A stretch of DNA of 30,936 nucleotides. It comes from a virus. Lineage: Duplodnaviria; Caudoviricetes. Numbering within the stretch: position 1 is the first letter of the stretch; each line of letters starts with the position of its first letter. Under the pieces are notes generated by a model. The model was not told the DNA's origin, did no database searches, and saw nothing but the letters and a program-made list of their open reading frames with translations. The DNA lies in the IMG/VR virus record IMGVR_UViG_3300025637_000039, positions 1 to 30,936 of that record; one strand, written 5' to 3'. The translations under genes were made by a program, and so were the position numbers. Shown here piece after piece: positions 1-30,936 of this stretch.

Positions 1-2
1 AA

Positions 3-557
3 AATGAAAAAAAGATTGGTGATAAAACTTTAATTTTAAATACTAAAATAGAAAGTTGGAAATCTGTAAACAATTTAGCTATTGTTGTAGAAACACCAAA
101 AGCTTTTAAAACAAATATAAAAAAAGGAGATATAATAGTAGTACATCAAAATGTATTTAGAGTATTCTATGATATGAAAGGTGTTAAAAAAAATAGTAGA
201 TCATTTTTTAAAGATGGATTATATTTTTGTGCTATTGATCAAATATATTTGTATAAGAACACAGGAGATTGGCAATCATTTGGAAACAGATGTTTCGTAA
301 TGCCTTTAAAAAATAAAGACTCTTTAAAGCTAGATAAAGAACAAAAGCTTATTGGTATATTAAAATATGGTAATAAGTCCTTAGAAGCGCTTAAAATAGT
401 CCCAGGGGATGTAGTAGGCTTCACGCCTAACAGTGAATGGGATTTTGTTATAGATGAGCAAAGAGTTTATTGTATGAAATCTAATGATATTGTAATTAAG
501 TATGAACACGAAGGAAACGAAGAAGAGTATAATCCTAGCTGGGCAAAAAGCAGTTGA
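3..557 (+). CDS. GroES/Cpn10-like co-chaperonin with two GroES-like units (5'-truncated by window edge)
   Basis: The frame of the listed 174..557 ORF is open back to position 3 (NEKKIGDKTLILNTKIESWKSVNNLAIVVETPKAFKTNIKKGDIIVVHQNVFR...). The C-terminal unit GNRCFVMP...IVPGDVVGF...DFVIDEQRVYCMKSNDIV resembles the GroES pattern (GDRVLV...VKVGDKVLF...IDGEEYLIMRESDIL). The N-terminal unit has AIVVETP...IKKGDIIVV. Confidence 0.6.
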   Translation, partial: NEKKIGDKTLILNTKIESWKSVNNLAIVVETPKAFKTNIKKGDIIVVHQNVFRVFYDMKGVKKNSRSFFKDGLYFCAIDQIYLYKNTGDWQSFGNRCFVMPLKNKDSLKLDKEQKLIGILKYGNKSLEALKIVPGDVVGFTPNSEWDFVIDEQRVYCMKSNDIVIKYEHEGNEEEYNPSWAKSS

Positions 558-777
558 AGAATTAATTAAAGTAGCTAAAGAGGCTATTGTTGATTCAGGT
601 GATGATATAACAGCTGATAGATTAAAAAATGCTGCGGCTACAAAAAAATTAGCTATATTCGATGCTTTCGAAATACTTACTAGAATAGAAGCAGAAGAAG
701 CTTTGTTGAATGATAATCCAAAAGAAGTAAAAGAAGAAAAAGCTTTTAGAGGATTTGCAGAAGGAAGATCTAGGTAA
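502..777 (+). CDS. Putative terminase small subunit
   Basis: 91-aa helical, charged protein directly upstream of TerL and coupled to it (TAATG at 775-779). Overlaps the upstream gene by 56 nt. Function inferred from position. Confidence 0.55.
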   Translation: MNTKETKKSIILAGQKAVEELIKVAKEAIVDSGDDITADRLKNAAATKKLAIFDAFEILTRIEAEEALLNDNPKEVKEEKAFRGFAEGRSR

Positions 778-2981
778 TGTATAAGCAAACATTATACCAT
801 GTTGTCAAAGATGCTATAAAACCTAAAGTTTTAAGTAGACTAAATAGATATAAGAAATGGGAGTACGGTTACAATAAAGAATATGATTTTGTTGTAATAA
901 GTAAAACCGGGGAAATAGGAGAGATATATAATATACAAGGATTAAGAATAGCTTTACCTAAAGAAAAAGATATAAAAGAGTTTTCAACTAATAAATGGGA
1001 ACATACAGAATATCCTAAAGAATTAAAAAGAATTAAATCAGTATTTGACTGGGATGAATATCCCGTTGAATTTAAAGAAAAATGGTATGACTATATTGAC
1101 ACAGAGTTTAAAAGGCGTGAAGATGGTTTTTGGTTTATTAATAAAGACAAGCCTACTTATATTACTGGTACTAACTACATGTACCTGCAGTGGTCCAAGA
1201 TTGACGTTGGGCAGCCAGACTTTAGGGAATCAAACAGATTATTCTATTTATTCTGGGAAGGCTGTAAGGCAGATCAACGGTGTTACGGAATGTGTTATCT
1301 TAAGAACAGACGGTCAGGTTTCTCTTTCATGGCATCAGGCGAAACGGTTAATCAGGCAACAATATCCACAGATTCAAGATTTGGCATTTTATCAAAGTCC
1401 GGGCCAGACGCCAAAAAGATGTTTACTGATAAGGTCGTACCCATTTCAGTTAATTACCCCTTCTTCTTCAAACCAATCCAGGACGGTATGGACAGGCCGA
1501 AGACAGAGCTCGCGTACAGGGTACCGGCGTCGAAGTTTACCAGAAAGAAACTTGACACCAACGAGAAACTTAAGGAGATCTCCGGGCTCGACACCACGAT
1601 CGACTGGAAGAACACAGGGGACAACTCGTACGACGGTGAAAAATTAAAACTATTAGTACACGATGAAAGTGGCAAGTGGGAAAAACCCACAAATATATTA
1701 AACAACTGGAGGGTAACTAAAACTTGTTTAAGATTAGGATCTAGAATTATAGGCAAGTGTATGATGGGATCAACATCAAACGCATTAGACAAAGGAGGGG
1801 CTAACTACAAGAAATTATATTATGATTCAGACGTTAACAAAAGAAACGCCAATGGACAGACTCGTTCAGGACTCTATTCTTTGTTCATACCTATGGAATG
1901 GAACTACGAAGGATACATTGATTCTTATGGCTTACCTGTATTCAATACACCAAAAAAACCGGTTGAAGGACCTCAAGGAGATTTAATTGATACGGGCGTA
2001 ATAGAGTATTGGCAAAACGAAGTTGAGGGGTTGAAAGAAGATCAAGACGGTCTTAATGAATTTTATCGTCAGTTTCCAAGAACAGTAGAACATGCTTTCA
2101 GAGACGAAGCTAAAGAATCTTTATTTAACCTAGCTAAAATATATGAGCAAATAGATTATAATGCTGATTTAAAAAATACCGCTGTTATAACTACAGGTAG
2201 TTTTCAATGGCAAGATGGTGTTAAAGATTCTAGAGTTATATTTATACCAAATAAAGATGGTAGATTCAAAGTGTCTTGGGTGCCACCAATTGAGCTGCAA
2301 AACCGAATGATAATTAAAAATGGTAAGAAATATCCAGGAAACGAGCATTGCGGCGCTTTTGGGTGTGATAGTTATGATATATCAGGTACTGTAGATGGAA
2401 GAGGATCTAATGGCTCTTTGCATGGCTTAACAAAATTTAGTATGGAAAATGTTCCTCCGGATCATTTCTTTTTAGAATATATAGCAAGACCACAAACTGC
2501 AGAAATATTTTTTGAAGATGTATTGATGGCTTGCGTATTTTATGGTATGCCAATATTAGCCGAGAATAATAAGCCTAGATTACTGTATCATTTTAAAAGA
2601 AGAGGCTATAGGGGATACTCTATGAATAGACCTGATAAATTAAAGCTTTCCGTAACAGAAAGAGAAATAGGTGGAATACCTAATTCAAGTGAAGATATAA
2701 AACAAGCACATGCGGCAGCTATAGAAACATACATAAATACCAGAGTAGGATTACTAGAAACAGGGTATGGAAATATGTATTTTCAAAGAACATTAGAGGA
2801 TTGGGCAAGATTTAATATAAACAATAGAACGAAGCATGATGCCTCTATAAGTTCAGGATTAGCATTAATGGCTTGCAATAAAAATAGATATATACCTAGA
2901 GCTAAAGTAGAATATAAAGCTATAGATTTAGGTATTAAACGATACGACAATAAAGGCGGTATGTCTAAAATAATAAAATAA
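777..2981 (+). CDS. terL: Terminase large subunit (crAss-like type)
   Basis: 734 aa. Walker A-like LKNRRSGFSF, Walker B LLVHDESGKW, motif III GSTSN, and RNase H-like nuclease motifs FGCDSYD, ILAENNK and KHDASIS. Followed by the portal. Confidence 0.93.
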   Translation: MYKQTLYHVVKDAIKPKVLSRLNRYKKWEYGYNKEYDFVVISKTGEIGEIYNIQGLRIALPKEKDIKEFSTNKWEHTEYPKELKRIKSVFDWDEYPVEFKEKWYDYIDTEFKRREDGFWFINKDKPTYITGTNYMYLQWSKIDVGQPDFRESNRLFYLFWEGCKADQRCYGMCYLKNRRSGFSFMASGETVNQATISTDSRFGILSKSGPDAKKMFTDKVVPISVNYPFFFKPIQDGMDRPKTELAYRVPASKFTRKKLDTNEKLKEISGLDTTIDWKNTGDNSYDGEKLKLLVHDESGKWEKPTNILNNWRVTKTCLRLGSRIIGKCMMGSTSNALDKGGANYKKLYYDSDVNKRNANGQTRSGLYSLFIPMEWNYEGYIDSYGLPVFNTPKKPVEGPQGDLIDTGVIEYWQNEVEGLKEDQDGLNEFYRQFPRTVEHAFRDEAKESLFNLAKIYEQIDYNADLKNTAVITTGSFQWQDGVKDSRVIFIPNKDGRFKVSWVPPIELQNRMIIKNGKKYPGNEHCGAFGCDSYDISGTVDGRGSNGSLHGLTKFSMENVPPDHFFLEYIARPQTAEIFFEDVLMACVFYGMPILAENNKPRLLYHFKRRGYRGYSMNRPDKLKLSVTEREIGGIPNSSEDIKQAHAAAIETYINTRVGLLETGYGNMYFQRTLEDWARFNINNRTKHDASISSGLALMACNKNRYIPRAKVEYKAIDLGIKRYDNKGGMSKIIK
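1123..1647 (+). CDS. Overprinted +1-frame ORF inside terL, lipoprotein-like signal peptide (candidate o-spanin or envelope lipoprotein)
   Basis: The frame is open from 1045 to 1647. ATG at 1123 has A at -3 and TTTAAAA at -16..-10. N-terminus MVFGLLIKTSLLILLVLTT-C (Cys at 1180). TerL codons avoid NTA before purines throughout, and GC rises locally. Confidence 0.65.
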   Translation: MVFGLLIKTSLLILLVLTTCTCSGPRLTLGSQTLGNQTDYSIYSGKAVRQINGVTECVILRTDGQVSLSWHQAKRLIRQQYPQIQDLAFYQSPGQTPKRCLLIRSYPFQLITPSSSNQSRTVWTGRRQSSRTGYRRRSLPERNLTPTRNLRRSPGSTPRSTGRTQGTTRTTVKN

Positions 2982-5387
2982 ATGATAATACAGACTAACA
3001 CTAACAGTTCATTTCCAAGCCAGGTAGTAAGCGAGGCTGAAAAATCTAGCTTAGATTATGGTATACAAGTAGGTAGAGCTATAGAAGGAGAATGGTTTCA
3101 AGAGGGAAGAGCTGGAAATAGATACGTTCAATCTTACGCTACCTTTCATAGGTTAAGATTATACGCTAGGGGTGAACAAAGTGTTCAAAAATATAAAGAT
3201 GAATTATCAATAAACGGAGACTTATCTTATCTTAATTTAGATTGGAAACCTGTTGCTGTTATATCTAAATTTGTAGATATTGTTGTTAACGGAATGGCTA
3301 ACAAATCTTATGATATTACGACATTTGCACAAGATCCTTTTTCTGTTAAGAGCAGAACAGATTACGCGGCTGCTATTGAAAAAGACATGAATGCTAAACC
3401 TATGCTTGAAAATATAAAGCAAGAATTAGGGATGGATATGGCTCGAACTGGAAATTTAGAAGATCTTCCAGAAAGCAAAGAGGAATTAGATATTCACATG
3501 CAAATGACTTACAAACAGAATGTTGAAATAGCAGAAGAAGAGGTTATTAATAATGTTTTAGCGTTTAATAAATATGATCAAACTAAAGCAAGAGTTGCTT
3601 ACGATTTAGCTGTTTTAGGTATAGGAGCAGTAAAAACAAGATTTGATTTAAGCGAAGGTATTAAAATTGATTATGTTGACCCCGCTCGTATAGTTTATTC
3701 ATACACGGAAGATCCAAATTTTGAAGACATATATTATGTAGGAGAAGTTAAAGCTATAAGTATTCCTGAATTAAAAAAACAATTTCCGGATATACCAGAT
3801 GAAGAGCTTCAAAGAATACAAAATATGCCAGGCAATTCTCAATACGTTACTGGTTGGGCAAATTATGATCAAAACACTGTGCAGGTTATGTACTTTGAGT
3901 ACAAGACTTATGTTGATCAAGTGTTTAAAATAAAGAAAACAGATCAAGGCTTAGAAAAAACATTAGAAAAACCTGACACCTTTAATCCACCAGAAAATGA
4001 TAATTTTGATAGAGTATCTAGATCTATAGAAGTTTTATATACTGGAGCTAAAGTTCTTGGAAACAATTACATGCTGGAGTGGAAGATGGCAGAAAATATG
4101 ACCCGACCTACCGCGGATACAACTAAAGTAAATATGAATTACTGTATATCTGCGCCTAGAATGTATAAGGGTAGAATAGAATCTTTAGTAAGTAAAATTA
4201 CAGGTTTTGCTGATATGATTCAATTAACCCATTTAAAATTACAACAAGTAATGTCTAGAATAGTACCAGATGGTGTATTCTTAGATATGGATGGTTTAGC
4301 TGAAGTTGATTTAGGTAATGGAACTAATTATAATCCAGCGGAAGCATTAAATATGTATTTCCAAACTGGTTCTATTGTTGGTAGATCACTCACGCAAGAT
4401 GGTGAATTAAATAGAGGTAAAGTTCCTATTCAAGAATTGTCATCGTCATCGGGACAAGCTAAAATACAAAGTTTAATTGGTACGTATCAATATTATCTTC
4501 AAATGATAAGAGACGTAACTGGTTTAAACGAGGCAAGAGATGGTAGTGCCCCAGACAAAGATGCTTTACTTGGATTACAAAAAATGGCCGCTAACGCCTC
4601 TAACACAGCTACAAAACATTTACTAGAGTCGTTATTATACTTAACAGTTAGAACTTGCGAAAATGTAAGTTTAAAAGTAGCGGATTTAATTCAAAACCCT
4701 TTAACTGAAAATTCTTTAATAAATTCCATAAGTACATTTAATGCTGAAACGTTGGAAGAACTAATGAATTTACAATTGCATGATTTTGGTATTTATATTC
4801 AATTAGAGCCTGAAGAAGAAGAAAAAGCTTTGCTTGAGCAAAACATTCAAATGGCCTTGCAAACAGGAACAATTGCTTTATCTGATGCAATAGATATACG
4901 AGAAATAAAAAATACTAAATTAGCTAATCAATTCATAAAACTAAGACAAACACAAAAAATTAAAAGAGAACAAGAGCAGCAGCAAGCAAATATTCAAGCT
5001 CAAGCTCAAGCCAATGCTGAATCTGCAGAAAAAGCGGCTATGGCAGAAGTTCAAAAACAACAAGCATTAACTCAGGAGAAAGTTAGTATTGAACAAGCTA
5101 AATCACAATTTGAAATACAAAGAATGCAGACAGAGGCTCAAATAAAAAGAGAGCTAATGGCTGAAGAGTTTCAATACAATATACAACTAGCTCAGGCTCA
5201 AATGGGTGCAACAAAAGCAAAAGAGCAAGAAATTGAAGATAGAAAAGATCAAAGAATAAAATTACAAGGAACACAACAATCCGAACTAATACAACAAAGA
5301 CAAACAGAAGGATTACCTAAGAATTTTGAATCATCAGGTAATGATGTTCTGGGTGGTTTTGGACTAGAAGAGTTTGGCCCTAGTTAA
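2982..5387 (+). CDS. Portal protein
   Basis: 801 aa right after TerL, with size and layout typical of crAss-like/P22-type portals (RLYARGEQ, IRDVTGLNEARDG) and a long Q/E/A-rich coiled-coil C-terminus (barrel). Confidence 0.88.
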   Translation: MIIQTNTNSSFPSQVVSEAEKSSLDYGIQVGRAIEGEWFQEGRAGNRYVQSYATFHRLRLYARGEQSVQKYKDELSINGDLSYLNLDWKPVAVISKFVDIVVNGMANKSYDITTFAQDPFSVKSRTDYAAAIEKDMNAKPMLENIKQELGMDMARTGNLEDLPESKEELDIHMQMTYKQNVEIAEEEVINNVLAFNKYDQTKARVAYDLAVLGIGAVKTRFDLSEGIKIDYVDPARIVYSYTEDPNFEDIYYVGEVKAISIPELKKQFPDIPDEELQRIQNMPGNSQYVTGWANYDQNTVQVMYFEYKTYVDQVFKIKKTDQGLEKTLEKPDTFNPPENDNFDRVSRSIEVLYTGAKVLGNNYMLEWKMAENMTRPTADTTKVNMNYCISAPRMYKGRIESLVSKITGFADMIQLTHLKLQQVMSRIVPDGVFLDMDGLAEVDLGNGTNYNPAEALNMYFQTGSIVGRSLTQDGELNRGKVPIQELSSSSGQAKIQSLIGTYQYYLQMIRDVTGLNEARDGSAPDKDALLGLQKMAANASNTATKHLLESLLYLTVRTCENVSLKVADLIQNPLTENSLINSISTFNAETLEELMNLQLHDFGIYIQLEPEEEEKALLEQNIQMALQTGTIALSDAIDIREIKNTKLANQFIKLRQTQKIKREQEQQQANIQAQAQANAESAEKAAMAEVQKQQALTQEKVSIEQAKSQFEIQRMQTEAQIKRELMAEEFQYNIQLAQAQMGATKAKEQEIEDRKDQRIKLQGTQQSELIQQRQTEGLPKNFESSGNDVLGGFGLEEFGPS

Positions 5388-5419
5388 AATTGCAAACAAT
5401 TATTTAATTATATTATATT

Positions 5420-6634
5420 ATGTCAGAAACAAAAACAAATGAACCTGTTAAGCAGGAAGGAGACTTTAGTTTAAAAGGAAAATCCAAAAGACCAAAACAA
5501 TTATCAAACAAAGCGCCTGAAATAGTAAAGGTTAATATTAAAGAACCTTTAGTAAATTTAGAGCCAGATGTAACAAAAGTTGTTATATCTAAAGACGAAT
5601 TAAAACAAGAAGCGAATGCCATTCAAGAGCAAAGCACAGAGAGCGGCGTGTTACATACAGAACAACCCAAAGTGGGATTGCAAGAAGTGGGACAAGGAAA
5701 CTCAGGGCCCATTGAAGATGTTAAAGAAGATTTGCCGCTGCAAGAAATAACTGAAGAAGTAAAGCAAGTAGTTCAAGAAGCAAAAGAAGCAGTAAGAGAT
5801 GAAAAAATTTTAGGTAAGCCTTTACCAGAAAACGTTGAAAAGCTAGTTGCTTTTATGGAGGATACTGGAGGAACTGTTGAAGACTACGTTAGACTAAATG
5901 CAGACTATTCTTCTGTTGATGATAAAACACTATTAAAAGAATACTATAAAAAAACAAAACCTTATTTAGAATCAGATGACGTTAGCCTACTATTAGAAGA
6001 CTACGATTACGATGAAGATATAGACGAGGAAAGAGATATACGCAAGAAAAAAATTGCGTTTAAAGAAGAAGTTGCAAAAGCTAAAAACTTTTTGGAAGAA
6101 ACCAAGAGTAAATATTACGACGAAATCAAGTTGAGACCCGGCGTAACTCAGGAACAACAAAAAGCTATGGATTTTTTCAACCGTTACAATGAAGATCAAG
6201 AAACAGCTACTAGGCAGCATGAGGATTTTAAATCTCAAACTAATAACTATTTCAATAACGAATTCAAAGGTTTTGAATTTAATGTTAGTGGAAAAAAGTT
6301 TAGGTATGGAGTACAGGATCCAAGTAAAGTCGCAGAAGACCAGTCTAACATTAACAACTTTGTAGGAAAGTTTCTAAACAAAGAAGGTAAAGTAACAGAC
6401 ACTAAAGGTTATCACAAAGCTTTGTTTATGGCATCTAATGCAGATACTATTATCAATCACTTTTATGAGCAAGGGAAATCAGATGCTACCAAAGATATTA
6501 TAGGTAAATCTAAAAACCCAAGCGCACAACCTAGACAGGTGCAAGAAGGTAAATTTATTAATGGTTTAAAGGTTAGGTCTATAAGCGGTCAAGATTCTTC
6601 AAGATTAAAAATAAAAACAAAAAAATTTAACTAA
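5420..6634 (+). CDS. Putative capsid scaffolding protein
   Basis: 404-aa acidic, helical protein between portal and major capsid, with a low-complexity N-terminus and a basic C-terminal tip (RLKIKTKKFN). Confidence 0.65.
   Translation: MSETKTNEPVKQEGDFSLKGKSKRPKQLSNKAPEIVKVNIKEPLVNLEPDVTKVVISKDELKQEANAIQEQSTESGVLHTEQPKVGLQEVGQGNSGPIEDVKEDLPLQEITEEVKQVVQEAKEAVRDEKILGKPLPENVEKLVAFMEDTGGTVEDYVRLNADYSSVDDKTLLKEYYKKTKPYLESDDVSLLLEDYDYDEDIDEERDIRKKKIAFKEEVAKAKNFLEETKSKYYDEIKLRPGVTQEQQKAMDFFNRYNEDQETATRQHEDFKSQTNNYFNNEFKGFEFNVSGKKFRYGVQDPSKVAEDQSNINNFVGKFLNKEGKVTDTKGYHKALFMASNADTIINHFYEQGKSDATKDIIGKSKNPSAQPRQVQEGKFINGLKVRSISGQDSSRLKIKTKKFN
5616..5750 (+). CDS. Overprinted 44-aa basic protein (MPFKSKAQR-type) in +1 frame of the scaffold gene
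   Basis: Translates MPFKSKAQRAACYIQNNPKWDCKKWDKETQGPLKMLKKICRCKK*. Coincides with a GC-richer patch and follows an A-rich TTAAAACAAGAAG leader. I recall MPFKSKAQR as a recurrent N-terminus of small standalone phage proteins. Confidence 0.7.
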   Translation: MPFKSKAQRAACYIQNNPKWDCKKWDKETQGPLKMLKKICRCKK

Positions 6635-6646
6635 AAAATTATTATT

Positions 6647-8119
6647 ATGAGTTTAAGTCCTCAATTTGGTAGTTTAATCCCTTCGCAGTCGCAAGAGATT
6701 TTAAACAGTAACTACCTACAATTTAACGGTGGTGCAGGAGCTGGCGATACAAACACGTTCGCTCAACAGTATTTACCAGAAATTTATGAACAAGAAGTAG
6801 AGCGTTATGGAAACAGAACGTTATCTGGATTCTTAAGAATGGTTGGCGCTGAAATGCCAATGACAAGTGATCAAGTAATTTGGTCTGAACAAAACAGATT
6901 ACATATATCTTATCAAGGTGTTGGAGTTGTAAATGGTGCTGTTGGTACGACTAGTACTATTACATTATTCGCTCCTGGAACAGCTGGATTACAGAATGTT
7001 ATTTCAATCAATGATACTATTGTATTTTTAAATCCTGCAACAGGAGAAGAAAGCAAAGCATTAGTAACTGATTCTGGAGCTTACGCTGGATCTCTTATTG
7101 CTGCAACTGATATTGTAGTACAGCCTTTTGATAATGTTCAAATAACTGCAGCTCTAGCAGCGGTTGGATGTAAAGTGTTTGTATACGGTTCTCAATACCA
7201 AAAAGGTCAAAGCATGGATGGTGCTTTTGCTGCAGGTGGAGCGAATCAAGGGCGTATCTCTGTTGAGCCTCAATTAACTCAATTTTCTAACTCTCCTATC
7301 ATATTAAGAAGCCAATACGTAGTAAATGGTTCTGATATGGCACAAATCGGATGGGTAGAAGTTGCGACTGAAGATGGAACATCAGGATACTTATGGTATT
7401 TAAAAGCTCAATCTGAAACTAGATTACGTTTTGAAGACTATTTAGAAATGAGTATGGTAGAAGCTGAGTATAATCAATTACCTGCTGTACCAACAACATC
7501 TCCAGGATCTGAAGGTTTATTCTCTGCTATTCAAACACGTGGAAACGTAGAAGTAGGATTTACTGCTGCTGCTGGTTTAGATGAATTTGATGCTATTTTA
7601 AAGAACTTAGATACTCAAGGAGCTATCGAAGAAAACATGTTATTCTTACAAAGACAAACATCTTTGGACTTTGACGATATGTTAGCTTCTATTTCTGGTG
7701 GATTCGCTGGAGGTACTGCTTTTGGATTATTTGAAAATTCTGAGGAAATGGCTTTAAATTTAGGTTTCTCTGGTTTCAGAAGAGGTTCTTACGACTTCTA
7801 CAAAACTGACTGGAAATACTTAAACGATGCATCAACTCGTGGAGGAATCAATGGTATCAACTCTGTTGAAGGAGTATTAGTACCTGCTGGAACTTCTACA
7901 GTTTATGATCAAGTATTAGGAACTAACATCAGAAGACCTTTCTTACACGTAAGATATAGAGCTTCTCAATCAGATGATAGAAGAATGAAATCTTGGTTAA
8001 CTGGTTCTGCTGGTGGTGCTGCAACATCTACTTTAGATGCTATGGAAGTAAACTTCCTATCTGAAAGATGTTTGATCACTCAAGCTGCTAACAACTTTGT
8101 ATTATTCAAAGGAATCTAA
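6647..8119 (+). CDS. Major capsid protein (HK97 fold, crAss-like)
   Basis: 490 aa following the scaffold, with distinct high-expression-like codon use (TTC, AAC, ATC, CGT) and a terminator directly after. Motifs include QQYLPEIYEQEVERYGNRT, WSEQNRLH and RLRFEDYLEMSMVE. Confidence 0.88.
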   Translation: MSLSPQFGSLIPSQSQEILNSNYLQFNGGAGAGDTNTFAQQYLPEIYEQEVERYGNRTLSGFLRMVGAEMPMTSDQVIWSEQNRLHISYQGVGVVNGAVGTTSTITLFAPGTAGLQNVISINDTIVFLNPATGEESKALVTDSGAYAGSLIAATDIVVQPFDNVQITAALAAVGCKVFVYGSQYQKGQSMDGAFAAGGANQGRISVEPQLTQFSNSPIILRSQYVVNGSDMAQIGWVEVATEDGTSGYLWYLKAQSETRLRFEDYLEMSMVEAEYNQLPAVPTTSPGSEGLFSAIQTRGNVEVGFTAAAGLDEFDAILKNLDTQGAIEENMLFLQRQTSLDFDDMLASISGGFAGGTAFGLFENSEEMALNLGFSGFRRGSYDFYKTDWKYLNDASTRGGINGINSVEGVLVPAGTSTVYDQVLGTNIRRPFLHVRYRASQSDDRRMKSWLTGSAGGAATSTLDAMEVNFLSERCLITQAANNFVLFKGI

Positions 8120-8134
8120 GGATTCAAAATTAAT

Positions 8135-8180
8135 GTAATATTACCCTCGTAATAACTACGGGGGTAATTATTACTTTTAT
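8135..8180 (+). terminator. Intrinsic terminator after major capsid gene
   Basis: Inverted repeat GTAATA-TTACCCTCGTA / TACGGGGGTAA-TTATTAC followed by TTTTAT. Confidence 0.75.
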
Positions 8181-8253
8181 ACGACGATAGCCTACTACTA
8201 TTAATATATACTAGCTATTGTCACACTTACAAATTATTTAATTATATTATATT

Positions 8254-9084
8254 ATGGCTGCAAAAAAAGCACCAGCAAAGAAAGTTGAGGTTGCTCCTCA
8301 GCAAGAAGTAGTGGTAGAAACCCCTACGAAAAAACAACCAACAAAACCAAGTTGGGAAATAAAAGATAGAGTATACTATTTAAAAGGTAATAAATCACCT
8401 TTAACTTTAACAATACCAGGTAAACATACAAAGAAACATTCTTTGTTATATTTTGATTCTAAAACTGGAAAGCAAAGAGAAATAAGATATGCTACAAATC
8501 AAGACTCACCATTAGTTGATGAGCAAAAAGGAGAATGCACTTTAGGTCACATTAGATTTTCAGATGGAACTTTAAAAGTTAGCAAAGAACAAAAAAACTT
8601 ACAACTATTGTTAAGCCTGTATCATCCTTTAAAAGGAAAATTATACGAAGAGTTTAGCGCTGTTGAACAAGCTGAAGATGATTTAGATATTTTATTCTTA
8701 CAAAACGATGCTGTAAACGCGGCTAGAGATATAGATATTGACCAGGCTGAAGCAATAATGAGAGTTGAAATTGGATCTGAGGTTGGTAACATGAGTTCTA
8801 AGGAGCTTAAAAGAGACTTGCTTATGTTTGCTAGAAGAAATCCTGCTTTGTTTATAGAACTTGCTAATGATGAAAATGTACATCTTAGGAATGTAGCTAT
8901 TAGAGCTCAAGAAGCTGGAATAATAGTTTTATCACAAGATCAAAGAACATTCACTTGGGGATCTAATGGAAGAAAACTAATGACAGTTCCTTTCGATGAA
9001 AATCCTTATTCTGCTATGGCTGCTTATTTTAAGACCGATGAGGGTGTTGAAGTATTCAGATCTGTAGAGAAAAACTTAGATTAA
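8254..9084 (+). CDS. Conserved virion-module protein downstream of capsid (function unknown)
   Basis: 276 aa with a strong ATTATATTATATT-ATG start context and a flexible K/A/P-rich N-terminus. Position matches the conserved post-capsid gene of crAss-like phages. Confidence 0.6.
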   Translation: MAAKKAPAKKVEVAPQQEVVVETPTKKQPTKPSWEIKDRVYYLKGNKSPLTLTIPGKHTKKHSLLYFDSKTGKQREIRYATNQDSPLVDEQKGECTLGHIRFSDGTLKVSKEQKNLQLLLSLYHPLKGKLYEEFSAVEQAEDDLDILFLQNDAVNAARDIDIDQAEAIMRVEIGSEVGNMSSKELKRDLLMFARRNPALFIELANDENVHLRNVAIRAQEAGIIVLSQDQRTFTWGSNGRKLMTVPFDENPYSAMAAYFKTDEGVEVFRSVEKNLD

Positions 9085-9095
9085 CATGTAATGAT

Positions 9096-9133
9096 ATAAT
9101 ATACCGGCTGCATTAAGTGGTCGGTTATATTAT
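9096..9133 (+). terminator. Intergenic stem-loop (terminator or processing site)
   Basis: ATAATAT-ACCGGCTGC-ATTAA-GTGGTCGGT-TATATTAT. The stem has G-U pairs and only a weak U-tract. Confidence 0.5.
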
Positions 9134-9151
9134 AATAAAAAAAACAAAATA

Positions 9152-10090
9152 ATGGCTATAAACGTAGATTTAGTTTATAAAACTGTGTTGCTAATACTTA
9201 ATCAGCAACAAAGAGGGTACATAACTCCAGACGAATTTAATAAAGTTGGTAATCAAGTTCAGTTAGGTATATTTGAAAAATATATGAGCGATCTTAACCA
9301 GCAACTACGTATACCAGAAAACGATAGCGAATATGCTAACAGAGTAAAAAATCTAGAAGAAAAACTAGATATTTTTAAAAGAATAGGTACAGCAACTTTT
9401 GCTACGCCTTATTTTAACTTACCAACAACTTCCACTACTGCAACATCTACTCAAACATTTACAGTACCGGCTTTACCAAATCCAGCTACAAATACAATAT
9501 ATAATGTAACTAACTGGTCTCCTTCACAATCACAAAATGCTTTAATTAAAGTTTTTAAAAATGGAGTACTACAAACATCTCCAGCACAATATTCTTTTAA
9601 CACAACATCAAATAACATAACTTTTGTTACTGCTCCTGCTATTAATGATATTATAATAGCGGAATTATATCCATCTGATTTTTACAGACTAGGTACAGTT
9701 ATATACAAAAATGATACCTTAGTTCAAATGGTAGAACGTAATGAATTTTATTTAATTCAAAGATCGCCATTAACAGCGGCTACAAAAGTTCAGCCTATAT
9801 TTTTATATGAAGATGAAAAGCTACAAGTTTTTCCTACAACTATAACTTCTGATATCAGTGTTTCTTATATAAAGAAACCTAATCAACCACAATGGGGATA
9901 TTCTATTGGATCTTTAGGTCAATTCTTATATAATCCATCATCATCTACAAATTTTGAACTTCATGTATCAGAGCAAGTAGATCTAATAACAGGTATATTA
10001 TTGTACTCAGGAGTTATAATACAAGATCCTACTATAATACAAGTAGCATCGCAACAAATACAACAAGAAGACATAAACGAAAAATCATAA
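9152..10090 (+). CDS. Tail ring / head-tail adaptor protein with an inserted small beta domain
   Basis: 312 aa. N-terminus VDLVYKTVLLILNQQQRGYITPDEFN and C-terminal YIKKPNQPQW...FELH fit crAss-like ring/P22 gp4-like proteins. Confidence 0.6.
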   Translation: MAINVDLVYKTVLLILNQQQRGYITPDEFNKVGNQVQLGIFEKYMSDLNQQLRIPENDSEYANRVKNLEEKLDIFKRIGTATFATPYFNLPTTSTTATSTQTFTVPALPNPATNTIYNVTNWSPSQSQNALIKVFKNGVLQTSPAQYSFNTTSNNITFVTAPAINDIIIAELYPSDFYRLGTVIYKNDTLVQMVERNEFYLIQRSPLTAATKVQPIFLYEDEKLQVFPTTITSDISVSYIKKPNQPQWGYSIGSLGQFLYNPSSSTNFELHVSEQVDLITGILLYSGVIIQDPTIIQVASQQIQQEDINEKS

Positions 10091-10096
10091 TAACAC

Positions 10097-11308
10097 ATGG
10101 GATTAATAACTGAAAGTAATCAGCAGTACTATGCAGGCTCTCAAAGGTTTCTATCTGCAGCCGGTCTTGGCCAGTCATTTACAACTACATTTGATACTGA
10201 GTTAGTTTTAGGTAGCAGTGATCCTTTACAGACTAACTATGCTTTAAATAATTTTAAACTATATACCGCTGCGCCAGGTGTTTTAACATATACCGAGTAC
10301 GTGTTACCATACACAGTTGCTAATAACGTAATAACTATAGATGGAAACTTAGCAGCTAATACAAGTATAGTAGTTCAATTAAAATCTTTAAACGGAGGTC
10401 AATACGGGAACAGAGATGCTTTTGGTCAAGCTGTTGAAGACAATTACGATAGTTATTCTTATATAAAACTTAGAGATATTATAAATAACTTTCAGGTAGC
10501 TTATGTAGGTACTGGTAAATTAATACCAAGCTGCAAAAGAACCGACATTATATTTCATGCTAAAAGAGGTTTACAGGAATTTAGTTATGATACATTAAAT
10601 AGTATAAAGTCTCAAGAGTTAAACATCCCCCCTAGTTTAAGCGTTGTTATACCTCAAGACTATGTAAATTATGTTAAGATGTCATGGATAGATCATTTAG
10701 GTGTAAAAAGACCTATATATCCAGCTAACAATTTAACTATAAATCCTTTTTCAACACCATTACAAGATAATTTAGGCTTACCTACCCAAGATAATTTTGG
10801 CGAAAATCTAGAAGGAACTTCAATAACAGAAGAAAGATGGGCTAAGGCTAATGATAACTTAATAAACGGTAGGGAAATTATTGACAATGCTTATATTGCT
10901 TTTGATGCTTATGGTAGATTTAATGGAATAGACGGAGCTCTTGGTCAACAGTATGGGTTAGATCCTCAATATTCCCAAATCAACGGATGGTTTGGTATAA
11001 ATCACAGAGAAGGAAAGTTTTCTTTTTCAAGTAACTTAGCTAATAAGTTGATAGTGTTGGAATACATTTCTGATGGATTAGCTTACGATGAAGACACTAA
11101 AGTACCAAAGATGGCTGAAGAAGCCTTATATGCTCATATAAGCCACGCTATTGTAGCTTCCAGAATAAATCAACCTGAATATATAGTTAGAAGATTAAAG
11201 CAAGAAAGAAGCTCTAAATTAAGAAATGCTAAAATAAGATTATCAAACATTAAGCTTGACGAAATAGTTCAAACAATGAGAGGTAAATCTAAATGGATTA
11301 AACACTAA
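10097..11308 (+). CDS. Tail tubular / ring protein
   Basis: 403 aa with IFHAKRGLQEFSYD, IPQDYVNYVKMS and LEYISDGL...VPKMAEEALYAHI motifs. Sits in the tail module before the stabilisation protein. Confidence 0.6.
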   Translation: MGLITESNQQYYAGSQRFLSAAGLGQSFTTTFDTELVLGSSDPLQTNYALNNFKLYTAAPGVLTYTEYVLPYTVANNVITIDGNLAANTSIVVQLKSLNGGQYGNRDAFGQAVEDNYDSYSYIKLRDIINNFQVAYVGTGKLIPSCKRTDIIFHAKRGLQEFSYDTLNSIKSQELNIPPSLSVVIPQDYVNYVKMSWIDHLGVKRPIYPANNLTINPFSTPLQDNLGLPTQDNFGENLEGTSITEERWAKANDNLINGREIIDNAYIAFDAYGRFNGIDGALGQQYGLDPQYSQINGWFGINHREGKFSFSSNLANKLIVLEYISDGLAYDEDTKVPKMAEEALYAHISHAIVASRINQPEYIVRRLKQERSSKLRNAKIRLSNIKLDEIVQTMRGKSKWIKH

Positions 11309-11314
11309 AATTAA

Positions 11315-14300
11315 ATGGCTGAAGTTAAAAATACTTTTCTTAAGGGGAAAATGAACCAAGATCTTGACTCTCGTATTGTGCCTAATGGTGAATATAGAGA
11401 AGCTAGAAACTTATCTATAAGTAGATCAGAAGGGTCTACAGTGGGTGAGTTTGAAAATGTTTTAGGTAATATAGCTATATCTAGTTTAACCTCTATAGGA
11501 GCGCCTGCTACAACAGAAATAATTGGTAAACTTATTGATGAGAATTCAAACATGGCTTACTTTATGGCTACTGATTGGAATCCAGGTGATGAATCTAGGG
11601 CTCCAGGAACAGCTAAGTGTTATATAGTAAGTGTAGACCTGTCTTCAACAAACCCCCCTTTAATACTGGTTCAAGGTAGTTTTTTAAATTTTAATCAAGG
11701 GTACATAATAACTGGTATAAATTTAATTGAAAATTTATTGTTTTGGACAGACAATTTAAACCAACCAAGAAAAATAAATGTTTCTTTAGCAACTAGTAAT
11801 TCATCTCATTACACAACAGAAGATCAAATATCTGTAGCTAAATATGCTCCCTTTGAGCCAATACTAGCTATGGAGAGGGTGCAAACAACTTTAAATGGGG
11901 ACGTTACAGCTTCCGATACTATAGTTGTAGCAGATTCTACCGGTATAAAAGTAGGTGATATTGTTACTGATAAAGTAAAACTTGGTGCACAACAAATATT
12001 AGAATTAGTTACAGTTATAGGAAAACCTGCTGTAGATCCGCTAGCTATTCCTCCTGTTGCAGCAAACACATTAACATTATCTATTCCTGTTACTATAATA
12101 GATGGTACTCCTTTAGATTTCAGCAGACCTTCTATGACTAATAAGAATAGATTATTTATGTCTAATCATTCTTCAGGTGCTGTAACAATTATTCCTTCTC
12201 CGGCTTTACCAACACCTAATCCAATAACAGCTGTATACACTATAAGCGCAACCGGAGCTGATGTTGATTTTTTATACAGCGGTAATAACGGAATACCTAA
12301 AGTAGGTGATTTAGTTAGTGGGCCAGGAATAGATCCTGATACTAGAGTTTCTTTTGTTGAGGTGCTAGACAATGACGCGGTCACACCTTCACAATCTATA
12401 TCTATAAAACTAAATAAAGAAACTACAACTGCTGATTCAGATGTTATATCAATAAGCGATAACCCTGATTATGACGCTAATTGGAAAGGTGATGAAAATT
12501 TTTTAGAGGATAAGTTTGTAAGGTTTAGTTATAGGTTTAAATTTGAAGATAACGAATATTCTTTAATGGCGCCTTTTAGCCAACCTATGTTTATACCAAA
12601 ACAATACAGTCAATTTGGCGGAGGCTTGTTATCTCCTACAGAAGATATGGATGACGCTTATAAATCTACTATAGTTGCTTGGTTTGAAAATAACATAAAC
12701 AATATATTGCTAAGAATTCCAGTAATGGAAGATACACCAGAAAATTTAATCAGTAACTTTAAAATAACAGATATTGATATATTATATAAAGAGTCTGACG
12801 CTTTAGCGGTAAAAGTACTTGAAACAGTACAATTGTCTAATCCATCACCTACCTTTTCCTCAATAGCATTTCACGATGCTATTCACGGTATAAATACTAA
12901 ATACTTTTTAGACTACGATTATAGCTCTACGAAGCCATATAAAACATTACCCAGCAATCAAGTAACTAGGGTATCAGATAGAGTTCCAGTAAGAGCTCTT
13001 GCTCAAGAAGTTATAGGTAACAGAATAGTTTATGGAAATTACTTAGACAGACACACGGGGCCGAACTCAATAGCTTTTAGCGCAAACGCTAGTAACAAAT
13101 CTATAAAGTTTGATAATTATACTCAATTCCCAAAACATCAATTAAAACAAAACAGAACGTATCAAGTAGGCTTTGTACTTTCAGACAGATACGGTAGACA
13201 ATCAGATGTTATTTTATCATCTTATGACAATGTTCCGGGCATATCGGGATCTACTGTTTTTAATCCTTACAATAACTTAGCCGAGCAAACCGCTACCCCA
13301 ATTTTAGATTGGCTAGGAGATGCTTTAGTAGTTACTTTAAATGAAGCTGTACAGTCAACCTACAATCCAGCTACAGGAACTCCTGGTATATATTCTATTG
13401 ATAATCCTTTAGGTTGGTTTTCTTACAAAATAGTAGTAAAGCAAACAGAACAAGAATATTATAATGTTTATTTACCTGGTTTTGTTAACGGCTATCCTGT
13501 TACTGAAAATAATGAAAGAAATAAAAGTTTTTTCACAACTCTTTTAGGTGACAATGTAAATAAAATACCTAGAAATCTAAAGGAAGTAGGCCCTAATGAT
13601 AGAGATTTCGGAAGTGATGAAGGTCTATATATTAGAGTTAATAATCCGCTTATAAATAATAAAAGCGGTGCAATATATCCAAAAACTGAAGCATGGAACG
13701 CTCAGTACTATCCAGCTGGAATAGAGCAAGAGGTTATACAAATAGCTACAGTCAGAGACATGGAAATACAAGCTATACCTTTCAAGCCAGACGCGCAAAA
13801 AGGAGAGTATGGAGAATCTAAGATATTAAGTGTCTATGAGTATGAGAATCCTCCTTACGGCGGTGCTATATCAGGTGTAAATGAAACACCTGAACCTACA
13901 GGTTCTATACCTTGGGGAACTTCAGGACCAGATGCACCTTTATACAGTGCAGATTCAAATCCTTTTGTTATGAAAGGCAATCAATCAGAAAATATAAATA
14001 ATCCAATAGGTGCTTATGTTACTACCTTCTCTGTAAACGCTCCGCCCCCGCCTCCTGATCGTCCTGTATTTTCTATGGTACCTTTCTTATCCGTAGCTGA
14101 AACAGAGCCAGTTGAATCTTTATTAGATATATTTTTTGAAACGTCGTTATCTGGAAATTTAGCAGAATTAAATGCTTTAGTTGATTCTGAGTATGGAGGA
14201 TTAACAAGTTCTAATTTTGCAGCTGCTGACTTTTTTGAAAATGCAGCAATTTCAACTATAGTAGGAACACCTTTCCAGTTTTTAGACGGCGCAGGGACTG

Positions 14301-15511
14301 CTATAAATGCTTCTCTTGTTAATATAGATAGTATAAGTATAATAGATGGAAATAATATAGCTTCAGATCCTAATAACCTTCCTTTTACGATAACACAAAA
14401 CGGAACAAGTTTTGAAATTAAAACTAACACTACATTTTTTTATGATACCACTGTAGATTTAGGTTATACAGGCGTATATACTATAACAGCTAACACAACT
14501 TATACTAGTGGTGCTGGAACTTTTCCTGACACTATAATATTACCAAAGATATCGTTAAAAAATTCAGCTCCTGTAATAAGTGCATTTACACAACCTACAA
14601 ATAGAACAACGCAAGCAAACCAAATTATAATAAATACATTAGCAGCTGTAAACGGTAGCGCAAAAACAAGTGTTAATACTCGAGAATTAGCATGGTCATT
14701 AGATCCGAGTAGAACAGATTTTTCTATAGATGAAAATACAGGTGATTTAACTTCTACTGAAGAATTAATTGACGATACGCTTTACAATGTGATAGTCAAG
14801 GTAACTGATCTTAATGGTAATGGCTCACCTAATGAGTTATCAGATACAGCAACCGTAACTTTCCAAGTTGGAGAACCTAGAGTAAACAGAGCTTTATGTG
14901 AAGGAAGCGGAGGGGCTTCGTTTACACCGATTACTACTTGTGGAGATAATTTACAAGTCCAATTTTTAAAGAGTAGCACGCTAGTTAATTTGGGGCCGCA
15001 AACGGTAGTAGGTCCGTCGAAAACAGTAACATATCCAGCTACAAGTAAAATAGACGGAAACATTTATAATGTACTTGCTAAAAATGATGGAAGTGCATCA
15101 TTGCCTCCGGTAACACATACAACAGGAGCTCTGGAACAAGGAGCGGTGGCTATAACATGTACTCTTACTAATGCAGGCGGTAGTGCAGGGCAAGAAGATG
15201 ATATTATTGGATTTACGATCCAATATAAACCTATTGGATCTGGTAGCTGGAGTCAAGCTACTGAGCTTATAGGTGGAGAACAAGAGTTTGTATACAACGA
15301 AGAATTACAAGTAGGAGTTGATGCTGCTGTTTCTATAACAAAGATTTTTAATGTTGCTGGAGAATATAGGGTTTTAACCACAACAATAACTGGTGGCCAA
15401 TGCTCTTTAGGTCCTCCAGATGATCAATTCACTAAGTTTACAGTTGATTTTGAAGATGCGAATTATCCTAGATCAAATCCGAGTAATTCATGTACTGATG
15501 CTCCGTTGTAA
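11315..15511 (+). CDS. Tail stabilisation (muzzle/nozzle-like) protein, N-terminal part, with inserted domains and a C-terminal cadherin/Ig-like region
   Basis: 1398 aa. Motifs typical of crAss-like stabilisation proteins: GKMNQDLDSR...EYREARN...ENVLGN, LLFWTDNLNQPRKIN, FSYRFKFEDNEYS, AQEVIGNRIVYGNY and NRTYQVGFVLSDRYGRQS. Confidence 0.7.
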   Translation: MAEVKNTFLKGKMNQDLDSRIVPNGEYREARNLSISRSEGSTVGEFENVLGNIAISSLTSIGAPATTEIIGKLIDENSNMAYFMATDWNPGDESRAPGTAKCYIVSVDLSSTNPPLILVQGSFLNFNQGYIITGINLIENLLFWTDNLNQPRKINVSLATSNSSHYTTEDQISVAKYAPFEPILAMERVQTTLNGDVTASDTIVVADSTGIKVGDIVTDKVKLGAQQILELVTVIGKPAVDPLAIPPVAANTLTLSIPVTIIDGTPLDFSRPSMTNKNRLFMSNHSSGAVTIIPSPALPTPNPITAVYTISATGADVDFLYSGNNGIPKVGDLVSGPGIDPDTRVSFVEVLDNDAVTPSQSISIKLNKETTTADSDVISISDNPDYDANWKGDENFLEDKFVRFSYRFKFEDNEYSLMAPFSQPMFIPKQYSQFGGGLLSPTEDMDDAYKSTIVAWFENNINNILLRIPVMEDTPENLISNFKITDIDILYKESDALAVKVLETVQLSNPSPTFSSIAFHDAIHGINTKYFLDYDYSSTKPYKTLPSNQVTRVSDRVPVRALAQEVIGNRIVYGNYLDRHTGPNSIAFSANASNKSIKFDNYTQFPKHQLKQNRTYQVGFVLSDRYGRQSDVILSSYDNVPGISGSTVFNPYNNLAEQTATPILDWLGDALVVTLNEAVQSTYNPATGTPGIYSIDNPLGWFSYKIVVKQTEQEYYNVYLPGFVNGYPVTENNERNKSFFTTLLGDNVNKIPRNLKEVGPNDRDFGSDEGLYIRVNNPLINNKSGAIYPKTEAWNAQYYPAGIEQEVIQIATVRDMEIQAIPFKPDAQKGEYGESKILSVYEYENPPYGGAISGVNETPEPTGSIPWGTSGPDAPLYSADSNPFVMKGNQSENINNPIGAYVTTFSVNAPPPPPDRPVFSMVPFLSVAETEPVESLLDIFFETSLSGNLAELNALVDSEYGGLTSSNFAAADFFENAAISTIVGTPFQFLDGAGTAINASLVNIDSISIIDGNNIASDPNNLPFTITQNGTSFEIKTNTTFFYDTTVDLGYTGVYTITANTTYTSGAGTFPDTIILPKISLKNSAPVISAFTQPTNRTTQANQIIINTLAAVNGSAKTSVNTRELAWSLDPSRTDFSIDENTGDLTSTEELIDDTLYNVIVKVTDLNGNGSPNELSDTATVTFQVGEPRVNRALCEGSGGASFTPITTCGDNLQVQFLKSSTLVNLGPQTVVGPSKTVTYPATSKIDGNIYNVLAKNDGSASLPPVTHTTGALEQGAVAITCTLTNAGGSAGQEDDIIGFTIQYKPIGSGSWSQATELIGGEQEFVYNEELQVGVDAAVSITKIFNVAGEYRVLTTTITGGQCSLGPPDDQFTKFTVDFEDANYPRSNPSNSCTDAPL

Positions 15512-15541
15512 TAAAAGAAAAAAACAAGTAATAAATATAAT

Positions 15542-17170
15542 ATGCCAATAACATTAGAAGTAGGATATTTTAACTCATTTTACATGAAGAGATTAGCTGA
15601 TCTTCCTATAGGTAATGGTGAAACAGGAGCTACAAATTATACAACTCCAACCACTAGCATAGTGCAAGAAGATTGGTATATAGAAGAGTCTAGAATACGA
15701 GGAGGTTATAATAATGTATCAACAGATTTAGGTGTAAAAGCTTATATCGTAGAAGATAACGATGCACAACAACGTAGAAAAAATTCATTAATATATTCAG
15801 GAGTATTTAATTCTAGAACAGGTGTAAACCAGTCTAATCAATTTAGTACAGCTGAAGAAACAACTAGAAGTGTTGATCCAGCCGGGGGAAGTATACAAAA
15901 GCTTTATGCTGAAGATACAAACTTAATAATATTTCAAGAGGATAAAGTAAACAGAGCTTTAATAGACAAAGATGCAATATATTCAGCAGAAGGATCTGCT
16001 ATAACAACTACAGCTAATTTAGTTATAGGTCAAATAGTCGCTTATGCTGGAGAATATGGAATATCAACTAACCCAGAATCTTTTGCTGTTTACGGATATC
16101 AAAAATATTTTGCTGATCGTAATAGAAACGCTGTATTAAGATTATCTAGAGATGGTATAACTGAAATATCTAACTACGGAATGATCGATTTCTTTAGAGA
16201 TAAGTTATCTTTAGTTGGAACAACTGGAAAAATAATAGGTTCTTACGATATATATAATAAAAATTACATAATATCTTTACAAGAAGCTAATAATAATAAT
16301 TACAATACACTAGGTTTTGAAGAAGCCACTAATGGTTGGATTAGTTTTTATGACTACAATCCAAGTAGCGGGTTTAGTTCGCAAGGTCAGTTTTTCACAA
16401 CCAACGGTACATCGGTATGGAAACACTATTCTACCGCTGTTAATAGAAGTAATTTTTACGGTACAGATAATAAGTCTTCTGTTAAACTAATATTAAATCC
16501 TGATCCTACAAGAGTAAAAACATTCAAGACAATAGACTATGAAGGCACGAGCGGATGGGAAGTTATATCTTTAATTTCAGATGATACAGGTACAGATTTT
16601 GTCAACGGAGTATGGGTTAATAATAGTGAGAAAGGAACTAGCACTGCTGATCCAGCAACTTTTACTATAACAAACGGTGGAAGCGGGTTTTATGTTACAG
16701 GTAACAATGTAGGTACTTCAACAGATGGATTTGGTGTTGGAATGAAAGTCAATATAGTTGTAGGCGGTGGCGGTGGTGTAAGCCAAATATCTATAATTGA
16801 TCCTGGATTTGGATATCAGCCAGGAGATGTGCAACAAATAGACATAAATAGCGGAAGCGCTATTGGAGTTTATGCTACATTTGTATTAGATACATATACT
16901 AACATATATAGTAGAATTTATAGTTACAATGAAGGTTTATATTTTGAAAGCAATATTCCTTATAGAGCTGGGTTTGATAGAAAACAAAACAGATATGTTG
17001 CCCCTATATTAAATAATTCACCAAACCCTTTACCTGGTCAAGTATTATCCGGACCTAGTAATACAGGTATAAAAGCTTATTATACAACAGTAACAATGCA
17101 AACAGATACTACTACAAATCCAGGTGGATTAAAAGAGTTGTTCGCAGTAGGATCAACATACGGAAGATAA
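15542..17170 (+). CDS. Tail stabilisation protein, C-terminal-like part (beta-propeller-type)
   Basis: 542 aa with IEESRIRGGYN, LIYSGVFNSRTGVN, GSIQKL and GEYGISTNPESFAVYG...YFADRNRNAVLRLSRDGITEIS, typical of the C-terminal half of P22 gp10-like/crAss muzzle proteins. Confidence 0.65.
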   Translation: MPITLEVGYFNSFYMKRLADLPIGNGETGATNYTTPTTSIVQEDWYIEESRIRGGYNNVSTDLGVKAYIVEDNDAQQRRKNSLIYSGVFNSRTGVNQSNQFSTAEETTRSVDPAGGSIQKLYAEDTNLIIFQEDKVNRALIDKDAIYSAEGSAITTTANLVIGQIVAYAGEYGISTNPESFAVYGYQKYFADRNRNAVLRLSRDGITEISNYGMIDFFRDKLSLVGTTGKIIGSYDIYNKNYIISLQEANNNNYNTLGFEEATNGWISFYDYNPSSGFSSQGQFFTTNGTSVWKHYSTAVNRSNFYGTDNKSSVKLILNPDPTRVKTFKTIDYEGTSGWEVISLISDDTGTDFVNGVWVNNSEKGTSTADPATFTITNGGSGFYVTGNNVGTSTDGFGVGMKVNIVVGGGGGVSQISIIDPGFGYQPGDVQQIDINSGSAIGVYATFVLDTYTNIYSRIYSYNEGLYFESNIPYRAGFDRKQNRYVAPILNNSPNPLPGQVLSGPSNTGIKAYYTTVTMQTDTTTNPGGLKELFAVGSTYGR

Positions 17171-17181
17171 AAACAAATAAC

Positions 17182-17958
17182 ATGATAGAATTTTTAGAAA
17201 TATTTTTATTTGGGCAAGGTAATGTCCAGCAAGCGCTTGTTCCAATAGGAGTTGCTATTGCGGGCGCTGCGCTTAATGTAATTGGCGGTATTATTGGAGG
17301 AGGTGCAGCTAAAAAAAGAGAAAGAGCAGCTAGAAGAGAAAAAGCGCGACTTACTAGAAAGTTAAATTATTTAGAAAACAACAGGCAAGCAATAATAAAC
17401 CCCGCGGACGGAGTTTCAAATTTAAGCGGGCTAGCGCAAGATTTAAGCGGACAATTAACAAATCCAATGGCTAACCTAAGTGTAGCAACACAAGCTGCTG
17501 AAATACAAATTGAACAAGCTGATATAGCACTAGCTAATACTTTGGACACTATAAGAGCAACAGGAGCAGGGGCTGGAGGAGCTACGGCTTTAGCGCAAGC
17601 GGCTTTAGCGAGCAAGAAAGGAGTTTCAGCAAATATAGAACAACAAGAAGCTCAAAATGAAAGACTAAGAGCTCAGGGAGAACAACAATTGCAACAGCAA
17701 AGAATGGCCGAACAACAAAGAGTTCAAGGTTTGCAAATCAGCGAAGGCGGTAGAGTGCAAGGAATGGAAATGCAAGGTAGACAATTTGAATTTCAAACAC
17801 AAGAAAACAGAGAAGATGCTAAATTAGATAGAGTTTCCACTCAACTAGCAGGAGCACAAGCAAGACAGGCTCAGGCAGCTTCAGACAGAACAGGAGCTAT
17901 TACAGGTGCAATTGGAGGCTTAACTTCTATTGCGGGTGCATATTACGGAGCAAAATGA
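17182..17958 (+). CDS. Putative internal virion / DNA ejection (pilot) protein
   Basis: 258 aa with G/A-rich hydrophobic segments at both ends (IGVAIAGAALNVIGGIIGGG; GAITGAIGGLTSIAGAYYG) and a Q-rich coiled coil, as in podovirus ejection proteins. Confidence 0.6.
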   Translation: MIEFLEIFLFGQGNVQQALVPIGVAIAGAALNVIGGIIGGGAAKKRERAARREKARLTRKLNYLENNRQAIINPADGVSNLSGLAQDLSGQLTNPMANLSVATQAAEIQIEQADIALANTLDTIRATGAGAGGATALAQAALASKKGVSANIEQQEAQNERLRAQGEQQLQQQRMAEQQRVQGLQISEGGRVQGMEMQGRQFEFQTQENREDAKLDRVSTQLAGAQARQAQAASDRTGAITGAIGGLTSIAGAYYGAK

Positions 17959-17975
17959 TCATAAAAAATTAAAAC

Positions 17976-19328
17976 ATGAGTTATAGAAATCCAAAACAAG
18001 TAGTAGACACACAATCAGGACAGTATGTTAGAGATATGCTTAAATCTGTTACTAGTTCAGCTGTTGGTGCAATAAAAGCACAGCAAGCAAAAGAGGAAAA
18101 AAGACAAAAAGAATTAAGGGAAAATGAAGAACAGAATATAGCTTTTTATAGAAAAACTATTCAAGCTCAAGCAAAAATAGCTAATAGCGCCAACGCAGAA
18201 GATGTTAAAAATAGTGGAACTGACTGGGCTAGTGCTATTATGGAAGGTATAGATGAGTATGGTGAATTATATATGAAGTCTCTTAAATATCCTTTACAAT
18301 TTTCAGCTGAAGATACTTTAAAAATGTCTTCTTTGGCTAATATGGGAACTCAAATTAAACGGCAAGCAGTAGAAGATCAAGCTGATATGGACACACTTCA
18401 AAGCGGTTTTGAAGCAGGGCCTGGTCAATATGGAGGGTTTGGTAAGTTTGTAAATAAAGATATTATAAAAAGATTAGCTATTCAGGGTAAACTAGGTGCA
18501 ACCCCTGGTAGCTCTGTTGGTTCATTCTATAATGACCCAAAAACAGGTGGGTTAATGACTAAAGTTACGTCTTATGATGCGGATGGAAACAAAATAGGTA
18601 CTAATGCTAACGGAGGGAATATAACGGATTATATAGTACCTAATCCCACTGAAAACATGCAAAGTATTAAAGCAGCTGTTAAACAAAGAAATGATGATTA
18701 CTTTAAAGATCAAAAAATTCAATCAAATTTTAATAAGGATACAAAGGAAACCATTAAGTCACAATTTCCTAACAGAGCTGCATTGATAGCTGATATTAGA
18801 GCTTTATCTGACGGTTATATTGAAGGTTTAGGAGCAAATTCAGCTATAAGATTGCGTAATAATAAAATGCTGGGCTATATTAAAGACGAAAACGGAAAAA
18901 CTGTAAAAGATCCTTCCATAATAGATCCTGACAAAGCTATGTGGGATATGGATAAGCAAGGTAATGTAATAGACCCACAACTTAAGCAAATTAAAATAGC
19001 GTATGCAGAAATGTTAATAGATGAAATGGGATTAGGAAAAGATGAAAAAATTGTTGCTAGAATAAAAGAAACATCGAAAGAAAAAACCCCTTACCAAAAA
19101 GCTATAGACAAGCTAGCTCCTAAAATTAAAGTATCAGCAAAAGACACGTGGGTACTTAAAGGTGAAGGGGATAATAGATATTATGAATTACCTCCTCCAA
19201 GGGACTCCAACAACATGGATATAGGAAAATCTAAAAAAGTAAATGTGTTTTTGTTTGATGATAGTGGTAAAAACATAGGTAAAAACATACTTGGAATGAG
19301 GTCTGAAATGGTTACAGTTACAGACTAA
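17976..19328 (+). CDS. Putative internal virion protein
   Basis: 450 aa starting MSYRNPKQVVD with an N-terminal coiled coil, located between the pilot-like protein and the giant protein. Confidence 0.5.
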   Translation: MSYRNPKQVVDTQSGQYVRDMLKSVTSSAVGAIKAQQAKEEKRQKELRENEEQNIAFYRKTIQAQAKIANSANAEDVKNSGTDWASAIMEGIDEYGELYMKSLKYPLQFSAEDTLKMSSLANMGTQIKRQAVEDQADMDTLQSGFEAGPGQYGGFGKFVNKDIIKRLAIQGKLGATPGSSVGSFYNDPKTGGLMTKVTSYDADGNKIGTNANGGNITDYIVPNPTENMQSIKAAVKQRNDDYFKDQKIQSNFNKDTKETIKSQFPNRAALIADIRALSDGYIEGLGANSAIRLRNNKMLGYIKDENGKTVKDPSIIDPDKAMWDMDKQGNVIDPQLKQIKIAYAEMLIDEMGLGKDEKIVARIKETSKEKTPYQKAIDKLAPKIKVSAKDTWVLKGEGDNRYYELPPPRDSNNMDIGKSKKVNVFLFDDSGKNIGKNILGMRSEMVTVTD

Positions 19329-19364
19329 TAATTAAATTAAATAACAATACAAAACAAATAAAGC

Positions 19365-22300
19365 ATGTATACAAATCAACAAGGTAATAAAGTAAGCGTT
19401 GAAGAAATGCAAAATCTAGCCCAAGAAGCTGGGGTAAGCGTTGAAGTTTATGCTAAAGCAGCAGGGTACTCACTGCAGTCAGAAGACGTTACAAAAGATC
19501 CTGAACCTAAAATAAAAGACGCCGATTTGCTTGATCCAACTTTTCAAAAAGACGCTGCAGCGGATGCAGATGTGGTGTCTCAACCAATGACAGCATCACA
19601 AGCGGAGTATGTAGAACCAGAAGATACGGAATCACAATCGGTAGATACTTCTTTGGATTCACCAGATCCTGCACCTAGATTTATAGAGTTTAAAGGTAAA
19701 GGAGATAGACCTGGCGCTATAGTATATGAAGACACTTATTTAGAAACTAAAGCAGGCCAGCCAGGGTATCCAGATACTTTTGATGAATATGCCGCTGCTT
19801 TTAACACAACACCGCAAAGTTCAAGTACTGAAGAAATAGCTATTAAAGCTACTTCAAATGAAAAAGTTTTTGAAAGTTTAAATAATTCATTTAAAGGCAT
19901 AGACTTAAGTGAAAAAACAAGTAGTTTTGATCTTAACCCAGGCAATACTAAAATATATAATCAAGAAGAAGAGGTTGTCAGGCCAACACTTAACCAGCTA
20001 TTTGAAGGCTCTGGAGTTGATTTTGAAGAAATTGATATAGTACAAGAGGGTGATGTAAATGCAGTGCTTGGAAGCGAAGCTTTAAGAGCTAGAATTAAAA
20101 ACCCTGAAACAGGGGAATATATATATTCAGAAATCTTAGAATTGGAATCTGATGGGTCTTTCATGAACAACGATAAAATTGAAAAATTTTTAGATGAAAA
20201 TAAATCATATTTAGATCTACCTAAGTGGACTAGGTCTAAAAATAAAATGATCGCAAAGTACAAGCAATGGAAAAATAGCGAATTAGACCCTATAATAAAT
20301 AAAGCAAGAGTTGAAGCGGAACAAGCATATATAGTCAACCCAGATCTTTTTAAACCTTACGATAAAAAAATATTTGTAGGAGGATTTAATACCAGTACTA
20401 CTGTTACAGAAACAATCAACCCTTACCAAAAAGAAATAGCTCAAGAAATAAATAGGCTAGAAAGAAAAGGTGTCAAAGAAAACTTAGAAGCACAAGCAAA
20501 AATAAACGTAAGACAAAATTTAAAACAAGCTGATATAAACGAAGCAATACGCGAAACCAGAGCTAAATTTATAAATGCATCTTCTAACACAGAAAAAGCT
20601 CAAGCATTTTTATACGCTAGCGAAACCTTTGTTAAGAAAGAGGAAGCTAAAGCTTATAATAAAAATAATGAAGAGGCTCAAATAGCTAAAGAAGGAGCGA
20701 ATAAATATCAAAAGCAACAACAGGCTGCTGTAGATGTTTTTAGCGCAACTCCTAGCGAAAATCAAAGTGTTGATGATTTTATTACTCAACAAAAAAATAA
20801 ACTGCAACCTATAATAGACGAGCTAAATATAGAAATACCTGAAGATACTAAGGAAAAAATAAATAGCCCAAAGTTAAACATGCTTCTTGGTTTAGACGAA
20901 GAGGTTTTGTTACCTAAAAGTTTTTATAATATAATGATGGCTTTAGAAGACGCAAAAAATGCGAACATAAGCAATTATAATGATAAAAGAATCAAAATGG
21001 CTGAAAGCATAGGCGACATATCAGATATTGATGTTGCGATGGAAGCTACTGCTAAAAATTACGAGCTTGTAGAAAAATACGCTGTAAACGCTGGGCTAGG
21101 TTTTCAAGATATTGTTGTAAACACAACAATGCTTGGATTAAATATATTATCATTAGGGCAAAGTGAAAAGGTAGCTCAACTGGGATCAGATTACGTTGAA
21201 TACACAAAAGAAATTAGAGATTCGTATCAAAGAGATGTTTCTTTTGATGAAGCTTTTTCTACACCTGGAAATACAGGTAAATTTATAGCGCAAGAAGTAG
21301 CAAATCAATTACCTATATTTTTAGCTATGGCTGCTTCTGGAGGTTCTGCCGCTTATGTAATTGGAGCATCTAGTGCTGGAGGCAAGATGATGGATATGCA
21401 AAATGAAATAGCTACAGGTACAGCCGAGTATTCTCCTATTAAATTATGGGCAACAAGTTTAGGCTACGGTTTAGCAGAAGGTCTTTTTGCTCAAGTAACT
21501 ACAGTACCTATTTTAAAAAGAGCTAAGCTTAATTGGATGAATAACGGTAAGGAGTCTGTTGTTAATAATTCCATGAGGGAATACGCAAAAACCCAATATA
21601 AAGGACTTATATATGAGCCTATTTTAGAAGCCTCAGGTGAAGCTGCAACGGTTGGAGTACAGAATCTGATAGACGGTAAACCTTTTATGCAAGGCATGGA
21701 CCACGCGAGTACCTCAGGTTTAGCTTTTGGTTTTGCTTTTGCGGCAATACCATTTCTTAAAGGAATGTACAATTCTCAGTTTTCTACCTATGAAACTAGA
21801 AGTGAAATTAGAACCATGCAAAATGAGTTAGATGGTTTAAACAAAAAGTTAAACCTAAACTTGTTTGCAAATTCCAATTTATCTGATAAAAGTAAGTCTA
21901 TTTTAAAAGGGAAACAGGATTTACTAAAACAATCTATTGAAGAAAAAAGTATTCAGCTTGCAGATAAAATTAAGCAGCAAGAAGTAATTGTAACTAATAA
22001 TTTAACAGAAGGCGCAAAAAACGAAGTAGTAAAAATTATAAACAAACAGGCTGAATTAGAAAATATAGCAATAGAAATTCAAAAAAACCCTAATATAAGC
22101 AACAAGGAAAGAGCTCAATTAATAGCTGAAGTAAAATCACAATACGATGTTGCGGTTAAAGCAAGAAACGAAGCGGTTAAAGATGAAACCATGCTTAAGA
22201 ATGGTACAGAATGGGCTGCTTTTAAAGGGTTAAATAGATCTGAATCTCAGGAATATTTAGACACCGCAGACGCTATGTTGTCTGGTGAAAGAAACGGTAA

Positions 22301-25300
22301 GCAAGCAAGTAAAGAAGATATAAATGATAGAGCTTATGATCTTTATTTTGGAGATAAAATTAGAGTAGAAAACAAAAAACTAGGTAGAAGTAATTCAAGT
22401 CTGTTTAAAAACTTTAAATCTTTAGAAACTATAGATGAAGCTATAGTTGAAGTTAATAATGACGATACAATTGATTCTGAAGATAAAAAGAAAATAATAT
22501 TAAAGCTAAAAAACGGCAATGATGGCTATTGGAATCCAGCTAGTGGTACCATGATTGCTATTGTTGAAAACCAAGTAAAAAATCAAAGAAAGTATATTAA
22601 AACACATGAAGTAGGTCACAAGGCTTTTGAAATGTTATTAGGCAATCCTAAAAACAATGCTGCCTTTAAAGGTATAAGTGATCAACTTTTGTCAACTTTA
22701 AAAGCTACAGATAGAAAAACTTACGATAAATTTATAAAAGACGGTATTGATGATGATGCGGGAAATATAGATCCTACGGAAGTAATATCTAGATTCATGG
22801 AATATGTTGCTGATGATCAGATAACAAATGTACAAAAAGCAAAAGGTATTTCTGGTCTTTTTGGTGTTATGATTCAAAAAACATTTGGTAGCGATTATAA
22901 ATTTGATTTTAGAGGAGAGCAAGATATATTTAATTTTGTTGTTGGATTAGGAAAAAAATTAAAAGACGGTACTCTAACTACAGCTGATATTAAGAAAGCT
23001 AAAGAAAGTAAAGTTATAAAAGATTTACCTACTTCTGATACAACAACAGACGTTGATAAAAAAGTTAGCTTTAGTAAAGCAAGTTTACAAACTGAGTTAA
23101 ATACTTTGAAAGAAAATGAATTTGACTATGACCCAGAACAGTTTCAATCTCTTGTAAGCAACTTAGAAACAAAAATAAGAATTGCTGGAAAAAAAGAAGC
23201 CGCTAAGCCAAAACCTAAGACATTAGGATTTGATACTAGTGAAGAATCGGTAATAGGTCAAATAAATAATTTAGTACCTAAAGAAATTACAACCAACAAA
23301 GAATACAAGGAAAATAAAAAAGTACAAAACGAAATAGACAAAGCATTTAAGCCTAATGGTATTATTAGCAATATTATCAAAGGTAGATTTGGTGGAGGGG
23401 ATTTGTTTATTGAAACATTGAATAGTGTTAAAAACAGAGCGGTAAGATATGATCCTGCAGCAGAAAGAAAAAAAGCAGGCAATAACGATCCTGTTACTTT
23501 TGCTGAATTTATTTTTTCTAATGTAAACTTTAGTAAGTTAGATGCTGCTAAAAAACTAGCTATAAAAGCGGCGGATCAAAAAAAGAAAACAGACCTTGAT
23601 AATAAAGAGGCTCAAGGTAAAACAACAGAAGAAGATTCTGGACCAACAGCAGATACTAGAAAAAAATATAAGCCATTAATTTCAAATCCTAAATTAATAC
23701 CTAGTTTTATATCTAGTGAAATTAAAACAAAGCTTGCAAATGTAGCAAGTAAATTAAAATCAAAATTATCAGACAGACCTAAAGGTAAAAATGCGCAAAC
23801 GACTCCATTAGTAGCAGAAATTAAAAAAGCTATTGGGAATGTTGTTAAAGATCCAAAAGCTTTACCTAAGCAGATAATAAATCGCATGGGTAATCCTAAA
23901 GATGGATCATATCAAAAGTTTTTAATAGATAATAAAAAATCTATTTTAGAGAACATGACAACCACTTATCTGCAATCGGCTATACCTGCGGCTATAGAAA
24001 AATCTGTTGGAGGTACTTATGCTTTAGATAGTGATGGTAAAAGAAAAAAAGACAGCAACGGTAATGATATTTTTAAACCAAAGTTTGTTCCTTATCCAGA
24101 ATGGGTAGGTAAAGAAATTGACCGTGAAAAAGTTTCTACTAATAAAAAAGGAGGAACATCTGGTAATCAAATAGTTAGAAGAGCTATTCAAAAAGAAGTA
24201 GATGGCAGGTTTGAAGACAGCATTACTGACGAAGATTTTGTAGCAAATTTTGTTGGAAGTGATGGAAAAGTTATACGCGGTAAAAGAGAATCACTAGGAA
24301 AAGCATTAGCAGAAGAAGCTGGATTTGAGGTTTTTGTTTCAGAATTAAAAAACGATAAAGTAGTTACTCAGAAAGATTTAGACGAAGACGTAATCGGACA
24401 GTTTGAAGGCAAGCAAGCCGGGGATTTTGTTAGCGATGTAAGACAAGAATTCAAAGATAATCAGGAAGCTTTGGGAGAAATCTTAGGAGATAATACTGTA
24501 GCTTTAGTGTCGAGAGATATTGAAAGAGGCACGGTTAAATTTAGCAAAGGTAAAAGACAAGCGCTTACAGAAATAGCTAATGCTAGGTCAAGTAAGAAAG
24601 TTAATGAAATTATTGGTATAGAAAAACAAGCTATAAACAATAAAAACAGAGTACAAAAACAAAAAGATTTTGAAAAGATAATAATAAAATACAATTTATC
24701 ATTAGAAGCTTTTGATGGTGGTGCTTTAAAAAATTCAGGAGCTATAAGAACTAGACCTGGCAAATCAGGAGCTGATGCTAATAAATTAAACAAATGGCTG
24801 GCAGCTAATCCCAAAGTAAAATTTTCGCCAAATCAAGTTTGGTACGCTTTAAGTAATGGTGATTGGATAAAAGCAGGAACTAAGTATAATAAAGCAAAAA
24901 ACATTACTACAATTCAAATTCCCACGCTTGAAGCTATTGCTAAAGTTGGTGATGGAAATGCAACATTAGTGGCTAATACTAATAGATTGTACTACGGATC
25001 GTCTGATCCAGCTTATATTGCTGCTAGAAAATTAGCCGCTAAAAATTCAGTAGACGCTTCTGTGTACAAAACAGGTAGAGTTACTACAGACTTTTTTGGA
25101 GTAAAAGCAATTGAAAAGTTTAAACAGAACATGCTACTTATGGAAAGGGTTGCTTATGAACTACAGGATGCTGTAGCGGGTGGTATGCCTAAGGAAATTG
25201 CTGCAATGATTATCGAAGGAGGGTACCAAGCAACTTCTGGTTTTATAAAAATAGCAGCAGGTTTTAAGTATAAATCAAAAGTTTTTGAATATGCTTTGTC

Positions 25301-28300
25301 TGGAAAACCAAATCAAACAAGAGGTAAAAAATATAGAGAAGAACACAATCCACCTGCTTCAACAGTAGGAGGAACTTTGTTGTGGGCTATAGTTAATAAT
25401 CAGGTAGGAGATGTAATGCCTTATGTTAAAAAGAATTACTATCAAACTCAATTATCAGTTAAAGATGATGCTAAAATTGATGACGCTGGATTAGACGGAA
25501 CTTTACCTGAGGGATATAGCTTGCTTAATGATCCAGTAATACGTTTAATAAAATCAGGCATTGGGTTAAGTTCTTTAATAGATCCAAACACAGGTTTAAG
25601 TATGGCTCAAGAGTACGGTGTTAAAGTAGACGATTCTGCTTTGCAACTTCAGCCAGACGTTATAGAAAAGCAAGGTGAACTGGTAGAAAGACAATTAACA
25701 GATCCTAAGTTTACTAAGAAAGATTCTCAAAAATTTATTGATCAATTCATTAAGCTAGCGCCTGCGTTGAACAAGGCAAACATTATAAACAATAAAAAAT
25801 TAGCATATCCTTTTAAAGAAAAAGTAACCAGTAAAAAATTACTTGATAGGTCAAACACTATTCAAAAAGCAATTAATAACGGTAGATCCGTTAGTTTTTC
25901 TAGTGCGCCTAAAAAAATACGTGTATTTGATTTTGATGATACTTTAGCTAGAACTAATAGTAATGTACTATATACAATGCCGGATGGCACAGAAGGCTCT
26001 ATAGATGCCGCCACGTTTGCAAAAGACGCGAGCATGATGCAAGCTGAAGGCGCTATATTTGATTTTAGTGAATTTAGCAAGGTTATGGATGGTAAAAAAG
26101 GCCCATTGTTTGAAGTAGCTAAAAAAATAGCGCAAGCTAGAGGTACTAAAGATGTGTTTGTTTTAACTGCTAGGCCTCAAGATGCTGCAGGTCCTATACA
26201 GGAATTTTTAGCTGAACTTGGTTTAGATATTCCATTAGAAAATATTACCGGTTTAGCTGATGGTGATCCTAAGGCAAAAGCTAATTGGATGGTTGGTAAA
26301 GTAGCTGAAGGTTATAATGATTTTTACTTTGCTGATGATCATTTAGGAAATGTCAAAGCTGTTAAAGATGTATTTAATACTTTCGATGTGAAAGGTAAAG
26401 TGCAACAAGCTAAGATTAAATTCAGTAAAGGTTTAGACAAGGGCTTTAATGATATGATTGAGCGTCAAACTGGTACAGAGTCTTTTAAAGAGTTTTCTAA
26501 AGGGGTAGCGCAAAGAAGAGGTAAGAAAGTTGGTAAGTTTAAAATATTTGTTTCGCCTTCAGCTGAAGACTTTAGAGGATTAACCCAGTATAAGTTTGCA
26601 GGTAAAGGTAAGCAAGGTGAAGCTGATCAAAAATTCTTTGAAGAAGCATTGATGGATCCTTATTTTAAAGGTGTTGCTGCAGTAGAAGCCGCAAGAGAAA
26701 CAATAAAGAACGACACTAAAGCTCTTTTTAAAATATTTAAACCTGTTAAAAAGAAATTAAACAAGCTAGTTCCAGGTATTGATTTTACTTATGACGGTGC
26801 TGTTCGTGTTTATCTTTGGAACAAAGCAGGTATAGAAATACCAGGTCTTACTAAGAGAGATAACAAAAAATTAAATGACGTTGTAGCAAATGATCCTGAG
26901 CTTAGTGCTTTTGCAGATGCTTTATTATTGGTATCCAAGCAAGACACGTGGCCTGCGCCTACTGAATACTGGGAAGCAAAAACAACCTTAAGTGATTTAA
27001 ACACATTAACTGAAAAAACAAATAGAAAAGAATATTTAAAAGAGTTTATTGAAAACGTTGATATAATATTTAGTGAAAAGAATCTAAATAAAGTGGAGGC
27101 ATTGTACGGTAAAGCATCAAGAACTGCTATTGAAAACGCTATATACGCTATGAAGACAGGTAGCAATAGCCCTAATCAAAACGGAGATGTTATAACAAAC
27201 AGATGGCTAAAGTGGGTTAATAACTCTATAGGTACGATAATGTTTTTTAACAGAAGATCAGCTTTGTTACAATTAACTTCTGTTACAAACTTTTTAAATT
27301 GGTCAGATAATAATCTAGCTAAAGCAGCATTGGCATTTGCTAATCAACCGCAATACTGGAAAGATTGGGCTATGATATTCAATTCGGATAAATTAAAACA
27401 ACGTAGAAGTGGTTTAAAATCTGATGTACAAGAATCTGAAATAGCTAATGCAGCTAAAAACACGGAAGATAAAATAGGTTCAATTATAGCTTATCTGTTA
27501 AAAATAGGTTTTTCACCAACACAAATAGCGGATAGTATTGCTATATCTTCAGGTGGTGCTACTTTTTATAGAAATAGAGTTAATACTTATAAAAAGCAAG
27601 GTTTAGATGTAAAAGAAGCAGAAACAAAAGCTTTTGAAGATATGAGTAAGCTTTCTGACGAATCACAGCAATCAGGTGATCCTGCTTTAGTGTCTCAACA
27701 ACAGCGAAGCGTTGCGGGACGTCTTATATTATCTTTTCAGAACACGACTATGCAATACACTAGGTTAATGAAAAAATCTGGTCAGGATCTTATAAACAGA
27801 CGTGGGGACCCAAAGACTCATATATCTAGGATACTATATTATGGAGCTTTGATGAATTTTATATTTAACGCACTGTCTCAGACTGCATTTGCATTAATAC
27901 CTGGTTTTGATGAGGAAGAAGAGGAAGATAAAGTTAAAAGAGATGAAAAACTTGAAGAAAAAGCATCTAGAGTTTTAAATGGTATGGCAGATTCTATTAT
28001 CAGAGGTACTGGTATATACGGGGCTGTTGTCACTACTTTAAAAAATACATTCAATACTTGGAAAAGAGAAGCTGATAAAGGTTTTAAAGGTGATCAAGCT
28101 AAGACGCTTCTTGAAGCAGCTAACATATCTCCGGCTATAGGATCTAAACTTAGAAAAATATACTCAGCAATACAGGCTTACCAATTTGACAAAGCAGTAA
28201 TGGAGAAACACCCATGGAGCGTGACTATAGACGGTAAGTTTAATCCTTCTGCAACATATAGTGTAATTGGGAATGTAGCGTCAGCAACTCTTAATTTACC

Positions 28301-28625
28301 TTTAGATAGAGCTTTAGCAGAAGCTAGAGGTGTGGCTGAAATGTTTGACAATAGAAATAGTGAAATGCAAAGAATAGCATTAGCTCTAGGGTGGAGAACT
28401 TGGAATGTTGGTGCTAAAAATGAGGAGTTTGATCTTATAAAAATGGAAGCTAAGCAAGCTAAGAAAGATAAAAAAGCAGAAGAAAAAGCGCAATATAAAG
28501 CTTATTTAAGAAGAGTTGGATCAAAATTAAGCTTAGAAGAAGCTAACGCTTATAGAAGAATCAAAAGCGCTAAGTTGAAAAAAGAATACATATTAAAAAT
28601 AGGTGAAGAAAAAGGTATAAAATAA
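19365..28625 (+). CDS. Giant (3086 aa) multidomain virion/ejection protein with zincin protease and HAD phosphatase domains
   Basis: Uninterrupted ORF. HEVGH at 22605-22619. HAD motifs DFDDT (25929), LTAR (26163), K, and FADD (26328). The helical C-terminal region resembles large internal virion proteins. Confidence 0.8.
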   Translation: MYTNQQGNKVSVEEMQNLAQEAGVSVEVYAKAAGYSLQSEDVTKDPEPKIKDADLLDPTFQKDAAADADVVSQPMTASQAEYVEPEDTESQSVDTSLDSPDPAPRFIEFKGKGDRPGAIVYEDTYLETKAGQPGYPDTFDEYAAAFNTTPQSSSTEEIAIKATSNEKVFESLNNSFKGIDLSEKTSSFDLNPGNTKIYNQEEEVVRPTLNQLFEGSGVDFEEIDIVQEGDVNAVLGSEALRARIKNPETGEYIYSEILELESDGSFMNNDKIEKFLDENKSYLDLPKWTRSKNKMIAKYKQWKNSELDPIINKARVEAEQAYIVNPDLFKPYDKKIFVGGFNTSTTVTETINPYQKEIAQEINRLERKGVKENLEAQAKINVRQNLKQADINEAIRETRAKFINASSNTEKAQAFLYASETFVKKEEAKAYNKNNEEAQIAKEGANKYQKQQQAAVDVFSATPSENQSVDDFITQQKNKLQPIIDELNIEIPEDTKEKINSPKLNMLLGLDEEVLLPKSFYNIMMALEDAKNANISNYNDKRIKMAESIGDISDIDVAMEATAKNYELVEKYAVNAGLGFQDIVVNTTMLGLNILSLGQSEKVAQLGSDYVEYTKEIRDSYQRDVSFDEAFSTPGNTGKFIAQEVANQLPIFLAMAASGGSAAYVIGASSAGGKMMDMQNEIATGTAEYSPIKLWATSLGYGLAEGLFAQVTTVPILKRAKLNWMNNGKESVVNNSMREYAKTQYKGLIYEPILEASGEAATVGVQNLIDGKPFMQGMDHASTSGLAFGFAFAAIPFLKGMYNSQFSTYETRSEIRTMQNELDGLNKKLNLNLFANSNLSDKSKSILKGKQDLLKQSIEEKSIQLADKIKQQEVIVTNNLTEGAKNEVVKIINKQAELENIAIEIQKNPNISNKERAQLIAEVKSQYDVAVKARNEAVKDETMLKNGTEWAAFKGLNRSESQEYLDTADAMLSGERNGKQASKEDINDRAYDLYFGDKIRVENKKLGRSNSSLFKNFKSLETIDEAIVEVNNDDTIDSEDKKKIILKLKNGNDGYWNPASGTMIAIVENQVKNQRKYIKTHEVGHKAFEMLLGNPKNNAAFKGISDQLLSTLKATDRKTYDKFIKDGIDDDAGNIDPTEVISRFMEYVADDQITNVQKAKGISGLFGVMIQKTFGSDYKFDFRGEQDIFNFVVGLGKKLKDGTLTTADIKKAKESKVIKDLPTSDTTTDVDKKVSFSKASLQTELNTLKENEFDYDPEQFQSLVSNLETKIRIAGKKEAAKPKPKTLGFDTSEESVIGQINNLVPKEITTNKEYKENKKVQNEIDKAFKPNGIISNIIKGRFGGGDLFIETLNSVKNRAVRYDPAAERKKAGNNDPVTFAEFIFSNVNFSKLDAAKKLAIKAADQKKKTDLDNKEAQGKTTEEDSGPTADTRKKYKPLISNPKLIPSFISSEIKTKLANVASKLKSKLSDRPKGKNAQTTPLVAEIKKAIGNVVKDPKALPKQIINRMGNPKDGSYQKFLIDNKKSILENMTTTYLQSAIPAAIEKSVGGTYALDSDGKRKKDSNGNDIFKPKFVPYPEWVGKEIDREKVSTNKKGGTSGNQIVRRAIQKEVDGRFEDSITDEDFVANFVGSDGKVIRGKRESLGKALAEEAGFEVFVSELKNDKVVTQKDLDEDVIGQFEGKQAGDFVSDVRQEFKDNQEALGEILGDNTVALVSRDIERGTVKFSKGKRQALTEIANARSSKKVNEIIGIEKQAINNKNRVQKQKDFEKIIIKYNLSLEAFDGGALKNSGAIRTRPGKSGADANKLNKWLAANPKVKFSPNQVWYALSNGDWIKAGTKYNKAKNITTIQIPTLEAIAKVGDGNATLVANTNRLYYGSSDPAYIAARKLAAKNSVDASVYKTGRVTTDFFGVKAIEKFKQNMLLMERVAYELQDAVAGGMPKEIAAMIIEGGYQATSGFIKIAAGFKYKSKVFEYALSGKPNQTRGKKYREEHNPPASTVGGTLLWAIVNNQVGDVMPYVKKNYYQTQLSVKDDAKIDDAGLDGTLPEGYSLLNDPVIRLIKSGIGLSSLIDPNTGLSMAQEYGVKVDDSALQLQPDVIEKQGELVERQLTDPKFTKKDSQKFIDQFIKLAPALNKANIINNKKLAYPFKEKVTSKKLLDRSNTIQKAINNGRSVSFSSAPKKIRVFDFDDTLARTNSNVLYTMPDGTEGSIDAATFAKDASMMQAEGAIFDFSEFSKVMDGKKGPLFEVAKKIAQARGTKDVFVLTARPQDAAGPIQEFLAELGLDIPLENITGLADGDPKAKANWMVGKVAEGYNDFYFADDHLGNVKAVKDVFNTFDVKGKVQQAKIKFSKGLDKGFNDMIERQTGTESFKEFSKGVAQRRGKKVGKFKIFVSPSAEDFRGLTQYKFAGKGKQGEADQKFFEEALMDPYFKGVAAVEAARETIKNDTKALFKIFKPVKKKLNKLVPGIDFTYDGAVRVYLWNKAGIEIPGLTKRDNKKLNDVVANDPELSAFADALLLVSKQDTWPAPTEYWEAKTTLSDLNTLTEKTNRKEYLKEFIENVDIIFSEKNLNKVEALYGKASRTAIENAIYAMKTGSNSPNQNGDVITNRWLKWVNNSIGTIMFFNRRSALLQLTSVTNFLNWSDNNLAKAALAFANQPQYWKDWAMIFNSDKLKQRRSGLKSDVQESEIANAAKNTEDKIGSIIAYLLKIGFSPTQIADSIAISSGGATFYRNRVNTYKKQGLDVKEAETKAFEDMSKLSDESQQSGDPALVSQQQRSVAGRLILSFQNTTMQYTRLMKKSGQDLINRRGDPKTHISRILYYGALMNFIFNALSQTAFALIPGFDEEEEEDKVKRDEKLEEKASRVLNGMADSIIRGTGIYGAVVTTLKNTFNTWKREADKGFKGDQAKTLLEAANISPAIGSKLRKIYSAIQAYQFDKAVMEKHPWSVTIDGKFNPSATYSVIGNVASATLNLPLDRALAEARGVAEMFDNRNSEMQRIALALGWRTWNVGAKNEEFDLIKMEAKQAKKDKKAEEKAQYKAYLRRVGSKLSLEEANAYRRIKSAKLKKEYILKIGEEKGIK
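19538..19678 (+). other. Candidate programmed -1 ribosomal frameshift signal and transframe segment
   Basis: A_ACT_TTT, then a 6-nt spacer, then a 9-bp stem (19551-19559 with 19571-19579) whose loop GATGC can pair with GCATC at 19593-19597. The -1 frame is open from 19535 to TAG at 19676-19678. Confidence 0.5.
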
Positions 28626-28984
28626 TGAAGTTTAAATATTTTACTTACGGAGAGTTTGATTCTCCAGACTTAAAAGGTAGTGGTAAAAATGTAAGTGATG
28701 AACTTATAAGCATGCTAGATATTGCTCGTAAAAAATATGGTAAAGCTATTAATCTTAACTCAGGGTTTAGAACAGTTGAACATAATAAATCTGTTGGAGG
28801 GAAACCTGATTCGTCACATTTAAAAGGCTTAGCGGTTGACATTGCATGTAAAAACTCTACAGACAGGTTTAAACTTGAAGGTGTATTAAGAGAAGTTGGA
28901 TTCAAAAGAATAGGTATGGGTTCAACATTTATACATGTAGATATAGATAAAGATAAATCACAAAATGTCCTTTGGACATACTAA
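28625..28984 (+). CDS. Peptidase M15 family endolysin (Zn peptidoglycan peptidase)
   Basis: SGFR..HN..VGG...SSHLKGLAVDI and FIHVD motifs (SxHxxGxAxD plus HxD). Coupled to the giant gene by TAATG. Confidence 0.88.
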   Translation: MKFKYFTYGEFDSPDLKGSGKNVSDELISMLDIARKKYGKAINLNSGFRTVEHNKSVGGKPDSSHLKGLAVDIACKNSTDRFKLEGVLREVGFKRIGMGSTFIHVDIDKDKSQNVLWTY

Positions 28985-28994
28985 AACAAAAACT

Positions 28995-29132
28995 ATGAAT
29001 ATTAAATGCGGATCACCATTCAAATTAAAAGATGCTTGCTATAAAAAAGTTAAAGCACAGTATAAGGTATTTCCGTCGGCTTATGCTAGCGGAGCAATAG
29101 CTAAGTGTAGAAAAAATAAAGGTAAAAAATAA
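28995..29132 (+). CDS. Small basic protein (45 aa), not in the ORF track
   Basis: MNIKCGSPFKLKDACYKKVKAQYKVFPSAYASGAIAKCRKNKGKK* with start context AAAACAAAAACT-ATG. I recall DACY.KVK..Y.V.PSAYASGA..KCRK as a recurrent motif in marine phage proteins. Confidence 0.8.
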   Translation: MNIKCGSPFKLKDACYKKVKAQYKVFPSAYASGAIAKCRKNKGKK

Positions 29133-29156
29133 TAAATAAAAGTAAAAATAATAATT

Positions 29157-29615
29157 ATGAGAGATTTAGATTTAAGAAAGCAATTAAAATCCTTTGGAAA
29201 AGGATTGATTAAAGGAGTAGCAGCTTCGGTTACAGGAGGAGCAAGCTTAGGAGCAAATGTTGCAAAAAACTTTGCACAACCTAAAGTTGGCAATTTGCCA
29301 AGCATAACAGAAGCAGGAAGCAATCAGAAACCTACAAAAAAAGCTTCTACCGGCATGAGGGCTACTAGTAAAAAACTAAAAGGAGCAAAAGCTATTAGTA
29401 AAAAAATGCAAAAATCAAAAAAACTTGAAAAGCTTCCGGCTACGTTTACTAGCGCTAAGCAAGCGGAGATTAAAACTGTAAAAACAAAATCTCCCTCACC
29501 TAAGATTAGCAAAGCTAAACCTACTGTTAAAAAAACAAATAGTAATAAAAAAGTTAAGACAAAGGTTAAAACAAATAAAAGAGGAGTAGTTAAGATTAAA
29601 ACAAAAATAAAATAA
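29157..29615 (+). CDS. Lysine-rich, histone H1-like basic protein
   Basis: 152 aa with a very K/T/S/A-rich C-terminal two thirds, a good A-rich start context, and coupling to the next gene (TAATG). Confidence 0.65.
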   Translation: MRDLDLRKQLKSFGKGLIKGVAASVTGGASLGANVAKNFAQPKVGNLPSITEAGSNQKPTKKASTGMRATSKKLKGAKAISKKMQKSKKLEKLPATFTSAKQAEIKTVKTKSPSPKISKAKPTVKKTNSNKKVKTKVKTNKRGVVKIKTKIK

Positions 29616-29878
29616 TGTACCAATCACCATTAAGCAAAGTTAGAAAAAGCAAAAAGGGGGCATCTCTTAGACGTTGGTTTAAAGAAGAATGGCAGACACC
29701 TAGTGGAGATAAAGACTATAGCGGTGGTGAAAACTTATTCAGACCAAAGAAAAGAATAAATAGCAAAACAGCTACAACCTGGAGCGAGTTAACTCCTGCT
29801 GAAAAAACAGCTGCTCAAAAAGAAAAAAATAGTAAAGGAAGAGTTAGTAGATTTAAAAAGAAAAAAAGGAATAAATAA
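29615..29878 (+). CDS. Small basic protein with LRRWFKEEW motif (DUF5872-like)
   Basis: 87 aa with GASLRRWFKEEW...FRPKKRINSKTATTWSELT, resembling the C-terminal half of DUF5872-type viral proteins. Confidence 0.65.
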   Translation: MYQSPLSKVRKSKKGASLRRWFKEEWQTPSGDKDYSGGENLFRPKKRINSKTATTWSELTPAEKTAAQKEKNSKGRVSRFKKKKRNK

Positions 29879-29913
29879 ATTGGGCGTACCATACCCACAA
29901 ATTCCTGTAAATG

Positions 29914-29945
29914 AAAAGGGCCCTCAATACGAGAGCCCTTTTTTT
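29914..29945. terminator. Bidirectional intrinsic terminator between convergent modules
   Basis: AAAAGGGC-CCTC-AATAC-GAGA-GCCC-TTTTTTT, with T runs on both strands, located between converging genes. Confidence 0.8.
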
Positions 29946-29976
29946 AATATGCATAATACGCATGTGTATAGCATAC

Positions 29977-30936
29977 TTATCCATCGCACGCTAAACAATC
30001 TTCACTCATAGCTTTCTGCGCTATATCGCCACGCAAAACAGATTCTGTTCTAGTATAATACAAAGTCTTAACACCTTTCTTCCAGGCATCAAAGTGAACT
30101 TTGTTCAACCATTTAGGTGTTGCTTCAGAAGGAAATGCTAAATTCAAACTAACTGATTGATCTACATATTCCTGCCTAAGACCTGCTTGATTAACTAACT
30201 CCAATTGATTGATCTCTTTAAAGGTTTTAAAAACTTCCTTGGCGGGTATGTCATGAGCCAGGGTAATACCATCAAGCTCACTAATGTTTTGAACACTACC
30301 ACCATCAGCCAGTATTTTATCCCATGTTTCATTATTATTAATTTTTAATTTTCTTAACAGCTTTACTAGCGTCGGGTTTTTCCTAATGAAAGTCCCTTTC
30401 GCACTTTGCTCTGTAAAAACATTTGCAGCCCACGGCTCAATACCCGGTGAAACATTACCGCTAAGCTTACTATTAGAAACAGTAGGAGCAATAGCACGGA
30501 GATGAGTATTACGCATACCGGTACCAATACACCATAAAGGCTCTCCATAAATTTCCGCAAGATCTCTTGAGGCTCTTTCACTTTCGATTTTAATTTGTGA
30601 AAATATTTTCCTAGTCTCAAACTGAGCAAGTAAACCTTCAAAAGGTAATCCCTTTTCTTGGAGATATGTGTGCCATCCAAGTACACCCAATCCGAGCGCT
30701 CTTCCTTTTTGAGCAGAACGAATGGCATTTTCAAAACCTCTAAGTCCTTTTGCTCTTTGAATAAATTCCTCCATAACCCCATCAAGAAACCACGTAGCGT
30801 GGTATATAAGGTTAGTGTCTTTCCATTCTTCATATTTAGCTAAGTTTAATGATGATAGACAGCAAACAAAGCTGTGGTTCTCATCTGTTGTTAATGTTAT
30901 TTCTGAACATATATTAGTCATATGTACTTTTAGTCC
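29977..30936 (-). CDS. nrdA: Ribonucleotide reductase class I alpha subunit (5'-truncated by window edge)
   Basis: The frame is open to the window edge (GLKVHMTNICSEI). Contains catalytic NxCxE, VCCLSSLNL, AIAPTVSNS, GIEP, DQSVSLN, the KTLYY tyrosine pair and C-terminal CLACDG. Confidence 0.93.
   Translation of the reverse strand, partial: GLKVHMTNICSEITLTTDENHSFVCCLSSLNLAKYEEWKDTNLIYHATWFLDGVMEEFIQRAKGLRGFENAIRSAQKGRALGLGVLGWHTYLQEKGLPFEGLLAQFETRKIFSQIKIESERASRDLAEIYGEPLWCIGTGMRNTHLRAIAPTVSNSKLSGNVSPGIEPWAANVFTEQSAKGTFIRKNPTLVKLLRKLKINNNETWDKILADGGSVQNISELDGITLAHDIPAKEVFKTFKEINQLELVNQAGLRQEYVDQSVSLNLAFPSEATPKWLNKVHFDAWKKGVKTLYYTRTESVLRGDIAQKAMSEDCLACDG
30366..30833 (-). CDS. Overprinted +1-frame ORF inside nrdA, basic protein with a long hydrophobic segment
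   Basis: 155 stop-free codons on the same strand as nrdA. Start context TTAAACTTAGCTAAAT-ATG. nrdA uses CTT/ATT/GTT wherever NTA would create a stop. Hydrophobic run at aa ~99-128. Confidence 0.55.
   Translation of the reverse strand: MKNGKTLTLYTTLRGFLMGLWRNLFKEQKDLEVLKMPFVLLKKEERSDWVYLDGTHISKKRDYLLKVYLLSLRLGKYFHKLKSKVKEPQEILRKFMESLYGVLVPVCVILISVLLLLLFLIVSLAVMFHRVLSRGLQMFLQSKVRKGLSLGKTRR

Follow-up and report, generated by a model that had tools for sequence, protein, structure and literature searches.

The described genes closest to the one reported here are lambda Rz1, which lies within Rz, and T7 18.7, which lies within 18.5; the spanin sections of PMC6139136 present both as out-of-frame genes encoding a lipoprotein leader and a largely unstructured, Pro-containing mature chain with periplasmic Cys residues. 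Both nest in an i-spanin gene and are linked to lysis, and the widest i-spanin/o-spanin separation in the survey part of that paper is ~1 kb. For nesting in a terminase gene, there is a precedent in T7 19.2 and 19.3 (NC_001604 annotation), which are +1-frame ORFs wholly inside terL gene 19, although they belong to an unrelated phage family and are hypothetical products of 85 and 57 aa with no lipoprotein leader by eye. An earlier note on the DNA studied here had called a lipoprotein gene overprinted on terL an arrangement not known to be described; ORFs nested in terL as such have this T7 precedent, and a literature search at the level of titles and abstracts, with few subscription journals covered, returned no prior description of this terL-nested lipoprotein ORF. 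More broadly, the viral overprinted accessory genes treated in the relevant parts of PMC6195259 are characterized by a de novo second-frame origin, restricted range, biased composition and predicted disorder.

We analysed a 30,936-nt stretch of Caudoviricetes DNA (IMG/VR record IMGVR_UViG_3300025637_000039; hereafter the window), in which the terminase large-subunit gene carries a long open +1 frame (Table 1). The 200-codon stop-free run reported earlier at 1045..1647, which gives 200 aa if read from TTG 1045, is found and extends back to 1027. The hidden ORF overlaps terL codons 104-290, a range that includes the motif KNRRSGFS at 1302, which we take to be Walker A-like; LLVHDE at 1650, presumably Walker B-like, lies just past its stop. 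Also as noted earlier, GC jumps at ~1480-1640 and then drops: GC3 rises from 0.14 before the ORF to 0.35-0.46 across its first two thirds, reaches 0.77 over 1476-1643 and falls to 0.29 past the stop.

Table 1. Features of the overprinted locus, and the endolysin gene, in the window.
Feature	Position	Strand	Remarks
Host gene terL, terminase large subunit, 734 aa	777..2981	+	phrog_6681, E 4.5e-165
Whole stop-free +1 frame	1027..1647	+	206 codons plus stop
Overprinted gene; start probably ATG 1087, giving 186 aa	1087..1647	+	Start kept in relatives
Hydrophobic core of leader, LLILLVLTT	1153..1179	+	Selected in open lineages
First Cys	1180..1182	+	Forced by terL Met-Tyr; 53/53 open and 22/22 broken
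Second Cys, +1 of 153-aa mature chain	1186..1188	+	Likely lipid-attachment residue
Mature region, variable, polar, basic	1189..1647	+	Composition; predicted disordered
M15 peptidase endolysin	28625..28984	+	PF08291, E 4e-19

From terL codon usage, 11.0 stops would be expected in this run, and the log10P of its being stop-free is -9.0, or -7.0 with window-wide codon usage instead, which places the chance of the open frame at ~1e-7 to 1e-9; the best +1 runs of 11 other plus-strand genes tested each lie above -3. The ORF contains 16 Leu/Ile/Val-before-purine junctions (about 15 by the earlier count), none with an NTA codon. The 186-aa product recurs at 100% identity on five independent contigs (L167-L170, L247), which excludes an assembly error. 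Taken with the comparisons below, the +1 frame is almost certainly a real protein-coding gene.

In an unselected count, the +1 frame is open in 58/81 near relatives and broken in 84/84 more distant terL genes (outgroup GC3 0.20-0.65), and the ORF thus appears to have arisen in this clade, which consists of marine phages for which we infer Flavobacteriia-type hosts. The earlier note had proposed looking for an open frame in aligned terL genes and had named +1 stops in close relatives as evidence against a gene; most close relatives are open. Like the Group 2 putative Flavobacteriaceae phages in the section of PMC5332604 describing them, this phage has phi38:1-like structural genes and GroES ahead of terL, with GroEL upstream in relatives. 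The cultured kin fall in Elemovirus, Pachyviridae and Pervagoviridae (terL 31-45% identical to cultured flavobacterial phages), and the three that were scored, elemoA_13-1A, Panino and phi13:2, differ from this phage in having a broken frame; phi38:1 and Gundel_1 fell below the alignment threshold and were left out of the scoring. By estimate, ~15,000 stretches in IMG/VR match terL of this group. Since gene callers reject such overlaps, one of the commonest marine phage groups would carry an unannotated envelope gene, and since hundreds of natural alleles exist with and without the second frame, its birth, selection and loss should be directly measurable.

For comparisons within the clade, 66/241 sequences were removed as duplicates or partial before clustering; L165 and L166 (below threshold) were dropped from the outgroup comparison, and L670 (short) from the terL tree. 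The resulting cluster set has 53 open lineages (153 open sequences) and 22 broken lineages, and is enriched for open ones because it was partly fetched with the hidden protein. Across the open lineages, NTA codons occur before a purine in 0/477 cases, a zero that follows largely from the definition of open, and before a pyrimidine in 331/537, the background rate, with ~268 stops expected. The other four frames are open in 0/53 lineages; other frames or antisense ORFs were on this count rejected as the cause of the open frame. On the terL tree, we count 12 gain/loss changes of the open state. At third positions, open and broken sister phages diverge more within the overlap (0.41-0.48) than beyond it (0.49-0.71), and the overlap segment looks to have been exchanged by recombination, taking the conserved ORF along.

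Selection in the second frame is clearest in the leader. The mean hydropathy of the core is 2.80 in open lineages, versus 1.28 in broken ones and 1.11 in stop-free simulations, with Leu at codon 130 in 53/53 open versus 9/22 broken lineages and at codon 132 in 52/53 versus 11/22. The second Cys is present in 51/53 open versus 8/22 broken lineages, and a small residue precedes it in 51/53 versus 9/22. Core, small residue and second Cys occur together in 42/53 open lineages but in only 1/22 broken, and the same combination (clean core, small residue, Cys) arises in 0.001-0.002 of stop-free simulations. In terL terms, Leu137 is TTG or CTG in 51/53 lineages, whereas at the overlap's other Leu codons that precede a pyrimidine the figure is 25/130. 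The first Cys was rejected as evidence of selection, being dictated by terL and equally universal in broken frames, but may serve as an alternative lipid site where Thr precedes it. Thus, the lipoprotein-like leader and conserved Cys of the earlier note hold, with core and Cys both selected, while its placement of the lipid does not, since selection acts on the second Cys. When 26 records (~1.16 Mb) were scanned in six frames, with criteria allowing Thr at -1, the leader was recovered in 13/14 open records, and the 26 gave no further out-of-frame hit. Overall, it is strongly supported by these sequence comparisons that the overprinted ORF is kept by selection with an apparent export leader and a selected Cys, and the hidden protein is very probably exported.

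The mature chain is of a different character. Its 153 residues include 25 R+K, 5 D+E and 47 S/T/P, and the polar shift is seen in open lineages only; length varies from 108 to 183 aa among the 53 lineages, and the sequence is poorly conserved. AlphaFold gives a helix at residues 2-34, none beyond, and no confident fold, with pLDDT <50 for residues 36-186 (mean 41.7). The two Cys of the mature chain occur at similar rates in open versus broken lineages (50/53 vs 18/22 and 53/53 vs 22/22). Across codons 161-300, which make up most of this part, synonymous diversity is higher in open than in broken lineages; the earlier note had proposed a test for suppressed synonymous variation. No match was found in Pfam or PHROGs, and no homolog in the ESM Atlas (best score 0.79). 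A profile search of 1.84 billion proteins gave 147 matches, of which 128 are explained by terL frames and the other 19 are by eye frame-switch or other chimeras with a +1 piece, leaving no stand-alone homolog among them; the 70 matches of a separate homolog search (29 inspected) are +1 calls or chimeras. As in other overprinted genes, the frame is open beyond chance, has a narrower range than terL and is under second-frame selection. It differs from the cases in the cited parts of PMC6195259 in lying in a dsDNA phage packaging ATPase, in its selected, putative membrane-targeting leader and in appearing to replace a natural gene.

This apparent replacement points to lysis. In relatives, a stand-alone lipoprotein gene often adjoins the M15 endolysin, and none lies beside it in this phage. 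One such family, A1, sits among lysis genes (in L634, between the M15 endolysin and a GTA-type holin), and the +1 frame is broken in 24/24 of its carriers with terL. These carriers fall into 15 clusters, of which 11 belong to the clade (p 6e-6, background 57/80). When terL is treed without the overlap, they appear in 13 places, and starred FastTree branches force 11 of these; 4/28 A1 records and 4/11 records of a second family in the same slot, A4, lacked terL and were left out. In L649 and L650, the leader is intact and stops occur only at 191/193, as in a recent decay of the hidden frame. Two further broken-frame records (L334, L339) have spanin-like lipoproteins adjoining an endolysin; in the complete, broken G051 and G055, we found no small stand-alone lipoprotein, the only lipobox being on a 350-aa OMP-like protein. 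In layout, A1 and A4 resemble the hidden protein, with a lipobox and then a polar, S/T/P/N/R-rich disordered tail. Unlike it, they are ordinary genes beside the endolysin or holin, their boxes look canonical (xSC) and their aromatic core is conserved; the Tyr/Trp-rich core of A1 is absent from the hidden protein, and the two show no profile similarity (hhalign probability 0.8%). Neither family matches Pfam at cut-off, and A4 also has no PHROG match.

The exclusion seen for A1 is not general, as the frame is open in 5/7 A4 carriers. Because of this co-occurrence, and because this phage shows no i-spanin, the hidden protein is not a proven o-spanin: we find no i-spanin in the window or in 14.8 kb of upstream sequence from a relative with 99% identity, and the host gene is terL rather than an embedded, overlapping or adjacent i-spanin gene. 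Among 26 records, a transmembrane-plus-coil family, K20, is present in 6 with an open and 5 with a broken frame, at a distance of 4-35 kb, but it is absent from the window and L327, and its best PHROG match is a weak holin match. Nor does the protein resemble a u-spanin, as its C-terminal half is basic and polar with no C-terminal transmembrane domain. Of the earlier proposal, an overprinted ORF with a putative lipoprotein leader is strongly supported; its identification as an o-spanin, with no i-spanin found and a non-canonical lipobox, is not shown. Like Rz1 and 18.7 as presented in PMC6139136, the hidden gene is nested out of frame and encodes a lipoprotein-like leader and a Pro-containing chain predicted to be largely unstructured, but its link to lysis is by exclusion, it is present or absent among close relatives, and its mature chain of 108-183 aa is basic and poorly conserved, behind a non-canonical lipobox.

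On balance, we lean slightly towards a lysis role. We consider it an evenly poised proposition that the gene, which is maintained by selection and likely arose by overprinting, encodes an exported lipoprotein that helps to break the outer membrane at lysis and replaces the stand-alone lipoprotein. Ribosomes would initiate internally at ATG 1087 on late mRNA, Sec would export the chain, Lgt and LspA would lipidate and cleave it at Cys 1186, and Lol would sort it to the periplasm-facing side of the host's outer membrane. There, the basic disordered chain would destabilize the envelope once holin and M15 endolysin have acted, standing in for the lysis-cassette lipoprotein. The section on export in PMC5080379 gives K-(D/E)2 or Q-A-(D/E)2 after the Cys as an acidic export signal of surface-exposed Bacteroidota lipoproteins; two acidic residues at +2..+9 occur in 0/153 open sequences, and for lack of this surface-exposure signal the lipoprotein would face the periplasm. 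More tentative, and in our view doubtful, is a de novo lysis protein acting without any i-spanin, in which one basic, disordered chain anchored by lipid would disrupt the outer membrane of Bacteroidota, would be swapped in and out through recombination of the terL ATPase segment and could trade places with an unrelated stand-alone lipoprotein. Section 15 of PMC6139136 raises the question of how the outer membrane is breached by phages that lack a recognizable spanin pair, and of whether a lipoprotein can do this when encoded far from any i-spanin. The hidden gene offers a testable answer, and i-spanin-free lysis, if true, would be a new way to cross the outer membrane without spanins and, at the same time, a natural case in which a new gene has replaced an old one.

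It is unlikely that the lipoprotein instead acts outside lysis, for example in superinfection exclusion like that of T5 Llp or Cor, where it would block a receptor from within the periplasm, or by tuning the infected envelope. The missing i-spanin partner, the co-occurrence with A4 and the repeated gain and loss, which suits an accessory gene, would all fit; however, expression with the late packaging genes would probably be too late for typical exclusion, the gene excluded by the open frame sits among lysis genes, and receptor blockers are usually folded, whereas this protein is variable and predicted to be disordered.

Lipidation itself is probable. A basic n-region and an uncharged hydrophobic h-region precede the Cys, as in Sec/SPII substrates, although the leader is long (33 aa) and departs from the canonical lipobox [LVI][ASTVI][GAS]C, LTTC failing at -1 and TCTC at three positions. 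The lipobox section of PMC6139136 gives the consensus along with tested deviations such as AWAC, by which a non-canonical box lowers but does not exclude lipidation. That the protein is exported or membrane-anchored without lipid, either cleaved by SPI and periplasmic or held by an inner-membrane signal anchor with a basic tail, is quite unlikely, even though the C-T-C stretch fits the small (-3,-1) rule for SPI and Tyr replaces the second Cys in 2/53 open lineages. Ser would suit SPI equally and is reachable through the synonymous codon CTC at terL Leu137, yet CTC is never used and Ser occurs in 0/153 sequences. Nor does Gln follow, as the Bacteroidetes Q-rule for SPI cleavage would have it (in the part of PMC5837995 that states it); Cys rather than Ser at 137 and the missing Gln favour SPII over SPI. 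Weaker evidence is that in both Tyr lineages the first Cys is still preceded by Thr and that all 153 sequences have at least one Cys preceded by a small residue, a miss being rarely expected by chance.

The likely start of the lipoprotein gene is ATG 1087 (186 aa), kept in 83% of the 153 open sequences, rather than ATG 1123, favoured earlier but kept in 4%; ATG 1054 (33%) is likewise rejected as a general start. TTG 1045, also rejected, is just as frequent where the frame is broken (93% vs 82%), and it is followed by stops in 24 open sequences. T1124A, which abolishes ATG 1123, is common in contigs from runs holding this phage. The sequence upstream of ATG 1087 resembles that of genuine starts in the window in being A-rich, but has G at -3; TAnnTTTG, presumably the Bacteroidota -7 promoter motif, is not enriched upstream of the ORF in open lineages. 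Contigs from RNA runs cover 400-3200 in four runs from two studies and are uninformative on strand, frame and level. The wandering start (codons 104, 108, 109, 111), the 4/153 open sequences with no ATG before the core and the terL/+1 chimeras in databases could suggest a programmed +1 frameshift fusing the frame to the N-terminus of terL, but this is very unlikely. Codons 110-125 hold no invariant slippery site, lineages without ATG 1087 have a nearby substitute in 18/21 cases (versus 12/32, p 6e-4), all four ATG-less sequences have TTG at 111, and the junctions of the chimeras show the scatter expected of indel errors. Moreover, a signal peptide buried ~120 residues from the N-terminus of a fusion would escape processing.

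That there is no gene, and that a recombinant patch of high GC or some signal in the RNA or DNA (a packaging site, for example) is free of +1 stops by chance, is exceedingly improbable and already largely refuted: the recombination signal at third positions and the GC3 raised over the whole overlap fit it, but the exchanged segment carries a conserved ORF, unlike the high-GC patch without one that the earlier note had named as a refuting case, all 84 outgroup genes are broken despite GC3 up to 0.65, NTA codons before pyrimidines stay at background, the T-rich leader runs opposite to the GC shift and is rarer in hydropathy in GC-boosted simulations, and the raised synonymous diversity argues against a conserved nucleic-acid structure.

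In the +1-run test, the minus-strand gene nrdA is the exception and holds a second candidate overprinted ORF; if this is a true overprinted membrane protein, overprinting would be a habit of this phage group.

The earlier note had described a long stop-free frame hidden within terL, and we find that no stop interrupts the +1 frame across 1027-1647. Under terL codon usage, 11.0 stops are expected at its 16 potential stop junctions and none is seen (log10P -9.0; -7.0 for the stop-free run with window-wide codon usage), while the best +1 run of each of 11 other plus-strand window genes lies above log10P -3. The remaining alternative frames over the overlap are all closed. The GC excursion described there is likewise present, with GC3 moving from 0.14 through 0.35-0.46 to 0.77 and returning to 0.29 past the stop. 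An identical 186-aa product is encoded by five further contigs. In an unselected set consisting of the window and 80 terL relatives (74-90% identity, fetched regardless of the second frame), the frame is open over terL codons 116-244 in 58 of 81 sequences. Approximately 268 stops would be expected in these 58 over codons 110-244, and the 23 broken sequences, i.e., those with stops, contain 94 versus 114 expected. In open lineages, NTA never precedes a purine (0/477) and precedes pyrimidines at a normal rate (331/537; background 62%); it is therefore the stop that has been eliminated, not the codon. Raised GC3 is confined to open lineages and to codons 121-320, and the frame is broken in all 84 members of an outgroup of 81 terL genes (62-69% identity) and three cultured phages, even where GC3 reaches 0.65. 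Judged from sequence, the terL +1 ORF is a real overprinted gene with a predicted product.

The start proposed earlier, ATG 1123, is kept in 4% of 153 open sequences versus 83% for ATG 1087, which is the likely start. Substitute starts (codons 108, 109 or 111) are found in 18 of 21 lineages without a usable 1087 versus 12 of 32 with one (p 6e-4), and in broken lineages the two are unlinked (5/16 vs 2/6). ATG 1087 has an A-rich context without a Shine-Dalgarno sequence, resembling the window's own starts, with the G at -3 imposed by terL; set beside the Bacteroidota initiation pattern, weak initiation is plausible here.

The predicted leader was compared across clusters formed at 88% nucleotide identity, 53 of them open and 22 broken. 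At terL-synonymous sites, open lineages set Leu at hydrophobic-core codons 130 (53/53 vs 9/22 broken) and 132 (52/53 vs 11/22), Thr/Ser at codon 136 (51/53 vs 9/22) and Cys at codon 137 (51/53 vs 8/22). Of the two Cys in the proposed leader, the second (codon 137, 1186..1188) is thus selected, whereas the first (codon 135, 1180..1182) is imposed by terL and uninformative. Hydropathy of the core averages 2.80 in open lineages, 1.28 in broken ones and 1.11 in stop-free simulations, and a clean core, small residue and Cys occur jointly in 42/53, 1/22 and 0.001-0.002, respectively. These patterns point at selection on a putative export leader in the hidden frame. The terL Leu137 codon is TTG/CTG in 51/53 clusters versus 25/130 at comparison Leu sites elsewhere, and Ser-giving CTC occurs there in 0 of 153 sequences; because of this codon choice, predicted lipidation is favored over SPI cleavage. 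The Bacteroidetes Q-rule for SPI, as set out in the relevant part of PMC5837995, also argues against SPI, as no Gln follows. Neither Cys sits in a canonical lipobox as given in the lipobox passages of PMC6139136, which also report a validated atypical lipobox. The hidden protein lacks the acidic surface-export signal, as the motif is given in the pertinent part of PMC5080379, and the predicted chain would therefore face the periplasm. When 26 records were scanned in all six frames, under criteria chosen with the terL leader already known, 13 of the 14 open ones showed this leader, and no further out-of-frame lipoprotein-like leader came up.

Beyond the leader, the predicted mature chain is polar and varies among lineages. 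Its hydropathy over codons 138-289 falls in open lineages only, and the 153-residue chain of the window contains 25 R+K, 5 D+E and 47 S/T/P. Rather than the suppressed synonymous variation anticipated earlier, synonymous diversity over codons 161-300 is higher in open lineages. AlphaFold returns a single helix (2-34) with pLDDT <50 past residue 35, which would be expected in any case for a young protein with a shallow alignment.

A profile search of 1.84 billion proteins yields 147 hits, each a +1 translation of terL or a chimera (128 assigned by test and 19 by eye), and no family in Pfam, PHROG or Atlas matches. The hidden gene likely arose in place, within terL. A quick terL tree from sequence outside the overlap has 12 open/broken switches, 7 of them forced by starred branches. 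Because third-position divergence between open and broken sisters is greater inside the overlap than outside, the overlap is likely exchanged through recombination, in addition to decaying. Rz1 and T7 18.7 are likewise nested lipoprotein genes, but within i-spanins; T7 19.2 and 19.3 are annotated as +1 ORFs nested in terL, but both are small and show no lipoprotein leader by eye. The literature searched, with incomplete coverage, contains no published description of this ORF; the spanin survey PMC6139136, in the parts available, leaves terminase unmentioned, and its section 15 remarks that spanin parts lying far apart would escape detection.

A link to lysis is suggested by A1, a stand-alone lipoprotein family of the same phage group (lipobox, aromatic core, polar disordered tail; 28 viral loci, 24 records with terL). 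The terL +1 frame is broken in 24/24 of these records, which form 15 clusters, 11 in-clade (p 6e-6 against the 57/80 open background), and A1 carriers occupy 13 tree positions, often sister to open lineages. In four carriers (L649, L650, L651, L672), the hidden frame has just one or two stops (terL codons 191-193) and would be either a recent pseudogene or a short truncated form; in L649 and L650 the leader is still intact and the only stops lie at 191/193, which suggests decay following the arrival of A1. The neighbors of A1 are an M15 endolysin, a GTA-type holin and a TM-plus-coil gene, and in broken genomes G001 and G003, o-spanin-like and u-spanin-like genes instead adjoin an endolysin. 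Another lipoprotein is absent in 4/5 open cases spanning both lysis slots (G052, G056, G002, G054 and the window plus L327, a 99%-identical relative supplying 14.8 kb of upstream sequence).

Other observations weigh against a direct equivalence. In open G054, a second stand-alone family, A4, occupies the A1 slot, and 5/7 A4 records with terL are open (approximately three lineages; three with Pro in the core), which rules out a strict exclusion between hidden gene and stand-alone lipoprotein. In complete broken genomes G051 and G055, the only lipobox seen lies on an OMP-like protein of 350 aa. Among 26 records, K20, an i-spanin-like family of TM-plus-coiled-coil proteins, occurs in 6 open and 5 broken ones and in none of the ~45 kb covered for the window phage, and no profile similarity links the hidden protein to A1. 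On this sequence evidence, the hidden protein does not qualify as an o-spanin, as had been proposed, or as a u-spanin. It plausibly acts in the same lysis step as spanins. We give even chances to the full mechanism, in which an exported lipoprotein at the inner face of the outer membrane would aid its breakage at lysis.

K20 also belongs to a recurring accessory module with K34 (OMP-like, 350-400 aa, ending in Phe or Leu) and the secreted thioredoxin-like K28, seen at L634:43-1812 and, right after the giant virion gene, in G052, G055, G056, G059 and G060; the window does not have this module. A lipobox is present on K34 in broken G051, G055 and G059 but not in the two open genomes, nor in G053 and G060.

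The 30.9-kb record bears late genes of a Flavobacteriia-type phage (Table). By terL, its cultured relatives belong to Elemovirus, Pachyviridae and Pervagoviridae (31-45% identity), and its layout matches the Group 2 putative Flavobacteriaceae phages as described in part of PMC5332604; from these two we infer a Flavobacteriia-type host. Many small basic ORFs like those 3' of the endolysin recur across relatives.

Table. Features of the window
Feature	Position	Strand	Remark
terL	777-2981		phrog_6681
Identical 20-nt repeat	5400-5419; 8234-8253		directly before ATGs 5420 and 8254; candidate late promoter or initiation signal
GroES-like gene, portal, virion proteins			
Crassvirus-like muzzle genes	11315-17170		two neighboring genes matching phrog_14478, the first or second to its N-terminal part and the other to its C-terminal part
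3086-aa protein	19365-28625		weak polynucleotide-kinase-like match, residues 2183-2365 (phrog_415, E 3e-5)
M15 endolysin	at 28625		
Three small, very Lys/Arg-rich proteins	28965-29878		55, 152 and 87 aa; 3' of endolysin
nrdA	29977-30921	minus	opposite to late genes
Stop-free +1 run in nrdA	30366-30833	minus	157 codons; log10P -8.4 (window codon usage)

The nrdA run is a candidate second overprinted gene on sequence grounds. All 15 sequences compared lack stops in its core (nrdA codons 104-165), where 3-6 would be expected in each; 10 of the 15 were drawn from one lipoprotein-family sample, and 5/5 additional fully covering records are likewise free of stops there. An ATG near codon 106 is present in most relatives and missing in the window. 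The predicted product, without a Pfam or PHROG match, has a long hydrophobic stretch flanked by basic regions, and the ORF is found alongside open as well as broken terL frames. Relatives have, in one shared slot, either of two different ribonucleotide-reductase-like gene families, K48 (~620 aa) or K49, the latter accompanied by a small-subunit-like gene, the contrast lying between G002, G003 and G005 and the window, G052, G054 and G056.

Follow-up and report, generated by a model that had tools for sequence, protein, structure and literature searches.

The window, by which we mean the whole 30,936-nucleotide stretch analysed here, carries in order the genes for a terminase, a portal, a capsid protein, a crAss-type muzzle (two ORFs), two mid-sized proteins, a giant protein, an M15 endolysin and a ribonucleotide reductase. 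It is a structural (head-to-tail) module of a marine podophage, kin of the Pachyviridae and Pervagoviridae. The best-matching named terminases are those of MW202828 (64%), elemoviruses (45%), Pachyviridae (31-38%) and Pervagoviridae (35%), and in these named phages the genes follow one another as in the window, the last being a giant gene, annotated as structural in most. The sequencing runs containing the stretch are marine. The muzzle domains match PF25731/PF25729, and phrog_14478 is matched by the two ORFs in turn, its N-terminal part by 11315-15511 and its C-terminal part by 15542-17170; in phi38:1 and an elemovirus the muzzle's place is annotated as one long gene. No tail tube or tape-measure match was found among the 17 window ORFs scanned. 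An ORF of 150-170 aa lies between the muzzle and 258-aa genes, at ~9500-10000, in L015, L020, L021, L030, L034 and others and is absent from the window; a counterpart, L105:35892-36302, is annotated as an acetyltransferase in MW202828.

The giant gene follows two genes that are likely part of the same ejection cluster. Its translation, read by eye, contains an HExxH motif near residue 1080 (window 22600-22620) and a HAD-type FDFDDTL near residue 2188, the latter in a phosphatase-like HAD stretch (residues 2183-2365, window 25920-26460) with one weak phrog_415 match. We considered a virion RNA polymerase and rejected it, as the D[FYW]DxD motif is absent from the giant; 31 kb of the genome was covered. 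We infer that the giant is an ejection or polyvalent-type cargo protein. Like the polyvalent proteins of Iyer et al. 2017 (PMC5512222), it appears to be a giant multi-domain protein encoded beside virion genes with a metallopeptidase-like HExxH, a likeness drawn from the eye-read motifs; the word "frameshift" does not occur in that paper's main text. Harreka_1 was unrelated in the stretch compared.

The features of the locus are as follows.

17182-19328, + strand: two upstream genes (258 and 450 aa), in the same order in relatives and isolates; synteny anchors
19365-28625, + strand: giant 3086-aa virion gene, zero-frame product; an ORF, third gene after the muzzle genes, with isolate equivalents annotated as structural
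19365-19475, + strand: N-terminal mini-domain common to the giant and the predicted short product (AlphaFold2, 36 relatives)
19535-19678, + strand: -1 frame of 47 codons plus TAG (open 19535-19675, TAG 19676-19678), predicted to code for a 44-residue tail
19538-19544, + strand: slippery site A_ACU_UUU (U_UUU tetramer 19541-19544), non-canonical, in the phase of the 3086-aa ORF
19545-19550, + strand: spacer of 5-6 nt (5-7 nt in 57 of 61 pseudoknot-bearing relatives)
19550-19580, + strand: predicted pseudoknot stem 1 (19550-19559 with 19571-19580); compensatory changes in 4 of 9 counted pairs in 29 sequences
19563-19597, + strand: predicted pseudoknot stem 2 (19563-19567 with 19593-19597); 90% of cells paired, two-sided change in 2 of 5 pairs
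19625-19657, + strand: conserved 11-mer YG[IF]x[IFLA]G[RKS][YW]F[FI]G in the -1 frame; codon-level conservation, predicted beta-hairpin core

A first-pass annotation of this DNA had proposed a pseudoknot-stimulated -1 frameshift near the start of the giant gene, and its coordinates for the heptamer, spacer and both stems all hold. It had called the heptamer non-canonical, which is correct; A_ACU_UUU is a weaker variant at the position of A_AAU_UUU and G_GAU_UUU in the nearest relatives. Stem 1 as proposed (19551-19559/19571-19579) has 9 bp, three of them G-U, and reaches 10 bp with 19550/19580 added. The -1 frame is indeed free of stops for 47 codons (19535-19675), the longest of the giant's 461 -1 runs (the next is 36); an open run of 43 codons occurs by chance in the +1 frame elsewhere in the gene. 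Nor does the frame contain an ATG, as had been stated; with no Met present, an internal start was rejected. The earlier suggestion that codons in the span avoid creating -1 stops also stands: none of the 12 GA/AA/AG codons there (11 Asp/Glu, 1 Lys) follows a T, compared with 40% of 1103 such codons elsewhere in the giant. Under random synonymous recoding the -1 frame stays open in 1 of 2000 trials, and a pseudoknot score of at least 34, the window's value, is reached in 33 of 2000. A shift here would join 60 zero-frame to 44 -1-frame residues, giving a predicted product of 104 residues, in agreement with the length of about 104 first put forward.

By itself, the window is modest evidence for this cassette. 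Folding of the region is no better than that of shuffles (z=0.21), and ViennaRNA, a program without pseudoknot modelling, gives a competing fold of two hairpins a lower energy (-16.1 kcal/mol) than stem 1 (-11.2) or stem 2 (-4.4), each scored separately. The case for the cassette rests on comparative data. Rfam returned two chance-level matches only. Two of the window's G-U pairs become Watson-Crick pairs in variant contigs from sea-water runs (19573, 19574). Contigs from RNA libraries (X6, X14) are identical to the window across the site; such contigs reveal neither transcription nor rare slippage. Sea-water run depth is highest over the cassette (window 19500-19670), the most conserved DNA within the 1.5 kb examined, because contigs of other phages share that DNA.

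Signal and tail across relatives

Relatives were chosen without regard to the motif: the muzzle C-terminal gene served to retrieve 80 of 97 loci, and the 258-aa gene to retrieve 80 of 492. The start of the giant is reached in 118 loci, which, with the window added and 14 near-copies removed, gave 105 non-redundant starts; among them, the ORF at L079 is wrongly assigned and was scored as a miss. The anchor gene pattern is estimated to occur in about 1400 viral and 7700 metagenome stretches, and an anchor-gene search with MW202828 gave 2 loci only. A tail profile, built from 17 of 20 loci that had been found separately after 3 were excluded for overlap, matches the -1 frame within codons 1-160 in 67 of the 105 synteny-picked giant genes, window included, and matches nothing in frames 0 or +1 or in codons 161-480 of those genes. 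Stops in this part of the -1 frame of homologs would have spoken against a shift; instead, the open frame and its tail are kept in these 67. A clean 11-mer was obtained from 63 of them, followed by a hydrophobic residue in 63/63 and by a stop 3-6 residues past the motif in 55/63.

An in-phase slippery site with a downstream H-type pseudoknot is present in 61 of the 63 clean cases, in the layout first described for the window. The slippery sites are G_GGA_AAG (20), A_GTA_AAG (11), G_GAT_TTT (9), A_AAT_TTT (4), A_AAA_AAG, A_AAA_AAA and A_GCA_AAG (3 each), A_ACT_TTT (2) and six singles, with full heptamers at 41 and tetramers at 20 of the 61 relatives. The non-canonical label fits the window, and has to be amended for the family, whose usual sites are canonical heptamers or A_AAG tetramers. 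Both G_GGA_AAG and A_AAG are known shift sites, and pseudoknots are documented in bacterial -1 shifting, in passages of PMC5009743. The window's own clade mostly uses G_GAT_TTT, so we read its site as a derived variant that retains U_UUU. A_ACT_TTT occurs in 5 of the 57 fixed-geometry loci (the window, L006, L095, L254 and L334), with stems and tails intact.

Pseudoknot scores of at least 32 were reached by 51 of the 61 true sites and by 23 of 2282 control slippery sites, where the score of a true site is the best among several candidate sites per gene. A looser cut of 28 gives out-of-phase calls in 28-33 of the 105 genes and downstream calls in 14-25 of about 100. These relatives share ancestry and the counts are not independent events. 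In a swap test of position-defined 5' arms (42 different), pairing with the 3' region of the arm's own locus exceeded the mean over foreign 3' regions in 57/57. Covariation was scored in 29 sequences, the window's geometry subgroup of the 57, aligned without structure: 91.8% of cells are paired, against 15-52% for slid partners, and 6 of 14 pairs show two-sided change. None of 500 shuffles attains the paired fraction, in a test that kinship inflates. A covarying stem behind an in-phase slippery site, which the first reading had looked for in homologs, is therefore present. Together, the loci show a slippery site, a predicted 3' structure mostly 5-7 nt downstream, within the 5-9 nt expected of a frameshift signal, and an open -1 frame under selection.

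Codon usage across the motif bears on whether the -1 frame is translated. In the 63 clean 11-mers, each of the three Gly codons uses GGA, GGT, GGC and GGG. Gly 1 and 2 are invariant by construction, having been demanded by the search pattern; Gly 3, which the pattern left free, is present in 63/63. The zero-frame residues across the 11-mer interchange S/L, T/M and E/V/A/D/G, using codons that are rare in these genes (ACG 5%, TCG 3%, TTG 6%). Changes between nearest neighbours are 107 silent and 114 replacing in the -1 frame compared with 37 and 192 in the zero frame, and the mean column BLOSUM is 3.7 versus 1.0. Because the Gly wobble bases vary and the zero-frame residues swap freely, we consider the -1 frame to be under selection, and these codon patterns indicate selection of the amino-acid type, as for a translated protein.

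About a third of the relatives are without the cassette. With the set widened by metagenome loci, 39 of 138 relatives from several clades have neither motif nor signal; the tree was made by a quick method with isolates left out, and its five "Arun" labels are incidental runs. At about ten loci, among them L042, L055, L068, L075, L126, L129, L148, L169 and L184, the slippery site and pseudoknot are intact and the tail has diverged to other aromatic patterns. Since signal and motif are lost in several clades and the tail is divergent in about ten loci, the predicted short product is accessory and evolving. L216 and L246, both on IMGVR_UViG_3300046167_000634, are two full cassettes 37 kb apart, each starting a long ORF, and represent either two giant genes or a chimeric assembly.

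Loci with A9 or A10 runs

An independent set was picked by the 11-mer DNA pattern alone, which yielded at least 120 viral and 7 genome loci; among those listed, 2 were too short, and 103 were left without near-copies. Among the matches listed, 99 of 103 lie 40-130 codons downstream of a Met, and 46 have an in-phase slippery site and pseudoknot; the other phases gave 11 and 19, numbers partly shared by homopolymer sites. Among the remaining 57 listed, 42 have an A9 or A10 run 2-71 nt upstream, compared with 0 of 453 control windows. None of these 42 has a stop between run and motif, none reaches a pseudoknot score of 32, and the run ends in AAA in 36 and in AAG in 2. They carry the run of nine or more A that marks the slippage class, for which a 3' structure is not needed. 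Polymerases are known, from passages of PMC5009743, to slip on stretches of 9 A or T, and by analogy with dnaX polymerase slippage is likely in this class, although ribosomal slippage on A_AAA_AAA may act instead.

Isolates, cultured phi38:1 among them, fall here as well. In phi38:1 (A10, at about NC_021796.1:67520-67529), Calle_2, Gundel_1, elemoA and MW202828, A10-A11 lies at the site, and the open -1 frame that follows closes with a divergent stretch containing aromatic residues and Gly. In phi13:2, phi18:3, phi19:3 and phi46:3 the run is A9 between two annotated genes, and one added A would fuse both. The giant is annotated there as a short ORF followed by a long one (L108:25119-25400 for phi13:2, L190:6056, L191:5310 and L192:6119), with the junction one A under the family's A10 and a WFFG tail in the third frame. 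These split giants reflect either real slippage dependence or a shared homopolymer error; we take the four sequences to be of 454 origin, and no second record of their DNA was found. In L204, also of the A9 class, the zero frame stops 42 codons past the motif and resumes in another frame, which is either an error or a pseudogene.

The predicted 104-residue product

The first 37 residues, shared with the giant, are predicted by AlphaFold2 to fold as strand-strand-helix-helix-strand with a mean pLDDT of 89. Profile and fold searches gave no significant family or fold match for this domain: weak NikA-like (ribbon-helix-helix) matches occur in 6 of 36 relatives (best E 0.005), the best PDB Z is 2.6, the best viral match is an uncharacterised 1475-aa protein (E 0.034), and, in a check for homology to tail assembly chaperones, PF23812 is touched by 1 of 36 at a non-significant E of 0.043. 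Complex prediction for two copies scored 0.02. Among relatives, the cassette is preceded by several dissimilar N-terminal modules, a pattern consistent with a modular role that does not establish targeting.

In the tail, AlphaFold2 places strands at 26-33 and 36-43, with pLDDT about 80 there and 58 overall, so that the tail end is predicted to form a basic, aromatic beta-hairpin; the tail has 9 Lys/Arg and 1 acidic residue. Searches for homologs returned nothing real by tblastn in named phages, one chance match (E 0.22) for the tail profile against solved structures, none among 2887 candidate longer proteins, and none at E<=0.001 in a fold search with the hairpin. The ESM Atlas held no usable match to tail or N-domain. 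A Cys-rich stretch was considered as the functional core and rejected (CxC in 58 of 61 pseudoknot-class tails versus 0 of 42 listed A-run-class tails); we take the hairpin as the conserved unit, because the A-run class lacks the Cys-rich part, which overlaps with the stems. A resemblance of certain tails to the SecM arrest motif was also dismissed, since only 16 of 63 have Arg at the relevant position and Pro is absent. In about 25 rare database proteins (P0001-P0026), an N-domain and the tail share one reading frame. Ten of them were looked up, each forming a cluster with a single member and occurring on 1-2 contigs, and 4 others are single, so they may be indel errors and were not counted as support; P0014 and P0016 continue past the tail into giant-like sequence.

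Mechanism, role and known systems

The explanation we favour as a whole, and hold to be very probable, is that a programmed -1 shift at codon 60 gives a 104-residue protein; that this protein serves as an assembly adaptor is a weaker proposal. Ribosomes reaching codon 60 of the giant gene would be held up by the predicted pseudoknot, and some of them would slip back on U_UUU, read 44 codons in the -1 frame and stop. On the comparative sequence evidence, that the frameshift occurs at this site is highly likely. The short protein, having the giant's N-terminal mini-domain, would go where the N-terminus of the giant goes, its aromatic beta-hairpin would bind a conserved partner belonging to the head or the ejection apparatus, and the frameshift would set how much adaptor is made relative to the giant cargo, in the way of G/GT for lambda tails. 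Given the shift, we put the adaptor role itself at slightly under an even chance.

The first-pass annotation had the short product throttle the giant's copy number. Its -1 shift is supported, and throttling is in our judgement too small a role, because the tail appears to be under amino-acid selection and is kept where A9 or A10 replaces the pseudoknot. Any efficient shift would divert ribosomes and lower giant output, and the near-fixed stop 3-6 residues past the motif could suit a tail that is a degradation tag or nascent-chain signal; diversion needs merely a nearby -1 stop, however, yet 30-48 codons are kept open and the 11-mer is conserved despite a changed slippage signal, leaving this reading quite improbable. 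The predicted product joins a folded mini-domain to an aromatic hairpin and may thus well be a functional adaptor rather than a throttle alone. Such a protein might instead act on a membrane, ejected with the cargo or at lysis, into or onto the host envelope, as its basic tail and the hydrophobic residue after the motif in all 63 cases would allow; its neighbours, moreover, are likely ejection genes, which in crAss001 are envelope tunnel-formers according to passages of PMC10136315. The three fixed Gly and their fixed spacing resemble a binding surface more, the cassette is lost in many clades, and the predicted strands have 8 residues with a conserved core of 5-6. Eight-residue strands are short for a bilayer. 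We regard membrane action as unlikely, if still a credible competitor to the adaptor.

Two further readings concern whether the shift takes place in the window, or at all. The family may shift while the window's A_ACU_UUU has decayed and shifts little, since a P-site Thr re-pairs poorly following a -1 slip and the window has three G-U pairs and a competing fold. The recurrence of A_ACT_TTT in the fixed-geometry loci and the window's intact -1 frame and motif argue against decay, to which we give only a slim chance. Several columns of the 33-nt motif vary C/T only, like G-paired RNA, as expected if the motif worked purely as DNA or RNA, with no -1 translation. Variation nevertheless has a 3-nt periodicity in the -1 phase, Tyr and Trp interchange by two bases (TAC 25, TAT 8, TGG 20, TGC 1), and the motif is in frame with the upstream slip signal with no stops between, so that a pure nucleic-acid signal is scarcely believable.

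The frameshifted adaptor we favour has partial counterparts. Lambda gpG/gpGT are likewise two products with a common N-terminus, made at a fixed ratio from a morphogenesis module. Lambda uses G_GGA_AAG, the commonest slippery site in the window's family. In lambda, however, the shift lies near the 3' end and extends the protein, in a long-tailed phage and between its genes for the major tail and tape-measure proteins, whereas the cassette would shift near the 5' end (codon 60 of 3086) and truncate, with a pseudoknot, inside a giant ejection-type gene after the muzzle genes of a short-tailed phage. Gamma of dnaX ends almost at its shift. A -1 shift near the 5' end of E. coli copA also yields an N-terminal domain on its own, namely CopA(Z), 70 aa long, out of a large protein of 834 aa (passages of PMC5009743); that gene encodes a cellular copper transporter, and the phage cassette would add a conserved tail of 30-48 residues with its own motif. 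For dnaX, tau and gamma arise by ribosomal frameshifting in E. coli and by polymerase slippage on a run of 9 in Thermus thermophilus (passages of PMC5009743). One product pair made by two slippage routes is also what the pseudoknot and A9/A10 classes suggest, though there is no homology and polymerase slippage is our deduction for the phage class. Capsid and tail genes of T7, T3, A2 and A118 are phage structural genes with a -1 shift as well (passages of PMC5009743), but there a 3'-end shift adds a domain. Searches of mostly open-access literature, covering abstracts and passages of PMC5009743, PMC5512222, PMC13288928, PMC10136315 and PMC10028833, returned no description of the cassette. The cassette is apparently a real, widespread and so far undescribed recoding element.

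It is possible, and we advance it tentatively, that a sizeable group of aquatic Bacteroidota podophages hides a small structural or assembly protein at the start of the giant ejection gene. If so, one beta-hairpin tail is placed on interchangeable N-terminal modules by ribosome or RNA-polymerase slippage according to lineage, the giants of phi13:2, phi18:3, phi19:3 and phi46:3 may themselves need slippage, and a recoding-set ratio, a counterpart of G/GT, would control the loading of podovirus ejection cargo. How set numbers of huge ejection proteins are loaded into podovirus heads is, to our knowledge, poorly understood. The cassette suggests that a widespread group of phages makes a small protein, so far unannotated, in fixed proportion to that cargo. 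It further supplies natural frameshift pseudoknots from bacterial systems by the dozen, with slip sites that differ, and is likely a second case, after dnaX, of a product pair retained across a change between ribosomal and polymerase slippage. Public proteomes of phi38:1-infected cells and virions exist (PXD066074 / MSV000098485, described in passages of PMC13288928), and with cultured phi38:1 carrying the A10 form, the cassette is testable now.

What the first reader, a model, noticed from the sequence alone, without database searches (positions are those of the whole stretch)
22400..26430. Giant virion protein looks like a self-processing polyprotein: zincin plus cargo modules delimited by [VI]xFS[KS]
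Seen: an HExxH motif (THEVGH, aa 1081) with a downstream Glu (DPTEVISRF), followed by repeats VSFSK (23064), VKFSK (24534), VSFSS (25890) and IKFSK (26415), plus VNFSK (23523) and VKFSP (24816). VSFSS and IKFSK bracket the HAD domain almost exactly, and the other intervals each hold a distinct module. Known: phage and plasmid polyvalent proteins combine zincin metallopeptidases with varied effectors and are proposed to be injected and processed. Inference: the motif is the zincin cleavage site or a cassette junction, so an injected protein releases several host-takeover or anti-defence enzymes. It occupies the slot where crAss-like phages encode a virion RNA polymerase.
Basis: partly seen in the sequence, partly recalled or inferred. 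Interest (0 to 1): 0.85.

Follow-up and report, generated by a model that had tools for sequence, protein, structure and literature searches.

The report
Swappable cassettes in phage protease polyprotein
A 3,086-residue protein in the particle-building genes of an uncultured phage is a string of modules that relatives swap at a short Phe-Ser-Lys tag, and because the tag changes or fades with the protein's own zinc-protease domain it is likely the cutting site for a long-proposed but untested self-processing step.

Summary
Observation confirmed, with corrections. ORF 19365-28625 holds an intact zincin (HExxH 1081, E1139). Four tags lie at module joints (aa 1234, 1724, 2176, 2351); VNFSK and VKFSP lie inside folded domains and are not conserved. 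Between close relatives, 90 of 161 homology breakpoints fall within 10 aa of FSK (12 expected). The constraint is on protein, not DNA: Ser uses both codon families. A sister family that includes cultured Flavobacterium phage elemo uses R-x-Q instead (229 of 484 breakpoints, 27 expected), and one clade that lacks the central zincin lacks the tag. Modules: sigma-region-2-like fold, a putative His-Me nuclease, a PNKP-type HAD phosphatase (a P-loop kinase or nothing in relatives). Best reading: zincin cleavage site (0.62); no cleavage is shown, and a non-cutting hinge for ejection remains open. No RNA polymerase motif; the phage is nearer Elemovirus than crAss. It is a new variant of the known polyvalent proteins. 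This scan noted the same theme, with other tags, on other DNA.

The parts
19365..28625 (+). Giant 3,086-aa ORF, last of three putative cargo genes of the structural module
   Evidence: synteny with elemo gp18, annotated 'structural protein'
19365..22202 (+). N-terminal region (aa 1-946), nearly free of the tag; Gly/Ala-rich hydrophobic stretch near aa 648; weakly homologous to the N-terminal part of elemo gp18
22203..23006 (+). Zincin metallopeptidase domain (aa 947-1214); HExxH at nt 22605-22619, third ligand E1139 at nt 22779
   Evidence: invariant residues; fold matches 1yqy Z 7.3 rmsd 6.2 over 192 aa and PPEP-2 6fpc Z 6.6 rmsd 4.3 over 140 aa
23064..23078 (+). Junction J1 (VSFSK, aa 1234), at the end of a low-confidence linker
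   Evidence: FS 31, LS 7, AS 2 of 66 rows
23079..23204 (+). Optional acidic helical hairpin (aa 1239-1280), absent right after J1 in relatives with 94-97% identical zincin region
23235..23564 (+). Sigma-factor region-2-like domain (aa 1291-1400); holds the non-junction VNFSK at 23523
   Evidence: VIA 2o7g Z 7.0 rmsd 3.1, 85 of 89 aa, plus SigB, FliA, SigK, SigR, RpoS, BldN; not found by sequence
23682..24533 (+). Conserved alpha/beta domain of unknown function (aa 1440-1723), rest of slot 1
24534..24548 (+). Junction J2 (VKFSK, aa 1724)
   Evidence: x-Ser in 64 of 66 rows: FS 53, RS 6, LS 4, WS 1; loop between helices; breakpoints
24549..25889 (+). Slot-2 hypervariable cassette (aa 1729-2175) with invariant E-E-H-x-P-P core at nt 25338-25361; putative His-Me-finger-like nuclease; holds the non-junction VKFSP at 24816
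   Evidence: nuclease call is inferred from motif and strand-strand-helix order only
25890..25904 (+). Junction J3 (VSFSS, aa 2176)
   Evidence: weakly kept in the distant set
25905..26396 (+). Slot-3 HAD phosphatase of PNKP 3'-phosphatase type (DxD at aa 2189-2191)
   Evidence: VIA 5uj0 Z 11.8 rmsd 2.4 over 120 aa, 4xrp Z 11.2; phrog_415 E 3.4e-5; Pfam HAD E 0.0012, under cut-off
26415..26429 (+). Junction J4 (IKFSK, aa 2351)
26430..28622 (+). Conserved helical C-terminal region (aa 2356-3086), unknown function

Best explanation
The protein is a modular phage polyprotein whose cassettes are swapped between relatives at a short (Lys/small)-Phe-Ser-Lys tag, and that tag is likely the site where the protein's own zincin cuts the chain into separate working parts. 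Shown: the four joints, the swaps, the intact zincin residues, the protein-level constraint. Inferred: the protein is packed in the head and ejected (gene position; the syntenic elemo gene is annotated structural); the zincin reads the tag in exposed linkers only, first at J1 next to it, then J2-J4, in the head or after ejection; the cut is probably just before the Ser, the one near-invariant residue (a Ser start would also escape the bacterial N-end rule, recalled knowledge); products would be a sigma-2-like/unknown piece, a putative nuclease, an end-healing phosphatase and the C-terminal piece. A new cassette is kept only if both flanking tags survive, which is why recombination appears to happen at the tag.
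For: Breakpoints: 90 of 161 within 10 aa of FSK, 12.0 expected; left edges peak at F+2/+3, right edges at F-1/0, so both tags are kept. FSK is the top word de novo, 98 of 267 vs 12.5. Tags begin just after the zincin: FSK 10 in 99,147 aa upstream, 276 in 99,336 aa in the cargo zone; replicated in 134 unseen proteins. Ser codons at J2 12 AGY/21 TCN, J4 12/3; codon identity between junctions 55 of 116 vs 55.7 expected. Sister family with a distant zincin (elemo type, 120 proteins): R-x-Q at 229 of 484 breakpoints vs 26.7, FS 11 vs 26.0. P0101-P0103 show K-R/S-S at every junction I could place. Zincin-less clade: FSK 0 of 67 breakpoints; J4 Ser 7 of 17 vs 132 of 133 with zincin, counted by eye. 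Eight proteins with EExxH keep the catalytic Glu and, in most, the tag. Four joints lie in loops or confidence dips of the models. Closest folds are peptidases.
Against: No cleavage data. The zincin-less proteins form one clade (17 of 17, support 1.0), so that loss is one event, and they carry another HExxH domain at the C-terminus. The two-family tag contrast is two lineages, not many. The residue before Ser varies widely (F, A, E, H, L, R, Y, W), loose for a protease. FSK also occurs inside the HAD cap (aa 2237) and a conserved [FY]S at aa 2377. J3 is poorly kept in the distant set. The slot-2/HAD/C-terminal model has pTM 0.69, suggesting the modules pack together, and J4 is drawn as a weak helix. 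71 of 161 breakpoints are not near FSK. N4 virion RNAP has an HExxH domain and is packaged unprocessed (PMC5512222, passages) and is described as linked beads on a string (PMC13434306 section 7).
Confidence: 0.62

Rival explanations
1. The tag is a docking or hinge signal that is read without cutting (by the zincin fold, the portal or the tail), keeping the chain in one piece as beads on a string during packing and ejection.
For: N4 vRNAP has an HExxH domain yet is packaged whole (PMC5512222) and has long linkers between folded units (PMC13434306); model pTM 0.69 across J3 and J4; loose position before Ser. It also predicts protein-level conservation and lineage-specific words.
Against: All four catalytic residues are invariant and HExxH is intact in 134 of 134 representatives (these were selected with a zincin profile); a pure binding role need not keep the catalytic Glu.
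Confidence: 0.2
2. The tags are cut, but by another protease (host, or a phage maturation protease), and the zincin has a different target.
For: Iyer et al. allow that such zincins act on host proteins; half of this genome is missing (48% complete), so another protease could be encoded there.
Against: Tags start right after the zincin and are rare before it; the word differs between zincin clades and fades where the zincin is missing.
Confidence: 0.11
3. The tag is only the translated trace of a DNA recombination site or microhomology used for cassette exchange.
For: Breakpoints sit exactly on it; J3 Ser is TCN in 14 of 14 contexts.
Against: Ser uses both codon families at J2 and J4, and junctions within a gene share codons no more than chance (55 of 116 vs 55.7); window codons differ at the four joints; amino-acid variants keep Ser.
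Confidence: 0.05

Closest known systems
Phage-type polyvalent proteins with zincin-like MPTase (Iyer et al. 2017, PMC5512222; abstract, outline and 12 passages seen)
   Same: Giant phage protein joining unrelated enzymatic domains with an HExxH+Glu zincin of lethal-factor-like fold; autoproteolytic release of domains was proposed there. The elemo-type sister family carries PF18760, PF18838, PF18857 (recalled as ART-PolyVal, LPD23, LPD38).
   Different: No cleavage motif in the passages seen ('linker' 0 occurrences); this protein has no Pfam polyvalent domain; cargo set (sigma-2-like, EHxxP, PNKP-type HAD) and fixed slots bounded by a tag are not described in what I read.
crAss-like phage cargo proteins gp65/gp66/gp67 of phi14:2 (bioRxiv 10.1101/2020.03.07.982082; 3 passages seen)
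   Same: Three adjacent virion cargo genes, one with a zincin, fused in some phages into a polyprotein thought to be cleaved; crAss muzzle Pfam hits upstream.
   Different: No RNA polymerase motif in 200 of 200 proteins; capsid protein matches are Elemovirus and Cellulophaga phages.
Flavobacterium phage elemo gp18 (YP_010109083, Elemovirus)
   Same: Same gene slot, homologous N-terminal part (E about 1e-10) and zincin (E 1.3e-7); cassettes swapped at a short tag.
   Different: Tag is R-x-Q; cargo and C-terminal region show no match to this protein.
Coliphage N4 virion RNA polymerase (PMC13434306; passages and section 7 seen)
   Same: Giant ejected protein with an HExxH domain and linked folded units.
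   Different: Carries an RNAP, reported packaged unprocessed; no junction tag mentioned in what I read.

Membership tests
Polyvalent proteins (Iyer 2017) | Several domains of unrelated activity in one chain | tested here: met
   zincin, sigma-2-like, HAD folds; P-loop kinase and LysM in relatives
Polyvalent proteins (Iyer 2017) | Zincin-like MPTase: HExxH helix plus downstream Glu | tested here: met
   invariant H1081, E1082, H1085, E1139; fold matches Z 6.0-7.3, modest
Polyvalent proteins (Iyer 2017) | Encoded by a phage or mobile element in a virion/transfer context | tested here: met
   downstream of terminase, portal, capsid and muzzle genes; virus record
Polyvalent proteins (Iyer 2017) | Packaged and injected with the DNA; autoprocessed | not testable with these tools
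   context and GenBank labels of syntenic genes only
crAss-like virion RNA polymerase | DFDxD catalytic motif | tested here: not met
   none in the protein; N/A-x-D[FY]D[GI]D in 0 of 200 family members
Crassvirales | Capsid protein affinity | tested here: inconclusive
   85 phage records match, all Flavobacterium, Cellulophaga, Maribacter or unclassified; crAss muzzle Pfam hits; no tree built
PNKP-type HAD 3'-phosphatase | HAD fold with DxD motif I | tested here: met
   top three fold hits are Pnkp phosphatases, Z 10.9-11.8, rmsd 2.4-2.5; substrate not tested
Sigma70 family | Region 2 fold | tested here: inconclusive
   more than ten sigma entries at Z 5.5-7.0, under the Z 8 caution line; Pfam 0 of 24 members, own-genome search none, hhalign to FliA E 0.14 in register
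His-Me finger (HNH-like) nucleases | strand-strand-helix core with catalytic His | tested here: inconclusive
   invariant EEHxPP and D2039, matching secondary-structure order; the fold search was filled by the HAD domain

The most novel reading that the evidence does not exclude
Phage polyvalent proteins are programmable protease cassettes: each zincin clade has its own short cutting code (K-F-S-K here, R-x-Q in elemo), so the tag predicts the released effectors in over a thousand protein clusters; in this family the ejected pieces include a sigma-region-2 mimic that would engage host RNA polymerase, a fast-diversifying nuclease and an exchangeable end-healing half of polynucleotide kinase/phosphatase.
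Probability: 0.4. Interest if true: 0.86.

Novelty: new variant of a known kind. Interest (0 to 1): 0.72.

Why it matters
Self-processing of polyvalent proteins by their zincin was proposed in 2017 without a site. A junction tag that tracks the zincin gives residue-level predictions, and the sister family includes a cultured phage (elemo) where they can be tested on real virions. The zincin profile matches 1,095 clusters at E 1e-10 or better, so a confirmed code would give a rule for cutting many unannotated giant phage proteins into their effectors, and a new short-motif protease.

Tried and rejected
Single-sequence zincin scan of viral contigs: 0 relatives of 119 stretches. tblastn of the giant protein against cultured phages: none. 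Pfam on the whole protein and pieces: only HAD under cut-off; PHROGs: only polynucleotide kinase; PADLOC: 0 of 10. ESM Atlas: only unnamed clusters or nothing. PDB sequence searches with zincin and sigma-like profiles: nothing significant. Foldseek on model 1: nothing at E 0.001; Foldseek on model 2 could not be run, so slot 2 and the C-terminal region have no fold test of their own. BLAST HSP ends were too coarse for breakpoints. Loose junction regexes gave false hits and were replaced. Apparent gene splits in L022, L059, L039 fall inside domains and look like frameshifts, not splits at the tag. VNFSK, VKFSP, IGFSP and SEFSK rejected as junctions. Seven self or near-self proteins (P0001-P0005, P0017, P0030) were dropped before set-1 counts. 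Literature searches showed no paper naming such a tag; the library lacks most subscription papers, and the supplements of Iyer 2017 were not seen and may bear on this.
Full report
Setting. The window is a 30,936-base virus record, about 48% complete, with terminase, portal, capsid and crAss-type muzzle genes followed by ORFs of 258, 450 and 3,086 aa. The capsid protein matches 85 phage records at 48% identity or less: Flavobacterium phage elemo, Maribacter phage Panino, Cellulophaga phages and one unclassified podovirus. In elemo the same slot holds 203-, 450- and 3,694-aa genes, the last annotated 'structural protein'. Virion location of the window's protein is therefore inferred.

The observation. 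As the pattern was chosen on this protein, I tested it elsewhere. A zincin-region search gave 103 proteins; after dropping 7 self or near-self rows, FSK occurred 10 times in 99,147 aa before the zincin, 276 in 99,336 aa of the cargo zone and 57 in 65,002 aa of the C-terminal region. In 134 new cluster representatives from a profile search the exact pattern occurred 53 times downstream (6.8 expected) and twice upstream (4.3 expected).

Which motifs are joints. Two AlphaFold models cover aa 901-1752 (pLDDT 74, pTM 0.39) and aa 1700-2720 (pLDDT 80, pTM 0.69). J1 ends a low-confidence linker, J2 and J3 lie in loops between domains, J4 in a weak helix at a confidence dip after the HAD fold. VNFSK is inside a long helix and VKFSP inside the slot-2 domain; both are unconserved. 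J2 has x-Ser in 64 of 66 rows; J1 is harder to align (FS 31 of 66); J3 is kept in the close family but mostly not directly before the HAD domain in the distant set.

Cassette swaps. I aligned 277 pairs of close relatives and called homology breakpoints without using the motif. For non-homologous blocks of 150 aa or more, 90 of 161 unique edges lay within 10 aa of FSK (12.0 expected) at zincin identity of 80% or more, and 130 of 361 (24.3 expected) at 50% or more. Homology ends just after FS(K) and resumes at F; for example P0025 and P0026, 99% identical in the zincin, differ wholly between two tags. A de novo word count put FSK first, 98 of 267 against 12.5. Slot 2 has about ten sequence types, slot 3 holds a HAD domain, a P-loop kinase (PF13671, PF06414) or nothing, and extra cassettes occur. 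Some slot-2 types are distant alleles of one EHxxP family rather than unrelated modules (m2 probability 94.6; m8 and m9 not significant; the m4 profile overlapped the query set).

What the modules are. Zincin: best fold matches are the lethal-factor catalytic domain (Z 7.3) and Pro-Pro endopeptidases (Z 6.0-6.6), modest scores. aa 1291-1400 matches sigma region 2 in more than ten entries (best Z 7.0, rmsd 3.1, 85 of 89 aa), unsupported by sequence tests. The HAD domain is closest to T4 Pnkp and Pnkp1 3'-phosphatases (Z 11.8, 11.2); its replacement resembles kinases including polynucleotide kinase, so slot 3 likely heals nucleic-acid ends. Slot 2 has an invariant EEHxPP core, which I read from recalled HNH-type motifs as a His-Me-like nuclease; no fold match was obtained. 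No RNA polymerase motif occurs in 200 of 200 proteins.

DNA or protein. In 79 loci plus the window, strict junction patterns gave Ser codons of 12 AGY and 21 TCN at J2, 12 and 3 at J4, 0 and 14 at J3; identical residues at different junctions of one gene shared a codon 55 of 116 times against 55.7 expected. The constraint is on the peptide.

A second set found with the slot-2 module (103 new proteins among the 120 listed of 246) widens the word to K-x-S (KFS 21 and K.S 59 of 225 breakpoints against 3.2 and 19.6). Eighteen of them lack the central zincin; their 67 breakpoints show no FS or K.S excess, and J4 keeps Ser in 7 of 17 against 132 of 133 with zincin by eye (a stricter pattern gave 0 of 17 and 115 of 133). 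They are one clade and have another HExxH domain at the C-terminus, so this is one event. Eight proteins have EExxH and keep the catalytic Glu. Elemo gp18 has a distantly related zincin; among 120 of its 296 relatives, R-x-Q marks 229 of 484 breakpoints (26.7 expected) and FS is not enriched. Residues before the HExxH helix differ between the two families. All this fits a protease specificity code but also a non-cutting docking word.

Against. No cut is shown; the position before Ser is loose; FSK also occurs inside folded parts; the second model suggests packed modules; N4 vRNAP with its HExxH domain is reported to be packaged whole (PMC5512222) and is described as beads on a string (PMC13434306).

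Known versus new. Polyvalent proteins and their proposed zincin self-processing are known (PMC5512222), as is a probably cleaved crAss polyprotein (bioRxiv 2020.03.07.982082). Seven literature searches showed no paper naming a junction tag; coverage is limited and supplements were not seen. Earlier AI notes of this scan report the same theme with other tags on other DNA (unchecked), none on look-alike DNA. Added here: blind breakpoint statistics, an out-of-sample test, the codon test, the tag switch and loss with the zincin, and a cultured test system. Verdict: real feature, new variant of a known kind, interest 0.72.

Noticed in passing
L109:2052-13136 (elemo gp18, NC_055854.1): Cultured phage protein with a related zincin and R-x-Q tags at cassette joints (about aa 1683, 2079, 2302); a ready test system.
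   Followed up: yes
P0104-P0110, P0112, P0113, P0125, P0130, P0168, P0171, P0193, P0195, P0201, P0205, P0206: One clade lacks the central zincin and tags; the full-length members end in a small C-terminal HExxH domain of unknown role.
   Followed up: partly
P0143, P0144, P0153, P0169, P0172, P0179, P0182, P0194: Zincin variant with EExxH in place of HExxH.
   Followed up: partly
window 26493-26501: A conserved [FY]S 24 aa after J4 (YS 29, FS 24 of 71 lettered rows): a second site or a structural feature.
   Followed up: no
window 11315-17170: The crAss-type muzzle protein is in two genes here (1,398 and 542 aa; phrog_14478 N- and C-terminal parts), but one gene in elemo.
   Followed up: no
L023 (aa 1998-2150 of P0046), P0125 (aa 1804-1951): Insertions of about 150 aa inside the HAD cap at the same place, not at a tag.
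   Followed up: no
P0149: Carries both a P-loop kinase and part of the HAD domain after slot 2, like a full polynucleotide kinase/phosphatase.
   Followed up: no
P0103, P0150: LysM domain among the cassettes after the zincin.
   Followed up: no
window 28625-30936: Peptidase M15 gene abutting the giant ORF, a Lys-rich 152-aa ORF, DUF5872 and a ribonucleotide reductase fragment on the minus strand.
   Followed up: no

Follow-up and report, generated by a model that had tools for sequence, protein, structure and literature searches.

A +1 reading frame nested in the ribonucleotide reductase gene nrdA of a likely flavobacterial phage is kept open among relatives and probably encodes an inner-membrane protein

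The locus and its nested frame

The window, by which we mean the whole stretch of 30,936 nucleotides analysed here, is a 30.9-kb fragment of a marine tailed phage. Genes for terminase, portal, crAss-type muzzle proteins and an M15 endolysin lie on its plus strand, and its minus strand carries the last 319 codons of nrdA, which encodes ribonucleotide reductase alpha (29977..30936, minus strand; PF02867 at E 2.8e-52; phrog_84) and is cut by the window end. NrdA residues are numbered by the 572-aa protein of a relative, L001, that is 99% identical; the window covers residues 254-572. Between nrdA and the convergent late genes is a strong hairpin with A/T runs on both flanks (29914..29942; -18.9 kcal/mol, z -5.6), likely a two-way terminator. 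Among the terminase matches in annotated phage records, 86 of 87 are named for Flavobacterium, Cellulophaga, Tenacibaculum or Maribacter, so a flavobacterial host is likely; the elemo phages among these matches show 45% identity, and the best match, at 64%, comes from an uncultured record. Contigs of relatives that are at least 90% complete measure 58-72 kb. In the genomes that we fetched, nrdA is on the primase strand, opposite the strand of terminase and holin. In many relatives a hydrophobic gene of about 88 aa with no family match overlaps the nrdA start codon by its end (L001 1961-2242).

Nested in nrdA, on the same strand, is a +1 open reading frame of 155 aa, here called ORF C, which runs from an ATG at 30833 to a TAG at 30366 (30366..30833, minus strand; nrdA codons 288-443), as a preliminary description of this DNA had reported. 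None of the 17 junctions within it at which a +1 stop could be made (16 with Leu, Ile or Val and one with Met, each before a purine) uses the stop-making codon, compared with 6/6 ahead of ORF C and 12/24 at or past its end; the avoidance of NTA before purines inside the frame and the stops flanking it, both noted in that description, are thus borne out. A codon-shuffle null had been proposed as a check, and we found that a frame of this length is rare under each null applied. A run of at least 157 codons arose in 0/5,000 synonymous permutations within nrdA, in 0/5,000 resamplings with late-gene codon usage and in 1/5,000 with nrdA's own usage, and codon-order permutation reproduced the length of ORF C in 0/20,000; synonymous and codon-order nulls are the two kinds described in passages of PMC6188560. 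An ATG-started ORF of at least 155 codons in any of the five alternative frames appeared in 0.16-0.28% of trials. The frame is real and not a product of chance. Its translation is basic (30 K+R, 11 D+E), and the 19-residue hydropathy exceeds 2.2 in windows that begin at residues 97-113 and peaks at 3.23, which agrees with the basic product and hydrophobic run first described.

Conservation of the frame and of its hydrophobic segment

In a first scan we picked 80 viral loci on NrdA similarity alone (82-99%). Over codons 288-412, 69 of the 80 are free of +1 stops, five are open only from codon 359, two have one stop and four are closed throughout. Two more scans, seeded with one closed and one short-form gene, brought the set to 119 distinct nrdA genes, window included: 80 long-form (stop-free over codons 288-412), 33 short-form (open only from codon 359), two with one stop and four closed. 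The preliminary description had proposed that a nested gene would be in doubt if relatives carried +1 stops here; most close relatives have none.

We thinned the long-form genes to 24 with less than 60% third-position identity in the nrdA tail. In these, Leu, Ile and Val codons before a purine make a stop in 0/321 cases inside the frame and in 221/482 in the tail, although the first figure is partly so by construction, as the group is defined by openness, and the unbiased evidence is the 69/80 together with the sharp shared edges. Codons of the same type end in A before a pyrimidine in 121/302 cases. Among eight thinned short-form genes, stops occupy 49/64 junctions in codons 288-358 and 0/50 in codons 359-412. 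Divergence at four-fold sites of the nrdA tail is 0.595, i.e. synonymous sites are well diverged, and the portal, GroEL and major capsid genes of 18-20 genomes showed no stop-depleted stretch.

Among nrdA genes of less than 79% identity that span the region, 18 of 18 are closed, including those of phi14:2, immuto, S-TIM5, a pelagiphage and bacteria; at 80-81% identity five are closed, one is open and one has one stop. The uniform closure of the distant genes indicates that ORF C is younger than NrdA and confined to one clade. In a midpoint-rooted FastTree phylogeny, long forms occur also among the short-form branches. Two other nrdA genes have +1 runs of their own: Flavobacterium phage MaF61 nrdA (L436, 47% identity) has a mildly hydrophobic 88-codon run at codons 374-462, the same place as ORF C, and L437 nrdA has hydrophobic runs of 124 and 69 codons elsewhere in the gene.

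The preliminary description had cautioned that T-ending codons bias +1 frames towards hydrophobic residues. For each gene we calculated the +1 hydropathy to be expected with its NrdA sequence, the codon usage in those parts of nrdA that bear no overlap, and no stop. Over the 19 codons from codon 385, long forms have a mean hydropathy of 2.47 vs 0.71 expected (z >1.64 in 89% of 80) and short forms 2.06 vs 0.76 (z >1.64 in 82% of 33), whereas the closed genes, a control group of only four close genes, have 1.27 vs 0.73 (z >1.64 in 0/4). The run in the long forms thus exceeds what NrdA and codon usage would give, which answers the caution. The excess is limited to two adjacent windows of the 55 along nrdA and marks a selected hydrophobic segment, predicted to form a single transmembrane helix (nrdA codons 385-413; 30458..30542, minus strand). 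Purines fill 7% of its four-fold third positions vs 42% in the tail, and its four-fold divergence is 0.317 vs 0.595. We found no conserved RNA fold over the segment (median z 0.15, 30 genes), which rules out RNA structure as the cause of the constraint.

It is scarcely credible, given these results, that chance, codon bias or a constraint on the nucleic acid other than protein coding accounts for the frame. Passages of PMC8227390 indicate that +1 frames of T-ending genes are hydrophobic by default, and the relatives compared here share ancestry; whether a stop is avoided, however, depends on which base comes next, and the avoidance ends sharply at conserved borders, is maintained where synonymous divergence is near saturation and is not seen in the control genes. 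Stop avoidance, start-codon retention and hydrophobic excess are signs of purifying selection in the second frame, and on these comparative signs we regard frame C as kept open by selection.

The stretch ahead of the helix is basic (median net +6), and in 76 of the 80 long forms codons 388-411 encode no more than one charged residue; an N-in, single-pass protein is therefore predicted. The helix would occupy residues 98-126. ORF C ends at 127-159 aa, most often at 131 (42/79), and in 45 of 79 long forms at 127-131 aa, no more than about six residues past the helix; as the end varies so, the tail behind the helix appears to be dispensable too. AlphaFold2 models of 79 sequences have two long helices (4-45 and 58-154) and no packed fold (mean pLDDT 77, pTM 0.31). 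The working part of the protein would be the hydrophobic run.

Start codons and neighbouring frames in nrdA

The start codon of ORF C and an A-rich stretch upstream of it (30831..30848, minus strand) lie behind two near-invariant +1 stops, at nrdA codons 283 and 285. The first 71 codons of the frame (30621..30833, minus strand) are stop-free yet hardly constrained in sequence: four-fold divergence in codons 288-358 is 0.563, nearly that of the tail. The corresponding 71 residues are missing in 33 of the 119 genes, the short forms, which have 3-8 stops there. At codon 288, ATG is kept by 78 of the 80 long-form genes but by 13 of the 33 short-form ones; at codon 359 all 33 short forms have ATG and 70 of 80 long forms TTG, as does the window (30618..30620, minus strand), where the start context at this position is poor. 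All four closed genes carry ATG at both codons.

Ranked against 9,889 out-of-frame ATGs, the context of the codon-288 start reaches the 90th percentile; its score is 0.69 vs a median of 3.99 for ordinary genes. Short forms share the A at -3, -12 and -13 of this start. The A at -3 is present, as the preliminary description had stated, but it does not serve as evidence for a start, because the NrdA protein imposes it, as it does the other A residues of the context; 30 of 33 relatives without the long ORF share the A at -3. According to PMC6847099, initiation in Bacteroidetes does without a Shine-Dalgarno sequence and is favoured by A at -3; the NrdA sequence may thus have supplied a usable start here by accident. 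A sigma-70 promoter scan gave two sites vs 3.6 expected, with a model that does not represent Bacteroidota promoters. In four marine metatranscriptome runs of one study, 93-95% of the words were present, as contigs only, which is silent on expression.

Three +1 frames lie in tandem in nrdA, and ORF C is the last of them. The other two lie upstream, outside the window, and were seen in relatives. Frame A (L001 2252-2545; nrdA codons about 3-100) encodes 97 aa with a hydrophobic C-terminus and is open in 62 of the 73 first-scan loci that cover it. Frame B (L001 2645-3007; codons 135-254) encodes 120 aa, soluble, is open in 73 of 78 first-scan loci, keeps its ATG in 95 of 95 open genes and reaches somewhat more distant relatives than does ORF C. 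That the three frames tile most of nrdA, that the N-terminal part of ORF C is open yet unconstrained and that frame B and the short form have weak start contexts would all fit a frame kept open for the act of translation itself, with ribosomes in +1 tuning NrdA, or a frameshift that yields a membrane-anchored, truncated NrdA. We consider this improbable: start-codon selection tracks ORF C, the near-invariant stops at codons 283 and 285 lie just ahead of it, and regulation by translation alone needs no hydrophobic run.

Homologues, lysis genes and the possible role of ORF C

The ORF C protein of the window matched 0 Pfam and 0 PHROG families. Searches of Pfam, PHROGs and PDB gave only scattered weak matches for ORF C (best PDB E 0.16); just one of 79 members matched a holin or spanin family, at E 0.06, and no named exclusion family was matched in Pfam or PHROGs. 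ESM Atlas returned nothing usable for the whole protein or for residues 72-155. Homologue searches gave 21 matches with the single sequence and 30 with a profile, which, judged on their ends and lengths, look like the same frame or NrdA-chimeric calls; neither search found a free-standing homologue. Database proteins P0013, P0018-P0022 and P0029-P0032 hop between the NrdA frame and ORF C and are probably gene-caller or sequencing artefacts at the overlap.

The preliminary description had proposed a cryptic inner-membrane protein, naming holin or antiholin, i-spanin and exclusion factor as candidates. Its general claim is well supported, as the frame is open across diverged relatives and the hydrophobic run exceeds expectation. 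Holins have at least one transmembrane helix and are expressed late with the lysis genes; i-spanins have an N-terminal helix followed by a long periplasmic domain, with the gene for an o-spanin lipoprotein nested or adjacent. ORF C has one predicted helix with basic flanks, by hydropathy prediction only. Its strand is opposite that of the holin and does not place it with the late lysis genes, timing here being read from gene order. Of 20 genomes, 18 encode a separate holin (GTA_holin_3TM / phrog_3427) on the strand of terminase, and in all 18 of these nrdA is on the other strand. With this holin present, and with next to no family match for ORF C, the holin part of the proposal does not hold up well; the i-spanin is a misfit, as the helix is near the C-terminus with a short, variable tail behind it. 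We thus judge it very unlikely that ORF C is the phage's holin or i-spanin.

Ordinary genes of the fetched genomes were screened by script for possible spanins, and no widespread family of lipoproteins or of proteins with an N-terminal helix emerged. The sole lipoprotein-like frame that we saw is a second nested +1 ORF of the window, inside the gene for the terminase large subunit (1045..1647, plus strand), 29 kb away from ORF C and on the other strand. In 58 of 80 relatives this frame is free of stops across TerL codons 112-220; it has a basic N-region, a hydrophobic stretch and a Cys, from which it could encode an o-spanin-like protein. The first Cys was discarded as evidence, since TerL forces it and it is present in 22 of 22 closed genes. 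A further +1 run of 65-80 codons at terminase codons 338-403 (about 1790-1985, plus strand) recurs in most fetched genomes.

An accessory role in lysis, either as an antiholin that delays the separate holin or as a single-helix lytic peptide like phiX174 E or leviviral Sgl, has more in its favour. The origin and build of ORF C match those of known lytic overprinted genes, a +1 frame with a Leu-rich helix. The L protein of MS2, with a dispensable basic N-terminus followed by a hydrophobic C-terminus, is another protein that ORF C resembles. Moreover, ordinary genes supply no widespread spanin-like family, while terminase hides a lipoprotein-like frame. On the other hand, ORF C is on the replication strand, far from holin, endolysin and terminase, and these phages own a holin and often a recognisable endolysin, as in the M15 endolysin of the window. 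Of the two genomes without a detected holin, one is 73% complete and the other (G004) has ORF C closed, so that this one case shows no trade-off between the two. We regard such a role as possible but unlikely. A sole lysis gene of the Sgl or MS2 L kind was rejected, given the holin in 18 of 20 genomes and the M15 endolysin in the window.

In the passages of PMC8227390 that concern it, phiX174 E, nested in D, is like ORF C a de novo frame in an essential gene, in which third-position T of the old frame yields a Leu-rich transmembrane segment; unlike ORF C, it alone provides lysis for its small ssDNA phage, whereas ORF C lies in the gene of a metabolic enzyme, as one of three tandem frames, in a 60-70 kb tailed phage with a holin. 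The leviviral Sgl genes in rep, as described in parts of PMC7693330, resemble ORF C in that they are small and +1 (21 of 33 active Sgl genes are in the +1 frame of rep), have a predicted helix, lack homologues and are of recent origin. They differ in location, being found for the most part where Rep is divergent, and in that assays have shown them to be lytic, whereas ORF C lies over highly conserved NrdA and is known from sequence alone; the same source reports no effect in E. coli for 178 of 293 Sgl candidates predicted to have a helix. By the features tested, ORF C is outside the phiX174 E and Sgl lysis families.

Among tailed dsDNA phages, lambda Rz1 in Rz and T7 18.7 in 18.5 are fully nested +1 envelope genes. 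Unlike ORF C, they encode lipoproteins nested in their partner spanin within a lysis cassette; ORF C lacks a lipoprotein signal at its N-terminus and sits in a replication gene, and the terminase frame is closer to Rz1 and 18.7.

We conclude that ORF C probably encodes a membrane protein that acts on the inner membrane of the infected cell. It is very likely a real, translated gene and, if so, its product would with similar assurance be inserted into the membrane. Given both, opinion is evenly balanced on a role in exclusion or host control, which is suggested by location and architecture. As a whole reading, we tentatively prefer that of an inner-membrane factor with a single helix, produced along with the replication genes, whose task would most likely be exclusion or host control and not that of a holin. 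Translation would start at the internal A-rich ATG, as Bacteroidota ribosomes need no Shine-Dalgarno sequence, and the first 71 residues may serve mainly to reach a usable start. The basic N-terminal part would remain in the cytoplasm, and the one C-terminal helix, as the working part, would put a de novo protein into the host inner membrane. There it may act on a membrane protein during the replication phase, a timing suggested by the gene order and strand of nrdA; target and role are guesses.

Nested frames in other genes and their meaning

We surveyed +1 runs in 42 gene families present in at least eight genomes, using the 20 fetched genomes and the window. Runs of at least 80 codons concentrate in nrdA (21/21), terminase (21/24 gene pieces) and primase-helicase (18/22). 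The primase-helicase gene (G001:C1:59697-61418) has two nested +1 frames, one near codons 11-93 and another, which contains a Leu-rich stretch, near codons 250-380. In nrdB, an inner frame of 64-68 codons with two hydrophobic stretches covers codons 116-184 in 16 of 20 genomes (G002:C1:10542-11510), and a 3'-end frame runs from about codon 257 across the stop in 20 of 20 genomes, with stop-making junctions used in 0/137 cases. It is conceivable, if speculative, that the RNR operon of an abundant marine flavobacterial clade conceals five de novo +1 genes as a cassette (nrdB with two and nrdA tiled by three; hydrophobic segments in four of the five), whose products would work jointly on the host membrane while replication is under way, and that the long, short and closed states of ORF C are snapshots of gene birth.

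Long same-strand nested genes are textbook in tiny phages and in Rz/Rz1. In a mainly open-access literature searched for overprinting, for nrdA, for crAss-like and flavobacterial phages and for embedded lysis genes, we found no report of nested genes in phage nrdA; the term 'overlap' is absent from the passages available of a review on Crassvirales (PMC10136315) and of a paper on flavobacterial phages (PMC8776804). What sets ORF C apart is that it lies over highly conserved sequence of RNR, which is often used as a marker gene, and that its phage has genome space to spare. Selection on it is strong enough for its putative working part, one helix, to be mapped by comparison of sequences, and its natural long, short and closed versions would allow de novo gene birth to be compared among relatives. 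Gene callers miss ORF C or join it to NrdA, and the synonymous sites of such nrdA genes are not neutral.
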